A stretch of 64,000 nucleotides of DNA, from contig CAZAYY010000010.1 of the NCBI GenBank assembly GCA_964489525.1, forward strand, positions 68,934-132,933, given 5' to 3'. The DNA comes from an uncultured Anaerolineales bacterium. Its GTDB lineage: Bacteria; Chloroflexota; Anaerolineae; Anaerolineales; JABWBV01. The notes under the pieces were generated by a model. The model ran no database searches, had not been told where the DNA came from, and was given only the letters and a program-made list of their open reading frames with translations. Positions within the stretch are counted from its first letter, which is position 1. Each line of letters starts with the position of its first letter. The translations under genes and the position numbers were made by a program. Of this stretch, positions 1 through 64,000 are shown piece after piece.

Positions 1-218
1 TCCTCACCATGATAGGCGAGCAGACCGAGTGGATGTTCACTTTTAGCCAGGAGATTGCAGAAACTGGCACGATTCCCTGTGCTCCCAGCAGCGTGAAAGT
101 CTTTGACCGGGATGATGAACCACATACACCAGCAACCATTCGTGGCCTTATCGCGGTTAAATAGCTTTGCTACATCATCAATAAAATCACTCGTTACCTT
201 TTCGATTCTAAGCATCAT
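1..218 (-). CDS. GNAT-family N-acetyltransferase, N-terminal part (gene runs off the left edge)
   Basis: Own translation of the minus strand from tandem ATG ATG at 218/215, with GGAGG 5 nt upstream: MMLRIEKVTSDFIDDVAKLFNRDKATNGCWCMWFIIPVKDFHAAGSTGNRASFCNLLAKSEHPLGLLAYHGE. Open to the window edge, so absent from the ORF track. The CWCMWF / GLLAY pattern recalls GNAT acetyltransferases. Confidence 0.45.
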   Translation of the reverse strand, partial: MMLRIEKVTSDFIDDVAKLFNRDKATNGCWCMWFIIPVKDFHAAGSTGNRASFCNLLAKSEHPLGLLAYHGE

Positions 219-269
219 CTCTACCTCCATCTCGCTAAAGGGTGCTTTCTGGGTGATGAAAATTATACT

Positions 270-324
270 CCTTGCCCCTGCCTCTGCCCGGCGTTATAAT
301 CTTTTACATGAACGCACTATTTTC
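270..324 (+). repeat. 55-bp direct repeat copy 1 carrying a sigma70-like promoter (TTGCCC 272-277, 17-bp spacer, TATAAT 295-300) and an ATG 7 nt after the -10
   Basis: 41/44 identity over the first 44 bp with 2702-2745. The ATG at 308 begins the MNALFSD... ORF. The spacing is compatible with a leaderless transcript. Confidence 0.6.
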
Positions 325-562
325 TGACACCGCCCCCGAAGCCGAAGCCGTGCTGATCCGCCTGCTGCGCCAGGCGCCATCCTGGCGTAAGCTGGAGATG
401 GTAGATCAGTTAAACCAGTCGGTAAAACTTTTAGCCTTGACCGGTTTACACCAGCGTTTTCCGTTAGAAGATGATGAACGCATTCGCAGGCGATTGGCCG
501 ACCTGTTGTTGGGGGAAGAAATGGCGTTGAAAGTATATGGCCCACTTCCTCAGGAAGCATGA
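308..562 (+). CDS. small hypothetical protein (84 aa), upstream partner of the nucleotidyltransferase gene
   Basis: In-frame ATG of ORF 272..562 (MNALFSDTAPEAEAVLIRLLRQ...). The stop overlaps the next start (ATGA at 559-562), indicating translational coupling. No family recognised. Confidence 0.5.
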   Translation: MNALFSDTAPEAEAVLIRLLRQAPSWRKLEMVDQLNQSVKLLALTGLHQRFPLEDDERIRRRLADLLLGEEMALKVYGPLPQEA

Positions 563-1140
563 GCATGTTACCAGAATCAGTCAGCGTATTAATGTCGGTA
601 GTGATGGTTTTCGAGCGGTTGGGCATTCCTTACCTGGTTGGCGGCTCCATGGCTTCCGCTCTTTACGGTGTTGCGCGCTCGACCCTGGATGCGGATATTG
701 TTGCTGATATGCGGCAGAATCAGGTAAGCGCCCTGGTCGCCGCGCTTGGCGATGACTTCTATGCGGATGATCAAATGATCCGCGGGGCGATTGAACATCG
801 CGGTAGATTCAATTCGATCCACCTCACAACGATGTTTAAGGTGGATGTCTTTATTCGCAAAGAACGCCCTTTTGACCAGATACAATTCGAACGACGGGTT
901 GAGCAGATTTTCGCCGCCAACCCTGTACAAAAAGCCTTTATGACCACCGCCGAGGACATCATCCTCGCCAAGCTTGAGTGGTATCATCTGGGTAACGAAA
1001 TTTCCGACCGGCAGTGGCGGGATATTCTGGGGGTTCTGAAAGTACAGGCCGGGCGGCTGGATTATGATTATTTGCAGCAATGGGCCGCCGAACTGAATGT
1101 CGCAGACCTGCTTCAGCGTGCCCTGAAAGAAAGCGAATAA
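559..1140 (+). CDS. Pol-beta-fold nucleotidyltransferase family protein (MNT/AbiEii-like), putative toxin-antitoxin-type module with 308..562
   Basis: GGSMASALYGVARSTLDADIV matches the G[GS]-x9-13-DxD nucleotidyltransferase signature. 193 aa in a two-gene overlapping arrangement. Confidence 0.6.
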   Translation: MSMLPESVSVLMSVVMVFERLGIPYLVGGSMASALYGVARSTLDADIVADMRQNQVSALVAALGDDFYADDQMIRGAIEHRGRFNSIHLTTMFKVDVFIRKERPFDQIQFERRVEQIFAANPVQKAFMTTAEDIILAKLEWYHLGNEISDRQWRDILGVLKVQAGRLDYDYLQQWAAELNVADLLQRALKESE

Positions 1141-1148
1141 ACGATAGC

Positions 1149-1565
1149 ATAAACCTCTTCACCCACGCCAAGCACTGTACTCAGCGCCAACGACACGCAT
1201 GAAATCCGAAGCGCCGCTCGCCGCACGCATGCGCCAGCGCACCCTGGATGAGTATATCGGCCAAGCGCAACGCAGTTGCACCGAGCACCATCCTCGGCCC
1301 CGGAAAGCTGCTGCGCCGGGCCATCGAGGCGGACCGGCTGTTTTCGTCCATCATCCTGTGGGGGCCGCCGGGCACGGGCAAAACCACCCAGGCCATGTGC
1401 ATTGCCAACCAGACCCAATCGCATTTTGAAACCCTCTCGGCTGTACTGGATGGCAAAGCCCGGCTGGTGGAAGTGGTTGAAAAAGCCCTGGAGCGCCGCA
1501 AGCTGTACCGCAAACGAACCATCCTTTTCGTGAAGGACATGGTAGAAACACTTAATTGGGCCTAA
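1149..1565 (+). pseudogene. rarA: degenerate duplicate of the 5' third of rarA (start codon ATG->ATA, two ~18-19 nt insertions, frameshifted)
   Basis: Aligns with 4279-4650 at offset 3130/3094. The core 1289-1512 versus 4383-4606 has only 6 mismatches in 224 bp, while the flanks are much more diverged. The reading frame is split between ORFs 1199..1429 and 1248..1565. It ends at a TAA inside GCCTAAC (1560-1566). Confidence 0.8.
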
Positions 1566-1625
1566 CTACTAATTATACTGCTAATATGCAGTATAGCATG
1601 CGGTTTGATATAATATACTGCATAT
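1560..1625 (-). promoter_or_regulatory. candidate attI / intI regulatory region
   Basis: GTTAGGC (canonical GTTRRRY integron core) reads on the minus strand at 1566-1560, about 140 bp upstream of and divergent from intI. An AT-rich tract holds three copies of the 8-mer TATACTGC: 1574-1581 direct, 1588-1595 inverted (forming TATACTGC-N6-GCAGTATA), and 1614-1621 direct. Confidence 0.35.
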
Positions 1626-1703
1626 GTCCTAAAAAGTCTTTTCTGCACGGATACAATACCAATGCCATAATTCTAGCATGGATCTTAAAAAACGGAGTCT
1701 TCT

Positions 1704-2696
1704 TTGACCGAACCCATTCCCCAAAAACCCAAAAAACTGCTCGACCAACTGCGCGACGCCATCCGCATCAAGCACTATTCTTATTCCACCGAGAAAACGT
1801 ATGTCCATTGGGCAAAGCGTTACATTCTCTTTCATAAAGCGAAACAAGGTTTCGCCCGTCACCCAGCAGAAATGGGCGCGCCGGAGATTGAAGCCTTTCT
1901 TTCACACCTGGCCCAAGAAGCTAATGTCTCAGCGTCCACCCAAAACCAGGCTTTCAATGCCCTGCTTTTTCTCTATCGGAATGTGCTGCAGATTGAATTG
2001 GATGCCCCGATCCATGCTTTGCGCGCCAAACGCGGCCAACACTTACCAACGGTGCTCTCCAGGCATGAAGTGATTCAGGTGCTGGACGGGATGCAGGGGC
2101 TGCACCAGCTCATGGCTCGCCTGCTGTACGGCTGCGGCCTGCGCTTGATGGAATGCCTGCGCCTGCGCGTCAAAGACATTGACTTTGAGCAGTCCCAAAT
2201 TGTCGTGCGCGAGGGCAAGGGCGAAAAAGACCGCCTGACCATGCTGCCCACCAGCCTGGTGGAACCGTTAAAAGCTCAGATTGCATTTGTGCACAAACAG
2301 CACGCCAGTGATCTGTCCAATGGCTTTGGCTCGGTGGAGCTTCCATTTGCCCTGGCGCGCAAATATCCCAACGCCGACAAAGAATTCGCCTGGCAGTATG
2401 TTTTTCCCTCCGACCGGCTCTCAACCGACCCGCGCAGTGGGATTACCCGCCGCCATCATCTGGATCCCAGCGGGTTGCAGCGCGCGGTGAAGGCAGCAGC
2501 GAAACTATCGAAAATCAATAAGCCAGTCAGCCCGCACACCTTCCGTCATTGCTTTGCCACCCACCTGCTGGAGGCTGGGTACGATATCCGCACCGTGCAG
2601 GAACTGCTCGGACACAAGGATGTCAAAACCACGATGATCTACACCCACGTGCTCAACCGCGGTCCGAAGGCGGTGCGCAGCCCATTGGATGAATAG
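1704..2696 (+). CDS. intI: integron integrase (IntI-type tyrosine recombinase), apparently intact
   Basis: 330 aa with a TTG start and GGAG 7 nt upstream. Colinear with IntI1 as I recall it: [57 protein letters not shown]. The IntI-specific insertion is present ([37 protein letters not shown]), as are [12 protein letters not shown] and [14 protein letters not shown]. Confidence 0.9.
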
Positions 2697-2701
2697 GTGT
2701 A

Positions 2702-2756
2702 CCTTGCCCCTGCCCCTGCCCGGCGTTATAATCTTTGCCATGAACATCCTGTTTCC
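2702..2756 (+). repeat. 55-bp direct repeat copy 2 (promoter TTGCCC 2704-2709 / TATAAT 2727-2732, ATG 2740)
   Basis: Starts 5 nt after the intI stop. Its ATG opens only a 13-codon ORF, MNILFPNLRPSRK (2740-2781), which shares MN.LF with the 308 gene. That ORF's TGA abuts the ATG of the AlbA_2 gene. Confidence 0.6.
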
Positions 2757-2782
2757 CAATCTCCGCCCCAGCAGGAAATGAA

Positions 2783-4165
2783 ATGCCCGGTGAACTAGAT
2801 TCCTGGCTGCAAGTTGGCGAAGGCGAACAACTGGAGTTCAAGCTCCAGTGGGCTGATTCGGCTTTGGAAACGCTGGCCGCATTCGCCAACACGCGTGGCG
2901 GAACGTTATTGGTCGGCGTTTCGGATGCTGGCCAAATCAGCGGCTGGAATGGGAATGATAAAGAGCAGCGAGCGATTGTGGATCAAATCGCGGACGGACT
3001 GCGCCTGGAACCCCTGGTGAGAATTATTTCGGATGAACGCGGTCGGGTACTGTGCATTTCGGTCGCTGCCGCCGGTTTACCGATTTCGCTGCGTGGACGC
3101 TATTTCCAACGCCTGGGCAACACCACCCGCCAACTTTCTCCCGAAACGTTAGGCCGCCTGTTTATCGAAAAATCTGGCGCTTCCTGGGACAAACAACCCA
3201 CCGCCGCCGGCCTGGACGAGATTGACCCGGCTGCCGTGCAGCGTTTCTTGCGCCTGGCGCATGACCGGCTGCCTGAAGCCAGCGAGACTGAACCGGTGGA
3301 GAGTGTCTTACGCAAGTTGGATTTATTAACCGATGATCAACTGCGGCGCGGGGCCTTACTGTTATTTGGCCGGCGGCCACAAAGCGATTTGCACATGGCA
3401 TATGTGCGTATGGGGCGTTTCAAGACTGATACCATCATCGTGGATGATAAATTCATCGAGGGCAACCTTTTCCAGCAGCTTGACCAGGTGATGCAGTATT
3501 TCCGCCAATATTTGCAGGTGCGTTTGGAGATCAATTCACGCATCAGCGAGGGCAAAAGCATGTTGGAGGCTATCCAGCGCCAGGATATTTGGGATTATCC
3601 ATTGGACGCGCTGCGCGAAGCGGTCATCAATGCCCTGATTCATCGCGATTATTTTGACTCTACCGGGCATACCAGCATTCGGGTGTATGACGACCGAGTC
3701 TATATATGGAACCCGGGCGAACTACAGCCAGGTATGACCGTAGATGACCTGCTGCGCCGCCCCCATGACTCACGTCCGCGCAATCCGTTACTGGCGCGGG
3801 TTTTCTACTATGCCGGCTGGATCGAACATTGGGGCAGCGGCGTCACTCGCATCCTGGACTTGTGCCAGGCGCAGGGATTGCCGGCGCCGCAGTTTCGTTC
3901 TGCCAGTGGGCGCTTTGAAGTCGCTTTCACCAAAAGCCTGTACACTGTAAACAGGATGCTTCCAGATGGATTGAGTGAGCGCCAGACCAAGACGCTCCAA
4001 TGGGTCTTAGAGCACAGTCGGATCAGTAATTCAGAGTATCGAAGCCTTTTCCAGGTGTCAGCGCGTACAGCCAGCCGGGAATTGGCAGCGTTGGTACAAC
4101 AAGGCATTTTGGAACAGATAGGGCGCAGCGGCCCCTTTGTATACTACCAATTAAAGACATCATAA
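2783..4165 (+). CDS. AlbA_2 (Schlafen-like) DNA-binding domain protein with RecG-C-terminal-like HATPase_c_4 domain and C-terminal wHTH
   Basis: N-terminus GEGEQLEFKLQWADSALETLAAFANTRGGTLLVGVSDAG (AlbA_2 pattern). Middle EAVINALIHRDYFDSTGHTSIRVYDDRVYIWNPG (HATPase_c_4 pattern). C-terminal wHTH-like SERQTKTLQWVLEHSRISNSEYRSLFQVSARTASRELAALVQQGIL. Confidence 0.7.
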   Translation: MPGELDSWLQVGEGEQLEFKLQWADSALETLAAFANTRGGTLLVGVSDAGQISGWNGNDKEQRAIVDQIADGLRLEPLVRIISDERGRVLCISVAAAGLPISLRGRYFQRLGNTTRQLSPETLGRLFIEKSGASWDKQPTAAGLDEIDPAAVQRFLRLAHDRLPEASETEPVESVLRKLDLLTDDQLRRGALLLFGRRPQSDLHMAYVRMGRFKTDTIIVDDKFIEGNLFQQLDQVMQYFRQYLQVRLEINSRISEGKSMLEAIQRQDIWDYPLDALREAVINALIHRDYFDSTGHTSIRVYDDRVYIWNPGELQPGMTVDDLLRRPHDSRPRNPLLARVFYYAGWIEHWGSGVTRILDLCQAQGLPAPQFRSASGRFEVAFTKSLYTVNRMLPDGLSERQTKTLQWVLEHSRISNSEYRSLFQVSARTASRELAALVQQGILEQIGRSGPFVYYQLKTS

Positions 4166-4168
4166 TCA

Positions 4169-4224
4169 CGCCAATCACGCCAAGATTGCGCCATCAATGC
4201 GCCAAATGCGCCACAAACGCGCCA
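4169..4224 (+). repeat. array of six helically phased CGCCA(A) motifs
   Basis: CGCCA starts at 4169, 4178, 4189, 4200, 4209 and 4220 (spacings 9, 11, 11, 9, 11; mean 10.2 bp). The array lies immediately after the AlbA_2 stop and 55 bp upstream of rarA. Two 19-bp direct repeats follow (4235-4253 and 4257-4275, 15/19 identical). Confidence 0.6.
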
Positions 4225-4278
4225 AACATAGTCAAGATGAAACATTAAGTGACATGATATGAAACGGTAACTGACACC

Positions 4279-5691
4279 ATGGACCTCTTCACCCACGCCA
4301 TGAACGACCGCATGAAAAGCGAAGCCCCGCTCGCCGCCCGGATGCGCCCGCGCAACCTGGACGAGTATATCGGGCAGGAACACATCCTCGGCCCCGGAAA
4401 GCTGCTGCGCCGGGCGATTGAGGCCGACCGGCTGTTTTCGTCCATCATCCTGTGGGGGCCGCCGGGGACGGGCAAAACCACCCTGGCCATGTGCATTGCC
4501 AACCAGACCCAATCGCATTTTGAAACCCTCTCGGCTGTACTGGATGGCAAAGCCCGGCTGGTGGAAGTGGTTGAAAACGCCCTGGAGCGCCGCAAGCTGT
4601 ACCGCAGGCGCACGGTGCTGTTCGTGGACGAAGTTCACCGCTGGAACAAGGCCCAGCAAGATGCCCTGCTGCCGCATGTGGAAAACGGAACCATTACCCT
4701 GATTGGCGCCACCACTGAAAACCCGTATTTCGAGGTGATTGGGGCGCTGGTTTCCCGCTCGCGGGTTTTCCAACTGCGCCCGTTGGAAAACGAGCATGTG
4801 CGCCTGCTGCTGGAACGTGCCCTGCACGACCCGGAACGGGGTTATGGCAAATTGAAGGTGCAGGTCGCGGAAGATGCCTTTGCACACCTGATTAACGTGG
4901 CCGGGGGAGACGCTCGCAATGCCCTCAACGCCCTCGAACTGGCGGTGGAATCCACCCCGGCGGGGGAGGATGGCATCATTCAGGTGACGCTGGACGTGGC
5001 CCAAGAATCCATCCAGCGCCGGGCGGTGCTGTACGACAAGGACGGCGACGCCCACTACGATACGATTTCGGCGTTCATCAAATCCGTGCGCGGCTCGGAC
5101 CCCGATGCGGCCCTCTACTGGCTGGCCAAGATGCTCTACGCCGGGGAAGACCCGCGCTTTATTTTGCGCCGGCTGATTATCCTGGCGGGGGAAGATATTG
5201 GCATGGCCGACCCGCAGGGCATGGTGGTGGCCAGTGCGGCTGCCCAGGCGTTTGACTACATCGGGCTGCCCGAGGGCATTTACCCGATTGTCCATGCCGT
5301 GCTCTACCTGTCCACGGCGCCCAAGTCCAACTCGGCCACCCACTATTTCAAAGCGTTTGAGCTGATTGAACAGCAGGGTAAAACCGATGTCCCGCTGCAC
5401 CTGCGCGACAGCACCCGCGACGCCAAAGCCCTGGGGCACGGTAAAGATTACCAGTACCCCCACGAAGACCCGGCGCATTTTTTGCCACAGCAGTACCTGC
5501 CCCGCGAGGTGTTGGGCACTTATTTCTACCGGCCTTCCAGCCAGGGCTACGAGGCAGAAATTGCCGACCGCCTGGAGCGCTGGCGCGCCGCCCAGCAGGC
5601 CGCCCTGGGGATTGAAGAAACCCAAACCCTGCCAGAACTTAGCGAAAAGAAAATCATCGAAATCAAGGGCAAACACAAGCTCAGTAAATGA
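4279..5691 (+). CDS. rarA: replication-associated recombination protein A (RarA/MgsA AAA+ ATPase)
   Basis: 470 aa. Walker [49 protein letters not shown], and the C-terminal MgsA_C-type YQYPHEDP motif. Confidence 0.92.
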
Positions 5692-5697
5692 TATGAT

Positions 5698-6348
5698 ATG
5701 CGGGCAATCCAGAAACCCATGCCCCAGGAGTTCGCGATGCCCACCATCTTACTGATCCGCCACGGAGAAAACGAATACACCCGCACAGGCAAGTTAGCAG
5801 GCCGCCTGCCCGGTGTACACTTAAACGAAACTGGCCGCCAGCAGGCTGAAAAATTGGCCAGGGTGTTGGCCAATGCCCCGGTCAAAGCCATCTATGCCAG
5901 CCCGTTGGAACGCACCCAGGAAACCGCTGCGCCCCTGGCTCAGGCGCTGGGGCTGGATGTAACCATCCGCCCTGGCTTAATCGAAACCGGCATTGGCGAT
6001 TGGGAAGGCCAAACCCTCAAAGCACTGCGCAAGTTGAAAGAATGGAAGGTCGTCCAGGCCAACCCGGCCCGCTTCCGCTTTCCCAATGGCGAATCGTTTT
6101 GGGAATGCCAGCAGCGCATCGTGGCGGAGATTGAAGCGATTGCCGCCCAACACGAACCCAAAGATCTGCTGGTGTGCGTCAGCCATTCCGACCCCATCAA
6201 ACTTGCCGTTGCCCACTACCAGGGCCTGGCGCTGGATTTATTCCAACGCATCATGATTTCCACGGCCTCGATTACCACGCTGTATATAGGGGAACACGGT
6301 GCCGCTGTGGTCAACCTGAACGTTCCGGCGGTTTTGGAGTTTCGTTAA
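5698..6348 (+). CDS. histidine phosphatase family protein (phosphoglycerate-mutase-like; MSMEG_4193-type putative phosphomutase)
   Basis: ILLIRHGENEY (RHG motif), ASPLERTQETA, SHSDPIK. The real start may be M8 or M14 (5719/5737). Confidence 0.8.
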   Translation: MRAIQKPMPQEFAMPTILLIRHGENEYTRTGKLAGRLPGVHLNETGRQQAEKLARVLANAPVKAIYASPLERTQETAAPLAQALGLDVTIRPGLIETGIGDWEGQTLKALRKLKEWKVVQANPARFRFPNGESFWECQQRIVAEIEAIAAQHEPKDLLVCVSHSDPIKLAVAHYQGLALDLFQRIMISTASITTLYIGEHGAAVVNLNVPAVLEFR

Positions 6349-6533
6349 GTTTCCCACCACTGGCAAAAGGTCCCTCCAGCTGCGCCGTTCGAGACGACAT
6401 ATCAAAAGTGCCGTCGGCTGCCATTCTGAACTTTTTCCGTTTGTTCTCCCCAAAAGGGAGCACGCAAATGTTGTTATTGCATCCATTCCCCATCCCCCTG
6501 TCCCCCTTCCCGGCGGGAAGGGGGAATTCTTAG

Positions 6534-6583
6534 GGATTGGCCACCTGGCGGGTATTGCCCGCCAGGTGGCCAATCCCTTTTTT
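6534..6583 (+). terminator. intrinsic terminator-like hairpin
   Basis: Perfect 19-bp inverted repeat GGATTGGCCACCTGGCGGG / CCCGCCAGGTGGCCAATCC with a 5-nt loop, followed by CTTTTTT. A second small hairpin, CCCCCTTCC-N-GGAAGGGGG, lies at about 6502-6525. Confidence 0.6.
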
Positions 6584-6813
6584 ACTCCCCGCCCCAAAGC
6601 CTGGGGGGTGGTTGGGGGTGGGGTTGGAAAGTGAGAACCGCAAATTCTAACAACATTTGCGGCCACCTCCCCAAAACCACAGGCGGTAACCGGGGGTTGA
6701 TTCTGGTATACTTCCCATACAAAAGCATCCCTGCGCCTCCTACCGGAGGGCCAGGCCATGCGGTAGGATGATATTTGGAAAATTCTTTGATTTGAGGCTG
6801 GTACATTTTTCCT

Positions 6814-7371
6814 ATGGCACAAGAAATTGAACTGAACCCCGTAACCCATATCACCGTAGACGCAATCGGGCAGCCCGGTAAGCGCGTTTTTTACATCCAG
6901 GGGCAAAAAGATGCCCGCACCATCACCCTGATTATGGAAAAGTTCCAGGTGCAGTCCCTGGCAGTGCATGTGGAACAGTTTATGGCCGAACTGCAGCAGA
7001 AATTCCCTCACCTGGCAGAAGCCTCATCCGAATACAACGAAGTCAACATGCGCATCCAACCCCCTGTAGACCCGCTGTTTCGGGTCAGCGAAATGTCGCT
7101 GGCTTATGACAACAGCCTGGACATGGTGGTGATTGCTGCCAACGAAATGATGCCTGAAACCGGGGAAGAAGAAACCACAGAAAAAAGCGCAGAAGAAGAC
7201 GCTGAAGGCCGGATCGTACGGTTTTGGTGTTCTCGCTCCCAATGCAGGGCGATGGCCCATTGGGGCATGGAAGTGGTAGGGCGCGGCCGGCCTTTGTGCA
7301 CCCAGTGCGGCGCACCCATTGACCCTGAAGAAGGCCATTTTTGCCCCAAGAAAAACGGGCATCGCAAATAG
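6814..7371 (+). CDS. DUF3090 family protein
   Basis: MAQEIELNPVTHITVDAIGQPGKRVFYIQG... with a C-terminal CTQCGAPIDPEEGHFCPKKNGH zinc-ribbon-like motif. The family assignment is from memory of the actinobacterial/Chloroflexi DUF3090 family. Confidence 0.75.
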   Translation: MAQEIELNPVTHITVDAIGQPGKRVFYIQGQKDARTITLIMEKFQVQSLAVHVEQFMAELQQKFPHLAEASSEYNEVNMRIQPPVDPLFRVSEMSLAYDNSLDMVVIAANEMMPETGEEETTEKSAEEDAEGRIVRFWCSRSQCRAMAHWGMEVVGRGRPLCTQCGAPIDPEEGHFCPKKNGHRK

Positions 7372-7381
7372 CGGAGGTTGT

Positions 7382-8122
7382 GTGACCGCGCCAGACCCCA
7401 ACCAGAACCCAGGCGAACTTTTGCCCCTGCTCGAAAAGGGAGAAATTTCGCTCGAAGGGCAGTTCGTTTGGGGCTCCAACTATACCCTGCTGGTCAATGT
7501 TACCAATGGCAGCCAGCACACCCAGGCAGTGTACAAACCCACCCAGGGCGAGCGCCCCTTGTGGGATTTTCCAGCCGAAACCCTGGGGCTGCGCGAAGCT
7601 GCAGCTTACCAGGTGAGTGCATTTTTACAATGGCCGCTGGTACCGCCCACCGTCTACCGCCGCGATGGCCCGATGGGGCCGGGGTCTTTGCAGGCATTTA
7701 TTGAACATGACCCGGAATACCATTTTTTCACTTTCAGCGAAAGCGACCGCGCCAGGCTGCGCCCGGTGGCCCTGTTCGACCTGGTGATTAACAACGCCGA
7801 CCGCAAAGGCGGCCACCTGCTGGTGGATTCCCAGGGCCAAATCTGGGCCATTGACCACGGCATTTGTTTTCATGAAATGCCCAAGCTGCGCACCGTAATT
7901 TGGGATTTCGTAGACGAACCCCTGCCGCCCGAACTGTGCACAGGCCTGGAGCAGCTGCGCGACCAGCTTTCCGCGGGCAGCGCGCTGGAACAAAGGCTGC
8001 TCGCATGCCTGTCTGCGGGGGAACTGCGGGCCATGCAGCGGCGGGTTGACCGGATCTTAACCCGGCAAAAATTCCCACCCCCGCCCCGCAACAGCCGCCC
8101 CTACCCCTGGCCGTTGATTTAA
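7382..8122 (+). CDS. SCO1664 family protein (PI3/PI4-kinase-like fold)
   Basis: GTG start at 7382 with GGAGG at 7373-7377, just after the DUF3090 stop. Kinase-like NNADRKGGHLL and IDHGICFH motifs. Confidence 0.75.
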   Translation: MTAPDPNQNPGELLPLLEKGEISLEGQFVWGSNYTLLVNVTNGSQHTQAVYKPTQGERPLWDFPAETLGLREAAAYQVSAFLQWPLVPPTVYRRDGPMGPGSLQAFIEHDPEYHFFTFSESDRARLRPVALFDLVINNADRKGGHLLVDSQGQIWAIDHGICFHEMPKLRTVIWDFVDEPLPPELCTGLEQLRDQLSAGSALEQRLLACLSAGELRAMQRRVDRILTRQKFPPPPRNSRPYPWPLI

Positions 8123-8153
8123 CCTGGCTGAACTGCTTCATTCGAGGTGACCC

Positions 8154-8795
8154 GTGAATTTCCCTGAACAAACCGCAGCCCCAAACGCCCTGTATACGCA
8201 TCAAACCGAACCCCTGCTCATTGTCATTTGCGGCACTTCCGGCGTGGGGAAAGATACCGTCATCCACCGCATCAACCAGCACTCCACACAATTTCACTTC
8301 GTGGTAACCACAACCAACCGCGCCAAACGCACCAAAGAAGTGGATGGGGTGGATTACATCTTCGTCAGCGATGAAGAATTTCAACGCATGATCGAAAACA
8401 ACGAACTGCTCGAATACGCCAGGGTGTATGATCATTACAAAGGGGTAAGCAAAGCCCAGGTGCAGCAGGCTTTTGACAGCGGGAAAGATGTCATCGTCCG
8501 GGTAGACGTTCAAGGTGCAACCACGCTGCGCCGGCTTTTTCCCGATGCTTTGCTGATTTTCATCACCACCCGCACCGAAGAAGAGCTGCGCACCCGCCTG
8601 CAAAAACGCAACACCGAAAGCGCCGAACAAATTGAACAGCGCATTGCAGCTGCCCGGGTGGAGCTGGAAAGCCTGCCCATTTTCGATTATGTGGTATTCA
8701 ATGAACCGGATATGCTGGAAAAAACAGCGCAGCTTGTGCTGGGCATCATCCAGAGTGAACACTTAAAAGTCCATCACAGGAAAGTGAATTTGTGA
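8154..8795 (+). CDS. gmk: guanylate kinase
   Basis: P-loop CGTSGVGKDT, TTTNRAKRTKEVDGVDYIFVS, ELLEYARVYDHYKG. Confidence 0.85.
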   Translation: MNFPEQTAAPNALYTHQTEPLLIVICGTSGVGKDTVIHRINQHSTQFHFVVTTTNRAKRTKEVDGVDYIFVSDEEFQRMIENNELLEYARVYDHYKGVSKAQVQQAFDSGKDVIVRVDVQGATTLRRLFPDALLIFITTRTEEELRTRLQKRNTESAEQIEQRIAAARVELESLPIFDYVVFNEPDMLEKTAQLVLGIIQSEHLKVHHRKVNL

Positions 8796-9592
8796 ATCCA
8801 ACCCCCTATTCCAACCCACCCCCAACCGAAGGCGCCATCCCCGACGCACCACCGCCTAACTCCGTCTCTGTCCAGGTTGCCTATGCCGCCCAAACCCCCT
8901 GGGTAAGCTACACCATCATGGCCATCACTGTGCTGGTCTACCTGGCCCAGATGGGCACCCAGGTTTTCTATGGGGTAGATTACCCGGCGGCCTACGGGGT
9001 GAAATATGCCCCGCTGATTTTGGAAAATGGGCAGTGGTGGCGCCTGTTCACGCCCTTGCTGCTGCATGGCAGCATCATCCACATTGCTTTCAATATGTAC
9101 GCCCTCAACCTGATTGGGACCGAACTGGAAAAACATTACGGCCACGGACGCTACCTGATGCTATACCTGGGGGCGGGTTTTGCTGGCAATGTGCTGTCCA
9201 TGCTGCTGACCCCCGCCCCATCCCTGGGGGCCTCGACCGCCTTATTTGGCATGCTTGGGGCACAGGGGATTTTTATCTACCTCAATCGGGGGTGGATGGG
9301 CAGCCGCTCGCGGCGTGCGCTTGGCAGCATTGTCCAAATCCTGGTGATTAACCTGCTGATTGGCCTGGCACCCGGACTGGACAACTGGGGGCATTTGGGT
9401 GGGCTGATTGGCGGGGCGATTTTCGCCTGGTTTGCCGGCCCTGTGTTGGCGTTGGAGGGGATTTACCCCGATTACCGGCTGGCCGATAAACGCAGCCTGC
9501 AGCAAGCCTGGCTTGCGATTGCCGGAGTGTTCTTGCTTTTTGCAGCGCTGGCTTTCAGCGCGTACTTTGTGGATTTTTGGCCGGGGGTTTAA
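8792..9592 (+). CDS. rhomboid family intramembrane serine protease
   Basis: WWRLFTPLLLHGSIIHIAFNMYAL, GASTALFG (GxSxxxF) and HLGGLIGG. Polytopic. Confidence 0.85.
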   Translation: MNPTPYSNPPPTEGAIPDAPPPNSVSVQVAYAAQTPWVSYTIMAITVLVYLAQMGTQVFYGVDYPAAYGVKYAPLILENGQWWRLFTPLLLHGSIIHIAFNMYALNLIGTELEKHYGHGRYLMLYLGAGFAGNVLSMLLTPAPSLGASTALFGMLGAQGIFIYLNRGWMGSRSRRALGSIVQILVINLLIGLAPGLDNWGHLGGLIGGAIFAWFAGPVLALEGIYPDYRLADKRSLQQAWLAIAGVFLLFAALAFSAYFVDFWPGV

Positions 9593-9607
9593 CGGGCTGC
9601 TGGGGAA

Positions 9608-10387
9608 TTAAGTGTATTTGGGTTCGCGCTTCTCGCGGAATGCAGCCAGCCCTTCTTTGTGTTCGGGCTGCTGCCCGGCAATATCCTGGACATGGGCTTC
9701 GTAATCCAACACTTCTTCCAGGTTGGGAAAAACCGCCTTGTTAAAGTCGCGCTTGGCCAAACCCATGGCATGCACCGGACCTTTGGCCAGTTCAGCAGCC
9801 CAGGCTGCAGCCGCCTCCGTTAGGGTTTCGGCTGGCACCACCCGGTTGACCAGCCCCCAGTCCAGGGCCTGCTCGGCGGTTATGGGCTGATTGCTGAAGG
9901 CAAACTCGGCGGCGCGCCCCAGGCCAATCAGCCTGGGCAGGGTGAGCGAAACTGCCGAATCGGGCGCCAGGCCAATGCCCAAGAAGCCCACCACAAAACG
10001 GGCGTTCTCGGCAGCAATGCGCAAATCGCAGGCCAGGGCAATGCCCAGGGCAGCGCCTGCCACCGCACCGTGAATGGCGGCAATGACCGGTTTTTCCAAC
10101 TGGCGCAGCTGCAAAACCAGCGGGTTATAGGTGTTTTGCAAATGTTTGCGAAAAGAAACATGCTCCCCTTCACCAAACTCAGATACATCCTGCCCGGCGC
10201 TGAACAGCTTCCCGGCGCCTGCCAAAACCACCACCCGGGTTTGCGGGTCGCGCCCGGCCTGCTTAAGCTGCTGCAGAAGGGCCCGCGTCATTTCGGAGTT
10301 AAACGCGTTGGCCTTTGGGCGGTTGAGGTAAATCGTCAGAACGCCTTCGTGCTGTTCCGAATGGATCGGGGTTTGCATTTCACTCAT
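9608..10387 (-). CDS. enoyl-CoA hydratase/isomerase family protein
   Basis: MSEMQTPIHSEQHEGVLTIYLNRPKANAFN..., AGKLFSAGQDV, AAIHGAVAGAALGIALACD. Start moved to ATG 10387, which overlaps the upstream gene's stop by 8 nt. ATG 10378 is an alternative. Confidence 0.85.
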   Translation of the reverse strand: MSEMQTPIHSEQHEGVLTIYLNRPKANAFNSEMTRALLQQLKQAGRDPQTRVVVLAGAGKLFSAGQDVSEFGEGEHVSFRKHLQNTYNPLVLQLRQLEKPVIAAIHGAVAGAALGIALACDLRIAAENARFVVGFLGIGLAPDSAVSLTLPRLIGLGRAAEFAFSNQPITAEQALDWGLVNRVVPAETLTEAAAAWAAELAKGPVHAMGLAKRDFNKAVFPNLEEVLDYEAHVQDIAGQQPEHKEGLAAFREKREPKYT

Positions 10388-10748
10388 CGTCTTCCTCGTC
10401 AAATTCATCATCAAAACCGAGTTCCAGTTCGATATCGTCGTTCGGGATGCGCACCCAAAGCAGCAGCACATCTCCCTCGTTCGTAGCAACCGAACGGGCG
10501 GCCACAATCGGCGTTTCAGCCTCCAAGCCGTCCATGTTGCGGTAAACCAGGTGCATCGGTTCCTGCGCCCGCCAGGCGCGGTGGCAGCGCTCCACCAGGG
10601 AAGCGCCGTTAAAGGTGCGCAGCCGGGTGACGGCTAAATCGGCCAGGTTGGCGCTTTCATTCAATCCGTAAGCCCAACCTTCCACAACATTTTCAAAAAC
10701 CGGGGGAGGCCCCTCAATAATCGTAATCTGGTTGTCGTTGGTGTCCAT
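10380..10748 (-). CDS. hypothetical protein with acidic C-terminus
   Basis: Start at ATG 10748 (MDTNDNQITIIEGPPPVFE...) preceded by GAGGA. No family recognised. Confidence 0.5.
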   Translation of the reverse strand: MDTNDNQITIIEGPPPVFENVVEGWAYGLNESANLADLAVTRLRTFNGASLVERCHRAWRAQEPMHLVYRNMDGLEAETPIVAARSVATNEGDVLLLWVRIPNDDIELELGFDDEFDEEDDE

Positions 10749-10880
10749 GTTATCCTCAAACGGCTTAATCAGCAGGCAGGGTAAATATCCATAGGGTGTT
10801 GGCCCTTTCCCGATCATCGGGGAACCATAAGCACAGGTGATGGGAGATATCATACCATAAACGCTTTTTCATGTAATCAC

Positions 10881-11010
10881 GTTTTCAACCGTGGTCCCCA
10901 TCCACCCCGTAGGGGTGAAACGATTATAGAAACCGGCACAGCCTGCCCGCCAATGCCGTAGGCATGGCATAATCTGCCCCTTGCCAACAGCGACGAAGAT
11001 TTTTTGCATG
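10881..11010 (-). repeat. ~130-bp interspersed repeat, copy A (inverted relative to copy B at 36257-36386)
   Basis: Ungapped alignment of the reverse complement with 36257-36386 gives 83/130 identities (56/80 in the core), including the identical 10-mer ATGCCATGCC (13/14 identical over the flanking GAT(T/A)ATGCCATGCC). Confidence 0.55.
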
Positions 11011-11078
11011 GTCGCCACCCACCCCCACAGGGGATATAATTTCAGGGTCAAGACCAGGCAGTTGCAGGAGGCTGCGCC

Positions 11079-11477
11079 ATGTATAAATTGATGATTTTGA
11101 TTGAACAACCCGAAGACCCCGAAACTTTTGAAGACCTTTGGCCCCAGTTCATCCAGTGGGCGGACCAAATTCCCGGCCTGGTGCGCATCATCAGCAGCGT
11201 GGTGGAATACCCCATCCAGGAGCGCTACCCATGTATGCGCGTCCATGAGCTGCTGTTTAACACCCTCGAAGAAGCCGAAGCCGGCTTGAACTCGGTGCAT
11301 GGCACGAAAGCAGGCAAAACCCTCAACCTGATGACCCAGGGCAAAGTGACCCTGCTCATGGCTTTGCACCTTGAAGACGAAGCCCTGAATGTGCAACACC
11401 CGGCGCGGGCCAAAGAACCTCCACCCCCGCAGCCCCTGCCCACCACAGCCGCCCCACCGAACGAGGACGCGGCTTGA
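11079..11477 (+). CDS. EthD domain / Dabb-like small protein
   Basis: MYKLMILIEQPEDPETFEDLWPQFIQWADQIPGL... resembles the EthD family. Pro-rich tail. Confidence 0.55.
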   Translation: MYKLMILIEQPEDPETFEDLWPQFIQWADQIPGLVRIISSVVEYPIQERYPCMRVHELLFNTLEEAEAGLNSVHGTKAGKTLNLMTQGKVTLLMALHLEDEALNVQHPARAKEPPPPQPLPTTAAPPNEDAA

Positions 11478-12226
11478 AACCCATCCCGCTGAAGCCGGAA
11501 GCCCGCCCCAACCGGGGACTGCGGTTGGTGGTGGGGGTGATTGTCGTGCTGGCAGCGGCCGCGGGCTACCTTGGATACAGCTGGTTGGCACGCAGCGGGC
11601 AGCGCTACAGCCAGGTTTGGGCCTGGTTTCAAGACCCGGCCAGCCTGGAAGCCCAACGTATGCAAATCGGAACCCGCTGCGGCGATGCCCCCTTTCTCAT
11701 GCCCACCAACGGGCTGGTGGGCTTCATTTGGGGCGACTCCTTTCGCCCGGGGCACACCCACCAGGGGTTAGACATCTTCGGCGGCGAAGGGCTGAACGTC
11801 ACCCCGGTGGTGGCGGCTTACCCAGGCTACCTCACCCGAGAGGCCGACTGGAAATCTTCCCTGATTATCCGCATCCCATCCGACCCGCTCAACCCGCAGC
11901 GCCAAATTTGGACTTACTATACCCACCTGGCCGACAGCCAGGGCAATTCGTATATCGTGCCCGATTTTCCCCCCGGAACCCGCGAGGTATATGTGGAGGC
12001 GGGTACCCTTCTCGGCTACCAGGGCAACTACTCCGGCGACCCAAACAACCCCACCGGGGTTCATCTACACTTCTCGATTGTTAAAGACAACGGGCAGGGC
12101 GGCTACCTGAACGAACTGGACATTGATAACACCTACGACCCATCTCCCTATCTCAACCTGGAGGCCAACGCCTCTGAAAACCAGGACGATATCCCCTTCT
12201 GCCCGCCAGAACAGGTGCGGCCATGA
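11474..12226 (+). CDS. M23 family metallopeptidase, membrane anchored
   Basis: N-terminal TM helix, HQGLDIFG (HxxxD) and GVHLHFSIV (HxH). Confidence 0.8.
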   Translation: MKPIPLKPEARPNRGLRLVVGVIVVLAAAAGYLGYSWLARSGQRYSQVWAWFQDPASLEAQRMQIGTRCGDAPFLMPTNGLVGFIWGDSFRPGHTHQGLDIFGGEGLNVTPVVAAYPGYLTREADWKSSLIIRIPSDPLNPQRQIWTYYTHLADSQGNSYIVPDFPPGTREVYVEAGTLLGYQGNYSGDPNNPTGVHLHFSIVKDNGQGGYLNELDIDNTYDPSPYLNLEANASENQDDIPFCPPEQVRP

Positions 12227-12966
12227 GCAGCCCAACAAACACCGGAGGTAGCATGTCAGAATTTGCAGACAAAGTTGTTCTGATAACCGGCGCCGGGCGC
12301 GGCCTGGGGGCTGCGCTCGCCAGGGCCTTTGCCGCCCGGGGTGCCCGTTTGGCCATCAACGATATCAACCCCGACCACGCCGGGCGCGTGGTGGACGAGA
12401 TTCGGGCAGCGGGTGGGCAGGCCAAAGAATACCTGGTAGACATTTCCAAAAAAATGCCCGTGCAGCAAATGGCGAACGCGATTGAAGACGATTGGGGGCG
12501 GGTGGACATTGTGGTCAACGCCGCGGCGGTGCGGCCGCAAAAGCCCCTGCTGGACCTGGACGAATGGGACCTGCACCGGGCGGTGGAAGTGAACCTGGTG
12601 GGGCCTTTTTTGGCGGCCCAGGTTTTTGGGCGGCTGATGCGCGCCCACGGGCAGGGCGGGGTGATCGTCAACCTGAGCAGTTCATTTGACTACGCCCAAC
12701 AGGCCGGGGCAGGCGCGGTGTATTTCGCCAGCAAAGGCGGGCTGGAAGCACTCACCCAGGCCGCCGCCCGCGAACTGGCAGGGTTCAATGTGCGCATCTT
12801 TGCATTACGGCTGGGACTGGTTACCGAAAGCGGCCCCTTTTCCGCCGCGCCGCGCCCGTCGAATACGCTGGAACAGCCCATTGAAACCACGCAGGAACTG
12901 GCCGCAACGGTGTTTGCCCTGTGCAGCCCGGCAGCAGCCCACCTAAGCGGGCGGGTGTTCGGCTAG
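12223..12966 (+). CDS. SDR family oxidoreductase (FabG-like)
   Basis: VVLITGAGRGLGAALA (TGxxxGxG), NAAAV, YFASKGG (YxxxK). Confidence 0.85.
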   Translation: MSSPTNTGGSMSEFADKVVLITGAGRGLGAALARAFAARGARLAINDINPDHAGRVVDEIRAAGGQAKEYLVDISKKMPVQQMANAIEDDWGRVDIVVNAAAVRPQKPLLDLDEWDLHRAVEVNLVGPFLAAQVFGRLMRAHGQGGVIVNLSSSFDYAQQAGAGAVYFASKGGLEALTQAAARELAGFNVRIFALRLGLVTESGPFSAAPRPSNTLEQPIETTQELAATVFALCSPAAAHLSGRVFG

Positions 12967-14795
12967 GGGTAAGCGGGTTGGGTCGGGAATAACGTCGGCT
13001 CAGGATACCCGCCGGGCGACGTGGTGGGGGTTGGGAACGAGGTTGGGGCGGGGTAGCCGCCAGATGGGGTGGCGGTGGGGAAGGCCGGCTGGGTGGGGGC
13101 GGGGTATCCGCCTGGTGTTGGGGTAGAAAACGGTTCGGGTGTGGCCAGGTCTTCCGGTTGGGTTGGCAGGCGGTCGCGGGTCACTCGCTCCACATATTGA
13201 ATGGCATTCTGGCAGGTGGGGCTTAACCGGCTGGACACGGTTTGCCAGTTCAACGTGCCGTCCTGGCGCAGGGCATTTTGCAAAGCCGTCAGCAGGCAGC
13301 CCGCTCCGGCGTTGTAGTTTACCAGGGTATAGCGCCACAAATCTTCATACGTGCTCACCGCCCCTGGCGTTTTGCCAGTTACCCCATGCACCATGTAGGC
13401 CACCTGCTCACAGTTGCCCAGCAGGGTTTGGGCAAACAGGTCCACCGTGTTGGCGGCATGGGCCAGGTCAATGCCCTGGTCACAGGTGGGGCAGTTGGCG
13501 TTGGTGCGCGAAGCCAGGGCGCCGCGCAAAATGGCCTGCTGATCCGTGGTCAGCTGGGCATACCCTTTCGCGCAGGTGTCTTCATAAAAAACCAGGCGGC
13601 AAAACTCGTTGTAAAACGAAACGTTCCACAAAAGCGCCGTATCAGCCCCCAGGTCGGTGAGCTGCCCCAGGCCAAACTCATCTTTAATAATCTCGCCGGG
13701 CCAAAACTGGCTCTCCTGGGCAAAAATATTCTTTAACAACTGGGCAGGAATCTGCGTATTCTGGGAAGCATTCCAGATATGCTCGTCAAAAATATTCTGC
13801 CAGTCATTCACTTCCAGGCGGGCTTTGTCCAGGCCGCAGATATTGGCAGCGCCATTCGAAAGCAAGCCGCCGTTTTCGCACTCTGTGGCATCTACCACGT
13901 TCATGCTAATCAACTGCCCGGCCAGGAAAACAAAAGGTGTTTCCGAAGCCAGCCCTGCCGGAGAGTCGGGAGTTTTCAACCAGTTGGGCGGCTCGCCAAT
14001 TGGCAAGAAAGCCTCCCACGATGCGGTGCAGCTGTTGTTATTCTGGCTGAGCCATTGGGTGCTGTACACATCTACAATCCAAAACGGGCGGCCGGTTTCG
14101 GCAGAAATACCGCCATCCACCACTCGCACCCGCCCGGTGAAGCGTTTGGTTGAATCACCAAAACTGGAATCGGCCCAAAATTCAATGTCGGTGCCGTTGA
14201 GCGAAGTGGGCTGCAGCGGAAGCTGGCAGGCATAGCCCGGGCAGTCATAGAAATTTGCCCCCATGCGAATGTGCAGGGCGGTAATCTGCTCGTTGGGCAG
14301 CGGTTCATCGCCGTAAAACACCAGGGCGGGAAGATCGTAGCAAATATTCTGGGGTGGGGTGGGGACACAGCCCGAAAGCGTCAGCCGGATGGTGGGCAGG
14401 GGCAAATCCACCACCATCACCCGCTGAGTGGCAACCTGGCCGATGTAGTACAGGTACAGGCCGGGACAGTTCTGGGTGGAGCCGCCCAAAGCTGCATCGG
14501 GGCAAGGGGCTGTTGCAATCCAGCGGTTATAGGCTGCCGAGCCGCAGTTTGAAAAAACCTCCACCGCCGTGGGCAAACCCTCATGTTCCACCGAAACGGT
14601 GCAAACCACGGCGTTATCTTTCCACTGGGCCAGCCACCAGCTGTGCACATTCACCGGCACCAAAATCTCTTTCTGACGCGCGGGGGTGGCCAACAGCGCC
14701 TGGGATGCCGAAGCGCGTTTCGACCATTCGATTCCCCCAAGCAGCAAAACGACTGCTGCAGCCGCAAAAAAACTGATGCGAATCCACAAGCGCAT
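12963..14795 (-). CDS. exported protein with lytic transglycosylase (SLT)-like domain and C-terminal GGYP(A/E)PT repeats
   Basis: N-terminal hydrophobic signal. IFAQESQFWPGEIIKDEFGLGQLT resembles the SLT E-S...GLxQ motif. Pro/Thr-rich tail with three GGYPxPT repeats. Confidence 0.55.
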   Translation of the reverse strand: MRLWIRISFFAAAAVVLLLGGIEWSKRASASQALLATPARQKEILVPVNVHSWWLAQWKDNAVVCTVSVEHEGLPTAVEVFSNCGSAAYNRWIATAPCPDAALGGSTQNCPGLYLYYIGQVATQRVMVVDLPLPTIRLTLSGCVPTPPQNICYDLPALVFYGDEPLPNEQITALHIRMGANFYDCPGYACQLPLQPTSLNGTDIEFWADSSFGDSTKRFTGRVRVVDGGISAETGRPFWIVDVYSTQWLSQNNNSCTASWEAFLPIGEPPNWLKTPDSPAGLASETPFVFLAGQLISMNVVDATECENGGLLSNGAANICGLDKARLEVNDWQNIFDEHIWNASQNTQIPAQLLKNIFAQESQFWPGEIIKDEFGLGQLTDLGADTALLWNVSFYNEFCRLVFYEDTCAKGYAQLTTDQQAILRGALASRTNANCPTCDQGIDLAHAANTVDLFAQTLLGNCEQVAYMVHGVTGKTPGAVSTYEDLWRYTLVNYNAGAGCLLTALQNALRQDGTLNWQTVSSRLSPTCQNAIQYVERVTRDRLPTQPEDLATPEPFSTPTPGGYPAPTQPAFPTATPSGGYPAPTSFPTPTTSPGGYPEPTLFPTQPAYP

Positions 14796-15049
14796 ACTGC
14801 AAGGATACCATAACCCAGGAAATTTTTCACAAGGGATTGGTGATAAGTTGATGAAAGTTTGGCTTCAAACGAGCGCAGCAATTGAGAAAAAAGCAGCGCC
14901 TCGCAAAAATATCGTAAAAACAGGCTCGGTAGTTCTTGGGGCTTCTCAGTAACCCTCTGTGAAATGAACTTATCAGGCGCAGCCATTTTTCATACACTGG
15001 TACAGCCCAGGGCGATTTCCCATCGGCTTTTTTACATTATAATTATCCC

Positions 15050-17884
15050 ATGCCACCTACTTTATACCTGATTGACGGACATGCCCTGGCCTACCGCACG
15101 TATTATGCCCTGACTGGCGCAGGCGACAGCTCGCGCTGGCTCACCAGCAAAGGCGAACCCACGGCGGGGGTTTTTGGTTTTGCCAGCGTTTTGCTGCGCT
15201 ACCTGGAGCAAGACCGCCCGGACTACCTGGCGGTTGCTTTTGACGTGGGTAAAACCTTTCGCGATGATATTTTCCCCGATTACAAAGCCACCCGCGAGAA
15301 AATGCCGGACGATTTGCGGGTGCAGATCGGGCGCATCCAGCAAATGGTGGATATTTTCAACATCCCCCGGCTGGAGATGGAAGGCTATGAGGCCGACGAT
15401 GTGCTGGGCAGCGTGGCCCGCAAGGCCGCCGCCCAGGGGCTGGGGGTGAAGATTATCACCGGCGACCGGGATTTGCTCCAGTTGGTGGACAGCCGGATTG
15501 TCGTTTCGCTGCCAGAGGGCAAAACCCTGGCCGATTCGAAAGAATATACCCCGCCAGAAGTGGTGGAGCGGATGGGCGTGCGCCCCGACCAGGTGGTGGA
15601 TTTAAAAGCGCTTCAAGGCGACAAATCGGATAACATCCCTGGTGTGGCCGGGGTGGGCGAAAAAACCGCCACCAAGCTGCTCACCGAATATGGCACCCTG
15701 GATGGCATTTACGCTCATTTGGATGAAATTAAAGGCAGCCTGCAGCAAAAACTGCGCGACCAGCGCGAGCAGGCCTACTTAAGCCAGCGCCTGGCGCGCA
15801 TCATCACCGACCTGGATATTCCACTGGACCTGGACCAGGCCCGGCTGGATAATTTTGACCCGGGCGCCGTGGAAGAACTGTTCCGCGAGCTTGAGTTTCG
15901 CACCCTGCTCAAACGGCTGCAAGAGCTGGCCAAATATTTCGGCAAGGTGATTCCGCCCCCGCCCCCGCCTGCCACCCGCCAGATGTCCATGTTTGACCCC
16001 CCGCCGGGCGAACCACCAGCCGCCGCGCAGCTGCCCATTTCACCGCTGCGCGTGGAGGCACCCATTGCAGTGGAAGTGGTCCAAACGCCCGCGGCGCTGG
16101 AAGCGCTGGTGAGCACGCTCAACGCCGCCGAGTGGATTGCCTTTGACACCGAAACCACAGCAACCGACCCGCTGCAAGCCAGGCTGGTGGGCATTTCGCT
16201 GGCGGTTGCGCCGGGCAAGGGCTATTACATTCCGGTGGGCCACGCAGCCCCCCCAGGCAGCCAGTTGGCCCTCGATACGGTGATCGAAGCGCTGCGCCCC
16301 CCGCTGACCAACCCGAAAATCCAAAAAGTGGGGCACAACGCCAAGTACGACTATCTTATGCTGGCCCAACAAGGGCTGCAGATTGCACCCATTTCATTTG
16401 ACACGATGATTGCCGAATGGCTGCGCGACCCGGCTTCGCGCAACCTGGGCCTGAAAAAGCTGGCCTGGGTCAATCTGGGTGCGTCCATGACCGAAATTGA
16501 AGAGCTGCTTGGCAAGGGAAAGAACCAGCGCACGATGGACCAGGTGCCAGTCGAGCAGGCGGCAGCCTATGCCGCCCACGACGCCGAAGTTACCCTGCGC
16601 CTGGTTCCGGGGCTGCAAACTGCCCTGGAACAAACCCAGGCCAACCGGGTATTTGCCGAAATTGAAATGCCCCTGGTTGAGGTGCTGGCTGGCATGGAAA
16701 TGGCTGGCATCACCCTGGATGTCCCCTTTCTGCACGAAATGGCCTTTGAACTGCGCCAGCAGCTGGCCGCCCTGGAAACCCGGGTGCACGAAGCCGTTGG
16801 CCAGCCCTTCAACCTCAACTCCCCACAGCAGCTTTCGGATGCCCTGTTTAAAAGGCTGCGGCTCGACCCGCCCGACCGCACCCGCAAAACGGCCAGCGGG
16901 CACTATTCCACCGCAGCCGATGTACTCGATGCCTTACGCGGCCAACACCCGGTTGTGGAGTGGATTTTGGAACACCGCGAATACGCCAAGCTGCTCTCCA
17001 CCTACGTGGAAGCCCTGCCCACCCAGGTGAACCCCCGCACCGGGCGGGTGCATACCTCCTACAACCAGACCGGCTCGGTAACCGGGCGGATTGCCTCCTC
17101 CGAGCCCAACCTGCAAAACATTCCCATCCGCACCGAGTTGGGTCGGAGGGTTCGGCGGGCGTTTGTGGCCGCCCCGGGGCATGCCCTGCTGGCGGTGGAC
17201 TATTCCCAGGTGGAGCTGCGCATTGTGGCCCACATGTCCAACGACCAGGCCATGCTGGCTGCCTTCCAGGCCGGTCAGGATATTCACGCCGCCACGGCTG
17301 CGGCAGTTTTGAGCATTCCACTGGAGCAGGTCACCAGTGCCCAGCGCCGCCACGCCAAAGCGATTAACTTCGGGCTGATATACGGCATGAGTGCTTTTGG
17401 CCTGACCCGCACCACTGACCTGACCCTGGCCGAGTCGGAAAATTTTGTAGAGGCTTATTTCCAACAATTTCCAGGGGTCAAGCGCTACCTGGACGGCATC
17501 CGGCGCAAAGCCGCCCAACAGGGCTATGTGGAAACGCTGCTGGGCCGCCGGCGCTACTTCCCCGGCCTGGCCACCCAGGGCAACCAGGCCATTCGCAGCC
17601 GCGAAGAACGCGAAGCCATCAACGCCCCCATCCAGGGCACCGCAGCTGACATTATGAAACTGGCCATGATCCACATGCCGCAAGCCCTGGCCAAAGCCGG
17701 GCTGGGCGCCCGGATGCTTTTACAGGTACACGATGAATTGATCTTCGAGTGCCCCCTGGCCGAATTGGCAGAAACCGCCCGGCTGGTCAAAACCGTGATG
17801 GCAGGTGCTTACACACTGCAAGTGCCGCTAATTACCGAAGCCCGTTCCGGCCCCAACTGGTACCAAATGGCGGTAATCCCCTGA
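15050..17884 (+). CDS. polA: DNA polymerase I
   Basis: 944 aa with a 5'-nuclease N-terminus (LIDGHALAYRTYYAL), a 3'-5' exonuclease region and polymerase motifs (DYSQVELRI, RRHAKAINFGLIYG, QVHDELIFE). Confidence 0.95.
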   Translation: MPPTLYLIDGHALAYRTYYALTGAGDSSRWLTSKGEPTAGVFGFASVLLRYLEQDRPDYLAVAFDVGKTFRDDIFPDYKATREKMPDDLRVQIGRIQQMVDIFNIPRLEMEGYEADDVLGSVARKAAAQGLGVKIITGDRDLLQLVDSRIVVSLPEGKTLADSKEYTPPEVVERMGVRPDQVVDLKALQGDKSDNIPGVAGVGEKTATKLLTEYGTLDGIYAHLDEIKGSLQQKLRDQREQAYLSQRLARIITDLDIPLDLDQARLDNFDPGAVEELFRELEFRTLLKRLQELAKYFGKVIPPPPPPATRQMSMFDPPPGEPPAAAQLPISPLRVEAPIAVEVVQTPAALEALVSTLNAAEWIAFDTETTATDPLQARLVGISLAVAPGKGYYIPVGHAAPPGSQLALDTVIEALRPPLTNPKIQKVGHNAKYDYLMLAQQGLQIAPISFDTMIAEWLRDPASRNLGLKKLAWVNLGASMTEIEELLGKGKNQRTMDQVPVEQAAAYAAHDAEVTLRLVPGLQTALEQTQANRVFAEIEMPLVEVLAGMEMAGITLDVPFLHEMAFELRQQLAALETRVHEAVGQPFNLNSPQQLSDALFKRLRLDPPDRTRKTASGHYSTAADVLDALRGQHPVVEWILEHREYAKLLSTYVEALPTQVNPRTGRVHTSYNQTGSVTGRIASSEPNLQNIPIRTELGRRVRRAFVAAPGHALLAVDYSQVELRIVAHMSNDQAMLAAFQAGQDIHAATAAAVLSIPLEQVTSAQRRHAKAINFGLIYGMSAFGLTRTTDLTLAESENFVEAYFQQFPGVKRYLDGIRRKAAQQGYVETLLGRRRYFPGLATQGNQAIRSREEREAINAPIQGTAADIMKLAMIHMPQALAKAGLGARMLLQVHDELIFECPLAELAETARLVKTVMAGAYTLQVPLITEARSGPNWYQMAVIP

Positions 17885-18003
17885 CCTTTCGGTTATAATT
17901 GCCCTGGTACAATACCCTCAACGCGAAAAGCCAGCGCTGCAAACCAGGCGCAGCCGATTCATCCCTACACACAGGCCGCCGGGCCTGAATAAGAGAGCAC
18001 GCT

Positions 18004-20331
18004 ATGGCAGGTAACAAAGAACTGTTCCAAAAGGCAATGACCCTGGGCGCTTCTGCCGCCTGGGACCTGGAATGGGAGAAAGCCATCAGCCACTACCGGG
18101 TTGCCGTGGCCGAATTTCCTGACGATATTCAGGCCCTCAACAACCTGGCAGCCGCACTGTATGAAATCAAGCAATACGACCAGGCTCTTTTTATTTACCA
18201 GAAAGTCGTCCAGGCCACACCCAACGACCCGGTTTTGCTCGAAAGGGTGTCTCTCATTCTCGAATTCCAGGGGCTCATTGAACAAAGCGCTGAATTGGCC
18301 GCCCGGGCTGGCGAAATTCACCTGCAAAACCGCGCCATCAACAAAGCGGTGGATAACCTCACCCGTTCGGTGGTGCTGGTGCCCGAAAATTTACAGCGGC
18401 GTTCGCGCCTGGCGTTGATTTTTGAAAAAATTAACCGCAAAGATGCCGCAGTGCGCGAATACCTGGCGGCAGCCAGCCTGCTGCAGCATTCCGGACAAAA
18501 AGACAAGGCCATAGAACTGGTCAATCACTGCCTTAAGCTGATTCCCAACAACAACGAAGCCTCACAGGCGCTGGGCCTTTTACGCGCCAACCAGCCCCTG
18601 CCGCGCCCACGCCGCCAGTACATTCCAAAAACGAGGTCGACGGATGAAGCACAGCCCGAACCACCCAGGGTCAGCCCTGTGGCGGCCGGGGAGGAAATTG
18701 ACCCGATTGCCAAAGCTCGCAAAGAAGCGTTGGCCGTTTTGGCAGCCCTGCTGTTTGACCAGGAAGATACCGGAACTGAACTGGAACATGCCCCCATCCG
18801 CTCGAGCATTCAATCGCTCACCCGGGGAACCGGCCCGCTCTCACAGGCCAATTTGGAACGAGCCAACATTGTGCTGCACCTCAGCCAGGCGGTAGATGCC
18901 CAGGCCCGCGGAAAAATTGAGGAAGCCGCCAACGAACTGGAAAAAGCGATTGACTCTGGCCTGGATAACGCCGCCGCCTACTTCGACCTGGGCCTGCTGC
19001 GCAAAGATATTGGCCGGCTCGAAAGCGCCATGCGCAACCTGCAGCATGCTGTTCAACACGAAATTTTCGCCCTGCCGGCCCGTTTGCTGCTCGGGCAAAC
19101 GCTCAAACAGCTCAACCGGACCCACGACGCCAGTTTGCAATACATGGAAGCCTTGCGGCTGGCGGATGCCAGCATGTTTGAAGGCAAACAGGCCCAGGAA
19201 CTGGCAGAGATGTACGAACCAATTATCGAAACCCTTTTCCAGGCTGACGCAGGGGTAGACTTCGCCCGTTTGTGCACCACGATTCAAGAACTGCTCATCC
19301 AGCCAGACTGGCGCAAGCGGGTTTTGCAGGCCCGCCAACAACTGCCGCAGCCGCCAACGGGCGCACCGCCAACCCCCCTGGCAGAAATCATCACCCAGGT
19401 ACAAAACACCCAGGTGCTGACCGCCCTTTCGCAAATTCACGAACTGGCCAACCAAAAAATGTACCGGATGGCCATGGAAGAGGCTTTTTGGGCCTTAAAA
19501 TTTGCCCCGACATACCTGCCTCTGCACACCATCATGGCAGAAATTCTGCTCGAACAGGAGCAGTTCCAGGACGCCATCACCAAGTTTAACGTTGTGGCGC
19601 GGGCCTACAGCGCCCGCGGCGAATCTGCCAGGGCCATTGATGTTTTCCGGCGCATTACCCGCCTGGCGCCCCTGGACCTGACCGCCCGCAAAAGGCTGAT
19701 TGACCAGCTGACCGCGGCCGGCAAACATGAAGATACCATCCAGGAATACATCGAACTCGGTGATGTGTATTACCGCCTGACCGAAATGGACAAAGCGCGC
19801 GAGACTTACCAAAAAGCGCTGAATTATTCTCAACAAAACAACCTGAGCGCACAATGGACGATTGAAGTGCTTCACCACCTGGCCGATATTGACTTGCAGC
19901 TTCTGGATTGGCGCCGGGCGATTAAGCTTTTCCAGCAAATCCGGGCAATGGACCCAGCGGATGAAAAAGCCGGCCTGAACGTGATTGACCTGAACCTGAG
20001 AGTGGGCAATGAAAACCAGGCCCTTTCAGAACTGGGCAACTATATTGCCTACCTGAACCGCAGCGGCAAAACGGATGTTGCCCTGGAAGTTTTAGACACG
20101 CTCTCGCAAAACTACCCGGACCACACGGCAATTCGCCAGAGCCTGGCCGAACAGTTTCAGAAATTGGGGAAGAACGATGAGGCCATCGAACAATGGGATT
20201 TGGTGGGCGATTTGTGCCTGCAGAAAGGGAATCCGAGAGGCGCAATCCACGCCATCCAACAAATCATCTCCTTAAACCCGGACAACGTGGCAGATTACCG
20301 GCAGGTATTAAGGGATTTGCAGAACTCGTAA
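18004..20331 (+). CDS. tetratricopeptide repeat protein
   Basis: 775 aa with repeated TPR-like helical units. No catalytic motif seen. Confidence 0.75.
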   Translation: MAGNKELFQKAMTLGASAAWDLEWEKAISHYRVAVAEFPDDIQALNNLAAALYEIKQYDQALFIYQKVVQATPNDPVLLERVSLILEFQGLIEQSAELAARAGEIHLQNRAINKAVDNLTRSVVLVPENLQRRSRLALIFEKINRKDAAVREYLAAASLLQHSGQKDKAIELVNHCLKLIPNNNEASQALGLLRANQPLPRPRRQYIPKTRSTDEAQPEPPRVSPVAAGEEIDPIAKARKEALAVLAALLFDQEDTGTELEHAPIRSSIQSLTRGTGPLSQANLERANIVLHLSQAVDAQARGKIEEAANELEKAIDSGLDNAAAYFDLGLLRKDIGRLESAMRNLQHAVQHEIFALPARLLLGQTLKQLNRTHDASLQYMEALRLADASMFEGKQAQELAEMYEPIIETLFQADAGVDFARLCTTIQELLIQPDWRKRVLQARQQLPQPPTGAPPTPLAEIITQVQNTQVLTALSQIHELANQKMYRMAMEEAFWALKFAPTYLPLHTIMAEILLEQEQFQDAITKFNVVARAYSARGESARAIDVFRRITRLAPLDLTARKRLIDQLTAAGKHEDTIQEYIELGDVYYRLTEMDKARETYQKALNYSQQNNLSAQWTIEVLHHLADIDLQLLDWRRAIKLFQQIRAMDPADEKAGLNVIDLNLRVGNENQALSELGNYIAYLNRSGKTDVALEVLDTLSQNYPDHTAIRQSLAEQFQKLGKNDEAIEQWDLVGDLCLQKGNPRGAIHAIQQIISLNPDNVADYRQVLRDLQNS

Positions 20332-20347
20332 AACAGAAGCGGAAAAA

Positions 20348-21307
20348 TCAGGGAAGGATGCGGTAAGACGCAACAGCATTGTCCTGCAGGTGGAGCGCCA
20401 GGGCAGCGACCTGCACCGTCACCCTGCCCTCCGCAGGCAAAACCGTTGGCGGCGGCACTTCAACCACAGCAATGCCATTGGCATCTGTAAATCCCTGCCA
20501 GGCAAAGGTTTCACCCGAAGGGTAGGTTGCCTGGATGGAGATTGAACCATTCGCAACCGGCACACGTCCATCATCCAACACAATCACATAAATTTGCTGG
20601 AATGTACCGGCCAGCGCGGTGGTTGTTTTCGGATAGGCAACCACAAAAATTTGCTCAGCCTGGAACAACTGCTGGTAGGCTGGTTCACCACCGTAAAAAA
20701 TGGAGAGCAGCCGGGCCGGGTCTTCGCGTTCCAGGTAAAAAAGCTGCATACCCAGGTCGCTCAACTGAACGCGCTGGTCCAACGATTGACCAGTGGGTTC
20801 CCAAACAAACCTGGAGAATTCAAAATATTGCACATACCGCCCGCCTTCCAGGCGAAGGAGGCTAATGGGCAAACCAAGCACAGCGGCGCCGCCATACTGG
20901 TTGTAAAACGCCAGAAAATCGCCGCATACCCAGAATGTGTTAATCAACTCACAGCGAGTGTAGTCCTGATCCACAAGATCGCCCAAAACCGTATTTACAA
21001 ACCGTTCTCCCAGGGGAATCCGGGTAACCTGGCCATTCTGAAAAATCAGCAAAGCGCGGGCAAAATATTGCAAACGGGCGCCTGTGGCGGGGTCTGTAAA
21101 GGCTTCGGTCAGCGGTGGGCCCATAACCAAATCGGCATTGGACAACTGGTTGTAATACCCCAAAAAATCGCCCTGAATGGAATGCCCATTCAGGTAAACC
21201 ACGTCGAGGCCTTGTTGGGTGGCAGCTTCTCCCCAGGTTAGCGCCAATAAAAGCGCAACCCCGAATAATATCCCTGCAAACCTGGTTAAGCGTTTCATTA
21301 GAAACAT
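20348..21307 (-). CDS. hypothetical exported protein
   Basis: Signal-like MKRLTRFAGILFGVALLLALTWG (start possibly 21298). No family recognised. Confidence 0.5.
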   Translation of the reverse strand: MFLMKRLTRFAGILFGVALLLALTWGEAATQQGLDVVYLNGHSIQGDFLGYYNQLSNADLVMGPPLTEAFTDPATGARLQYFARALLIFQNGQVTRIPLGERFVNTVLGDLVDQDYTRCELINTFWVCGDFLAFYNQYGGAAVLGLPISLLRLEGGRYVQYFEFSRFVWEPTGQSLDQRVQLSDLGMQLFYLEREDPARLLSIFYGGEPAYQQLFQAEQIFVVAYPKTTTALAGTFQQIYVIVLDDGRVPVANGSISIQATYPSGETFAWQGFTDANGIAVVEVPPPTVLPAEGRVTVQVAALALHLQDNAVASYRILP

Positions 21308-21311
21308 TATA

Positions 21312-21995
21312 TCAAATATTTTTAAAAAGTACCTCGGTTAATTGGCTGGTTGTGGGCAAAACCAGGTTTGCCCCGGCTTTGTGCAGTTCGGGTTCTTCGC
21401 CAAAGCCGCATAAAACCCCAACGGTTTGCGCCCCGGCTGAAACCCCGGCACGAATATCCACCGTGGTATCCCCAATCATCAGGCAGTTTTCAGGGGATAC
21501 GCCCATTTTTTGCGCTGCCCAAATCACGGGCTGGGGAGATGGTTTCGTCCGGGGCGTAACCTGCCCACTGGCAATCGCTGTGAAATACTTGCCCAGGTCA
21601 TAATGGTCTAAAAAGGCCTGTGTGCCGCGCTGGTCGCGAGCCGTTACCACCGCCAGTGGATATCGGCTGGAGAGCGCTGCCAACATCTCCGCTACTCCTG
21701 AAATGAGCAGTTGTTGTGGGCGTTTGCTGCCGCGCTTATCTTTCCAGAAATAGGTCCAGGCGACCATCTCGTCATCCACCCCCAGGCGGTCGCTCAGGCC
21801 ATGCAGCGAGTTCATGGGCCCCTCAATGTGCATCACGAAACGCCGGGCAGCATGGCGGTAGTCGCGCTGGGGCAGCATCCATGCAAACGGGCGAAAGAAC
21901 CGGGCTACCGAATTGACGAATATATCGTCCGTATCGCGCAGGGTGCCGTCCACATCAAAACACAAGGCCTGAATTTTGCCAACATTTAAGGTCAT
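21312..21995 (-). CDS. HAD-superfamily hydrolase (phosphoglycolate phosphatase-like)
   Basis: CFDVDGTLRDTDD (DxDGT motif I), VVTARD, GDTTVDIRAG (motif IV). Confidence 0.8.
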   Translation of the reverse strand: MTLNVGKIQALCFDVDGTLRDTDDIFVNSVARFFRPFAWMLPQRDYRHAARRFVMHIEGPMNSLHGLSDRLGVDDEMVAWTYFWKDKRGSKRPQQLLISGVAEMLAALSSRYPLAVVTARDQRGTQAFLDHYDLGKYFTAIASGQVTPRTKPSPQPVIWAAQKMGVSPENCLMIGDTTVDIRAGVSAGAQTVGVLCGFGEEPELHKAGANLVLPTTSQLTEVLFKNI

Positions 21996-22211
21996 TGATT
22001 TCTCCTATGCAGGTTGAGATTGGGGTAGAACCAGGCAAGGCAGCCTGACCGATTGTACCCTAAAATCGGGGAACCTATCTTCTTTGGCCTGTGCCAGCTC
22101 CAAACTTCGACTTTAAGCAAGGACTGCCTGTACACACTTTTGCCCTTTACAGGTTTTATAGAATCGTTACAATTGTAAGGTACCACGCGTGGTTGAATCA
22201 AATTTTGGTGG

Positions 22212-22616
22212 ATGATGACGAAAAACGGGCGAAAAATTTTGTTAATTGCAGGCGACATTGTGACCGCAGGTATCGTCACAGTGTATGGCTTTGCCACCCA
22301 CGACCGGCTGGACAGCGGTGGAGCACACATGCTGACCACACTGCTGCCTGTTTTGGCCGCCTGGGTGTTGGTGGGGTTCCCGTTAAAAGTTTTCGACCTG
22401 CCTACAGCACTTTCCTGGCGAGATCTGTGGCGACCCGTGTGGGTGATGGTGTTGGGCGGCCCCTTTGCAGCTTTTTTGCGCAGCCTGTGGCTGAACCGCC
22501 CGGTGCCGCCAATTTTTGTGATTGTTCTGGGCGGCATCAGCGGGCTGGCGCTTTTAGGATGGCGTGTGATATTTTGGGCTTTTTGGGCCTGGAGGGACAA
22601 GTATGCCAGCCGATGA
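22212..22616 (+). CDS. DUF3054-like small membrane protein
   Basis: Four predicted TM helices. LIAGDIVTAGIVTVYGFATHD resembles DUF3054. Confidence 0.55.
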   Translation: MMTKNGRKILLIAGDIVTAGIVTVYGFATHDRLDSGGAHMLTTLLPVLAAWVLVGFPLKVFDLPTALSWRDLWRPVWVMVLGGPFAAFLRSLWLNRPVPPIFVIVLGGISGLALLGWRVIFWAFWAWRDKYASR

Positions 22617-23211
22617 AATTTCCCTCATCCAGATGGCACAGGAAGGCGACCTGACCGCCTTCAACCGCCTGGTACTGCTGTACCAGGATATGGCCTACCA
22701 CGTGGCGTACCGGATCATGGGCGAAGAAAACGCCGCCGAAGACGCCACCCAGGAGGCGTTTTTGTTGGCTTACACCAACCTGAACAAATTCCGGGGCGGC
22801 TCGTTTCGCGCCTGGCTGATGCGCATTGTGACCAATGCCTGCTACGACGAGCTGCGCAAACGCAAACGCCGCCCAACCACGCCCCTTGAACCGGTGGTGG
22901 ACGATGAGGACACCTTCGATTCACCATCCTGGATGGTGGATCCTGGCGAATCGCCCGAAGAAAGCGCCCTGCGCCAGGAAATTAGCCGGGCGATTCAACG
23001 CTGTTTGCGCAATCTGCCTGAAGAATTCCGCGCTGTGGTAGCCCTGATTGATGTGCAGGGTATGGATTACTCGGAGGTGGCTGGGATCATTCAAAAACCC
23101 CTGGGAACTGTAAAAAGCAGGCTGGCACGCGCCAGGGAAAAACTGCGCGATTGTTTGCATGGATTTGGGGAACTTTTGCCTTCCACTTTTCGTTTAGAAG
23201 GGGAGAGGTGA
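22603..23211 (+). CDS. ECF-type RNA polymerase sigma-70 factor
   Basis: Region 2 (FNRLVLLYQDMAYHVAYRIMG, EDATQEAFLLAY) and region 4 HTH (EFRAVVALIDVQGMDYSEVAGIIQKPLGTVKSRLARAR). GGAGG RBS. Confidence 0.9.
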   Translation: MPADEISLIQMAQEGDLTAFNRLVLLYQDMAYHVAYRIMGEENAAEDATQEAFLLAYTNLNKFRGGSFRAWLMRIVTNACYDELRKRKRRPTTPLEPVVDDEDTFDSPSWMVDPGESPEESALRQEISRAIQRCLRNLPEEFRAVVALIDVQGMDYSEVAGIIQKPLGTVKSRLARAREKLRDCLHGFGELLPSTFRLEGER

Positions 23212-23214
23212 TTT

Positions 23215-24096
23215 ATGCGGATTCGTGAAAAAGATTGGGAACTGCTATCGGCGTATTTGGATAACCAGCTCAGCGAGCGGGAACGCAGCAAGCTGGAGAT
23301 GCAGATTAAAGGCAGTTCCGAAATGCAGCAGGCCCTTGCAGAACTGCGCCAGACAAAAACTATCTTGAGGCGTTCTGCCCGGGTGCGCGCCCCCCGCAAT
23401 TTCACCCTGACGCCTGAAATGGTGGGCATCCGCCCCCGCCAGCACCGGGCTTACCCCGTGCTGCGGCTTGCCATGGTGGTTGCCAGCTTCTTGTTTTTGC
23501 TGGTCTTTTCCGGTGACCTGACTGGCCTGATTCCTGGTGTGCCGCCGGTAACAGCAAATTTTGCCGCCCGGCAGGCCGAACCCGAAATGGCCATGGCGCC
23601 ATCCCGCCCCATGGGCGGCGGTGGGTTCGGTGGGGGTGGTGGCGTGGACCTCGCCCCAGGCACCGGACTGGGGGTCGTCATTTTTGCTACCCCTGTTCCC
23701 GATGAATCTTCCGCCAAAGTGATGGTCGCAGAGGCTGAAGTTGTTGTCACCCAGGAGGTTGCGGCTGTGGTAGAACCCGAAGCCAATCCTTCTGCCGAAG
23801 AACCCACCACCAAAGATATGGCGGTCGCTCCCACGGCAACCCCCATGATGGAAGTTTTCGCCACAGCACCCGACAGCAGCCGCGAAACGCTGGCGCTTGA
23901 GCCAACGCCGGAATTGGAAAGCAACGCTGCTGAACAGGCTGTTGAAAATGCCCAAGCACTGGACGCGGCCCAAGCCGAGACCCAACCCACCTCCAATTGG
24001 AGCCGGACACTGGTCACCATTTTGGAAATCACCTTGCTGGTGCTCGTCGTGGCTGGCGCTGCGGGGCTGTATTACCTCAAGAATAAAATCATCTAA
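23215..24096 (+). CDS. putative anti-sigma factor (single-pass membrane protein)
   Basis: Immediately downstream of the ECF sigma gene. N-terminal LSAYLDNQLSERERSKLE anti-sigma-like helix and a central TM segment. Confidence 0.65.
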   Translation: MRIREKDWELLSAYLDNQLSERERSKLEMQIKGSSEMQQALAELRQTKTILRRSARVRAPRNFTLTPEMVGIRPRQHRAYPVLRLAMVVASFLFLLVFSGDLTGLIPGVPPVTANFAARQAEPEMAMAPSRPMGGGGFGGGGGVDLAPGTGLGVVIFATPVPDESSAKVMVAEAEVVVTQEVAAVVEPEANPSAEEPTTKDMAVAPTATPMMEVFATAPDSSRETLALEPTPELESNAAEQAVENAQALDAAQAETQPTSNWSRTLVTILEITLLVLVVAGAAGLYYLKNKII

Positions 24097-24422
24097 TTTT
24101 GGTTGCCCCTGTTGTGACAGGCAAAATGGGAGAAAACGATCCCGCAGTCGCAGCGCTTGTTTGGCATGATTTATGGGGGAAGATGCCCTGGAGCGAGTTG
24201 GCCCTTGAGAACCCATAAAATGGCCCAAAATCGCTATTGCGCACCAAAAAATTTATGTTAAACTTAGGGCATTGTTGTCCCAGGCTGTTTTTCCTACTGC
24301 GTATTTTTGTTTGTCCGCTTTTAAACAACCGAGCAAAATCGGCAATAGTTTGTGATTCCGATCACGCCGGTAGTTTGTTTTTTTTATCCCAGCGCTCTTA
24401 AGAATTCGAAAGGAGAACCCAA

Positions 24423-26174
24423 ATGCGAATAAAAATCTTAAAACCATTCCTCTGGTTAGGGGCGTTCGTTTTATTGGTTGGGCTTGCCTGCAACCTGACC
24501 AGTGCGGCCGTTCCCGCCACATCCCCGGCGCCAGAACAGCCCACGGCTGCTGTGCCAACAAACGCACCCGCACCCACAACTGCCCCCGAACCCACCCCCA
24601 CGGTTTCGCTGGCCATTTCCACTTTGCAAGACGCTAAGAAAGCTGTCATCCAAATTGAAGCCCAGGGAACCTTTGTTGACCCTGAATTTGGGCTTCAGCT
24701 CAATGCGGCTGGCCGCGGCTCCGGGTTCATTATTGACCCATCCGGCCTGGCGGTTACCAACAATCATGTGGTCACCGGCGCTGCGCTGCTGCGGGTTTGG
24801 GTGGGTGGCGAAACCAACCCCCGCAACGCCCGGGTGGTGGCGGTTTCCGAGTGTTCGGACCTGGCCCTGATTGACATCGAGGGCGATGGCTACCCCTTCC
24901 TGGAATGGTACAACGGGACCATTGATGTCGGCCTGGATATGTACGTGGCCGGGTTCCCCCTGGGAGACCCGGAATACACCCTGAGCCGGGGCGTGGTTTC
25001 CAAAGCCAGGGCCAATGGCGATTCGAACTGGGCATCGGTAGATTCTGTCCTTGAGTATGATGCCAATTCGAACCCGGGCAATTCGGGTGGGCCGGTCATC
25101 ACCGCCGATGGCAAGGTGATTGCCGTGCACTATGCCGGCAATTCCAGCACCCGCCAGGCTTTTGGTGTTGCCCGCGATACCGCCAAAAGCGTGGTGGAAG
25201 AACTGAAGAAAGGCCAGGACTACCTGTCCATCGGCGTCAACGGCACAGCCATTGCCGACCCCGAATCTGGCCTGTATGGAATTTGGGTGGCTTCGGTCAA
25301 ATCTGGCTCTGTAGCTGACAAATCTGGCATCAAAGCAGGCGACATCATCTACAGCCTCGAAGGCCTAATTCTCTCCACCGATGGCACCATGAAAGATTAC
25401 TGCACCATTCTGCGCAGCCACCAGCCCAGCGATACCCTGACCATGGAAGTAATCCGGTTCTCGACGTATGAATTTCTGGAAGGCCAGCTTAATGGGCGCG
25501 CCCTGGAAGTCACTGGCTTTTTCGGGGATACCGGTTCCGGCGGCACTGCTGGCGGCAGCACCGGCGGGAGTGCAGGCGGAGGCACCGGTGGAACCACTGG
25601 CGGAACCGACCGCGGCCCGTATTTCACCGAGGAATTTGACGACGGCGCCCCTGGCTGGACCTATTTCTTGATGAGCGGTGATGATAATCTCTGGGATCTG
25701 TATACCGAAGAAGGTTACCTGGGCTTTTACCTTTATGGAACGGATATTTGGGCCTACCTGACCTATGATGAATATTATTACGCCGATGTCTGGATTGGGG
25801 CGGGCGTAGACAACTATGGCAGTGAAGATAACACCTTCAGCCTGGTTTGCCGCTACGGCGACCTTGGCTGGTATGAGTTCAGTGTTGCCAACGATGGCAC
25901 CTATTGGATTTATGCCTACGATGAAGCCACCCAAAGCTACAATGAATTGACCAGCGGGTTTACAGACGCAATGCTCCCCGGAAACAACAGCAATGAATTC
26001 ATTGCATCCTGCCTGGGCAACGAGTTCACACTCTACATCAACGGCACCGTAGTGGACACAGCCATAGACAACACCTACGGATTTTATGAAGGGCTGGTCG
26101 GCTTTTCGGTCTCGTCTTTCGACACCCCGGATGTCCAGATGGATGTGAATTGGTTCGCCATTGAAGAGCCCTAA
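24423..26174 (+). CDS. trypsin-like serine protease (HtrA/S1C-like) with PDZ domain and C-terminal jelly-roll (DUF1080/LamG-like) domain; lipoprotein
   Basis: Lipobox LLVGLAC. TNNHVV (His), GNSGGPV (Ser). PDZ-like GIWVASVKSGSVADKSGIKAGDIIYSLEG. A Gly-rich linker precedes a ~170-aa aromatic-rich C-terminal domain. Confidence 0.8.
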   Translation: MRIKILKPFLWLGAFVLLVGLACNLTSAAVPATSPAPEQPTAAVPTNAPAPTTAPEPTPTVSLAISTLQDAKKAVIQIEAQGTFVDPEFGLQLNAAGRGSGFIIDPSGLAVTNNHVVTGAALLRVWVGGETNPRNARVVAVSECSDLALIDIEGDGYPFLEWYNGTIDVGLDMYVAGFPLGDPEYTLSRGVVSKARANGDSNWASVDSVLEYDANSNPGNSGGPVITADGKVIAVHYAGNSSTRQAFGVARDTAKSVVEELKKGQDYLSIGVNGTAIADPESGLYGIWVASVKSGSVADKSGIKAGDIIYSLEGLILSTDGTMKDYCTILRSHQPSDTLTMEVIRFSTYEFLEGQLNGRALEVTGFFGDTGSGGTAGGSTGGSAGGGTGGTTGGTDRGPYFTEEFDDGAPGWTYFLMSGDDNLWDLYTEEGYLGFYLYGTDIWAYLTYDEYYYADVWIGAGVDNYGSEDNTFSLVCRYGDLGWYEFSVANDGTYWIYAYDEATQSYNELTSGFTDAMLPGNNSNEFIASCLGNEFTLYINGTVVDTAIDNTYGFYEGLVGFSVSSFDTPDVQMDVNWFAIEEP

Positions 26175-26201
26175 ACCAAACCGCTTTTTTTGACCCACGA
26201 T

Positions 26202-26243
26202 AACAACAACTCCCGAATTTGCATTCGGGAGTTGTTGTTTATT
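26202..26243 (+). terminator. intrinsic terminator
   Basis: 17-bp perfect stem AACAACAACTCCCGAAT / ATTCGGGAGTTGTTGTT with loop TTGC, then TATT. Lies 28 nt after the protease stop. Confidence 0.6.
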
Positions 26244-26273
26244 CAGGTAGAATATTGCAAAAGGAAACATTGT

Positions 26274-27422
26274 ATGACCCATTCGATCCGGTTCCAGTTC
26301 GCAATCTTTTTCCTGCTGTTGGTTCTAATCAGCAGTTTGGCAGGCTGCCAGGCCGGGGCTGCGCCTGTGGCAGAACCCCAACCAATCGCACCAACCAACC
26401 CCGCCCCCACTGAAGTGCCCACTGAAGTGCCCACGGCAGTACCCAGCCCGACCCCGCTGCCCACCAGCCTGCCCCCATCGCCCACCCTGCCGCCCACACC
26501 AGCAATCGCACCCACTTTCACCCCCGCTGAGTGGGTCGCACGCGGCTTAGAGCCAGCGCCGTACTGTTCAGCCGAAGGGCTGCTGTGCGCCCACGCCCCA
26601 ACCGGCTGGCTCAACCAATTTGGAACCGGACAAATGGAATTAACCGCCCCCGACCAGACCGCCTATATCAACCTGGAATTGATTTACACCATCACGCAGT
26701 ACGACCCCCGGGACCTGGCTTTTTTTGCCGCCGCCCGCGAGGAAAACTATTTCCGGGGGTTTGATGCTTATGTACAAACCGCGGTGTTTGAAACCCCCAA
26801 TGGCATTACGATTGAGAAAACGCTGGATTTCAGCGGCGTGGTGCAAAAGGTGGTTTCAACATACCGCCTGGCAGAACTGGCGGTTGTGGCAGTAGATTTT
26901 TGGGCAGATGCACCCATCTACCCTGGGTATGACCAGATTTTCCAGCGGGTGCTCGAAACAACCCAGGCCGCCTCTCCCCAGAACAGCACCCTGCCCCCGT
27001 ACAGCTTCCGGCTGGATTTCTCAGACCCACAGGGATTCTCCACCTTCCAGGTGCCGCGCGATTGGAACTACAGCCTGCGCACAGAAGGGGCCATCACCAT
27101 CAACGAATTCCGCGCCCCAGACATCGCCGCACAAATTCAGCAGATTTCTTACCCCGATTTTTCCAGCAGCGGGGCGGCGCCGGAAGAAATGACGCTGCGG
27201 CTTGTGTCGGCCTACCTGTCACAGGATGCAGCGGGAACTTCGGTGGAAGAACTGGCCGATGGGGGCCTACGCGTAGAATGGTCCGGCCCGGGGAGTGGGT
27301 TCAGCATCGTCTATATTCGGGAGAATACGCTGCTTGTGCTTTCGTTTGAGGCGCCCCGTTTTGGCCTGGATGAGGTGATGCCGCTGTTTGAAGAACTGCT
27401 GCTGGCGTATTATGTCCCCTGA
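26274..27422 (+). CDS. hypothetical lipoprotein with Pro/Thr-rich linker
   Basis: Start at ATG 26274. Signal plus lipobox FFLLLVLISSLAGC. PTEVPTEVPTAVPSPTPLPT linker. Confidence 0.6.
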   Translation: MTHSIRFQFAIFFLLLVLISSLAGCQAGAAPVAEPQPIAPTNPAPTEVPTEVPTAVPSPTPLPTSLPPSPTLPPTPAIAPTFTPAEWVARGLEPAPYCSAEGLLCAHAPTGWLNQFGTGQMELTAPDQTAYINLELIYTITQYDPRDLAFFAAAREENYFRGFDAYVQTAVFETPNGITIEKTLDFSGVVQKVVSTYRLAELAVVAVDFWADAPIYPGYDQIFQRVLETTQAASPQNSTLPPYSFRLDFSDPQGFSTFQVPRDWNYSLRTEGAITINEFRAPDIAAQIQQISYPDFSSSGAAPEEMTLRLVSAYLSQDAAGTSVEELADGGLRVEWSGPGSGFSIVYIRENTLLVLSFEAPRFGLDEVMPLFEELLLAYYVP

Positions 27423-27427
27423 CTGGG

Positions 27428-30343
27428 TTATCGTTCCACTGTAAAGACAACCTGGGTTTCGCTCTGGTTGCCTGCCCGGTCATAGGCAATGGCCGAAAGG
27501 GAATATTCGCCCACGGAAACCCCCAGGGAGAATGCAAAAGGCGCCTGGGTAAGGGTGGTTTGCAGCCTGCCGTTCAAGAATACCTCCACCCGATCAAGGG
27601 CCAGTTCGTCCTGGGCGTTTAGCTGAACCGTAATCCTGCGGGTTTCGGCTGCGGGGAACACCTGGTCTTGTTCGGGGTAGGTGAACCCAACTTCAGGCGG
27701 CTGGTTGTCCACTGTAACCTGCAAAATCGAGGTTTGGGTGCGCCGGTCAGCGGCAATCACCTGCAAACGGATGGCAAACAGTCCGTTCAACCCGGCGGTA
27801 TCCCAGGCCGCCAGGAGATCATCTTCAACCGGCAGTGGCTGCTCTTCCCCCACCAGCAGCCACTGCTGGGGGTTCAACCCCTGGCCCACCTGCACCCGGT
27901 AGCTGGCAAAATCAGCGCCAGCAGCCGTGCCAAGAATATCCACCACACCCCGCACATAGGCAAACATGGCTGGCCGGGAAACCTGCGCCCCGGCTGGCTG
28001 GTTGGCTGGCATGGAAACCAGGTCGTAGACTTCGGGAGGTGTGGGAACCCCGGCAGACTGCGCCCAGCCTGCCGCTTCGGGGGGAACCACCATGTACACC
28101 CTTGTTTCAACCAGGGAGGGAGGGGTAAAAACGGTGGCAAGATAGCCAGTTTCTCGGTTGATTTGAAAACGACGATACAGTGTGTCGTACTGAACCGGTT
28201 CACTGCCTGGGGCAAAAACCTCGCGCACCGTAACCGGGCAGTCCTGGGTGGGAAGCTGGCCGGAAGGGTCACAAACCTCAATTGTGCTGATACCCGGCGG
28301 GGTTCGCCAGGCTTCTGGAGGCAAATCCTGGCTGGAGACTTTTGCCAGCGCGTGCCAGGCACCTGCGGCAGCCAGCGCAGGCACGGTGCCTGGCACGCCA
28401 CCTGCGGGTTGACTGGCGCCAATCCACACACCCACAATACGTTGCGGGGTTTGGCCGACAGCCCAGCTTTGCTGCTGGTCACTGGTGCGGCCAATTTTTA
28501 CAGCGGCCGGACGGCCAATTTCCAACACATTCGGGTGCCCAAGGCTGGGCCAACGGGCCGCTTCATCGCTGAGAATGTTGACCAAAAGATAGGCCAGTTG
28601 GGCACTGATCACAGGCCGGGCCTGGGGCGGGCCGGCGTCGTACAAAATATTGCCAAAAACATCTTCTACCCGCAGCATTGCCCCTGGCGAGAGCGTGGGC
28701 ACACCCGGCAAAAATTCGGCCTGCCCTGCCAACCCGTATGGATACCCCACCAACACCCCTTGCGCACCAAATGCCCCAAAGGCATGCGCTGCGTCCAACA
28801 AAGAAAGGCTGCCACCATCAAAAATCAGCCCAAGGGCGCTTTCCCCAGGGGGAACGTTCAGCGCGGGCAGGCCAAGCTGCTGGGCAGTTTTCCAAACGGT
28901 TTCAGGCCCAACCAGCCCAAGCGCAAACACAGCCGGGGCAAGGTAATCGTTGGCAAGGGCGGTGCGCATGCGCATGGGGCCATGCGAAACGCCGTCCAGG
29001 TTGGGGGTAACGGATATGCCAACGGGCAGGCTGGCTGGAATATCCCAAACCAGGGAGGCAGGGTTAAAGCCGCGGGTGAAGGCACTCAGGTATACATACG
29101 GGGTTAAGAGCGAACCCGGGGGTGGTGCAGCAAGCCGGTTTAAGGGCTGGCCATCTGCTGCCAATGCTGCCAGAGCCAACACCTGCCCTGAGGCGGGGTC
29201 CAGCACCACCACATTGCCGGCAGTGTTCGGGGGCAGGGCCTGGCCTGGATTGTCCAGGCTGGGCAGCAGCCGGGCCCCTGTACACTGCGGGGCGATGCTG
29301 GTGCTGGCCTGTTCGGGCGCAACGAAGCGGGAAAGCTGGGCTGCCAACACACATTCCGCCTGGGATTGCAGCGCCGCGTCCAGCGTGGTCACAACCCGGT
29401 AGCCCCCCCTTTGCAGTTCTTCAAGTGTAAAAAGGCCTGTAAGCTGGTTTTGGACAAGGTTCAAAAATGCATCGGTGCCAGCAAATGCGGCGGGCGGCTC
29501 GATGCGCACGTTTGGGCGAGCAGCCCGGGCAGCCTGCAAAGCGGCAGGTTCGGCCAGGCCCTGGGTCTCCATTTGCTGTAAGACCTCAATCTGGCGTTCA
29601 AAAGCGGCTTCAGGAGTGTCTATTGGATTCAAGGCAGGCGCGTCCAGGATGGCGGCAAGCAGGGCGGCTTCCGCCAGGGTGAGGGCAGCGGCATGCTTGT
29701 CAAAATACAGTCGGGCCGCCGGCTCAACCCCATAAGCCAGCTTGCCAAAGTGGGCACTGGTTAAGTACCAGGCCAACACCTGCTCGCGGCCATACTGGCG
29801 GGTTAGCTGGGCGGCCAGCAGGCGCTCGCGCAGCGAACGGCGCAGCCCTGGGGCTTCGTCCTGGGTCAGCAGTGTCGAAACCAGGCGCAGGGCAATGGTG
29901 TTGGGCTGCTGGCCTGTCCAATCGCCGGGCAAATAGCCAGCGTGCTGCCAGAATGTCGGGTCAATGGCGGCCACCACGGCATCTACCAGGGTTTTGGGAA
30001 TGTAATTTTCCTGGCTGTTATCCAGAGTGAGTGGGATGCGCGGGCCAGCCAGTGGATTGGCCATTTCATACAACACCACCTGACCGGTGCGGTCGGTAAA
30101 TGAGGTGGGATGCAGCAAGCGTCCATCCGGGCCATCCAGCAGGCCAGGCAGTGCCGCTACCGAAGGCAGCCCGGCAGTAATTTGGACGTAAAACAGTGCC
30201 GCTGCAACAGCCCCCAAGGCCAAAACCAGGCTGAATGCCAGCGCCAGACCAACCGCCAGCCGGCGTAGCCGCTGGACTGTGGCACGTTCGGCACGCTCGC
30301 GCCGGCGGGAACGGGCGCGAATGACATCTACCGGGGTTTGCAT
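27428..30343 (-). CDS. class A penicillin-binding protein (glycosyltransferase GT51 + transpeptidase) with C-terminal Ig-like domains
   Basis: Start at ATG 30343 (MQTPVDVIRARSRRRE...). N-terminal TM helix, GT51-like AIDPTFWQHAGY, and a long transpeptidase region. Confidence 0.8.
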   Translation of the reverse strand: MQTPVDVIRARSRRRERAERATVQRLRRLAVGLALAFSLVLALGAVAAALFYVQITAGLPSVAALPGLLDGPDGRLLHPTSFTDRTGQVVLYEMANPLAGPRIPLTLDNSQENYIPKTLVDAVVAAIDPTFWQHAGYLPGDWTGQQPNTIALRLVSTLLTQDEAPGLRRSLRERLLAAQLTRQYGREQVLAWYLTSAHFGKLAYGVEPAARLYFDKHAAALTLAEAALLAAILDAPALNPIDTPEAAFERQIEVLQQMETQGLAEPAALQAARAARPNVRIEPPAAFAGTDAFLNLVQNQLTGLFTLEELQRGGYRVVTTLDAALQSQAECVLAAQLSRFVAPEQASTSIAPQCTGARLLPSLDNPGQALPPNTAGNVVVLDPASGQVLALAALAADGQPLNRLAAPPPGSLLTPYVYLSAFTRGFNPASLVWDIPASLPVGISVTPNLDGVSHGPMRMRTALANDYLAPAVFALGLVGPETVWKTAQQLGLPALNVPPGESALGLIFDGGSLSLLDAAHAFGAFGAQGVLVGYPYGLAGQAEFLPGVPTLSPGAMLRVEDVFGNILYDAGPPQARPVISAQLAYLLVNILSDEAARWPSLGHPNVLEIGRPAAVKIGRTSDQQQSWAVGQTPQRIVGVWIGASQPAGGVPGTVPALAAAGAWHALAKVSSQDLPPEAWRTPPGISTIEVCDPSGQLPTQDCPVTVREVFAPGSEPVQYDTLYRRFQINRETGYLATVFTPPSLVETRVYMVVPPEAAGWAQSAGVPTPPEVYDLVSMPANQPAGAQVSRPAMFAYVRGVVDILGTAAGADFASYRVQVGQGLNPQQWLLVGEEQPLPVEDDLLAAWDTAGLNGLFAIRLQVIAADRRTQTSILQVTVDNQPPEVGFTYPEQDQVFPAAETRRITVQLNAQDELALDRVEVFLNGRLQTTLTQAPFAFSLGVSVGEYSLSAIAYDRAGNQSETQVVFTVER

Positions 30344-30533
30344 ACAGGCAATTGTACAACAAAACCGCCTCCGTAGGGGTGATATCCCAACATAAGGTGT
30401 ACGCAAATGTCCAACCCCCCCTGGCAGGCCAGGGGGTTCAGCGCCTGCATCATGCTATAATCAAGCTGGGCGCGGTGTGAACCGCTGGTTCTTACCCCTG
30501 ACACCTGTGCATCTTAAGTAAAGGAGCGGCGAT

Positions 30534-31679
30534 ATGACCCAACAACCCGATTGGGAAACCTGGAGAGCCGAATTTCCCGGGCTGCAGAAGTCCACCTACA
30601 TGAACACCGTTTCGCTGGGCCAGCTGTCGCGGCGTTCGCGTTCTGCGGTCAACCGATTTTTGGATCTATGGACCGAGCGCGGCGCCTCTGCCTGGTATGC
30701 CTATTGGCTGCAAGAAATTGACGGCCTGCGCCGGGAATTTGCCCGTTTGGTGGGGGCCTCGGTTGAAGAAGTGGCCGTGCTGCCCAACATCTCTTCGGCA
30801 TTGGGCGCCATCAGCGCCAACCTCAACATCTCCCAAAGACCCAAGGTGGTTTCGTGTGCGCTGGATTTCCCCACTCAAACCCACCATTTTTTGGCCTTAC
30901 GCGAAAAAGGCGTTCATGTTGAAATCGTCCCCAGCCCAGACAACGTGGGCGTGCCCCTGGAAGCCTTTGAACACGCCATTGACGAACAAACTGCGCTGGT
31001 TGCCACCAGCAGGGTGTACTTCACCAGCGGCTATATTCAGGATGTAAAAACCCTGGCCAGGCTGGCGCATGCCAAAGGCGCCCTCTGCCTGGTGGACGAC
31101 TACCAGGGCACCGGGCAGGTGCCGATTGATGTCAAACAAACCGGGGTAGACATTTTGATGACGGGGGGACTGAAATGGCTGATTGGCGGCCCTGGGGTTG
31201 CCTATATGTATGTGCGCCGGGAACTCATCCCCAAGCTGCATCCCGGCGTGGCTGGCTGGTTTGGCAGCGACCGCCAGTTCGATTTCGACCCGTTTGCGTT
31301 TTCACCGCGCCCGGACGCCCGACGCTTTGAAGCCGGAACCCCGGCCGTTGGGGCTGTCTATGCGGCCAAAGCCGGGCTGGAAATCATCAATGAAATCGGG
31401 CCGGAAGCCATTCGCAGCCGGGCACATGCCCTGAACCAGGACCTGGTTGCCCGGCTCCAGGCACGCGGCTACTCGCTGCGCATCCCGGCCAACCCGGACC
31501 AGCAGGCTGCCATCACCATTTTGGAAGCCGAAAACAATGCCGAAATTGTCAGCAAGCTGGCCGACCGGCGCATTATCGTAGACAAACGCCCCAGGGCTGT
31601 GCGCCTTTCCACCTACTTCTACAACACCTTTGATGAAAACGAAATCCTGGTCAGCGCGCTGGACGAGATTCTGGGCTGA
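30534..31679 (+). CDS. aminotransferase class V-fold PLP-dependent enzyme (cysteine desulfurase/kynureninase-like)
   Basis: 381 aa. TYMNTVSLGQLS..., MTGGLKWLIGGPG (PLP-Lys region). Confidence 0.75.
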   Translation: MTQQPDWETWRAEFPGLQKSTYMNTVSLGQLSRRSRSAVNRFLDLWTERGASAWYAYWLQEIDGLRREFARLVGASVEEVAVLPNISSALGAISANLNISQRPKVVSCALDFPTQTHHFLALREKGVHVEIVPSPDNVGVPLEAFEHAIDEQTALVATSRVYFTSGYIQDVKTLARLAHAKGALCLVDDYQGTGQVPIDVKQTGVDILMTGGLKWLIGGPGVAYMYVRRELIPKLHPGVAGWFGSDRQFDFDPFAFSPRPDARRFEAGTPAVGAVYAAKAGLEIINEIGPEAIRSRAHALNQDLVARLQARGYSLRIPANPDQQAAITILEAENNAEIVSKLADRRIIVDKRPRAVRLSTYFYNTFDENEILVSALDEILG

Positions 31680-31720
31680 ATTCTGCACAAAAATCACCGG
31701 TTGACGATACAATACAGGCA

Positions 31721-32080
31721 ATGAGACGCTGGCTTTTTTTCCTCCTGGCCATTGGGCTGGGTTTTTTCCTGGGCTGGTACTACACCACCTCGGTTGACCC
31801 TGTCCAGGTGATTGACACCACCCCCGACACCCTGCGAACCGACTACCAGACCGATTATGTTCTGATGGTCGCAGAGGTATATCAAAGCCAGGGCGACCCA
31901 TCCCAGGCAGCCCGCAGCCTGGCCCTGCTGGGCGCACCCAACCCGGCAGAAAGCGTGCGGACGGCGCTTCAGTTCGCCACAGATAACAACTACCCCGAAG
32001 CGGAGCAGGCTTTGCTGCTCGGTTTACTCACTGGCCTGCAGCAGTGGAACCCTTCCCCGGCAGGAGCCGCCACCCCATGA
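31721..32080 (+). CDS. small membrane-anchored hypothetical protein
   Basis: N-terminal TM helix. The domain after the TM is paralogous to the N-terminus of the next gene. Confidence 0.5.
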   Translation: MRRWLFFLLAIGLGFFLGWYYTTSVDPVQVIDTTPDTLRTDYQTDYVLMVAEVYQSQGDPSQAARSLALLGAPNPAESVRTALQFATDNNYPEAEQALLLGLLTGLQQWNPSPAGAATP

Positions 32081-32997
32081 CCGAAGAACGCCGCGGCCCG
32101 TGGTACCTGTTTACTGGCTTGTTTATTGGCCTGGTGCTTGGCCTTTTTGCCGGCTGGATGTTGGTGCCTGTTCAAATCGCGGATACCTCCCCCGCTGCAT
32201 TGCGCGAAGATTTTAAACGCGAATACCTCGTACAAATTGCCCTGGCTTTCGCCGCAACCAATGATGAGCAGCGCGCCCAATCGCGACTGGCTTTGCTGAG
32301 AGACTCCAACCTGCCAGAAACCGTGGCGGCCCTGGCTCAGCGTTCCCTGGCAGATGGACGCCCCGAAGCCGAAGTGCAGGCCTTGGGGTTGTTGGTCCCG
32401 GTGGCCAGCAACCTGAATTCGGCACCCACCGCTGCCCCGGCTTTCACAACCACGCAGGAACCCAGCGCAACCCCCACCCTGGAACCCACGGCCACCCCAA
32501 CCCAGACCCCCAGCCCGACCACAGCCCCCAGCGCCACCCCCACCCAAACCACCCGGCCTTCCAACACGCCTGAAATCACGGGCACACTCCCCACCCAGGA
32601 AGCCAGCGCCACCCCAACCCCCAGCCCAGAACCCAGCGCCACCCCAACGCCAACCCCCACCCCGGCCTCGCCGTTTATCCTGGAAGCCCGCAACCGGCTG
32701 TGCAGCCTGGATTACCCCGAACCGCGCCTGATTGTGCGCACCCGCAACGCCGCCGGTGGCCCCGTTCCGGGGGTCGAAATTATCATCAACTGGCCCGGAA
32801 ATGAAGAGCACTTTTTCACGGGTTTGAAACCCGAACTGGGACTGGATTACGCAGATTTCACCCTGACCCCCTTCATCTCCTATACCCTGCGGTTGGAAGA
32901 CGGCAGCCAGCGGCTGACCGACCTGGCCACAGAAGAATGCACCACCGCCGGGGTAAAAACCTGGGTGTCCTGGGAACTGATTTTTGCCCAACCTTAA
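32077..32997 (+). CDS. membrane-anchored hypothetical protein with Pro/Thr-rich linker
   Basis: ATG 32077 overlaps the previous stop (ATGA). N-terminus paralogous to 31721..32080. A ~70-aa PT-rich linker precedes the C-terminal globular domain. Confidence 0.55.
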   Translation: MTEERRGPWYLFTGLFIGLVLGLFAGWMLVPVQIADTSPAALREDFKREYLVQIALAFAATNDEQRAQSRLALLRDSNLPETVAALAQRSLADGRPEAEVQALGLLVPVASNLNSAPTAAPAFTTTQEPSATPTLEPTATPTQTPSPTTAPSATPTQTTRPSNTPEITGTLPTQEASATPTPSPEPSATPTPTPTPASPFILEARNRLCSLDYPEPRLIVRTRNAAGGPVPGVEIIINWPGNEEHFFTGLKPELGLDYADFTLTPFISYTLRLEDGSQRLTDLATEECTTAGVKTWVSWELIFAQP

Positions 32998-33578
32998 GGG
33001 CTGGCTTTCAAACGGGCATAGCCCTTTTCCCCCAATAAATAGCGAAGTTCTTCTTCAAAAATAAGAACCAACGGGGCACCCTGGCTGGCCCGGCGCAGGC
33101 AGCTGGCTGGTTCATCCACCATTTCTGCGGCGGCGTCCAGGGTGATGCGCCCTTCTTCGTCCAGGTCCAGGGGATGTAAAATGCAGTAAAAGGGTTTATA
33201 ACGCCAGGGGTGCAGCCCGGCAGCCTGGGCGGCACTTTGGAGTGCACATTGAAAATCAGGGCGCATGAAGATACAGGCTGTCCCACCATAATGGTCAGGG
33301 GATTCAACCACGCTGGTGTGGACGACTTCGCCGCTCAGGGCGTGCCTGTCGGCGGCGCGGCGGTCATCAAACCATAAAGCCGGGTCTGCGTGTTCGGGGG
33401 GCAGGTGGGGAATCAATAGCCGGGCATTGCGCAAGATTTCGGATGCCTGGTGCTGGTCTACCCAGGCACCATACACACAGCAGGCCGCCTGGCAGTTGGG
33501 GAAACCGCAGCGCTGCACAGCCTCAATGTCCCGCATCCGGGGGTTTACCCGCTGCATACCCTGGCCCTCGTGCCCCAA
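32994..33578 (-). CDS. Cys-rich hypothetical protein (possible Fe-S/Zn-binding, DUF3109/YkgJ-like)
   Basis: GFPNCQAACCVYGAWVD plus further Cys/His residues. The assignment is weak. Confidence 0.45.
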   Translation of the reverse strand: MGHEGQGMQRVNPRMRDIEAVQRCGFPNCQAACCVYGAWVDQHQASEILRNARLLIPHLPPEHADPALWFDDRRAADRHALSGEVVHTSVVESPDHYGGTACIFMRPDFQCALQSAAQAAGLHPWRYKPFYCILHPLDLDEEGRITLDAAAEMVDEPASCLRRASQGAPLVLIFEEELRYLLGEKGYARLKASP

Positions 33579-33587
33579 AGCGTGGTT

Positions 33588-34475
33588 TTAGCGGCTGTTC
33601 CAGTCGGGCTTGGTCAGGGCGTAACAACGCAGGTCGCGGTATTTGCCCATCGAATAACCATAGGCACGGCGCACGCCTTCGTCCAAAAAACCCAGGCGGC
33701 GCACCACACCCGATTCCAACTCGGCCTCTGGTTCCAGCAGCACTTCCACCCGGTAAACCGGGGCAAGCGGCTCGAGGTTGAAGAGGTAATCCAGGATGGT
33801 CGTCAGCGCCTCATCCACCAGTCCCTGGCGCATCTGTTCGGGCGAACTGGAAAAACTGAGCTGGGCGCTGTGAGCTTCGGGTCTGCCCAGGATGGCAGCC
33901 ACTTTGCCAGCAGATTCGTCGGGCCGGTCGCGGCGCACAATCCGCCAGGCCAAGGTGCGGCGGCGGACGTTGCCCCCATCATGCGGGTCTGTGTTGCGGT
34001 CTTCTTGCAGCGCCAGGCGGCCAGTTCCCAGGACCGGAAAAGGGGTTGCGCTCAGCGCCCCGGTGCCCCGGCGAGTTTCATATAATTCCACCAGCACGCC
34101 ATAAGCCGCAGAAGGATGGATAAAGGCCATGCGCGCCCCCCCGGCGCCAATGGTAGGGGTTTCGTTAATCAGGCGGATATTGAGGGCTTTCAAACGAGCC
34201 AGCACAGCATCCAGGCTGCGCACTTCCAAACACAGGTGATGAATGCCTGGCCCGCGTTTTTCGAGGTATTTGGCAATTCCAGAAGTGGTGGTGGTTGGCT
34301 TCACCAGTTCCACTTCGCTGTCGCCCGTAGGCAGAAAGGCCACAATGGATTCCTGGGACGACACCTCTTCCACATGGGTCAGCTCGAGGCCAAGCGCGTC
34401 GCGCCAGAAGCCGAGGGCCGCATCCAGGTCGTCCACTACAATGGCAACATGGTTAATTTTTTCAACAGCAGGCAT
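33588..34475 (-). CDS. methylmalonyl-CoA epimerase (VOC fold) fused to a C-terminal GNAT (RimJ/RimL-like) acetyltransferase domain
   Basis: N-terminal ~135 aa: INHVAIVVDDLDAALGFW..., GIHHLCLEV, AFIHPSAAYGVLVELYE. C-terminal ~150 aa: FPVLGTGRLALQ..., YRVEVLLEPEAELESGVVRRLGFLDEG. Confidence 0.75.
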   Translation of the reverse strand: MPAVEKINHVAIVVDDLDAALGFWRDALGLELTHVEEVSSQESIVAFLPTGDSEVELVKPTTTTSGIAKYLEKRGPGIHHLCLEVRSLDAVLARLKALNIRLINETPTIGAGGARMAFIHPSAAYGVLVELYETRRGTGALSATPFPVLGTGRLALQEDRNTDPHDGGNVRRRTLAWRIVRRDRPDESAGKVAAILGRPEAHSAQLSFSSSPEQMRQGLVDEALTTILDYLFNLEPLAPVYRVEVLLEPEAELESGVVRRLGFLDEGVRRAYGYSMGKYRDLRCYALTKPDWNSR

Positions 34476-34494
34476 GGTTCACCTCCAAACACAG

Positions 34495-36147
34495 TCAGAG
34501 CAGTTGGGGCGGTTCGTATTCGCCCCAAACCTGGCGCAAGGTGTGGCAAATTTCGCCCAGGGTCACCTGGTTTTCCACGCAGTGAATCATCAGTGGAACC
34601 AGGTTTTCAGAACCCTGGGCTGCCTGGGCCAGGTTGGCGCGCAGGTCGGCCACTTTGGGGTTGTCGCGGCGGGTGCGCAAGTCTGCCAGGCGGGCTTGTT
34701 GGGCCTGTTCAATGGCCGGGTCTACTTTAAGCTGGTCGAGCTGGAGGGTTTCCTGGGTTTGGAATGCGTTCACCCCAACCACAATCTGCTCCCCTGCCTC
34801 CAGGCCGCGCTGGTAGCGGTAGGCGGCTTCCTGGATTTGGTTTTGAATAAAACCCTGCTCCAAAGCTGCCAGGGCGCCGCCTTGGGCGTCAATTTCGGCA
34901 ATCAAGGCTTCGGCGCGGGCTTCAATTTCGTCGGTTAGCTGCTCCACCAGGTACGACCCGGCCAGGGGGTCCACGGTGTCGGCCACTCCCGACTCGTTGG
35001 CGATAATCTGCTGGGTGCGCAGCGCCACTCGAACGGCGCTTTCGGTGGGCAGCCAGAGGGCTTCATCCATCGAATTGGTGTGCAGCGACTGCGTGCCGCC
35101 CATCACGGCAGCCAGAGCCTGCAGCGCCACCCGCACCACGTTGTTCTCCGGCTGTTGGGCGGTCAGGGTGGAGCCGCCGGTTTGGGTGTGAAAGCGCAGC
35201 TTGAGCGAGTTGGGGTTTTGGGCTTTGAAACGATCCTTCATAATGCGCGCCCAAAGCCGCCGGGCTGCCCGGAACTTGGCCACTTCTTCCAAAAAGTGGT
35301 TGTGGGCATTGAAGAAGAACGAAAGCTGGTCGGCAAAGCTGTCCACATCCAGGCCGGCCTCTATGGCCGCCTGGACATAGGCAATGCCGTTGGCCAGGGT
35401 GAAGCCCACTTCCTGCACGGCCGTGGAACCCGCTTCGCGAATGTGGTAGCCGGAGATGCTGATGGTGTTCCAGTGCGGCACCTCCGCCCGGCAGTATTTA
35501 AACAGGTCGGTAATCAGGCGCATGGAAGGGGCGGGCGGGAAGATGTAGGTACCCCGGGCAATATATTCTTTCAGGATATCGTTCTGCACGGTGCCGCGTA
35601 GTTTTTCGGGGGCCACACCCTGGCGTTTGCCTACTGCCACGTACATGGCCAGCAGAATGGTGGCCGGGGCGTTGATGGTCATACTGGTGGAAACCCGGTC
35701 GAGCGGAATGCCGCGAAAGAGGGTTTCCATATCTTCCAGGGATGAAATCGAAACGCCCACTTTACCCACTTCGCCCAATGCCAGTGGGTCGTCGGCATCG
35801 TAGCCAATTTGGGTGGGCAGGTCAAAGGCCACCGAAAGACCGCTTTGCCCCTGGGCCAGCAGGTAGTGGTAGCGCTGGTTGGACTCTTCCGCGGAAGCAT
35901 AGCCGGCGTACTGGCGCATGGTCCAGAAGCGCCCGCGGTACATGGTGGGCTGGACGCCGCGGGTGAAGGGGTATTCCCCTGGGTAGCCTAATTTTTCCGG
36001 GTAGGGTTCGGCCTCCGGAGGGAAAGCCACCCGCGGCATTTCAATGCCGGAAGAGGTTTCAAATTTTGGTTTGCGTTCAGGGAATTTTTTAAGCGAGGGA
36101 TGAAGGGTTTCCTTCTCCCAGTTTTCTTTTGCACCTGGTGTGGACAT
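34495..36147 (-). CDS. methylmalonyl-CoA mutase family, large catalytic (TIM-barrel) subunit without B12-binding domain
   Basis: 550 aa. [57 protein letters not shown]. Confidence 0.9.
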
Positions 36148-36256
36148 AATACCTGCCTTTTCGGTGTAATGGATCGTTGTGTTCGCCCAGGCGAACCATT
36201 TTCCATAATTTAGTATACCCCAACCGGAAATTTCCGGGCTGGCTGAAAAATGGGAG

Positions 36257-36386
36257 CATGCAAAAGATGTTGGTTCCTGTTAAATGGGGTTCGATAATGC
36301 CATGCCTAGGGCCTTGGCGCTCTGGTTGGGCGGCGTTCTATGATCATGCCGCCCCGCTGGGGGGCAGGGCTAAAGCCGTGACGACA
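36257..36386 (+). repeat. ~130-bp interspersed repeat, copy B
   Basis: See copy A (10881-11010). It sits in a 750-bp non-coding gap together with other short repeat fragments, such as GATTGCTTCGCTTCGCTCGCAACGAC near 36510. Confidence 0.55.
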
Positions 36387-36693
36387 AAGGAGGAGACACA
36401 GGAAGTGACCGAGATATTTATGAAAAAAACTCAGTGGCTTTCTGAATTTTTTCTCTATGGTTCTCGGTGTAAACCAAATCACAATGCCCTTTTGGTTCGG
36501 AAACGGGAGATTGCTTCGCTTCGCTCGCAACGACATCCCCGGTAACGGCATCCCTGTCATTTCGCTGCGAAGGTGTAGGGGCGCAGGGGTAGATTTTTTT
36601 CCCCTGGTGGTCGCCAACCTATCCCTGAGCTCCTACACGAATGGAGACACCCAAGGTACGGATTCCCTCGGGCATCCCCACAAAATTAGGTGT

Positions 36694-36722
36694 TTGACAG
36701 CTTTTATTAACCTGGGTATAAT
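36694..36722 (+). promoter_or_regulatory. consensus sigma70-type promoter (TTGACA-17-TATAAT)
   Basis: TTGACA at 36694-36699, exact 17-nt spacer, TATAAT at 36717-36722. About 180 nt upstream of infA. Confidence 0.55.
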
Positions 36723-36836
36723 GAAGGTGCGGTCAATAGATTCGCAAAGTATTCCGCGTGCTTGCCAGTTTGTCACCATCAGGAGCAATAACGGCCAAAT
36801 ATTTTTTGTTGCAGCTTGTCCCCCTGGAAATTCAAA

Positions 36837-36869
36837 CGGCAGCGCGTTCTTACTGCCGATTTTTATTTT
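36837..36869 (+). terminator. terminator-like hairpin inside the infA leader
   Basis: CGGCAG-N10-CTGCCG followed by ATTTTTATTTTA. Lies 36 nt upstream of the infA ATG. Confidence 0.4.
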
Positions 36870-36904
36870 AAAACCAGGAAACAACAATCTATGGAGGTTT
36901 TTTT

Positions 36905-37156
36905 ATGACAAAAGAAGATGATAAGCTGCTGCTCGAGGGGATGATTATCGAAGCCCTACCCGCCACCCAATTCAAGGTTAAGCTGGATAACGGGCACGAA
37001 GTGTTGGCTTACCTTTCTGGCAAAATGCGCAAGCATTATATTCGCATCCTGCTGGGCGACCGGGTTCGCCTGGAAATTTCGCCCTACGACCTGACCCGCG
37101 GCAGAATTGTATACCGGCATAAAAAAGTCGGCAGCAAGCTGGTCGAAGAAGCGTAA
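36905..37156 (+). CDS. infA: translation initiation factor IF-1
   Basis: [70 protein letters not shown]. Confidence 0.9.
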
Positions 37157-37245
37157 ATCGAACCCTCCCATTTCCTGGTTTTTAATGTTCTCTGTTTTTT
37201 TATATTTAAATCCCCGGCTGAATGGTTCGGGGATTTTTTAATTAA

Positions 37246-37971
37246 ATGCCTCCGATGATCCTGCAAGAACTTGCCCAAGAAGCCGCCGACCTGGCAGGCC
37301 TGGCCCTGAAGCCGGAACAGGTAGATCGGTTGGAAATCTATGCCCGTTTGCTGTTGGATTGGAACCAACGCATCAACCTGACGGCCATTCGCAGCCCTGA
37401 AGAAGTGCGGATAAAGCATTTTTTGGATTCGCTGAGCTGTGTGCTGGCTTTTGGGGGCGCTCCACAAGGCAGCCTGGTGGATGTGGGCACCGGGGCAGGT
37501 TTTCCAGGCCTGGCGCTCAAGATTGTTTTCCCTAAACTGCGCCTGGCGCTGGTGGAATCCGTGGGCAAGAAGCTGGCTTTTTGCGCTGAAGTGGTGAGCG
37601 AGTTGGGTTTGGAGCAGGTCAGCCTGGTGAACGCCCGGGCTGAAGATGCAGGGCGTATGCCCGAACACCGCGAACAGTACGATTGGGTGTTGGCGCGCGC
37701 CGTAGCAGAAATGCCTGTGCTGGCAGAATATCTCCTGCCTTTCGTGCGCGTGGGGGGTTGGATGGTGGCGCAAAAGGGCGAAAGCGGCCCGCAAGAACTG
37801 GCGCGGGCCAAAAGGGCGATTACGCTGCTTGGGGGTCGGGCGGAGCAGAGCATCCCGATCCAGCTGCCTGGAATTGTAGGGGAACGCTGGCTGATTCGGG
37901 TGAAAAAAATTGCGCCGTGCCCGGCGGCTTACCCGCGGCGAGCCGGGTTACCTGCCCAAAAACCACTTTAG
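37246..37971 (+). CDS. rsmG: 16S rRNA (guanine527-N7)-methyltransferase RsmG
   Basis: LLLDWNQRINLTAIRSPEEVRIKHFLDSL, DVGTGAGFPGLALKI. Confidence 0.88.
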   Translation: MPPMILQELAQEAADLAGLALKPEQVDRLEIYARLLLDWNQRINLTAIRSPEEVRIKHFLDSLSCVLAFGGAPQGSLVDVGTGAGFPGLALKIVFPKLRLALVESVGKKLAFCAEVVSELGLEQVSLVNARAEDAGRMPEHREQYDWVLARAVAEMPVLAEYLLPFVRVGGWMVAQKGESGPQELARAKRAITLLGGRAEQSIPIQLPGIVGERWLIRVKKIAPCPAAYPRRAGLPAQKPL

Positions 37972-38090
37972 GTAAACCGCCGAATGTATCGTAAATAACA
38001 TCGCATTGAAAACGGCGGTTTACTCCAGGGTTGCGCCACTTTAAGCATGTTTTTACGAATCAGACTTTTGGCGAAACCCCTGACTTCCCG

Positions 38091-38555
38091 TTAAATATCA
38101 AAATGCTCCGCCTCATGCCAGTGGGCGTTGGCGGCAATGATTAAGTGAACCGGGCGTTCGCCAAACCATTCCTGGGGTAAATCGCCCTGGATGAAGGCCT
38201 CGTCCAGCGCTTCTACCAGCGCTACCAGCGCCTTGAAGGCGGCATCAAACTCTTCCAAAACTTCCGGCAAAGGGCGGTGCTGATTTTCGGCATACACCTG
38301 GGCGTTGAAAACATCCACATCTGCGTCGGTGTGCAGCGGCGGCATATCCGGCGTTTTGCCTGAACGCGCCGCTTCGAGCCGCAGGATGGTAAAGCGCTGC
38401 CAGGCTGCCAGGTGGGCAAGCAAATCTTTAAGGGTCCAACCGTTGTCCAGCTCCGGGTTCAAAAAATCAGCTGGCTGCAGTGCGCTGAGCTGTTCCTTGA
38501 CGGCCTGGCGCGAGGTGCGCATGGCTTCGAGCAGTTCTTTTTTTGTTGGGGCCAT
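38091..38555 (-). CDS. DinB-superfamily four-helix-bundle protein
   Basis: WTLKDLLAHLAAWQ and a C-terminal HWHEAEH. 154 aa. Confidence 0.65.
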   Translation of the reverse strand: MAPTKKELLEAMRTSRQAVKEQLSALQPADFLNPELDNGWTLKDLLAHLAAWQRFTILRLEAARSGKTPDMPPLHTDADVDVFNAQVYAENQHRPLPEVLEEFDAAFKALVALVEALDEAFIQGDLPQEWFGERPVHLIIAANAHWHEAEHFDI

Positions 38556-38566
38556 ATTCCTCCAAA

Positions 38567-40177
<1,611 letters not shown>

Positions 40178-40249
40178 GCCAGGATTTTAACATAGTTATT
40201 GGGCATGCGCCTTCTATTCATAACATCGCGGGGGTATTACCGGATATGT

Positions 40250-40396
40250 CGCTGCGCTGTGACCCGCCCCTACCGGAGGACTATGGACGCCCACGGCATG
40301 CCGTAGGGGCAGGTCGCCATGCGGCGGAGGAGGTTTAGGTAAACCTTGCCCATTGCGGCGAAGGGATTGCCGATCTCACCCGCAGACCTGCCCTTG
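40250..40396 (+). repeat. 147-bp tandem repeat unit 1
   Basis: Only 4 mismatches with 40491-40637 (offset 241 bp). Contains the hairpin CCCCTACCGG...GCCGTAGGGG. Confidence 0.85.
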
Positions 40397-40490
40397 CCCG
40401 TGACCACATTTCCCCACCGGGACGGGCGGGTCTGCGGGTGGGCGGGCGGAGTTTTGACGGATAGGGCTGCCCTGGTTTGGCATTGGCCTC

Positions 40491-40637
40491 CGCTGCGCTG
40501 TGACCCGCCCCTACCGGAGGACTTTGGACGCCCACGGCATGCCGTAGGGGCAGGTCGCCATGCGGCGGAGGGGGTTTAAGTAAACCTTGCCCATTGCGGC
40601 GAAGGGATTGCCGATCTCACCCACAGACCTGCCCTTG
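40491..40637 (+). repeat. 147-bp tandem repeat unit 2
   Basis: See unit 1. A 94-bp unique spacer separates the units. Confidence 0.85.
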
Positions 40638-40780
40638 GTAAAAGGCCCCTCCGGCTGCGCCGGTTGGACGAAAGTTGGGGATTGCGATTTACCAACCAAC
40701 TTTATCAGGTTTTTTGCGTATATACTGAAGGGAGAATCTGTGTTTACAGCAACACTTGCAATCAGTCATTGGAGGAACGG

Positions 40781-41077
40781 ATGAACTGGAAACACTTTTT
40801 TATTCAACTGGCTTTCAACAGCATCATTACCATCGCCCTGGCTTCCCTGGGATTGGGTGTGTTTTTCTTCATCCTGGCCGGGCAGGAAGGATTGGTAAAC
40901 GGGCTGACCTGGGGGCTGATTTTGGGGATCATGAGCATTCCCTTCACGGCCATGGTCATTATGACGAAATACTGGGAAGGTTATTCTACCCGCTATGGCG
41001 CCTGGTGGATTAAAAAAGAAACGGAAGGGGAAAACCCTTCCGTTGATGAGAAAGCAGATAAGTGGCCTCGATCTTAA
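40781..41077 (+). CDS. small membrane protein (98 aa)
   Basis: ATG 40781 preceded by GGAGGA. Three hydrophobic helices. Confidence 0.5.
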   Translation: MNWKHFFIQLAFNSIITIALASLGLGVFFFILAGQEGLVNGLTWGLILGIMSIPFTAMVIMTKYWEGYSTRYGAWWIKKETEGENPSVDEKADKWPRS

Positions 41078-41083
41078 TGCCGG

Positions 41084-44000
41084 TTATTGGGTAAGCAAGG
41101 GGATATAAACCCGGGTTACCGGCACTGTGGTCAGGGCGTAATCGGTGAAGTGGTCAATTTGGATGGTGATGGTATTGGCCTCGGAATCTACCACATAGCT
41201 GGAGGGGAAGGTCCAGCGATTTGTTGTGGTTGAAAAATAAGCCGGTTTCAGCCATAGTTCCGAAATTCCATTGAGCGCCGCCTCATGATATTGGAAAGTG
41301 ATGACCACATCCTGGTTAAAGTTGGCTTCAATGGGCTGGCCGCTGGCATCCGAGGCCAGGAAAGCATAGCCATATTCGAAAACTGTGGCATGCTGCTGCT
41401 GGGGCAGGCCGGCCAGGGGCACAATCCGCAGGGTGACCAGGCCTTCGGCTGGCATTGCACCGGCTGGAATATAGATGGATGTACCATCGGCCAGCAAAAT
41501 GCGCTGCGGTTCGGCGGCGTCGAACGTGACCACACGTGGGGCTGGTTTAAATTGAGGGCCAGACAAAACCAGGTCTACCGGATGAGTGATCCCCGACTGG
41601 GTTTCGACATCGCTGCGGGCGATCCAGTAATACTGGTTGGTTTCAAAGATGGCCCGGACATGCCAGATTGTGCTGCCAGAAACATCCAGGTTGAAGGTTC
41701 CGGCTGCGCTGCCGCCTTCCGGCGCAGGCTCCACCGGGAAAAGGCCCTGTACATACCCACCGTCATCCGACCAGGCGGTTACCCATACCATGCCGCCAGT
41801 TTGGGTAGGTGTAACCAGTAAACTGCCTTCAACAGCGGCATCGGGTAAGCGGAACTGGAGCTGGTGTAACTGGGCAAACTGAGTGGGCAGTGGCGCATAA
41901 ACCTCGATTTCAACCGGGTTCAACCAGGCCGGGTCCCCTCCGGCAGCGCCCAGGCGGTACAGACCATGGGGCACCGGCAAACTGAAGGTACCATCGCTGC
42001 GAGTGCGGGTATGGAACCAGGTTTCTTTCAACGCAGGGTCCACCCCGCGAACCACAACGGCCGCACCCGGAAGGGGGTCGCCATTGGGGTCAAGCACAAC
42101 ACCCTGCAGGCTTGAATCTTTCCTGGCAACCGGCAAATTCACCAGCTGGACTTCGTCATCCTCCACAGCGGTGATCAGCGGCCCCCCCAGGCGGGTATAC
42201 AACCGCTCATCAATGCGATAGTTGAGCAGCCACAACCCCCCAGCAACCTGCAGCCGGTAGGCGCCTGTGGCCGGGTTAATCGGCCCTGCAGCCCAATTTT
42301 CGCCAGACGAAGCGTAAACCACGCCATTGACACCCGTAACTGGCTCGCCTGGCGCTCGAAAATCGCGCAATGCGCCGCTGATCAGGGCAGTTTTAGGCGT
42401 CACCAGCAGGGTAACTGTCGTGGTTTCACCCGCCTGAACCGAAACCTGGCCTTCTTCAGTGGACATATACGGGCTGCCTGCGGGCAAATAGGCGAACACT
42501 GAATACGAACCGCCTGGGACGAAGATATCGAAAACGCCCTCCACAATCGGTGCACCATTGACGATGCCGCCATCGCGCGGGGCATCGGGGGATGACAGGG
42601 CGGAAGCCCAACCGCTCGCCTCACTGGCCGGGCTGCCAGAATCCACATTCACCAAAACGCCATGAATCCGGGCGCTGGCAGTTTGCAGCTCAAAATTGAC
42701 CTCCCCCACAACCTCCCCGGCGGCCAGGGTAACCACTGCACTGTCTCCCTGGTACAGGTATGGTTGAGACGGGGCCGGGGCTGGCAAAACGTGCCACTCA
42801 CCGGCAGAAACCGCCAGGGCAAATTCCCCACCCGCTCCGCTCAGGGTACGCAGCGTTCCGGGAATGCCTGGCCGCCAGGCAGTGAGGGGAACACCCGCCA
42901 GGGGCAAGCCGGCATCGCTGGTCAACGTGCCTGTGATGACCGCGTCGCGGGGCAGCAAGGCGATAGTTCCCAGGTCCAGTTCCTCACCGGGCGCAAGCAG
43001 CACCTCCGGTAAAGCAGGGGGCAGGTACGCATCGGAAAAAATTCGCAAGACAAATTTATACGCTCCGTTAGGAATTTCAATTTCAAACGAGCCGTCGGCA
43101 GGGTCGGCCAAAACCTGGCGGCCCACACCTTCGCCATTGTGCAGCCCAACCGTCACCGTAAAAGGCGGGGTCGAGCCATCGGGCAGCGTAACTGTGCCCT
43201 GCAGGCTGGCATCTGCTACCAGGACGTTGAAATCGAGGGTGGATTGTTCCGGCAAACTGGTGTTCTGGAAATAAACCAGGGTGGGCGGATTGGGATAAAC
43301 CCATTCAACGGGCAGCGTGTCCGAATACGGGCGCACCGTCACTGCCCACAACCCTGGGCCAAGATTCATCAAATATGCCCCATTCACATCGGTCAGGGCG
43401 GTTTGCAGCCCCGGGCGATTCACCTGGCGAGCCACGACCTGGGCATGAAAAACAGGTTGGGTGGGTTCGGTTTGGGCTGTCACCACACCCGACAGGCCTT
43501 TGGCCGGAGCCAGGAATTTGAGCACATAGGGCGAATCCGAATTGGGCAGCGCAATAGTTTGAGGATCAGGCGCTACCAACCCACTGTTTACATCCGGGGG
43601 CAAAATCGTCACCTGGTAATCCCCGGCAGGCAAGCCGCCAACAGCCCAATTTCCCCCCAGGCCCGTTATCACCGACTGCATCTGGCCGGCGGCATTGGCA
43701 AACACCACCCTGGCGCCGGGCACAGGCAGGTTGAAGCTGCTGAGCACTACACCCCAGGCATCTGCCGGGCGCAGCGCCAGGTCAATCACCTGGGGCACAG
43801 CAGGGCTGGTTTCGGTGATGGTAATCACCGTGGGAAGTGAGCGCCAGAAGGGCTCCACGCCAATCGGGGCGGCTTGCAGCCGGTAGCTGCCAACAGGAAG
43901 CCCCCCAACGGCAAATTGCCCCTTCAAGGCCGTGATTTTCTGGAAAATTTGCCCGTCCGGAAGCCAGACGCCCACCTCTGCCAGGGTTGGGTTGACTTCC

Positions 44001-44425
44001 GGGTCTTCTACGGTGCCAGTGACCTGGGGCATGGTCAGGTTCAGGCTGCCCGCATCGGCAGCACTGTTCGCCACCAACACCTGCACAGGCAGCGATTGGG
44101 TCAGGCCGCTGGCTTCAGGCGGCACTGCTTTCACCACATACAGCCCATTGGCCACCGGGCCAAGGCTGAAAGCGCCCGTGTTCAGGTCGGGAAAAGCCAG
44201 GCCGCGCACCTCGGTAACCGTCGGGTCAAACAACCGGACGACTGTCCCCACAGGCAGGGGGTAGCCATCCGGAGCATCCACCACGCCTAATACCTGCCCG
44301 CCGTTTAAAGCGCTGGTTTCGGCAGCAGCGGTATCTACAAAACTTTGCCCCAACAGCAAAAGAGCAGACCCACCAAAAAGCAGCAACAAAGGAAATATAA
44401 AGGCCAGCAACTTGAATGTTTTCAT
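41084..44425 (-). CDS. large secreted protein built of repeated beta-sandwich (carboxypeptidase-regulatory/Ig-like) domains
   Basis: Start at ATG 44425 (MKTFKLLAFIFPLLLLFGGSALLLLG signal, GGAGGA RBS). Recurrent G.Y.L/V...P.G motifs typical of CarboxypepD_reg-like repeats. Confidence 0.65.
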   Translation of the reverse strand: MKTFKLLAFIFPLLLLFGGSALLLLGQSFVDTAAAETSALNGGQVLGVVDAPDGYPLPVGTVVRLFDPTVTEVRGLAFPDLNTGAFSLGPVANGLYVVKAVPPEASGLTQSLPVQVLVANSAADAGSLNLTMPQVTGTVEDPEVNPTLAEVGVWLPDGQIFQKITALKGQFAVGGLPVGSYRLQAAPIGVEPFWRSLPTVITITETSPAVPQVIDLALRPADAWGVVLSSFNLPVPGARVVFANAAGQMQSVITGLGGNWAVGGLPAGDYQVTILPPDVNSGLVAPDPQTIALPNSDSPYVLKFLAPAKGLSGVVTAQTEPTQPVFHAQVVARQVNRPGLQTALTDVNGAYLMNLGPGLWAVTVRPYSDTLPVEWVYPNPPTLVYFQNTSLPEQSTLDFNVLVADASLQGTVTLPDGSTPPFTVTVGLHNGEGVGRQVLADPADGSFEIEIPNGAYKFVLRIFSDAYLPPALPEVLLAPGEELDLGTIALLPRDAVITGTLTSDAGLPLAGVPLTAWRPGIPGTLRTLSGAGGEFALAVSAGEWHVLPAPAPSQPYLYQGDSAVVTLAAGEVVGEVNFELQTASARIHGVLVNVDSGSPASEASGWASALSSPDAPRDGGIVNGAPIVEGVFDIFVPGGSYSVFAYLPAGSPYMSTEEGQVSVQAGETTTVTLLVTPKTALISGALRDFRAPGEPVTGVNGVVYASSGENWAAGPINPATGAYRLQVAGGLWLLNYRIDERLYTRLGGPLITAVEDDEVQLVNLPVARKDSSLQGVVLDPNGDPLPGAAVVVRGVDPALKETWFHTRTRSDGTFSLPVPHGLYRLGAAGGDPAWLNPVEIEVYAPLPTQFAQLHQLQFRLPDAAVEGSLLVTPTQTGGMVWVTAWSDDGGYVQGLFPVEPAPEGGSAAGTFNLDVSGSTIWHVRAIFETNQYYWIARSDVETQSGITHPVDLVLSGPQFKPAPRVVTFDAAEPQRILLADGTSIYIPAGAMPAEGLVTLRIVPLAGLPQQQHATVFEYGYAFLASDASGQPIEANFNQDVVITFQYHEAALNGISELWLKPAYFSTTTNRWTFPSSYVVDSEANTITIQIDHFTDYALTTVPVTRVYIPLLTQ

Positions 44426-44599
44426 ATGAAAATCCTCCAAAAAAGGGGGTGGGCTGGCTGGAGGAGCGATCCATGCCAGCCCACCTGGCAAACTTGCGTG
44501 TTCAACAACCATTTGCAGTTTAATCGCCAGGTGTCAACACCATGTTGCGGGTGTGTAAAAATTCGGTAAATTATTCGCAGCCGCTCCAAATAATAAGTT

Positions 44600-45985
44600 T
44601 TATCGCCAGGCTGACGCCTCCAGGGTCTGGCGGGAAAGCCGGGCTTCCTCGGCGGCAAACGCCAACAGGTGGCTTTCCAAAGCCTGCTCAGCAGTCGTCA
44701 GGGGATGGGTGGAAGGATCGGCCAGGCTGCGCAAAAAAGCCGCCAGCAGGCCATGGTCGCCGCCCCCATGACCGGAACGAACCTGGGCGGCTGTGTCGTA
44801 ATGGATCGTGCGCCCGCTGCGGTGTTCATAAACCTTAATCCACGAGCCGCCAGTGCCAAAAAAGGCCTGCAGTTCGGCGCGGGCACCTTGAATGCGCGTA
44901 CTGCGGCCTTCCAAATGGGCATGCCCGTGCATGGTCAGGGTGACACTCAACTGGCCCTCAAACTCCATGGAGACCACCTGGTGGTCTACCACATCGTTGT
45001 CACAGTGATAGACACAGCGCCCATACGGCCCGGTGCGCAGGGCTTCGGTTAAGTTTTCGGGCGTGGGGTCCAGCGCCACCACGGAGCGCGGCCAGCCTTT
45101 GTATTCCGAAAGCAGTCGAAAAGCAGGAACCACCCGCCCCAGGGTTTTCGAAAGGGCAGGGGAGGCCATGTGCAGCCGGACCGCCCACTTTTGCAGCCCT
45201 TTGCGCCCCAGGGCCACCCCACGCCAGAGCGGGCGCATGGCAATATAAATATCAGGTGCATAATACGGGCAGGTATCTTGCGCCGGGCAGCCATCCAGGC
45301 AGCGCAGCGGGGCGCCAGGCGGGGCGTTTTCCGGGCGATAGTGCAGCAATGCCCCCACGCTGCTCAGACGGGTGCAGCGCCGGTCTAACAGCCAGGGGAG
45401 CAGGTCCAGGTCGTGGCAGCACTTGGCCAGGATCATCGGGCTGCTTTCGGCACTGCTGCGCCAGCTGCCGCGCACAAAACTGTGGGCCATGTGATAAAAA
45501 GACACGTTCTCGCGGTGGTCCACCTGGGTTACCTGCCCGAGAATGCCGGCCTGGATGATTTCGCGCATCGTCTGAAAATGGCTGGTATAGCGCAGCACAT
45601 GGCAGATATGCAGCTGGCGTTGGGCGTTGCGGCTGGCCTGGACCAGCGCCTGGCAGTCGGTGGCGCTGGTGGCCATGGGCTTTTCCAACAAAACATGGTA
45701 CCCGGCCCGCAAAGCCGCCAGGGCTGGCGCGGTGTGCTGCCAGTCCTGGGTGCACACCAGGGCAGCCTGGCCGAGTTGGGGCCGATCCAGCAGGGGTTCC
45801 CAGCTTTCATACTGGTTTTCGGGTGCAACCTGGTGCATGGCGGCAAAGCGCGCCCGGCGAGCCGGGTCGGGTTCGGCAACCGCCACAAATCGCAGCTGGT
45901 CTGGGTGCTGCAGGGCATACGGGCCGTAGGCTTCAGTGCCCCGCTGCCCGGCGCCAATGAGGATGGCATGGATTGGTTCATTCAT
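44600..45985 (-). CDS. Gfo/Idh/MocA family oxidoreductase
   Basis: N-terminal Rossmann ILIGAGQRGTEAYGPYA...FVAVAEPD and EKPMAT. Confidence 0.85.
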   Translation of the reverse strand: MNEPIHAILIGAGQRGTEAYGPYALQHPDQLRFVAVAEPDPARRARFAAMHQVAPENQYESWEPLLDRPQLGQAALVCTQDWQHTAPALAALRAGYHVLLEKPMATSATDCQALVQASRNAQRQLHICHVLRYTSHFQTMREIIQAGILGQVTQVDHRENVSFYHMAHSFVRGSWRSSAESSPMILAKCCHDLDLLPWLLDRRCTRLSSVGALLHYRPENAPPGAPLRCLDGCPAQDTCPYYAPDIYIAMRPLWRGVALGRKGLQKWAVRLHMASPALSKTLGRVVPAFRLLSEYKGWPRSVVALDPTPENLTEALRTGPYGRCVYHCDNDVVDHQVVSMEFEGQLSVTLTMHGHAHLEGRSTRIQGARAELQAFFGTGGSWIKVYEHRSGRTIHYDTAAQVRSGHGGGDHGLLAAFLRSLADPSTHPLTTAEQALESHLLAFAAEEARLSRQTLEASAWR

Positions 45986-46284
45986 AGGGTGAAAACCCTC
46001 CCTGGAGCCTGGAAAAACGCAGTGCTGGCTCTTTTTTTATCATACATCAGAGTACAACCTTTCGTCAATTGGCTTGCTCGTTGGGATCGGGGAGGGTTGA
46101 GCTTACCGCCCCGTGTCGTTTCGACCCGTCACTGACGGTGAGCACAGCGACGGAGAAATCCTTCACCCCCTGGGGGTTGGTCGGAACAAGAAGGGGCTTT
46201 CGGAATGGGGTTGGTAAAAGGTAAATACGGTACAATTAAAAATAACCGGATTAAGTCTCTGTTTTTTTCTTTACATGAGGATAT

Positions 46285-47280
46285 TTGCCCATGCTCACCC
46301 CGCCCGAACTTACCCTGAAAGATTTCGAAACCCTGACCCAAAACATGCTCACCGAGCTGCATAAAGTGATTGTTGGACAGGAAGGGTTGATTCACGATTT
46401 GCTCGTCACCCTGCTGGCTGGCGGCAACGCGCTGTTGGAAGGCGTGCCCGGGCTGGGCAAAACCATGCTCATCCGCACCCTGGCGGAAATTTTGGACAGT
46501 TCATTCAGCCGAATTCAATTCACCCCGGATTTGATGCCAGCCGATATCGTAGGCACGATGATCATCACCGAAAGCGGCGGCGGCCAGCGCGGCTTTCGCT
46601 TTGAAAAAGGGCCGGTGTTTGCTAACCTTGTCCTGGCGGATGAAATTAACCGGGCCACGCCGCGCACCCAATCGGCGCTGTTGGAAGCCATGCAGGAACA
46701 AAGGGTGACCATTGCCGGGCAAACCCACACGCTGCCCCGCCCGTTTTTCGTTTTGGCAACCCAAAACCCGCTGGAAATGGAAGGTACCTACCCGCTGTCA
46801 GAAGCCCAGCTGGACCGGTTTTTATATAAAATTGACGTCCATTACCCCAGCGAGGAAGAGCTGGTGCAAATTGCCCGGTTAACTACAGGCGCTGAGACGC
46901 CGCACGGCGAGAAAGTGGCCGACAGCGCCACGTTGGTTGCCATGCAAAACCTGGTCCGAACCGTGCCCGTTGCAGATAATGTGCTGCGCTACGCCGCCCG
47001 GCTGGTGGGGGCCACCCGGCCCGAAAACCCGGCCTCGCCCGACAGCGTGCGGCGCAGCTTGCGCGTTGGGGCCAGCCCGCGCGGTGTCCAGGCGCTGGTG
47101 TGGGCTGCCAAAGCCGAAGCCTTGTTAAGCAAACGCAAAGCCATATCGATTGAAGATATCCAGAAAGTAGCCTACCCTGCCCTGCGCCACCGGCTGTTTT
47201 TAAACTTTGAAGCCCAGGCCGGCGGCATCCGCCCGGATAACATCCTCTCCGATGTGCTGGCGGCGGTTCGGGTTCCTTGA
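46285..47280 (+). CDS. MoxR-family AAA+ ATPase
   Basis: LLEGVPGLGKT, RIQFTPDLMPADIVG, LADEINRATPRTQSALLEAMQE, LATQNPLEMEGTYPLSEAQLDRF. Confidence 0.9.
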   Translation: MPMLTPPELTLKDFETLTQNMLTELHKVIVGQEGLIHDLLVTLLAGGNALLEGVPGLGKTMLIRTLAEILDSSFSRIQFTPDLMPADIVGTMIITESGGGQRGFRFEKGPVFANLVLADEINRATPRTQSALLEAMQEQRVTIAGQTHTLPRPFFVLATQNPLEMEGTYPLSEAQLDRFLYKIDVHYPSEEELVQIARLTTGAETPHGEKVADSATLVAMQNLVRTVPVADNVLRYAARLVGATRPENPASPDSVRRSLRVGASPRGVQALVWAAKAEALLSKRKAISIEDIQKVAYPALRHRLFLNFEAQAGGIRPDNILSDVLAAVRVP

Positions 47281-47302
47281 TGGGGCTGAAAAAAGGGAAA
47301 AT

Positions 47303-48271
47303 ATGAATACAACCCAAACCCTCAGGTATTGTTCTCACACCAGCCTTTCCGCTGGCGAGGCGCTGACAGGCACCGCCACCCGGGTGGACTACTGGTTTCT
47401 GCTGGAATACCCGTCCGTATTCGGGCGCAAAGCCTATGAAGAAAGCGGCATCCCGGCAGAGGTTAAGCGCCACCTGGACAGCGCCCTGGCGGCCATTCCC
47501 AACAGCCGGCTGCAGTTAATTAAACGTGGAAGCTTACCGGCTGGGGCAGGTATCCGCTTTTTTTGGGTGGTTAACCACGAGGAGCAGCCCAACCTCTACC
47601 AGATGACGCTGGGAGATTATTCCGATTTACTCCAGCTGGATTTAATCGCCCTGGTCAAAGAGCCCCGCGAAAGCTGGCAGTACGACCGCAGCGAGCCGCT
47701 TTTCCTGGTCTGCACCCACGGGAAACGCGATGCCTGCTGTGCGCTGCATGGTCTCGCTCTGTACCAGGCCCTGCAAAAACGCTACGGCGCCAACGATTGG
47801 GTCTGGGAGAGCGACCACGTGGGCGGCCACCGCTTTGCAGCCAACCTGGTTTGCCTGCCGCATGGCATTTCTTATGGGCGGGTTGCGCCCGACCAGGCCC
47901 TGGGGTTGGTGGATGCATATTTGAAAAGAGAGGTTCACCTGGAAAACTATCGCGGCCGCTCGTGCTATGCCCGTCACGCACAGGCTGCCGAAAGCCTGCT
48001 GCGCCAGCAAACGGACAAAATCGGGTTGGACGAATATAAATTGGTGGAAATTCACCCCCAACCAGCCCCTGCAGGGGGGACAGGCACCCATTGGATATTC
48101 CAGTTTGTAGAGCGCAATGGCGGCGCCCGGCACTGCCTGCATGTGGAACAAGCCAAAGGCCAGGCGCAGGTTCTTGAAAGCTGCGGCGATGAGAAAACTG
48201 CCACCATTACCGAGTATCACCTGTTGGAATACGAAAGCCACCCGCCTGTGGGACACCCAGGCGCGGGTTAA
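47303..48271 (+). CDS. sucrase/ferredoxin-like (thioredoxin-like [2Fe-2S]) family protein
   Basis: Start at ATG 47303. VCTHGKRDACCALHG motif. Confidence 0.65.
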   Translation: MNTTQTLRYCSHTSLSAGEALTGTATRVDYWFLLEYPSVFGRKAYEESGIPAEVKRHLDSALAAIPNSRLQLIKRGSLPAGAGIRFFWVVNHEEQPNLYQMTLGDYSDLLQLDLIALVKEPRESWQYDRSEPLFLVCTHGKRDACCALHGLALYQALQKRYGANDWVWESDHVGGHRFAANLVCLPHGISYGRVAPDQALGLVDAYLKREVHLENYRGRSCYARHAQAAESLLRQQTDKIGLDEYKLVEIHPQPAPAGGTGTHWIFQFVERNGGARHCLHVEQAKGQAQVLESCGDEKTATITEYHLLEYESHPPVGHPGAG

Positions 48272-48307
48272 TTAACGCCCCAAAGCCTGGGTTAGGCTGA
48301 GCAGTCA

Positions 48308-48345
48308 CAAAAAACCACCCCACTGAACAGCGGGGTGGTTTTTTT
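48308..48345. terminator. bidirectional intrinsic terminator between convergent genes
   Basis: A-run, stem CCACCCC / GGGGTGG with a 10-nt loop, then a T-run (AAAAAACCACCCC...GGGGTGGTTTTTTT). Confidence 0.6.
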
Positions 48346-48409
48346 GATTTGGTTATGTGCAGGTTTCAACCCGGTTGACGGGTTGTCGCCTGTTTTGGGT
48401 TGCTGAAAC

Positions 48410-50644
48410 TTACGGGCGAGTCAGGGTAGTCACGTCGCCGCCCATGGCTTCGATGGAGTCATACAAAACCTGAGCAACGTACTTGGCGTTGTGGGTGAAA
48501 GCGCCCGGGTCCTTCTGGTAGTACTGGTAGTTGTATGCAGCCTTGAGCAGGTCGGGGGTAAAGGCATTGAAGCTGATTGCCCGGCCGCTATCGTTCAGAT
48601 CGGCAACGCCATCGCCATCCACATCCAGGAAGAAATACGGATAGGCGTGAGAATCATACAGAATGCCGGTGCCTTTCTCGGTGGCGTAGGCCCGCATGGC
48701 GTCGTACAGTAGGGCAGACAGGCTGTCCAGTTCGGCTTTGATGCCTTCGGCTACATCGCCATCACCGTCATAGTCGTTTTCATCGGCGCCGCGATAGGAG
48801 TAGATATCCTGCGGGTTGGTTTCGGTACGGTGACAATCGGCGCACTCATCCACCTCAATTTCGAGGGCATGGACATTGTGGCATTCGGCGCATTTCACCA
48901 CCGGGTGGGGGGATTGACCGACATATTCTTTGCCAGCGAACTGGTAGGCACCCTGGACATCACCACCGAAAATGGTCGCGCCAGCTGCGAAGTAGTGGAT
49001 GTTGGAGAAGCGAATCGAGGCATCAATCGTGCCGGGGTCTTTGCTTCCCAAAGCCTGGTTCACGGTCACAGTCGAGGAACGACCCTGGTGGCAGAGCAAG
49101 CAGGTGTTGGAGCTGTCGGCAACGTTCTTGCCATCGGCATCCTGGGCAAAACTGACGACCTTGCCAGAGGGGAAGGTGACCGAATTAACCGTGTAGAGGG
49201 AGGGCCATTCTTCGCTGTTATGGCAGGTGGTGCACATAAAGCCGTTGCTGAGCGGGGCAGCAACATTGACGCCCTCTTTAATGAACTGAGGCAGGCCAGT
49301 GGCACTGTGGCACTTGGCGCAACGCCCTGGAACCTCACCATCGGCATCCCAATCGCGGAAAGGCATGGTGCTGCCAGCAAAGTGGCCGGGGTCAATGCGG
49401 TGCATGGCGCTCATATCAATCGGCGCAGCCACAGCGCTGTTCAGGTCTTCCATGGAGTCATACATCAATTGAACCAGGTACTTGGCATTGTGGGCAAAGG
49501 CACCGGGATCTTTGACACTGAGCTGGTAGTTGTAGGCAGCCCGCAGCAAGCGCGGTGTCCAGGCAGGGTAACCTACTTTGCGGCCTTCGGCGTTGGTATC
49601 AGCAGCGCCGTCGCCATCGGCATCCTGAAAGAAGTACGGGTAAGAGGAAGAATCATAGACAATACCAGTGCCAGCAACTTCGGAGGCATAGGCACGGATC
49701 AGGACGTAGAGTGCCTCTTGCATGGTTTCGAGTTCAGCAGCGATGCCTTCGGCCACATCGCCATCGCCATCATAGTCGGCCAGGGAGCCAAACATGCGGA
49801 TGGCTTTCAAATCTTCCACGCTGGTAACGCCTTCGTGACAATGGGCGCAGCTTTCAACCTCCACTTCCAGGGTGTGGGGGTTGTGGCAGCTAATGCAGGT
49901 ATCGAAACCTTCCACATGGCGGAACTGAATATCATACATCTTGCCATCATATTCGTAGCCACCCTTGGCCTGGGTGCCATACAGGGTTGCGCCAGCGGGG
50001 TAGTAGTGGATGTTGATAAAGCCCAGGCTGGAGGTGCTGCCATCGGCATTGGTGATTGCGGCGGGCACGGCATCAGGAGCTTCCACGCCGCCAAAGCGCT
50101 CAATGGCAGCGTTCACACTCACGGTAGACGCGCGACCCTGGTGACATTCCATACAGCGGGAAGCATCGCCAAGACCGGTCAATTCAATGCCGGAGGGGAA
50201 GACCACGCTGTCTTTCACAGCGGTGACGGAGTTGTGGCAGGCCACGCAGGTAACGCCCATGGCGGCGGGAGCGTGGGCAGCATCCACTTTTCCGGCCTCA
50301 GAGCCATCCAGGCCGAGGAAATCCAGGTATCCATCAGCAGTGTGGCACTTGGCGCAGGATGTCGGCACTTCGCCGCTGCCATCCCAGTAGCGGAAGGCAG
50401 GTGCAGCCGCATCCGCGTGCCCGGAGGTCATCCAGGCTTCAAAGAAGGGCATATCGGGGCCAGGTTCGGGGGTAATGATCACCTCAACGATTTTTTCTTT
50501 CTCCACCACCTGGGTTTGAACGACGACGCGCGTCACTTCAACCTCGACGGTTTCGATCACTGGTTCGGCCTGGCAGCCCGCAACCAGCAGGGCAAAGCCC
50601 GCTAACGCAAGAAATATGAACATAAATTTTTTGATTTGCTTCAC
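48410..50644 (-). CDS. decahaem c-type cytochrome lipoprotein with internal two-fold duplication
   Basis: GTG start at 50644 with AGGAGG 6 nt upstream. Lipobox FALLVAGC. Ten CxxCH motifs: CAKCH, CVACH, CMECH, CISCH, CAHCH, CAKCH, CTTCH, CLLCH, CAECH, CADCH. Four DxDGDG motifs. Confidence 0.9.
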   Translation of the reverse strand: MKQIKKFMFIFLALAGFALLVAGCQAEPVIETVEVEVTRVVVQTQVVEKEKIVEVIITPEPGPDMPFFEAWMTSGHADAAAPAFRYWDGSGEVPTSCAKCHTADGYLDFLGLDGSEAGKVDAAHAPAAMGVTCVACHNSVTAVKDSVVFPSGIELTGLGDASRCMECHQGRASTVSVNAAIERFGGVEAPDAVPAAITNADGSTSSLGFINIHYYPAGATLYGTQAKGGYEYDGKMYDIQFRHVEGFDTCISCHNPHTLEVEVESCAHCHEGVTSVEDLKAIRMFGSLADYDGDGDVAEGIAAELETMQEALYVLIRAYASEVAGTGIVYDSSSYPYFFQDADGDGAADTNAEGRKVGYPAWTPRLLRAAYNYQLSVKDPGAFAHNAKYLVQLMYDSMEDLNSAVAAPIDMSAMHRIDPGHFAGSTMPFRDWDADGEVPGRCAKCHSATGLPQFIKEGVNVAAPLSNGFMCTTCHNSEEWPSLYTVNSVTFPSGKVVSFAQDADGKNVADSSNTCLLCHQGRSSTVTVNQALGSKDPGTIDASIRFSNIHYFAAGATIFGGDVQGAYQFAGKEYVGQSPHPVVKCAECHNVHALEIEVDECADCHRTETNPQDIYSYRGADENDYDGDGDVAEGIKAELDSLSALLYDAMRAYATEKGTGILYDSHAYPYFFLDVDGDGVADLNDSGRAISFNAFTPDLLKAAYNYQYYQKDPGAFTHNAKYVAQVLYDSIEAMGGDVTTLTRP

Positions 50645-50780
50645 AATCCACCTCCTAAAATGGATAAAGTGTGCAAGGCCTGGTAAGCGTTTTTTGAAAA
50701 ATAACCGGATGGGGTATGTTGGTTTCGGCACGCCTGCCAGGCCGTTTCCGGTTATTCTGTTTTTTGGCTGGTGGACAAAC

Positions 50781-51122
50781 TTATGCTTTCAAAATGTCAA
50801 CCAGGTCTTCAATTTTTCCTACGGGGAGGTTCTCGCTGGACACAACCTGGATTGTGTCTTGCTGCGAGTTCAGCCGCAGGATTTTCAAAGCCGGGTTTGA
50901 AAACATCAGTTCGCTCAGCGAACACAACTGCAAGGCTTCTGGGTCATGGGCATCCGTGATTACGGCGCTGGGGGCGCACTGATGGATACGGGCTGCAGCA
51001 TCAGCATCAAACGGATTCACCAGGCAAACCTCAATTTGCTGAGGAAATTGCTGCAAGCGCCGGGCAATTCCTTCGGCAAACAACGAGTGATTGGATAAGA
51101 TGACAACCGTTTTTACTGACAT
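50781..51122 (-). CDS. small protein with degenerate receiver-like (pseudo-receiver) pattern
   Basis: Start at ATG 51122 (MSVKTVVILSNHSLFAEGIARRL...). Alternating beta/alpha pattern like CheY, but the acidic pocket DD is replaced by SN. The assignment is weak. Confidence 0.45.
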   Translation of the reverse strand: MSVKTVVILSNHSLFAEGIARRLQQFPQQIEVCLVNPFDADAAARIHQCAPSAVITDAHDPEALQLCSLSELMFSNPALKILRLNSQQDTIQVVSSENLPVGKIEDLVDILKA

Positions 51123-51357
51123 ACAATACACCAAAACAAAAGCCACACACAGCTTTCAACAGGATTATATTAATAGAATATGAGCCGTTTGGGTATCCTC
51201 CCTTCGCGCCAAAACGGGTGTCATTAAAGATAGGTGAAAAAAAGCACAACTAACCAATAGTATTAATTGTAAATTCATCGAAAGATTGTAAAAACTTAGC
51301 CTTAAGGGTTAAATCAGGGGGGTTTTGGAGGGATTTTGGCCGGTTTTTCAAAACAGG

Positions 51358-51392
51358 ATAAATGTCCCCTGAAAACCGGGGCAAATGCCCTG
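51358..51392 (+). promoter_or_regulatory. 35-bp inverted-repeat motif copy A (AAATGTCCCC-N8-GGGGCAAATG), 34 nt upstream of the kinase gene
   Basis: 26/35 ungapped identity with 63495-63529. Shares the TGTCC(C)...(G)GGACA inverted repeat and a TGAAAA loop. Confidence 0.5.
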
Positions 51393-51426
51393 TTAGAAAT
51401 GCGGGTTTTATCTTAAAATCATATTA

Positions 51427-52941
51427 ATGTACGGGCTTAATCTGACCATTGTCTACTTTTTTTACGGCCTGGCTTTTTTTACCATGGGCGTGATTGTGCT
51501 GCTGGAGCGCGACCGTGGCTCAGACCAACGCCTGCGGCATGCTTTAGGCCCCCTGGCCGTTTTTGGGTTAGTGCATGGCGCCAATGAGTGGTTGGAGATG
51601 TTCATGAACATTGGAACCCTGCCCACGCTCGGTTCGTGGGGGTTAATCTTGAATGGGGTTCGCCTGGGCACACTGGCATTTTCGTTTATATCTTTAACCG
51701 CCTTTGGCGCATCTTTGCTTTCACCCAACGAAACCGTGCGGCGGTACAGCCTGCTGCTGCCTGTGCTGCAAACTGCGATCTGGGGGTTTGGTGTTCTCAT
51801 CTTAAAGGACCACTATACCGCCCCGCAGCGGATTTGGGATGTGGCCGATGTGTGGAGCCGCTACACCCTGGGCGTTCCCTCGGCGGTAATTGCAGCCATA
51901 GGTTTGGTTGCCCAACAGCGCGCCTTCCGCAAAGCAGGCATGGCTCAGTTTGGGCGCGACAGCCTGTATGCCGCCCTGGCTTTTGCCTGGTATGGCTTGG
52001 TGGGGCAAATATTCGTCCACCCCAGTGCGCTGCCCCCTTCAACCCACATCAACCAGGACCTGTTTTTCTTTTATTTTGGCTTTCCTGTGCAAATTTTCCG
52101 GGCGATAACGGCAGCAATTGCCGCAGCATTTGTGGTTCGCTTTTTACGTGCTTTTGAAGTGGAACGGCAGCGCCAATTAAATGAACTGCAAGAGGCCAGG
52201 GTGGAAGAAGCCAGGCGGCGCGAAATTTTGCGCGGCCAGCTACTGCGCAGGGTAGTGATGGCGCAGGAGGCCGAACGGCAGCGAGTGGCGCGGGAACTGC
52301 ACGACGAAACCGGCCAGGCGCTGACCGCAATCGGCCTGGGGCTGCGCGGCGTAACCAACTCCATGTCCTCCAACCCCGAACAGGCCGCTCAAAAAATGCG
52401 CCAGATTGAATTGATGGCCTCTCGCTCGCTGGATGAACTGCGCCACCTGATTGCCGACCTGCGCCCCTCGCACCTGGACGAATTGGGCCTGCGCGCCACC
52501 CTGCGTTGGTATTTTGGCGAGGTGCAGGCTCGCACAAAACTCCAGGTCCACCTGGAAGTTTTAGGAGATGAAGTTAACCTGCTGCCCGAAGTGCGGATCG
52601 CACTCTATCGCATCATCCAGGAATCCATCACCAACACCATCAAACATGCCCAGGCCAGCGAAATTAACGTCAAACTTGCCTATTTGCCCGCTGCTGTTCA
52701 AGCGACCATTGAAGACAACGGCCAGGGGTTCGACATGCGCAAACTGCAGCAGCCAGGCATTTATTCCTGGGGGCTGTTAGGGATGCAGGAGCGTACCTCA
52801 CTGCTTGGCGGCCAGTTTAACCTGGTTTCCTGGCCAGGCGAAGGAACCCGCATCAGTGTTACACTGCCTTACCAACCGCAGGCATTGGTAGAAAACCTGC
52901 TAGGAGATGAAGACCATGAGCACCAGAATTCTGTTGGTTGA
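51427..52941 (+). CDS. sensor histidine kinase (HisKA_3/NarL-partner type) with polytopic membrane sensor domain
   Basis: About 7 TM helices in the first 240 aa. RVARELHDETGQALTAI (H-box) and HATPase_c (EDNGQGF, GLLGMQER). Confidence 0.88.
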   Translation: MYGLNLTIVYFFYGLAFFTMGVIVLLERDRGSDQRLRHALGPLAVFGLVHGANEWLEMFMNIGTLPTLGSWGLILNGVRLGTLAFSFISLTAFGASLLSPNETVRRYSLLLPVLQTAIWGFGVLILKDHYTAPQRIWDVADVWSRYTLGVPSAVIAAIGLVAQQRAFRKAGMAQFGRDSLYAALAFAWYGLVGQIFVHPSALPPSTHINQDLFFFYFGFPVQIFRAITAAIAAAFVVRFLRAFEVERQRQLNELQEARVEEARRREILRGQLLRRVVMAQEAERQRVARELHDETGQALTAIGLGLRGVTNSMSSNPEQAAQKMRQIELMASRSLDELRHLIADLRPSHLDELGLRATLRWYFGEVQARTKLQVHLEVLGDEVNLLPEVRIALYRIIQESITNTIKHAQASEINVKLAYLPAAVQATIEDNGQGFDMRKLQQPGIYSWGLLGMQERTSLLGGQFNLVSWPGEGTRISVTLPYQPQALVENLLGDEDHEHQNSVG

Positions 52942-53566
52942 TGACCACGCCGTAATCCGCATGGGACTGCGCATGCTGCTGGAGGGGGAAGAAGACATTG
53001 AAATTGTGGGTGAAGCCGACTCCGCAAGGGAAGCGCTGCAATTTGTAAGCAAAACCCAACCCGATGTAATTTTGATGGATGTGAATCTGCCCGATAAATC
53101 TGGCATTGATGTCACCAGGGCGATCAAAGCCCAATGGCCGAAAATTGCCATTGTGGCCCTGACCATTCACGAAGACCAGGAATACTTTTTTAAAATGCTC
53201 CAGGCAGGCGCCAGCGGTTATGTCCCCAAACGGGCTGCGCCGGAAGAACTGCTCACGGCCATTCGCGCCGCTGCCCAGGGGGAGGTCTATTTATACCCAT
53301 CTATGGCCAAGCTGCTGGTGCAAGATTACCTCTCCCCAGATCAACAAGAAAGCAACAAAACCGCCCTGGACGGGCTGACCGACCGGGAGCAGGATGTTCT
53401 GGCACGCCTGGCCGATGGCGAGAGCGTGGGCGAAATTGCCGATGCTCTGTCCATCAGCCCGAAAACGGTTGCCCGCCACCGTGAAAACATCATGCGCAAA
53501 TTGAATTTGCACTCTCGAGGCGAATTGGTGCGCTATGCCATCCGCAAAGGGATTGTTGAGGCGTAA
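52916..53566 (+). CDS. NarL/LuxR-family response regulator
   Basis: ATG 52916 is preferred because AGGAG lies 9 nt upstream (the track start is 52907). RILLVDDHAVIR, DVILMDVNLPD, and the LuxR HTH LTDREQDVLARLADGESVGEIADALSISPKTVARH. Confidence 0.92.
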   Translation: MSTRILLVDDHAVIRMGLRMLLEGEEDIEIVGEADSAREALQFVSKTQPDVILMDVNLPDKSGIDVTRAIKAQWPKIAIVALTIHEDQEYFFKMLQAGASGYVPKRAAPEELLTAIRAAAQGEVYLYPSMAKLLVQDYLSPDQQESNKTALDGLTDREQDVLARLADGESVGEIADALSISPKTVARHRENIMRKLNLHSRGELVRYAIRKGIVEA

Positions 53567-53635
53567 GCGGCAGCAGGTGTGTAGTTTGTCGTGGGGGAAT
53601 TTGAGGGAAACCACAAAGGCCATGATTAAAAACAA

Positions 53636-53668
53636 ATCCTAAAGGTTTTCGAAACCTTTAGGATTTTT
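53636..53668 (+). terminator. intrinsic terminator after the response regulator gene
   Basis: ATCCTAAAGGT / ACCTTTAGGAT stem, 7-nt loop, TTTTT. Confidence 0.65.
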
Positions 53669-53705
53669 CTTAGGGTTTTCCCCGGCATGGGGTAAACAAC
53701 CCATT

Positions 53706-53745
53706 TGTGAATATGTTCACAAACCCACTTGTGACTACTTTCACA
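53706..53745. promoter_or_regulatory. two tandem perfect CRP/FNR-family-type sites TGTGA-N6-TCACA
   Basis: Site 1 at 53706-53721 (TGTGAATATGTTCACA) and site 2 at 53730-53745 (TGTGACTACTTTCACA), 24 bp centre to centre. Each sits in a 24-bp direct repeat unit CCCA(T/C)TTGTGA...TTCACAA(A/G). Confidence 0.5.
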
Positions 53746-53966
53746 AGCCCATTTTGGCTTGCCAACCATGGGTAACAAACCCCTTTTTAATGTCCCACTA
53801 ATGGGACTTTTTTGATTAAAAAGATTGGGTAAACACCGAATTTACCAAACCCTCCTTCCCTCGTACACTCAAGCTAGAACATTCGAAGAACGGCTGTGAA
53901 GGCAAAAGCCAATTCACCGTTATTTGAAAGCAAAAGTGCATGGACTGATCCATGCGGAGGTGTGAA

Positions 53967-54083
53967 ATGTCTGAAATCTTAATCCCAATTGTGCTGCTGT
54001 TCTTCTTCATCCTGCGGATTGTCATCCCCGCTGGATTGTTGCTGGCAATTGGTACCTGGCTGCAGAAGCGCTTTGCTTACTAA
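53967..54083 (+). CDS. 38-aa hydrophobic peptide (single TM helix)
   Basis: Below the ORF-track size cut-off. GGAGG 7 nt upstream of the ATG. MSEILIPIVLLFFFILRIVIPAGLLLAIGTWLQKRFAY. First gene of the plus-strand cytochrome operon. Confidence 0.45.
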   Translation: MSEILIPIVLLFFFILRIVIPAGLLLAIGTWLQKRFAY

Positions 54084-54110
54084 AGCCAAACCAAACAAAA
54101 GGAGGCCGGT

Positions 54111-54467
54111 ATGAACGAGTTGTTTGAAATTATCTCTCTGCTGATGGGATTTATGCTGCGGTTAGGGCTGCCCATTGTGGTGACGGTTCTGGGCATCATG
54201 CTGTTGCAACGGCTGGATTCCCGCTGGCAGCTCGAAGCAGAAAAGAACACCACCCTGGCAAACCTCAAACCGGGCGACTACCTGAACAAAGTTCACTGCT
54301 GGGATATTCGCGAGTGCTCCCCTGAAACCCGCTCGCAGTGTTCTGCCTATCAACAACCCGATGTTCCCTGCTGGGAAAGCCACCGAGTCGGTGGGAAATT
54401 ACAAGAATCTTGCCGCAGCTGCGCAATTCGCAAACGCGTGGTTGCCATTTCAACTGTCAATCTATAA
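54111..54467 (+). CDS. membrane-anchored Cys-rich protein (six Cys, two C-W motifs; two-CW-like domain)
   Basis: AGGAGG RBS. N-terminal TM helix, then VHCWDIRECSPETRSQCSAYQQPDVPCWESHRVGGKLQESCRSC. Confidence 0.65.
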   Translation: MNELFEIISLLMGFMLRLGLPIVVTVLGIMLLQRLDSRWQLEAEKNTTLANLKPGDYLNKVHCWDIRECSPETRSQCSAYQQPDVPCWESHRVGGKLQESCRSCAIRKRVVAISTVNL

Positions 54468-54482
54468 CACAGGAGGCATTCC

Positions 54483-55385
54483 ATGATTGCTCGTTTTATT
54501 CGCATGATTTTCGTTGGGCTTTGTTTTGCCCTGCCCTTTGGCCTGGTGACTGCGGTTGCCCAGGCTCAAACCCTTCAACCCCCCGCAGATGGCGAATGCC
54601 AGGACTGCCATGAAATCACCCAGGTCAAGTGGGCCAACAGCGCACACGGACAGGCCCTCAGCAGCCCCACCTTCCAGGCCACCTGGCAGGAAAAAGGCTC
54701 CCCGGCCGAATGTCTGGCCTGCCACACCACAGGCTTTGACCCGGAAACCGGCACCTACGCTTACGAAGGCGTTTCTTGCTCCACCTGCCACTCCTCCGAC
54801 ACGGGCAACCACCCCGATGAAATTATGCCCACGGATGTATCCTCCAGAATGTGCGGTGAATGCCACCTGGACACTTACGCCGAATGGGAAACCAGCACTC
54901 ACGGGGCAGAAAACCAAACCTGTGCCACCTGCCACGATGTTCACTCCACATCCATCAAAGCAGCCGAAGCACAGGAATTATGCCAATCGTGCCACCTCGA
55001 TGAAGTGCACTACTACCAATACACCTCGCACAGCGAAGAGGGACTGCTCTGCACCGACTGCCATGTCAATGTCTCTGGTTCAATCATGGGCGAAGGACAC
55101 GCACAGCGTAAGCACACCTTTACCGTTGACCTGAACACCTGCAACGAATGCCACAGCCAGGGGCTGCACTACCCAAGCGGGCAGTTGATGGCGGAAGCGG
55201 GCATTGGCCAGGCACCCCAACAATCTGGGCTGGCCATGCCCATTGACGGGCACACCGTGGTTGCAGAAACCACTCCGTCCAGCCCCTTCAGCTTTGCCAT
55301 CCTGGCGGCGCTGGTAGGGATGGCCGTTGGCATGGTGATCTCTCCACTGTTGGAACGCTGGTATCGCCGCAACACATCCCTCTAA
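54483..55385 (+). CDS. octahaem c-type cytochrome with signal peptide and C-terminal TM anchor
   Basis: Eight CxxCH motifs: CQDCH, CLACH, CSTCH, CGECH, CATCH, CQSCH, CTDCH, CNECH. C-terminal FSFAILAALVGMAVGMVISPLL. Confidence 0.9.
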   Translation: MIARFIRMIFVGLCFALPFGLVTAVAQAQTLQPPADGECQDCHEITQVKWANSAHGQALSSPTFQATWQEKGSPAECLACHTTGFDPETGTYAYEGVSCSTCHSSDTGNHPDEIMPTDVSSRMCGECHLDTYAEWETSTHGAENQTCATCHDVHSTSIKAAEAQELCQSCHLDEVHYYQYTSHSEEGLLCTDCHVNVSGSIMGEGHAQRKHTFTVDLNTCNECHSQGLHYPSGQLMAEAGIGQAPQQSGLAMPIDGHTVVAETTPSSPFSFAILAALVGMAVGMVISPLLERWYRRNTSL

Positions 55386-55421
55386 CCCAACCCGACAAGA
55401 AAATTCCTGGAGGTAAATCTC

Positions 55422-56222
55422 ATGGAAGAGACCAAAACCCAAAGCACCAAGCCCCGCTTGCGCATCAACCGGCGTGAATTCGTCAAAATCGCCGCACTGG
55501 GCACAGCCGCCGCTCTGGCACCAGCCCTGGCAAAAAACACCCTTGCTTCGCCTTCTTATGCACACGCCCCACACGGCAGCCCCTACCGCTGGGCTATGGT
55601 CATTGACCAGGGCAAATGCGTGGGATGCAACTACTGCGTGAAAGCCTGCAACGCCAACAACGACACCAACCCCGACATTAAGTGGATCAAGATGTACGAA
55701 ACTCAGGAACTGCGCGGCGGAAAAACCTACCTGCCGGTGGCCTGCCAACACTGCGCCAACCCGCCTTGCGTGGGGGCCTGCCCGGTTCAAGCCACGTACC
55801 AACGAGCCGACGGAATTGTGATGATGGATTACGACCGCTGCATCGGCTGCCGCTACTGTGAAGTAGCCTGCCCATACGGCGCACGCTCGTTCAACTGGGA
55901 AAGCTTCAAAGACGAAAACCCTTACGTACCCGCCTACGGCACACCAAATGTACCTCGCCGAGAACGCGGCGTTATTGAAAAATGCACCTTCTGCTACTCC
56001 AAAATTGACCGGGGCCTCGAACGCGGCCTGGTTCCTGGCGTGGACGCAGCAGCGACCCCGGCCTGTGTGCTGGCTTGCCCGCATGGCGCCCGCTTGTTTG
56101 GCGACTTGAACGACCCCGATTCCCCCGTCAGCAAAGCACTTGCCGAAAACCACTATTTCCGCCTGCAGTCGGATTCTGGCCTTGAACCCAGGGTTTATTT
56201 CTTGCCTGCTCGCAAATCATAG
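55422..56222 (+). CDS. Tat-exported 4x[4Fe-4S] ferredoxin subunit (NrfC/PsrB/DmsB-like)
   Basis: Twin-arginine signal RINRREFVKIAALGTAAALA. Cys clusters CVGCNYCVKAC, CQHCANPPCVGACP, CIGCRYCEVACP, CTFC...CVLACP. Confidence 0.9.
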   Translation: MEETKTQSTKPRLRINRREFVKIAALGTAAALAPALAKNTLASPSYAHAPHGSPYRWAMVIDQGKCVGCNYCVKACNANNDTNPDIKWIKMYETQELRGGKTYLPVACQHCANPPCVGACPVQATYQRADGIVMMDYDRCIGCRYCEVACPYGARSFNWESFKDENPYVPAYGTPNVPRRERGVIEKCTFCYSKIDRGLERGLVPGVDAAATPACVLACPHGARLFGDLNDPDSPVSKALAENHYFRLQSDSGLEPRVYFLPARKS

Positions 56223-56232
56223 GAGATTGAAG

Positions 56233-57492
56233 ATGGTCGCAGCATTACGCAACTTCCAATTTACACGATTTCATGCCTGGGTACTTTTCCTGGGGGCTGT
56301 CATTCTTTCCGGTCTGGTAGCCGCAATTATGGTCTTTGCCCAGGGTTTGTGGATCACCAACCTGAACGACCTGGTGCCCTGGGGCTTATGGATTGGCATT
56401 GACCTTTCTTCCATCGCACTCAGTGCAGGCGCTTTCCTGCTTTCCGCTGTGGTGTACCTGGTTGGCATCAAAAAGTTTGAACCCATCGCTCGCACGGCTG
56501 TGTTTGTGGGCCTGATTGGTTACTCCATGGCGCTGATGACGCTGATTATGGACATTGGCCGCCCCGACCGCTTCTGGCATGCCCTGGCCTTCTGGAACTA
56601 CCACTCACCGCTCTGGGAAGTGTCCATGTGTATCGCCATGTACTTCACCGTGCTGCTGCTGGAAGCCATGCCCATCATCGCTCGCTGGGAGTGGCTGGCA
56701 AAAACCTTCCCCGTGCTGGCCAAAAAGATGACCCACATTCACCACTACGCTCCGGTTCTCGCCATTGCTGGCCTGGCCCTTTCGGTAATGCACCAATCAT
56801 CCCTCGGCGCAATGTACGGGATTATGAAAGCCCGCCCAATTTGGTACCGCCCCAGCATGGCAGGCATGTTCATCCTCTCGGCGATGATTGCCGGGCCCGC
56901 CCTGACCCTGCTGATTTCCATGATCTCCGCCCGCCTGACCGACCGGGCCAAAGTGAACGATAAACTGGTGGAACAAGTTAGCTACTATATCGGTTGGGGA
57001 CTGGTCGCCATGCTTTATGTCCGCTTTTGGGACACCCTGGCCATGCACTACACCTACCAACCCGGGCGCACCGAAGGTCTGGAAATGCTGACCAAAGGTC
57101 AGCTGGCCTTCAACTTCTGGGGGCTGGAAATTTTCCTCGGCATCTTGCTGCCACTGGTGGTGCTGCTTACGGGCAAACTGCGCCGGATTCCGGTGGTGCG
57201 AATGATTGCCCTGGCCTCTGTGGTAATTGGGCTGATCGCCTTCCGCTGGGATACCAACATGGTCGGGCAGTTGGTGGTTTTTACCAATCTTTCGCAAACC
57301 TATGTGACCGGTTTTACCAGCTACACCCCGAATTTGATTGAAATTTTAGTTGGTGGCGCAGTGGTTGGCTATGGCATGCTCGCCATTTCACTCGGCATTC
57401 GCTACCTGCGGCTGGTGGACCACACCGACGTTCACGGCGAACATGAAGAAGCCCATGTTGAGCAGATGGTGCTCAGCCCTGCTGCCGATTGA
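56233..57492 (+). CDS. NrfD/PsrC-family polytopic membrane quinol-interacting subunit
   Basis: Start at ATG 56233 (AGGAG upstream), 11 nt after the Fe-S gene stop. About 10 TM helices. Gene order follows the NrfC-like gene. Confidence 0.85.
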   Translation: MVAALRNFQFTRFHAWVLFLGAVILSGLVAAIMVFAQGLWITNLNDLVPWGLWIGIDLSSIALSAGAFLLSAVVYLVGIKKFEPIARTAVFVGLIGYSMALMTLIMDIGRPDRFWHALAFWNYHSPLWEVSMCIAMYFTVLLLEAMPIIARWEWLAKTFPVLAKKMTHIHHYAPVLAIAGLALSVMHQSSLGAMYGIMKARPIWYRPSMAGMFILSAMIAGPALTLLISMISARLTDRAKVNDKLVEQVSYYIGWGLVAMLYVRFWDTLAMHYTYQPGRTEGLEMLTKGQLAFNFWGLEIFLGILLPLVVLLTGKLRRIPVVRMIALASVVIGLIAFRWDTNMVGQLVVFTNLSQTYVTGFTSYTPNLIEILVGGAVVGYGMLAISLGIRYLRLVDHTDVHGEHEEAHVEQMVLSPAAD

Positions 57493-57520
57493 TTGACTTT
57501 GCCTCTCATTTTCTCCTCCT

Positions 57521-57556
57521 TCCAAACCTGCCGTGCAAAATTGCACGGCAGGTTTG
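57521..57556. terminator. 16-bp perfect hairpin between convergent operons
   Basis: CCAAACCTGCCGTGCA-AAAT-TGCACGGCAGGTTTGG. Only a weak T-run follows. Confidence 0.5.
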
Positions 57557-57758
57557 GTTATAAGGGAATCGGTAAAAATGGTTTGTAACTGCGTTTTTTT
57601 TTACCGGAAATATTTGCGGATTTGTGCGAAGGGTGGTTTGGAACCTTAATCCTGCTGGTACGGGCGCAAGGTCAGGCTGGCAACTCACAGCACACTCGCC
57701 CCTCCACCCCTCACCGCCCAAACGATTAAGCCCGATTTGTCGTGCGCCAATTAAACGA

Positions 57759-57799
57759 TTCTGGCCGGTCGGGGTTCAAAACCCACAAACCGGCCAGAA
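57759..57799 (-). terminator. hairpin downstream of the minus-strand cytochrome operon
   Basis: TTCTGGCCGGT ... ACCGGCCAGAA (11-bp arms), 35 nt after the stop at 57834. Confidence 0.45.
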
Positions 57800-57833
57800 A
57801 ATCAATGGCATTTTAGGGAGAATTTATCCGGGA

Positions 57834-59561
57834 TTATTTTTCTGGCGCGCCTGCTTGAATCCAGGCCTGCAATGCTTCCAACTCATCGCCTAACATTTTG
57901 CCAAAATGGGGGGTAGATTGGGTTTGGCGAGTGAAAACCGGGCTGGCAGCAGGGTCACCCGGAACCAGGCCAGGCCCACTGCTTCCGCCTGCCAATGCGC
58001 CCGTATAAGTACTCAGGTCCAGGCTGCCTTCCGGATCTATCCCGCTATGACAGAAGATGCAGCGTCCATCAAAAACCGCCTTAAAAGTATCATCATAGGT
58101 TTGAGGGGCGCCAGGAATCAGGAAGGGGCTGGTGTTGAGCAAAATGTAGAGCTGTTGGTCCAAAATGGCAGTAAGCTCAGGCGCATTCAGGCCAATATAT
58201 TCCCAATCAGCGCCATGGCAGGCTTCATTACCACAGAAAGAGGTATCAATGGGTGGTTTGCCTTCCAACTTGGTGTAGAGAATTTTCGGGTCGCTGGGTG
58301 TGTGGCAGGCGGCACACGAGGAGTCAATCGCCTTACCATGCAGAGCGATCCAACTGCTGTGCGTATGGGATGCGGGCTGCTGTCCGGTGACAATTTCAAT
58401 ATTGCTGGTGAGTGCGCCGGGTTTGGAAATCACAGGTATGGCATGGCAAAGGTTGCACTCTAACCGGATGGCTTCCTGGGTAGAGGTGAGGTGTTTGCCA
58501 TCATGGCAGCGGAAGCAGCCAGGATCATCTTTGTGCCCCAGGTTGTTCGGGTGGGTGTCCCAATCAATAAGCTGGTCAGGAAAAACAATTTGGTTGTAGA
58601 TATCCTTCAAGGTAAAGACTGCCTGGTCAATTTCAGCCTGGCGGCTGGCATAAACTTCTGGGTAGTTCGCCTGGTAGTAAGCCGGCAGAGAATCAATCGC
58701 ATCGATGGCATCTGCGGCTTGTTCGTAAGATTTGTCAATGGCTTCTACGGCCAGTTGGTAAATGAAGGGCAAATCGGTGGAAATGAGCTGCTTTTTGATT
58801 GCCTCTGAAACCGCCTCTTCAGGTGTTGGCATGGAATGGGTTACTCGATTGTGGCAGGTAATGCAGTCCATCCGCTGCAGCGTGGCCCCGGCAACGTCGT
58901 TTGGTGTCAGCCCAGAAGCCAGGTCATAATATTCTTTGATGGTGCCATCCGGGTTGACAACGCGCACATAAGGAATCTCTTGCTCGCGGTCATCGGTAGC
59001 AAGGTAATAAACCTCACTTTCGATATGCCAGTGAATCCCAAGGCCCAGGCCTTCGCGCTGGCTTCCACCGCCTGTTTTCAGCACCAGGAAAGTGCTTTGG
59101 GGGGTGTTGGCTTCGTTATTCTGGTAGCTTCGCAGTTCCCGCAGGCTGTCATCGGAAAATTTTTCAGGGAAGTGACAGGTTTCGCAAGTCTCACGGGCCG
59201 GGCGCATGTTTTTGGCGTGGATTGGGTATTCGTAATCCTGTGTCACCATCACAACGACATGGCGCAGGTCGCCTGCTTTACGTGAAATACGGGTAGCGAT
59301 GAAGTCGCGTCCAATGTGACATTCAACACATTGAACCCGGGCATGCGGAGAACGCAGGTAAGCACTATACTCTGGCGGCATGGTATGGCAGGAAGTTCCA
59401 CAAAATTCGGTGGAATTGGTGTAATCCCAAACATAGGCACCCGCAGTCAGCATGGTCAGCGTGAGCACACCCAAAACTGCAAAGGGCATCAGGCGCAGGG
59501 CGACCGGTGTGCCCGGTGGGGGCAGAAAGAACCGTTTAATTGCAGTCCAAATAACCTTCAT
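57834..59561 (-). CDS. membrane-anchored multihaem cytochrome: NapC/NirT-like N-terminus plus further haem domains and a C-terminal PSCyt-like monohaem domain
   Basis: ATG 59561 with AGGAGG 5 nt upstream. N-terminal TM helix. Seven CxxCH motifs plus CGTSCH (CX3CH) and CGNEACH (CX4CH). C-terminal CIFCHSG...LDLSTY...GGSSGPGLVPGDP...WIQAGAPE. Confidence 0.88.
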   Translation of the reverse strand: MKVIWTAIKRFFLPPPGTPVALRLMPFAVLGVLTLTMLTAGAYVWDYTNSTEFCGTSCHTMPPEYSAYLRSPHARVQCVECHIGRDFIATRISRKAGDLRHVVVMVTQDYEYPIHAKNMRPARETCETCHFPEKFSDDSLRELRSYQNNEANTPQSTFLVLKTGGGSQREGLGLGIHWHIESEVYYLATDDREQEIPYVRVVNPDGTIKEYYDLASGLTPNDVAGATLQRMDCITCHNRVTHSMPTPEEAVSEAIKKQLISTDLPFIYQLAVEAIDKSYEQAADAIDAIDSLPAYYQANYPEVYASRQAEIDQAVFTLKDIYNQIVFPDQLIDWDTHPNNLGHKDDPGCFRCHDGKHLTSTQEAIRLECNLCHAIPVISKPGALTSNIEIVTGQQPASHTHSSWIALHGKAIDSSCAACHTPSDPKILYTKLEGKPPIDTSFCGNEACHGADWEYIGLNAPELTAILDQQLYILLNTSPFLIPGAPQTYDDTFKAVFDGRCIFCHSGIDPEGSLDLSTYTGALAGGSSGPGLVPGDPAASPVFTRQTQSTPHFGKMLGDELEALQAWIQAGAPEK

Positions 59562-59687
59562 CACAACCTCCTTGTAAGAACACAGTTTGTGAAAAAAATC
59601 GCAACCTGTCCCAGGAACGCTGAGAGCCTGCCTGCGGCAGACTCTCAGCCCTCCCCGATTAAATTTTCAACAGCCTTTGAACGACTG

Positions 59688-60851
59688 CTATTCTTCCGGT
59701 GCGCCGTTGGCAATCCAGATTCGGATGGCTGCGGCCTCGCCAGGGGTCAGGCGCCCGGCATGCGAATCCATACGGGTTGGCCAAATGACCACAAGGCTGA
59801 CACCCGGCCCGCCGGGCACAATCGCCGGACCCGAATCGCCACCTTTAAAGGCGCCTGCCAGGGTTTCCAGGTCGAGGTTGGCCTCACCATTACGAGGGTT
59901 ATGGCAGTCGGCACAGCGGTTAGTAAACACGGCGCCAATGCCGTTTGCCCAGGTATCCCCATACAACCGGGCACTCTCGGGCACAGGCGCACTGGGCGGG
60001 CGCGGGGTTGGGGTCAGGGGAACAAATACTTCAACCTTTTCCAGTTCTGGCACGGCCGCTACGGCGGTTTGTTCGCTGGCCACGAACCAGACAATCCCAA
60101 CAATCCACACCAGAGCAACCAGACCATACCCAATCGCAAAGCGAGTTTTGCGCTGTTGAACGCGGGTGGGGTCATCTTTGAGCGGGGGCGGGGCGTGCAG
60201 CGCCAATGGGTGTTCGTGTTCCATTTCCTTGCGGGAAAGATACCCCGTATACATGCTTTTGTTAAACATCTTCACGAACACGCCGTAAAAATGCCAAAGC
60301 ACAATGGAAAGTGCAGCCAGGACGGCCTCACCACCGTGGGCAGCCTTGGCTGCCGGGATAAGCTCGCCGGGGAAAAGTTCTGCCGCGGTGATGGGATTCC
60401 ACATGAAAAAGCCGGTAACCACCATCACAATGGTGCCCCAAATCAAAGCCCAGTATTCCATCTTCTCTTCAAAGGTATAGAATCCTTGCTTAGGCGGGGT
60501 TTTGGCAAAGCCAAAGTTATATTTCAACGTTTCCCAACCATTTTTTACATCATCCAAACCCGGCAACATCGTCAACGGGCCGCGCTTTACATACCAGTGG
60601 TAAATGGCATAACCGATATGCCACAAGGTAACGACGAAAAGCACAACCGCCGAAATTCGGTGGATAATGCGGGTAATTTCGATCCCTCCCAGGAGGTTGA
60701 TAATAAACACCGATATCCCAGCATCCAGGTATTTTTGCGGCAAACCTGTGATAACGAGGATAATGAACGAAATCCCGTTGGTCCAATGCTCAATCCGGCG
60801 AATGAGCGGGAAGCGCAAATAGCGTTCTGGAATTTTTTCGCTCGTGCTCAT
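59688..60851 (-). CDS. b-type cytochrome (Ni_hydr_CYTB/FdnI-like 4-TM) fused to a C-terminal PSCyt-like c-type haem domain
   Basis: ATG 60851 with GGAGGA upstream; the previous stop is at 60853. RRIEHWTNGISFIILVITG, HRISAVVLF, a further TM helix, then CADCHNPRNGEANLDLETL..GGDSGPAIVPG...WIANGAPEE. Confidence 0.8.
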   Translation of the reverse strand: MSTSEKIPERYLRFPLIRRIEHWTNGISFIILVITGLPQKYLDAGISVFIINLLGGIEITRIIHRISAVVLFVVTLWHIGYAIYHWYVKRGPLTMLPGLDDVKNGWETLKYNFGFAKTPPKQGFYTFEEKMEYWALIWGTIVMVVTGFFMWNPITAAELFPGELIPAAKAAHGGEAVLAALSIVLWHFYGVFVKMFNKSMYTGYLSRKEMEHEHPLALHAPPPLKDDPTRVQQRKTRFAIGYGLVALVWIVGIVWFVASEQTAVAAVPELEKVEVFVPLTPTPRPPSAPVPESARLYGDTWANGIGAVFTNRCADCHNPRNGEANLDLETLAGAFKGGDSGPAIVPGGPGVSLVVIWPTRMDSHAGRLTPGEAAAIRIWIANGAPEE

Positions 60852-60852
60852 G

Positions 60853-62040
60853 CTACTTTTCCTCCGAATGCGCATCTGTATGACTGTGTTGATATCCACC
60901 GCGAATATAGCGCCGGTAGAAATCTGAAACAACAAAGATGCTCATGAAGCCCAGCACGCCAGGAATGAACAGCTTGTAGAACAGGTCCACCAGATAAACA
61001 ATGGTATGGTTTTCCAAATCAGGTTCGTAGTGACTGAGCCAGGAATCGGAAAAATTTGGGGTGGCATCGGGGTGGCAGTTCTGGCACGTGGAGAGGATAT
61101 TTTGCTTGATTAGCTCGACAGATGCTGCGTCGCCCGGGTCAACAATATTATGGACACCATGGCAGTCAATACATACCGGTTTGTTGGTTTCCTGGTCAGG
61201 GGTGGTCTTTTCAAAAATGGTGACGGTCGTCCCGTGAAAATCGGCAATGTAGGTATCGAACACGTTGGTGTTGATATCGTAACGTGCCATCATCTCTTCG
61301 TCCGTGTGGCACTCCGCACAAATGGTGGGCGAGTGGAGTTTGAAGCCCTCCTGAACAATGGGACCGACATTCCCGTGATTATCGTGGCAGTCGGCGCAGG
61401 TTGGTACATCGGGATTAAAGTCTTCCACCAGTGCGGTACCGTGGACACTATCTTTGTACAGGTCATAGATGCTGCTGTGGCACTTCTGGCAGGCAAGGGC
61501 GATTTTGGCGCGAGAGCCGCCAAATTCCTCAATGCTGTGGGAACCGTGACAATCAGAGCAAACGGCAGCGTTCTGGTCTCCTTCAGCCAGCAGAATAGCG
61601 TGGTCGCCAGCTTTGTAAATATCATAAACCGGCTGGTGGCAGGTGCCGCAGGTTTGGTTCATTCGAATGGTTGCCTCGCGGGCGGTTTGCGGGGTGAAAT
61701 CATCGTGGGGGTAGCCAGTGATGTCGGTATGGCACTGCACACACGCATACTTCAGGCGTCCGTGAATGGAAGTTTTATAGAGAACGGAATCAACGGTCAG
61801 ATTCAAAACCTCACCGCTGGGCAGCGGCATGTACATCTCCGGCTGCTCGTGGCATTCCAGGCATTGATCGTTGCTCATGGGCACCACACCAATGGGCGGA
61901 GGGGGGGTGGAAGATGGGCTATCCGCCGCCAGTGTTGGGGCGGCTGAAAGCGCCAGCAGAACAATCGCTGTGAGCAGCGCAGCAACCAGCCAGGCCCAAC
62001 TGGGTGGGGAAAGCTTTCCATGGGTTTGCTTAGGCGTCAT
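60853..62040 (-). CDS. nonahaem c-type cytochrome with signal peptide and C-terminal TM anchor
   Basis: Nine CxxCH motifs: CLECH, CVQCH, CGTCH, CSDCH, CQKCH, CADCH, CAECH, CIDCH, CQNCH. ATG 62040 is preferred (AAGGAG 7 nt upstream). The alternative ATG 62073 overlaps the upstream stop (TAATG). Confidence 0.85.
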   Translation of the reverse strand: MTPKQTHGKLSPPSWAWLVAALLTAIVLLALSAAPTLAADSPSSTPPPPIGVVPMSNDQCLECHEQPEMYMPLPSGEVLNLTVDSVLYKTSIHGRLKYACVQCHTDITGYPHDDFTPQTAREATIRMNQTCGTCHQPVYDIYKAGDHAILLAEGDQNAAVCSDCHGSHSIEEFGGSRAKIALACQKCHSSIYDLYKDSVHGTALVEDFNPDVPTCADCHDNHGNVGPIVQEGFKLHSPTICAECHTDEEMMARYDINTNVFDTYIADFHGTTVTIFEKTTPDQETNKPVCIDCHGVHNIVDPGDAASVELIKQNILSTCQNCHPDATPNFSDSWLSHYEPDLENHTIVYLVDLFYKLFIPGVLGFMSIFVVSDFYRRYIRGGYQHSHTDAHSEEK

Positions 62041-62072
62041 AACACGCTCCTTAGGTTCGTAGTGGGGTTCCA

Positions 62073-63353
62073 TTACGAATCGGGGGTTGCAGTTGGTTCA
62101 GGTGCCGGAGTGGGCTCGGGGGTGGGTTGTGGCGGGGTGTGGTAGCCACGAGCAGCGGTTGCCAACATGTCCATATCCTTTTCAGTCGCCAATGGACCAT
62201 GGCAGTGTTTGCAGGCATAGTCCAGGGTGATGTAGGGCATTGCATATTCCCCATCGGCGCTGAACTGAGCAGCATTCGGGTTGGGGTTAATCGAAAAGAC
62301 ATGCGAACTCAGGTCACCGGTAAAGCGATCGAGGTTACCAACAGCCGAAAGACCGGTGGGCGGCATATGGCAATCGGTGCAGAACAGGGCAAAGTGTTTA
62401 CGAACAGCGGAATATGCGGCCTGTTCCCAGTGGCAGGTATCACAGGTTTGTGTGATGCCAGCGTTGGGGTTAAGCGTAACATCCGTGTAAACGCTGCTGG
62501 AGTGAGGATCGTGGCAGCCAATACAACCAATCGCAAAGTGTTCATTGTTGTGAAGCTGGTCATACTGCACATACTGTTCCGAAAAACCATCGGCAGCATC
62601 GATGCGAGAGTCGCCGCGTGAGTGGCATTCTCCACACGCCTGGGAACTGCGGTCAACTTCCATGGCAACGCCATAAGGGTCAGCCACATGCAGGCTGCCC
62701 GGTCCATGACAGGCTTCGCACTGCACACCTTCAAAGGCCCAGGTACCAATCAGGCCGGGTTTGTCATCCTGGAAGCCCCTGGTGCTGTAGCCAGTGGTAT
62801 GGCATTGCCCACAGCTGAAGGCCAGGTTTTCCGGATTACCATGGTAGGGTGCCCAACTGGGATTCAGTTTTAGGGTTGAATTGGCAAGGTTGTATTGGCT
62901 GAGGTAATCGGCAACGCCAGTCTGCCCGGGCGGGTTGGCAATCAGATAGCCATCCTGGTTGACAAACTGGGCTTTCCAGGCAAAACCACCAATCACATAG
63001 GCGATATCATCCCACGAATACCCTTCGGGGGGATTGGGTACGCCGCCAGTCTGCCCGTCATATGGGAAAACCGGGGCAGCGCCTTCGATTTTGGTGAGGT
63101 TATAGGGGTGACCGGAAAGCTGGTATTTGGTGTAAGCATCCTCATGACACTCAGCACACTTACCCACCCCGACATATTCCCTGCTCACGACAGCGTCATC
63201 GCCCGGAGGGCCGGCAGGCCCTTGTGGCCCGGCGGGGCCTGCTGGACCGATAGGCCCAGGTTCAGGGGCCGATTGCGTTCCGGCACAACCGACCAGCAAT
63301 AAGGCCAGCACACCAAGAAGGGCGATCATCATTAATGTTTGTTTAAATTTCAT
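62073..63353 (-). CDS. octahaem c-type cytochrome lipoprotein with short collagen-like G-X-Y tract and Pro/Thr-rich C-terminus
   Basis: AAGGAGAA RBS. Lipobox LLLVGC. GPIGPAGPAGPQGPAGPPG. Eight CxxCH motifs: CAECH, CGQCH, CEACH, CGECH, CIGCH, CDTCH, CTDCH, CKHCH. Confidence 0.88.
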   Translation of the reverse strand: MKFKQTLMMIALLGVLALLLVGCAGTQSAPEPGPIGPAGPAGPQGPAGPPGDDAVVSREYVGVGKCAECHEDAYTKYQLSGHPYNLTKIEGAAPVFPYDGQTGGVPNPPEGYSWDDIAYVIGGFAWKAQFVNQDGYLIANPPGQTGVADYLSQYNLANSTLKLNPSWAPYHGNPENLAFSCGQCHTTGYSTRGFQDDKPGLIGTWAFEGVQCEACHGPGSLHVADPYGVAMEVDRSSQACGECHSRGDSRIDAADGFSEQYVQYDQLHNNEHFAIGCIGCHDPHSSSVYTDVTLNPNAGITQTCDTCHWEQAAYSAVRKHFALFCTDCHMPPTGLSAVGNLDRFTGDLSSHVFSINPNPNAAQFSADGEYAMPYITLDYACKHCHGPLATEKDMDMLATAARGYHTPPQPTPEPTPAPEPTATPDS

Positions 63354-63438
63354 CAGGCTTTTCTCCTTCTGGACGCCAAAAGATTAATGTAAGGTGAAGT
63401 GCAAGTAATTATACATATATTTCCAATTCCGGGTAGTA

Positions 63439-63529
63439 TGACAAATGTCCCGCTGAAGAAGGGACATTTGTCATGAAAAAACAGGACGAAAATGGCAAAT
63501 GTCCTGTGAAAATGGGGACAAATGGACTG
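63439..63529. promoter_or_regulatory. two further copies of the TGTCCC/GGGACA inverted-repeat motif in the divergent cytochrome-operon/ccmE intergenic region
   Basis: Perfect palindrome TGACAAATGTCCC-N9-GGGACATTTGTCA (63439-63473). The 35-bp copy at 63495-63529 is 26/35 identical to 51358-51392. An extra CAAATATTTG palindrome lies at 63531-63540. Confidence 0.5.
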
Positions 63530-63584
63530 GCAAATATTTGAATATATTGATATGATGGTGTTTACAATCAAATACGTGGAGAGG

Positions 63585-63613
63585 ATGGGCGAGATGCTTT
63601 CTCGCCCATTTTT
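63585..63613 (+). terminator. terminator-like hairpin in the ccmE upstream region
   Basis: ATGGGCGAG-N7-CTCGCCCAT followed by TTTT. About 140 nt upstream of ccmE. Strand-specific: the T-run is on the plus strand only. Confidence 0.4.
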
Positions 63614-63753
63614 CGTCAACCCAAATGGTTTCTAAACGAACCTTAATCAATACAACAGGGAGGGAAAACCCCTGACGGTATAATCGGTTGTGAGGCGAAA
63701 GTCTTTCCACAAAAACACGCAATGAGTAACTATCTTATTTTTTGGAGGCAAGT

Positions 63754-64000
63754 GTGAACCAGACAACCTATCACCAAAACGCTACTGCAGGCAGAACCAA
63801 GTTCATTTTCGGTGGGGCGTTGATTCTTGCAGCAGTCGTTTACCTGATTGTTTCTTCTACCGCAGCCAACTCACAATACTATGTGACGGTGGATGAGTTG
63901 ATTGACCGGACTTCAAGCGGTATCAACCGTGAACTGCGCGTTTCGGGCGCAGTGGTGGGCGAAACCATCAGCTATGACCCACAAACCTTAACCCTGCGCT
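63754..64000 (+). CDS. ccmE: cytochrome c maturation haem chaperone CcmE (System I), N-terminal part; runs off the right edge
   Basis: Own translation from GTG 63754 (GGAGG 8 nt upstream): MNQTTYHQNATAGRTKFIFGGALILAAVVYLIVSSTAANSQYYVTVDELIDRTSSGINRELRVSGAVVGETISYDPQTLTLR. A TM helix followed by the YY.T..E.....G...RV.G.V pattern is typical of CcmE. Confidence 0.75.
   Translation, partial: MNQTTYHQNATAGRTKFIFGGALILAAVVYLIVSSTAANSQYYVTVDELIDRTSSGINRELRVSGAVVGETISYDPQTLTLR

What the first reader, a model, noticed from the sequence alone, without database searches (positions are those of the whole stretch)
57834..63353. Minus-strand four-gene cytochrome operon with a repeated C-terminal PSCyt-like monohaem module fused to two different membrane anchors
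The four genes are tightly packed (TAATG overlap at 62073, a 1-nt gap at 60851/60853, a 123-nt gap at 59561/59688). Two of the products end with the same roughly 80-aa module. Compare FDGRCIFCHSGIDPEGSLDLSTYTGALAGGSSGPGLVPGDP...LEALQAWIQAGAPEK with FTNRCADCHNPRNGEANLDLETLAGAFKGGDSGPAIVPGGP...AAAIRIWIANGAPEE. One copy is appended to a NapC/NirT-like multihaem protein and the other to a dihaem-b-type 4-TM cytochrome. A cytochrome b fused to this planctomycete-type c domain, sitting next to a NapC-type protein carrying the same domain, suggests two alternative quinol entry points. Both could feed one common partner that recognises the shared module.
Basis: partly seen in the sequence, partly recalled or inferred. 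Interest (0 to 1): 0.6.

Follow-up and report, generated by a model that had tools for sequence, protein, structure and literature searches.

The report
Chloroflexi quinol-cytochrome cluster sharing one haem module
Two different membrane cytochromes that probably draw electrons from the quinone pool end in the same small one-haem domain; this is part of a larger cytochrome gene cluster found in hundreds of Anaerolineae (Chloroflexota) species, which probably passes respiratory electrons to the cell surface and has not been studied experimentally.

Summary
Four tightly packed minus-strand genes encode an 8-haem lipoprotein (A), a 9-haem cytochrome with a C-terminal anchor (B), an FdnI-type dihaem cytochrome b with a C-terminal PSCyt1-like domain (C), and a NapC/NrfH-type cytochrome with the same domain (D). 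The two modules are 42% identical (E 1e-23) and both pass Pfam PSCyt1.

Neither fusion is rare. D relatives occur in at least 588 species genomes, nearly all Anaerolineae, and C has thousands of relatives. The operon is half of a conserved cluster (48.4–63.4 kb). The other half holds an NrfBCD-like quinol module, a 10-haem lipoprotein, a two-component regulator and two small membrane proteins.

A is homologous to OcwA and OmhA, surface iron reductases of Gram-positive metal reducers. B+C resemble Geobacter CbcBA. The module is related to FoxE, but an invariant His replaces the Met ligand. Nearly all cyt b-borne and NapC-borne copies have this His; none of 11 copies on bc-complex subunit IV fusions do.

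The most likely function is parallel menaquinol oxidases feeding a surface cytochrome network. The "common partner" idea is plausible but untested. I rate it a new variant of a known kind, of moderate interest.

The parts
62073..63353 (-). A: 426-aa 8-haem lipoprotein (signal ...LLVGC) with a short collagen-like Gly-X-Y run (residues 33-51). Candidate cell-surface or cell-wall cytochrome homologous to OcwA and OmhA.
   Evidence: 8 CXXCH. PDB phmmer gives 6i5b (OcwA) E 7.3e-18 and 6qvm (OmhA) E 5.7e-9; the identities of those entries come from PMC9250108. A-like genes sit upstream of D or B-C-D in L001, L005-L011, L013, L024, L026 and L085.
60853..62073 (-). B: 406-aa 9-haem c-type cytochrome with an N-terminal signal/TM and a C-terminal TM anchor (residues 358-376). 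Presumed partner of the cytochrome b, analogous to CbcA.
   Evidence: 9 CXXCH and the TM prediction. B-like genes lie directly upstream of the cyt b in most loci that have one. Pfam Cytochrome_C7, Paired_CXXCH_1 and Cytochrom_c3_2.
59688..60851 (-). C: 387-aa FdnI/HydC-type dihaem cytochrome b (4 TM), a fifth TM helix, a Pro-rich linker and a PSCyt1-like monohaem c domain.
   Evidence: Pfam PF01292 59.9 bits and PF07635 41.4 bits. The family profile hits FdnI 1kqf_C at E 2.3e-15 with H22, H64, H172 and H187 aligned to the four FdnI haem ligands. AF2 model pLDDT 87.7. Foldseek FdnI TM-score 0.78.
60207..60818 (-). C, cytochrome b domain (residues about 12-215).
59691..59996 (-). C, linker end plus PSCyt1/FoxE-like module (residues 286-387). 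CXXCH at C313-H317; invariant His364.
57834..59564 (-). D: 575/576-aa NapC/NirT/NrfH-type membrane cytochrome with one N-terminal TM helix and nine haem motifs (CX3CH, 7 CXXCH, CX4CH), the last of them in the PSCyt1-like module.
   Evidence: Pfam PF03264 53.5 bits and PF07635 38.1 bits. NrfH 2j7a_C E 3e-6 with the single protein and 7.7e-6 with the profile. Invariant motif residues.
59124..59501 (-). D, NrfH-like quinol-interacting region (residues about 21-146), including FCGTSCHTM (CX3CH-x-Met).
   Evidence: The NrfH CXXCHXM feature is described in bioRxiv 10.1101/2023.05.03.539133.
57837..58130 (-). D, PSCyt1/FoxE-like module (residues 478-575). CXXCH at C501-H505; invariant His552.
   Evidence: AF2 pLDDT is about 80-93 in this stretch.
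54483..55385 (+). E: 300-aa 8-haem cytochrome with a signal and a C-terminal TM anchor; NrfB-like partner of F and G.
   Evidence: Syntenic in 37 of 87 loci.
55422..56222 (+). F: 266-aa TAT-exported four-cluster ferredoxin (NrfC/DsrO/QrcC type).
   Evidence: Pfam Fer4_11 and TAT_signal. NCBIfam DsrO 237 bits.
56233..57492 (+). G: about 419-aa NrfD-family quinone-interacting membrane subunit (probable ATG at 56233; the mechanical ORF starts at 56140).
   Evidence: Pfam NrfD 116 bits. Below cut-off similarity to QrcD and HmcC.
54111..54467 (+). 118-aa membrane protein with a Cys-rich C-terminal domain (CW...C...C...CW...C..C), conserved directly upstream of E.
   Evidence: No Pfam or NCBIfam hit. 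Homologues lie upstream of E-F-G in L003, L006, L024, L035, L039, L057, L059 and L061.
53967..54083 (+). 38-aa single-TM micro-ORF sharing the R-x-G-x-P helix motif with the 118-aa protein; conserved in relatives.
   Evidence: Called 38-40 aa genes at the same place in L003, L005 and L006.
51427..53566 (+). Two-component system: HisKA_3 histidine kinase (51427-52941) and a LuxR/GerE-type response regulator (52907-53566).
   Evidence: Pfam. Syntenic in L003 and in 24-32 of 87 loci.
48410..50731 (-). M773: 10-haem lipoprotein built from two tandem 5-haem units of about 345 aa, each with a DYDGDGD motif. The probable start is the Met of MFIFLALAGFALLVAGC, near 50623.
   Evidence: M773-like genes occur in 35 of the 80 D loci.

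Best explanation
This window comes from a Chloroflexota bacterium of the class Anaerolineae; the closest relatives are Ardenticatenaceae. Positions 48.4-63.4 kb hold a conserved respiratory cytochrome island, and the reported operon is half of it.

Shown:
- D is a single-helix NapC/NrfH-type cytochrome with nine haem sites.
- C is an FdnI-type dihaem cytochrome b with a fifth helix that places a c-type haem domain outside the membrane.
- B is a 9-haem cytochrome with a C-terminal anchor, encoded directly upstream of C.
- A is a lipoprotein homologous to the surface iron reductases OcwA and OmhA.
- Next door lie an NrfB/C/D-type module (E-F-G), a 10-haem lipoprotein and a two-component regulator.
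- C and D end in the same FoxE/PSCyt1-type monohaem domain, of a subclass in which an invariant His sits where FoxE and canonical PSCyt1 have the Met ligand.

Inferred:
- D, B+C and E-F-G are parallel menaquinol:cytochrome oxidoreductases, analogous to ImcH/CymA, CbcBA/CbcL and NrfBCD/NetBCD.
- They pass electrons from the quinone pool to membrane-anchored and wall or surface multihaem cytochromes (A, M773), and onward to an extracellular or high-molecular-weight acceptor.
- The cell is probably monoderm, so it cannot retain soluble periplasmic carriers. The terminal monohaem domain, on a roughly 35-residue Pro-rich tether in C, would act as the built-in exit haem that hands electrons to the next cytochrome.
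- The shared, probably bis-His and therefore low-potential, chemistry of the C and D modules suggests both feed the same low-potential multihaem network. This differs from the Met-type or other modules on the bc complex of related genomes.
For: - Domain calls.
- NrfH-like haem 1 motif with Met: with the NrfH feature taken.
- FdnI: four aligned haem histidines and matching fold.
- Topology: the fifth TM helix and flexible linker in a confident model, pLDDT 87.7.
- A is homologous to OcwA and OmhA, which are cell-surface terminal reductases of monoderm metal reducers.
- Whole-cluster synteny: L003/L004 carry HK-RR-38aa-117aa-E-F-G-B-C-D on one strand, L007 carries M773-like plus A-B-C-D next to ccm genes, and the 80-locus survey agrees.
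- Distribution: at least 588 species, nearly all Anaerolineae.
- The module is related to FoxE, at E 2.8e-7 and 3e-8.
- The His signature is specific to cyt b and NapC carriers: 44/45 and 74/75 against 0/11 on subunit IV fusions.
- All five multihaem genes of the 64-kb window lie in this cluster.
- Literature: Anaerolineales are rich in multihaem cytochromes and suspected of extracellular electron transfer. A cultured relative, Ardenticatena maritima, is presumed monoderm, reduces Fe(III) and exchanges electrons with electrodes. The CbcBA paper notes cbcB-cbcA relatives in Chloroflexi.
Against: - Nothing here is experimental.
- No terminal reductase, S-layer or wall-anchoring domain was identified.
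- OcwA-family proteins also reduce nitrite and similar substrates in vitro, so A could be a soluble-substrate reductase.
- In related genomes the same cluster includes a Rieske/cyt b6 complex with a hexa-cytochrome c fusion. That fits general respiration as well as extracellular transfer.
- Anaerolineales in an electrode experiment were mostly planktonic.
- Assigning the invariant His as the axial ligand is an inference. FoxE swaps its Met ligands between domains, so the ligand geometry could differ.
- 16 of 46 neighbouring cyt b genes lack the module, so it is not essential to the cyt b/multihaem unit.
- The direction of electron flow is not determined.
Confidence: 0.55

Rival explanations
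1. General respiratory chain. The module is simply the Chloroflexi equivalent of a membrane-tethered cytochrome c, as in Bacillus QcrC/CtaC or actinobacterial QcrC. It carries electrons from several quinol oxidases to terminal oxidases or denitrification enzymes, not to the cell surface.
For: In at least 11 related loci a Rieske/cyt b6 complex lies in the same cluster, and its subunit IV is fused to six class-I cytochrome c domains plus a PSCyt1 module. The module superfamily is very large and promiscuous.
Against: No oxidase, Nir, Nor or Nos gene lies in the window cluster or in the syntenic loci inspected. The C and D modules carry His where high-potential relatives carry Met, and the bc-complex module lacks that His. 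The neighbours are multihaem, bis-His-type cytochromes, including an OcwA homologue.
Confidence: 0.2
2. Each module serves only its own operon neighbour: D to A and C to B, or as an internal relay between haem bP and B. On this view there is no common partner, and the similarity reflects common descent of a convenient haem domain.
For: C-type and D-type modules are separate, ancient clades with no nearest-neighbour mixing and 36% mean identity between them. A-D pairs occur without C (L005, L006, L008-L011, L016, L027, L085), and A-B-C occurs without D (L001). 16 of 46 cyt b neighbours lack the module altogether.
Against: The same His-type signature is kept in both clades across all loci examined. 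The C module hangs on a long, low-confidence Pro-rich tether, which suits reaching a separate partner better than a fixed internal relay.
Confidence: 0.3
3. Inward electron flow. The cluster takes electrons from extracellular Fe(II), a cathode or a partner cell, through surface cytochromes and the FoxE-like modules, into the quinone pool or a respiratory chain.
For: The only solved relative of the module is FoxE, the Fe(II) oxidase of a photoferrotroph. Ardenticatena maritima shows cathodic as well as anodic current. FdnI-type cytochromes b work physiologically as quinone reductases.
Against: The invariant His in place of the FoxE Met suggests a lower potential, poorly suited to oxidising Fe(II) (inference). 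NrfH/NapC-type proteins are typically quinol oxidases. No CO2-fixation genes or oxidase genes are linked.
Confidence: 0.1
4. The repeated module is a chance resemblance, or a recent local duplication with no functional meaning.
For: None beyond the short length of the module.
Against: BLASTP E 1e-23. Both copies pass the Pfam gathering score. Each copy has hundreds to thousands of orthologues that keep the same fusion, and the two types form separate conserved clades.
Confidence: 0.01

Closest known systems
Geobacter sulfurreducens CbcBA (and the fused form CbcL)
   Same: A dihaem b-type quinone oxidoreductase-like membrane protein is paired with a multihaem c-type cytochrome held by a C-terminal TM helix. 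It is encoded in a regulated operon and used to pass menaquinol electrons outward. B+C have this layout: a 9-haem cytochrome with a C-terminal anchor, then a cyt b.
   Different: C keeps all four FdnI-type haem histidines itself, whereas CbcB has three and borrows one from CbcA. C adds a fifth helix and a monohaem c domain. B has nine haems, not seven. The host is a presumed monoderm Chloroflexota. Direct sequence comparison with CbcA, CbcB or CbcL could not be run.
NapC/NirT/NrfH family quinol dehydrogenases (NrfH, CymA, ImcH)
   Same: One N-terminal TM helix is followed at once by the first haem, whose motif is followed by x-Met as in NrfH. Pfam PF03264 is above threshold and the sequence hits the NrfH structure 2j7a_C. 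Like CymA and ImcH, there is no dedicated catalytic partner gene next to it.
   Different: The first motif is CX3CH, not CXXCH. There are nine haems in 575 residues with long haem-poor stretches, against four in NrfH and seven in ImcH. It has one TM helix (ImcH has three) and a FoxE/PSCyt1-like terminal domain. It scores well below the NCBIfam NrfH, NapC and TorC equivalog cut-offs.
FoxE (PDB 5MAB), the dihaem Fe(II) oxidase of Rhodobacter ferrooxidans, and Pfam PSCyt1 (PF07635)
   Same: Both FoxE haem domains align with the module: CxxCH ... GLxLxxY ... GG..GP..VPG.P..S ... WIxxGAP. Both window modules pass the PSCyt1 gathering score.
   Different: FoxE and canonical PSCyt1 use a Met (R-M-P) as the distal ligand, and in FoxE the ligands are swapped between domains. 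The C and D modules have an invariant His one residue away from that position and match only positions 1-42/46 of the 59-position Pfam model. Here the domain is a single C-terminal appendage of a membrane protein.
OcwA (Thermincola potens) and OmhA (Carboxydothermus ferrireducens) surface cytochromes of monoderm metal reducers
   Same: A matches OcwA over residues 53-262 (E 7.3e-18) and OmhA (E 5.7e-9). These are terminal extracellular reductases of Gram-positive bacteria.
   Different: A has eight haem motifs (OcwA nine, OmhA eleven), a lipoprotein signal and a collagen-like Gly-X-Y run. Only about half of A is covered by the match. Whether the penta-coordinate haems of OcwA are conserved was not tested.
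NrfBCD / NetBCD / Qrc-type NrfD complexes
   Same: E-F-G is a multihaem cytochrome plus a TAT-exported four-cluster ferredoxin plus an NrfD-family membrane subunit.
   Different: G scores below the equivalog cut-offs for QrcD, HmcC, DsrP and NrfD. F passes the DsrO cut-off, but no DsrMKJ genes are present. E has a C-terminal TM anchor.

Membership tests
Pfam PSCyt1 (PF07635) | Score above the gathering threshold (22 bits) | tested here: met
   D 38.1 bits and C 41.4 bits. All 89 top representatives found with the module profile also hit PSCyt1.
Pfam PSCyt1 (PF07635) | CXXCH haem-attachment motif at the start of the domain | tested here: met
   CADCH in C and CIFCH in D. The motif is invariant in 240 homologues.
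Pfam PSCyt1 (PF07635) | Full-length match including the C-terminal Met-Pro (distal ligand) segment | tested here: not met
   The matches cover only model positions 1-46 and 1-42 of 59. An invariant His replaces the Met. These are therefore a divergent His-type subclass.
NapC/NirT/NrfH quinol dehydrogenases (PF03264) | Pfam score above gathering (24.1 bits), with an N-terminal TM helix directly preceding haem 1 | tested here: met
   53.5 bits over residues 30-110, with the TM helix at 21-39.
NapC/NirT/NrfH quinol dehydrogenases (PF03264) | Haem 1 motif CXXCH-x-Met (NrfH type) | tested here: inconclusive
   The motif is CGTSCHTM, that is CX3CH-x-M, with a one-residue insertion relative to NrfH CTSCHIM. 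C54, C58, H59 and M61 are invariant in 43 homologues.
NrfH proper (NCBIfam TIGR03153 equivalog) | Score at or above 134.2 bits and an adjacent nrfA | tested here: not met
   64.7 bits. There is no NrfA-like CXXCK protein in the cluster.
FdnI/HydC-type dihaem cytochrome b (PF01292) | Pfam score above gathering (30.1 bits) and four TM helices | tested here: met
   59.9 bits. The four helices plus one extra are seen in the AF2 model.
FdnI/HydC-type dihaem cytochrome b (PF01292) | Four haem-ligand histidines (FdnI H18, H57, H155, H169) | tested here: met
   Invariant H22, H64, H172 and H187 align to them. A fifth invariant TM His (H78) is also present.
FdnI/HydC-type dihaem cytochrome b (PF01292) | Structural match to FdnI | tested here: met
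   Foldseek 1kqf_C: E 1.2e-6, TM-score (target) 0.78, rmsd 3.0 A over 210 columns.
Formate dehydrogenase gamma subunit (TIGR01583 equivalog) | Score at or above 115.85 bits and adjacent FdnG/FdnH genes | tested here: not met
   58.2 bits. The neighbours are multihaem cytochromes, not molybdopterin or FeS subunits.
Geobacter CbcBA | A dihaem cyt b gene adjacent to a gene for a multihaem cytochrome with a C-terminal TM anchor | tested here: met
   B (9 CXXCH, TM 358-376) lies 1 nt upstream of C. The pairing is conserved in the loci.
Geobacter CbcBA | Sequence homology to CbcA/CbcB, with the fourth b-haem His supplied by CbcA | not testable with these tools
C supplies all four histidines itself, which differs from the description.
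Geobacter ImcH | Three TM helices, seven CXXCH motifs and His/Gln ligation of haem 1 | tested here: not met
   D has one TM helix, nine motifs and a CH-x-M first motif. Sequence homology was not tested.
OcwA/OmhA surface cytochromes | Significant sequence similarity to the solved proteins | tested here: met
   A against 6i5b E 7.3e-18 and against 6qvm E 5.7e-9.
OcwA/OmhA surface cytochromes | Two penta-coordinate haems with conserved distal histidines; cell-surface location | not tested
   The match covers only residues 53-262 of A. No residue-level check or localisation was possible.

The most novel reading that the evidence does not exclude
The His-type PSCyt1/FoxE-like domain could be a standard, flexibly tethered "plug". 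Through it, several unrelated quinol oxidoreductases of monoderm Anaerolineae (NapC-type and FdnI-type) would dock onto one shared wall-spanning multihaem conduit (A and/or the 10-haem lipoprotein). That would give a modular, potential-tuned way to route quinol electrons out of the cell, distinct from the soluble periplasmic shuttles of Geobacter and Shewanella, and present in hundreds of environmentally abundant species.
Probability: 0.25. Interest if true: 0.7.

Novelty: new variant of a known kind. Interest (0 to 1): 0.5.

Why it matters
Anaerolineae are among the most abundant bacteria in sediments, aquifers, digesters and activated sludge. They are known to be rich in multihaem cytochromes, but how they connect the quinone pool to those cytochromes has not been described in the literature I could search.

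This cluster names concrete candidates, conserved in at least 588 species:
- three parallel quinol modules;
- an OcwA-like cytochrome;
- a dedicated regulator.

It also gives a simple sequence marker, the His-type PSCyt1 module on NapC-type and FdnI-type anchors. That marker could be used to annotate thousands of "hypothetical", "NapC/NirT family" and "formate dehydrogenase gamma subunit" proteins more accurately.

It links Pfam PSCyt1 to the structurally solved FoxE. If the tethered-module idea holds, it would show how a cell without an enclosed periplasm replaces soluble cytochrome shuttles.

Tried and rejected
1. Exact look-up of the window's own C protein and of the identical P0001 found no contig, and the cluster look-up gave no name or accession. 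The source organism is therefore inferred only from best hits (Ardenticatenaceae, 60-66%).

2. The promoter and terminator scans were at shuffle level and say nothing about operon structure.

3. The AF2 model of D was poor (pLDDT 60, pTM 0.36), so I did not run a fold search on it. Its central haem-poor region (residues about 150-345) remains uninterpreted.

4. Foldseek of the whole C model recovered FoxE only weakly (E 0.5). The FoxE link rests on the profile-sequence hits.

5. afdb50 was not available.

6. I suspected that the 74-kDa seven-CXXCH haem protein ARMA_0580 of Ardenticatena maritima was a D-family member. It is 430 aa with a Desulfosporosinus best hit, so it is not D.

7. Searches for PSCyt1, Chloroflexi/Anaerolineae multihaem quinol modules and the Desulfuromonadia cytochrome survey gave no description of these fusions.

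8. No Pfam or NCBIfam family was found for the 118-aa Cys-rich protein.

9. A precise equivalence of the NrfH Lys82/Asp89 residues with D's invariant K95/D98 could not be established from the loose alignment, so I do not claim it.

Full report
**Observation**

The four minus-strand ORFs exist as described.
- A (62073-63353) has 8 CXXCH motifs and a lipoprotein-type signal.
- B (60853-62073) has 9 CXXCH motifs, an N-terminal signal and a C-terminal TM helix.
- C is best started at the ATG at 60851, which follows a GGAGGA site, and runs to 59688 (387 aa).
- D runs from 59564 or 59561 to 57834.

A's stop and B's start overlap as TAATG. B's stop and C's start are separated by one base. The C-D gap is 123 or 126 nt, depending on D's start.

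The two C-terminal modules align without gaps over 88 residues at 42% identity, E 1e-23. Both pass the Pfam PSCyt1 gathering score.

**Anatomy of D**

D has a single N-terminal TM helix followed at once by FCGTSCHTM. The family profile aligns this to NrfH's FC-TSCHIM. NrfH's first, quinol-proximal haem is defined by CXXCH-x-Met (bioRxiv 10.1101/2023.05.03.539133). D has the same arrangement with a one-residue insertion (CX3CH), and C54, C58, H59 and M61 are invariant in 43 homologues.

Besides the seven CXXCH motifs there is an invariant CX4CH (C443-H449). That makes nine haem sites. Ten further invariant histidines are available as distal ligands.

D scores far below the NCBIfam equivalog cut-offs for NrfH, NapC and TorC, and no NrfA-like gene is present. 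It belongs to the NapC/NirT/NrfH superfamily but to none of those enzymes. Its AF2 model is poor apart from the TM helix, a helical region and the terminal module.

**Anatomy of C**

The family profile hits E. coli FdnI at E 2.3e-15. Invariant H22, H64, H172 and H187 are aligned to FdnI's four haem ligands. The AF2 model is confident (pLDDT 87.7) and superposes on FdnI with TM-score 0.78.

After the four FdnI helices come a fifth long helix (about residues 228-265), a Pro-rich low-confidence linker (about 266-290) and the module (pLDDT above 90). FdnI ends in the cytoplasm, which is established knowledge of that structure. The fifth helix is exactly what is needed to put a c-type haem domain on the outer face, so the fusion is topologically coherent.

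C is not a formate dehydrogenase subunit. It scores below the equivalog cut-off and its neighbours are cytochromes.

**The module**

Profiles of both families hit FoxE (PDB 5MAB) at E 2.8e-7 and 3e-8, and both FoxE haem domains align. FoxE is thus two PSCyt1-like domains. Its haems are His/Met with swapped Met ligands (PMC10654088).

In the C and D families the Pfam match stops at position 42-46 of 59, before the canonical Met-Pro. An invariant His (H364 in C, H552 in D) lies within one residue of FoxE's Met position. I infer bis-His ligation and a lower potential. This is an inference only.

C-type and D-type modules form separate clades. Mean identity is 36% between the types, against 46% within C and 62% within D, and no nearest neighbour crosses type. 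The two fusions are therefore old, not a recent local copy.

**How common the fusions are**

- C has more than 3,490 relatives at E ≤ 1e-5. The top 120 nearly all carry PF01292 plus PF07635, and some carry two further cytochrome c domains.
- D has more than 5,900 relatives. The top 120 are all full-length at 59-66% identity with exactly seven CXXCH motifs.
Almost all are labelled Chloroflexota of the class Anaerolineae (Ardenticatenaceae, Anaerolineales, Caldilineales, Aggregatilineaceae, Promineifilaceae), and Ardenticatenaceae are the closest.
- A profile of the module finds 33,340 representatives at E ≤ 1e-3 and 7,974 at E ≤ 1e-10. The top scorers carry 2-8 tandem copies.
- Of 89 top representatives, all hit PSCyt1. 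Eleven have an FdnI-type cyt b (one with five modules). Others have DUF2231, Tll0287-like, CTI or PSCyt2 domains.
- About half of 421 module copies are His-type and the rest Met-Pro type.

So the architectures are common, and the module is a promiscuous building block.

**Context**

The operon is half of a conserved cluster. The convergent plus-strand genes are:
- E, an 8-haem cytochrome with a C-terminal anchor;
- F, a TAT-exported four-cluster ferredoxin of the DsrO/NrfC type;
- G, an NrfD-family subunit.

Upstream lie a 38-aa micro-ORF, a 118-aa Cys-rich membrane protein, a HisKA_3 kinase with a GerE-type regulator, and a 773-aa lipoprotein made of two 5-haem units.

L003 and L004 carry HK-RR-38aa-117aa-E-F-G-B-C-D on one strand, next to a 777-aa multihaem cytochrome. 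L007 carries an M773-like gene and A-B-C-D beside ccm genes. L005 and L006 carry A-D next to E-F-G.

In the 80 D-centred species loci:
- a cyt b of this type lies within 10 kb in 46;
- it carries the module in 30;
- both carriers have the module in 23;
- C lies directly upstream of D in 16;
- an NrfD gene is present in 27;
- an M773-like gene is present in 35.

All five multihaem genes of the 64-kb window lie in this cluster.

**A third carrier, and a discriminating signature**

In at least 11 related loci the cluster also contains a Rieske protein, a cytochrome b6 and a protein of 700-800 aa. That protein consists of subunit IV (PetD), six class-I cytochrome c domains and a terminal PSCyt1 module.

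Across all loci the His is present in 44/45 cyt b-borne copies (the exception is register-shifted) and 74/75 NapC-borne copies (the exception is a fragment). It is present in 0/11 subunit IV-borne copies.

The C and D modules therefore share a specific subclass that the bc complex does not use. This is the strongest evidence that they share a function.

**Partners**

A matches OcwA (6I5B, E 7.3e-18) and OmhA (6QVM, E 5.7e-9). These are the cell-surface terminal iron reductases of the monoderm bacteria Thermincola potens and Carboxydothermus ferrireducens (PMC9250108).

B followed by a cyt b reproduces the layout of Geobacter CbcBA: a dihaem b plus a multihaem c with a C-terminal anchor (bioRxiv 10.1101/2021.04.15.440034). 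That paper mentions Chloroflexi cbcB-cbcA relatives in passing.

**Mechanism**

I consider it most likely (0.55) that D, B+C and E-F-G are parallel menaquinol:cytochrome oxidoreductases. They would feed anchored multihaem cytochromes (A, M773) that carry electrons across the envelope of a presumed monoderm cell. The terminal His-type monohaem domain would act as a built-in exit haem in place of soluble periplasmic shuttles.

What is shown: the domain identities, the ligand conservation, the topology, the synteny, the distribution and the OcwA and FoxE homologies.

What is inferred: quinol oxidation, the direction of flow, bis-His ligation, surface location and an extracellular acceptor.

Supporting literature:
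- Anaerolineales are rich in multihaem cytochromes and suspected of extracellular electron transfer.
- Ardenticatena maritima is presumed monoderm, reduces Fe(III) and exchanges electrons with electrodes.

Rivals:
- A general respiratory role for a tethered cytochrome c (0.2).
- Inward electron uptake (0.1).
- Chance resemblance (excluded).

**Novelty**

I found no description of these fusions, of the His-type subclass or of the cluster as a unit in the searchable literature. Public annotations are generic: "NapC/NirT family cytochrome c", "cytochrome b/b6 domain-containing protein" and "formate dehydrogenase gamma subunit".

The components all belong to known kinds, and the logic matches the Geobacter, Shewanella and Thermincola paradigms. 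I therefore rate it a new variant of a known kind, with interest 0.5. It is widespread and unstudied, and it gives testable candidates for how a major environmental class wires its quinone pool to its cytochromes. It is not a surprise in principle.

Noticed in passing
window 53967-54083 (+) and 54111-54467 (+): A 38-aa single-TM micro-ORF and a 118-aa membrane protein share an N-terminal R-x-G-x-P helix. The larger one has a Cys-rich tail (CWDIREC...C...CWES...C..C) with no Pfam or NCBIfam family. Both are conserved directly upstream of the E-F-G genes in many relatives (L003, L005, L006, L024, L035, L039, L057, L059, L061). They could be a sensor, an assembly factor or an anti-sigma-like element for the cytochrome cluster.
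   Followed up: partly
window 63201-63257 (-), residues 33-51 of A: A carries a short collagen-like Gly-X-Y run (GPIGPAGPAGPQGPAGPPG) right after its lipobox. Pfam Collagen hits appear at the same place in A-like proteins of L005 and L014. This could be a trimerising or spacer stalk lifting the cytochrome off the membrane.
   Followed up: partly
window 48410-50731 (-): The 773-aa lipoprotein is an internal duplication of a unit of about 345 aa with five haems. Each copy has a DYDGDGDVAEGI (calcium-binding-like) motif and a long helical region. It has only a marginal match to any solved protein (OcwA 6i5b, E 1e-4, about 70 residues), yet M773-like genes accompany D in 35 of 80 loci.
   Followed up: partly
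L014 12024-15369, L057 7068-10360 and 9 further loci: Related Anaerolineales encode, in the same cluster, a Rieske/cyt b6 complex whose subunit IV is fused to six class-I cytochrome c domains plus a non-His PSCyt1 module. This is an unusually long built-in cytochrome c chain for a bc complex.
   Followed up: partly
P0241 (830 aa) and other top representatives: Some FdnI-type cytochromes b carry up to five tandem PSCyt1 modules, and other proteins carry up to eight. This suggests modular haem "wires" built from this monohaem unit.
   Followed up: no
PDB 5MAB (FoxE) against Pfam PF07635: FoxE, usually treated as a family of its own, aligns as two tandem PSCyt1-like domains. This links the little-studied Planctomycete cytochrome C domain to a solved structure.
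   Followed up: partly
window 50781-51146 (-): A 121-aa ORF lies directly upstream of the 10-haem lipoprotein gene and has no Pfam hit. It resembles a degenerate receiver-like alpha/beta domain by eye only. I did not check whether it is a real gene.
   Followed up: no
window 41084-44512 (-), 46285-48271 (+): The neighbours outside the cluster are a 1,142-aa protein with repeated CarboxypepD_reg domains, a MoxR-type AAA ATPase and a Suc_Fer-like (thioredoxin-like ferredoxin) protein. No link to the cytochrome cluster was examined.
   Followed up: no
window 60853-62073 (-), B: B's best solved relative is chain 28pb_A ("Cytochrome c", 278 aa, E 9e-6). I could not identify this recent entry. It may be an informative structural relative of the CbcA-like partner.
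   Followed up: no
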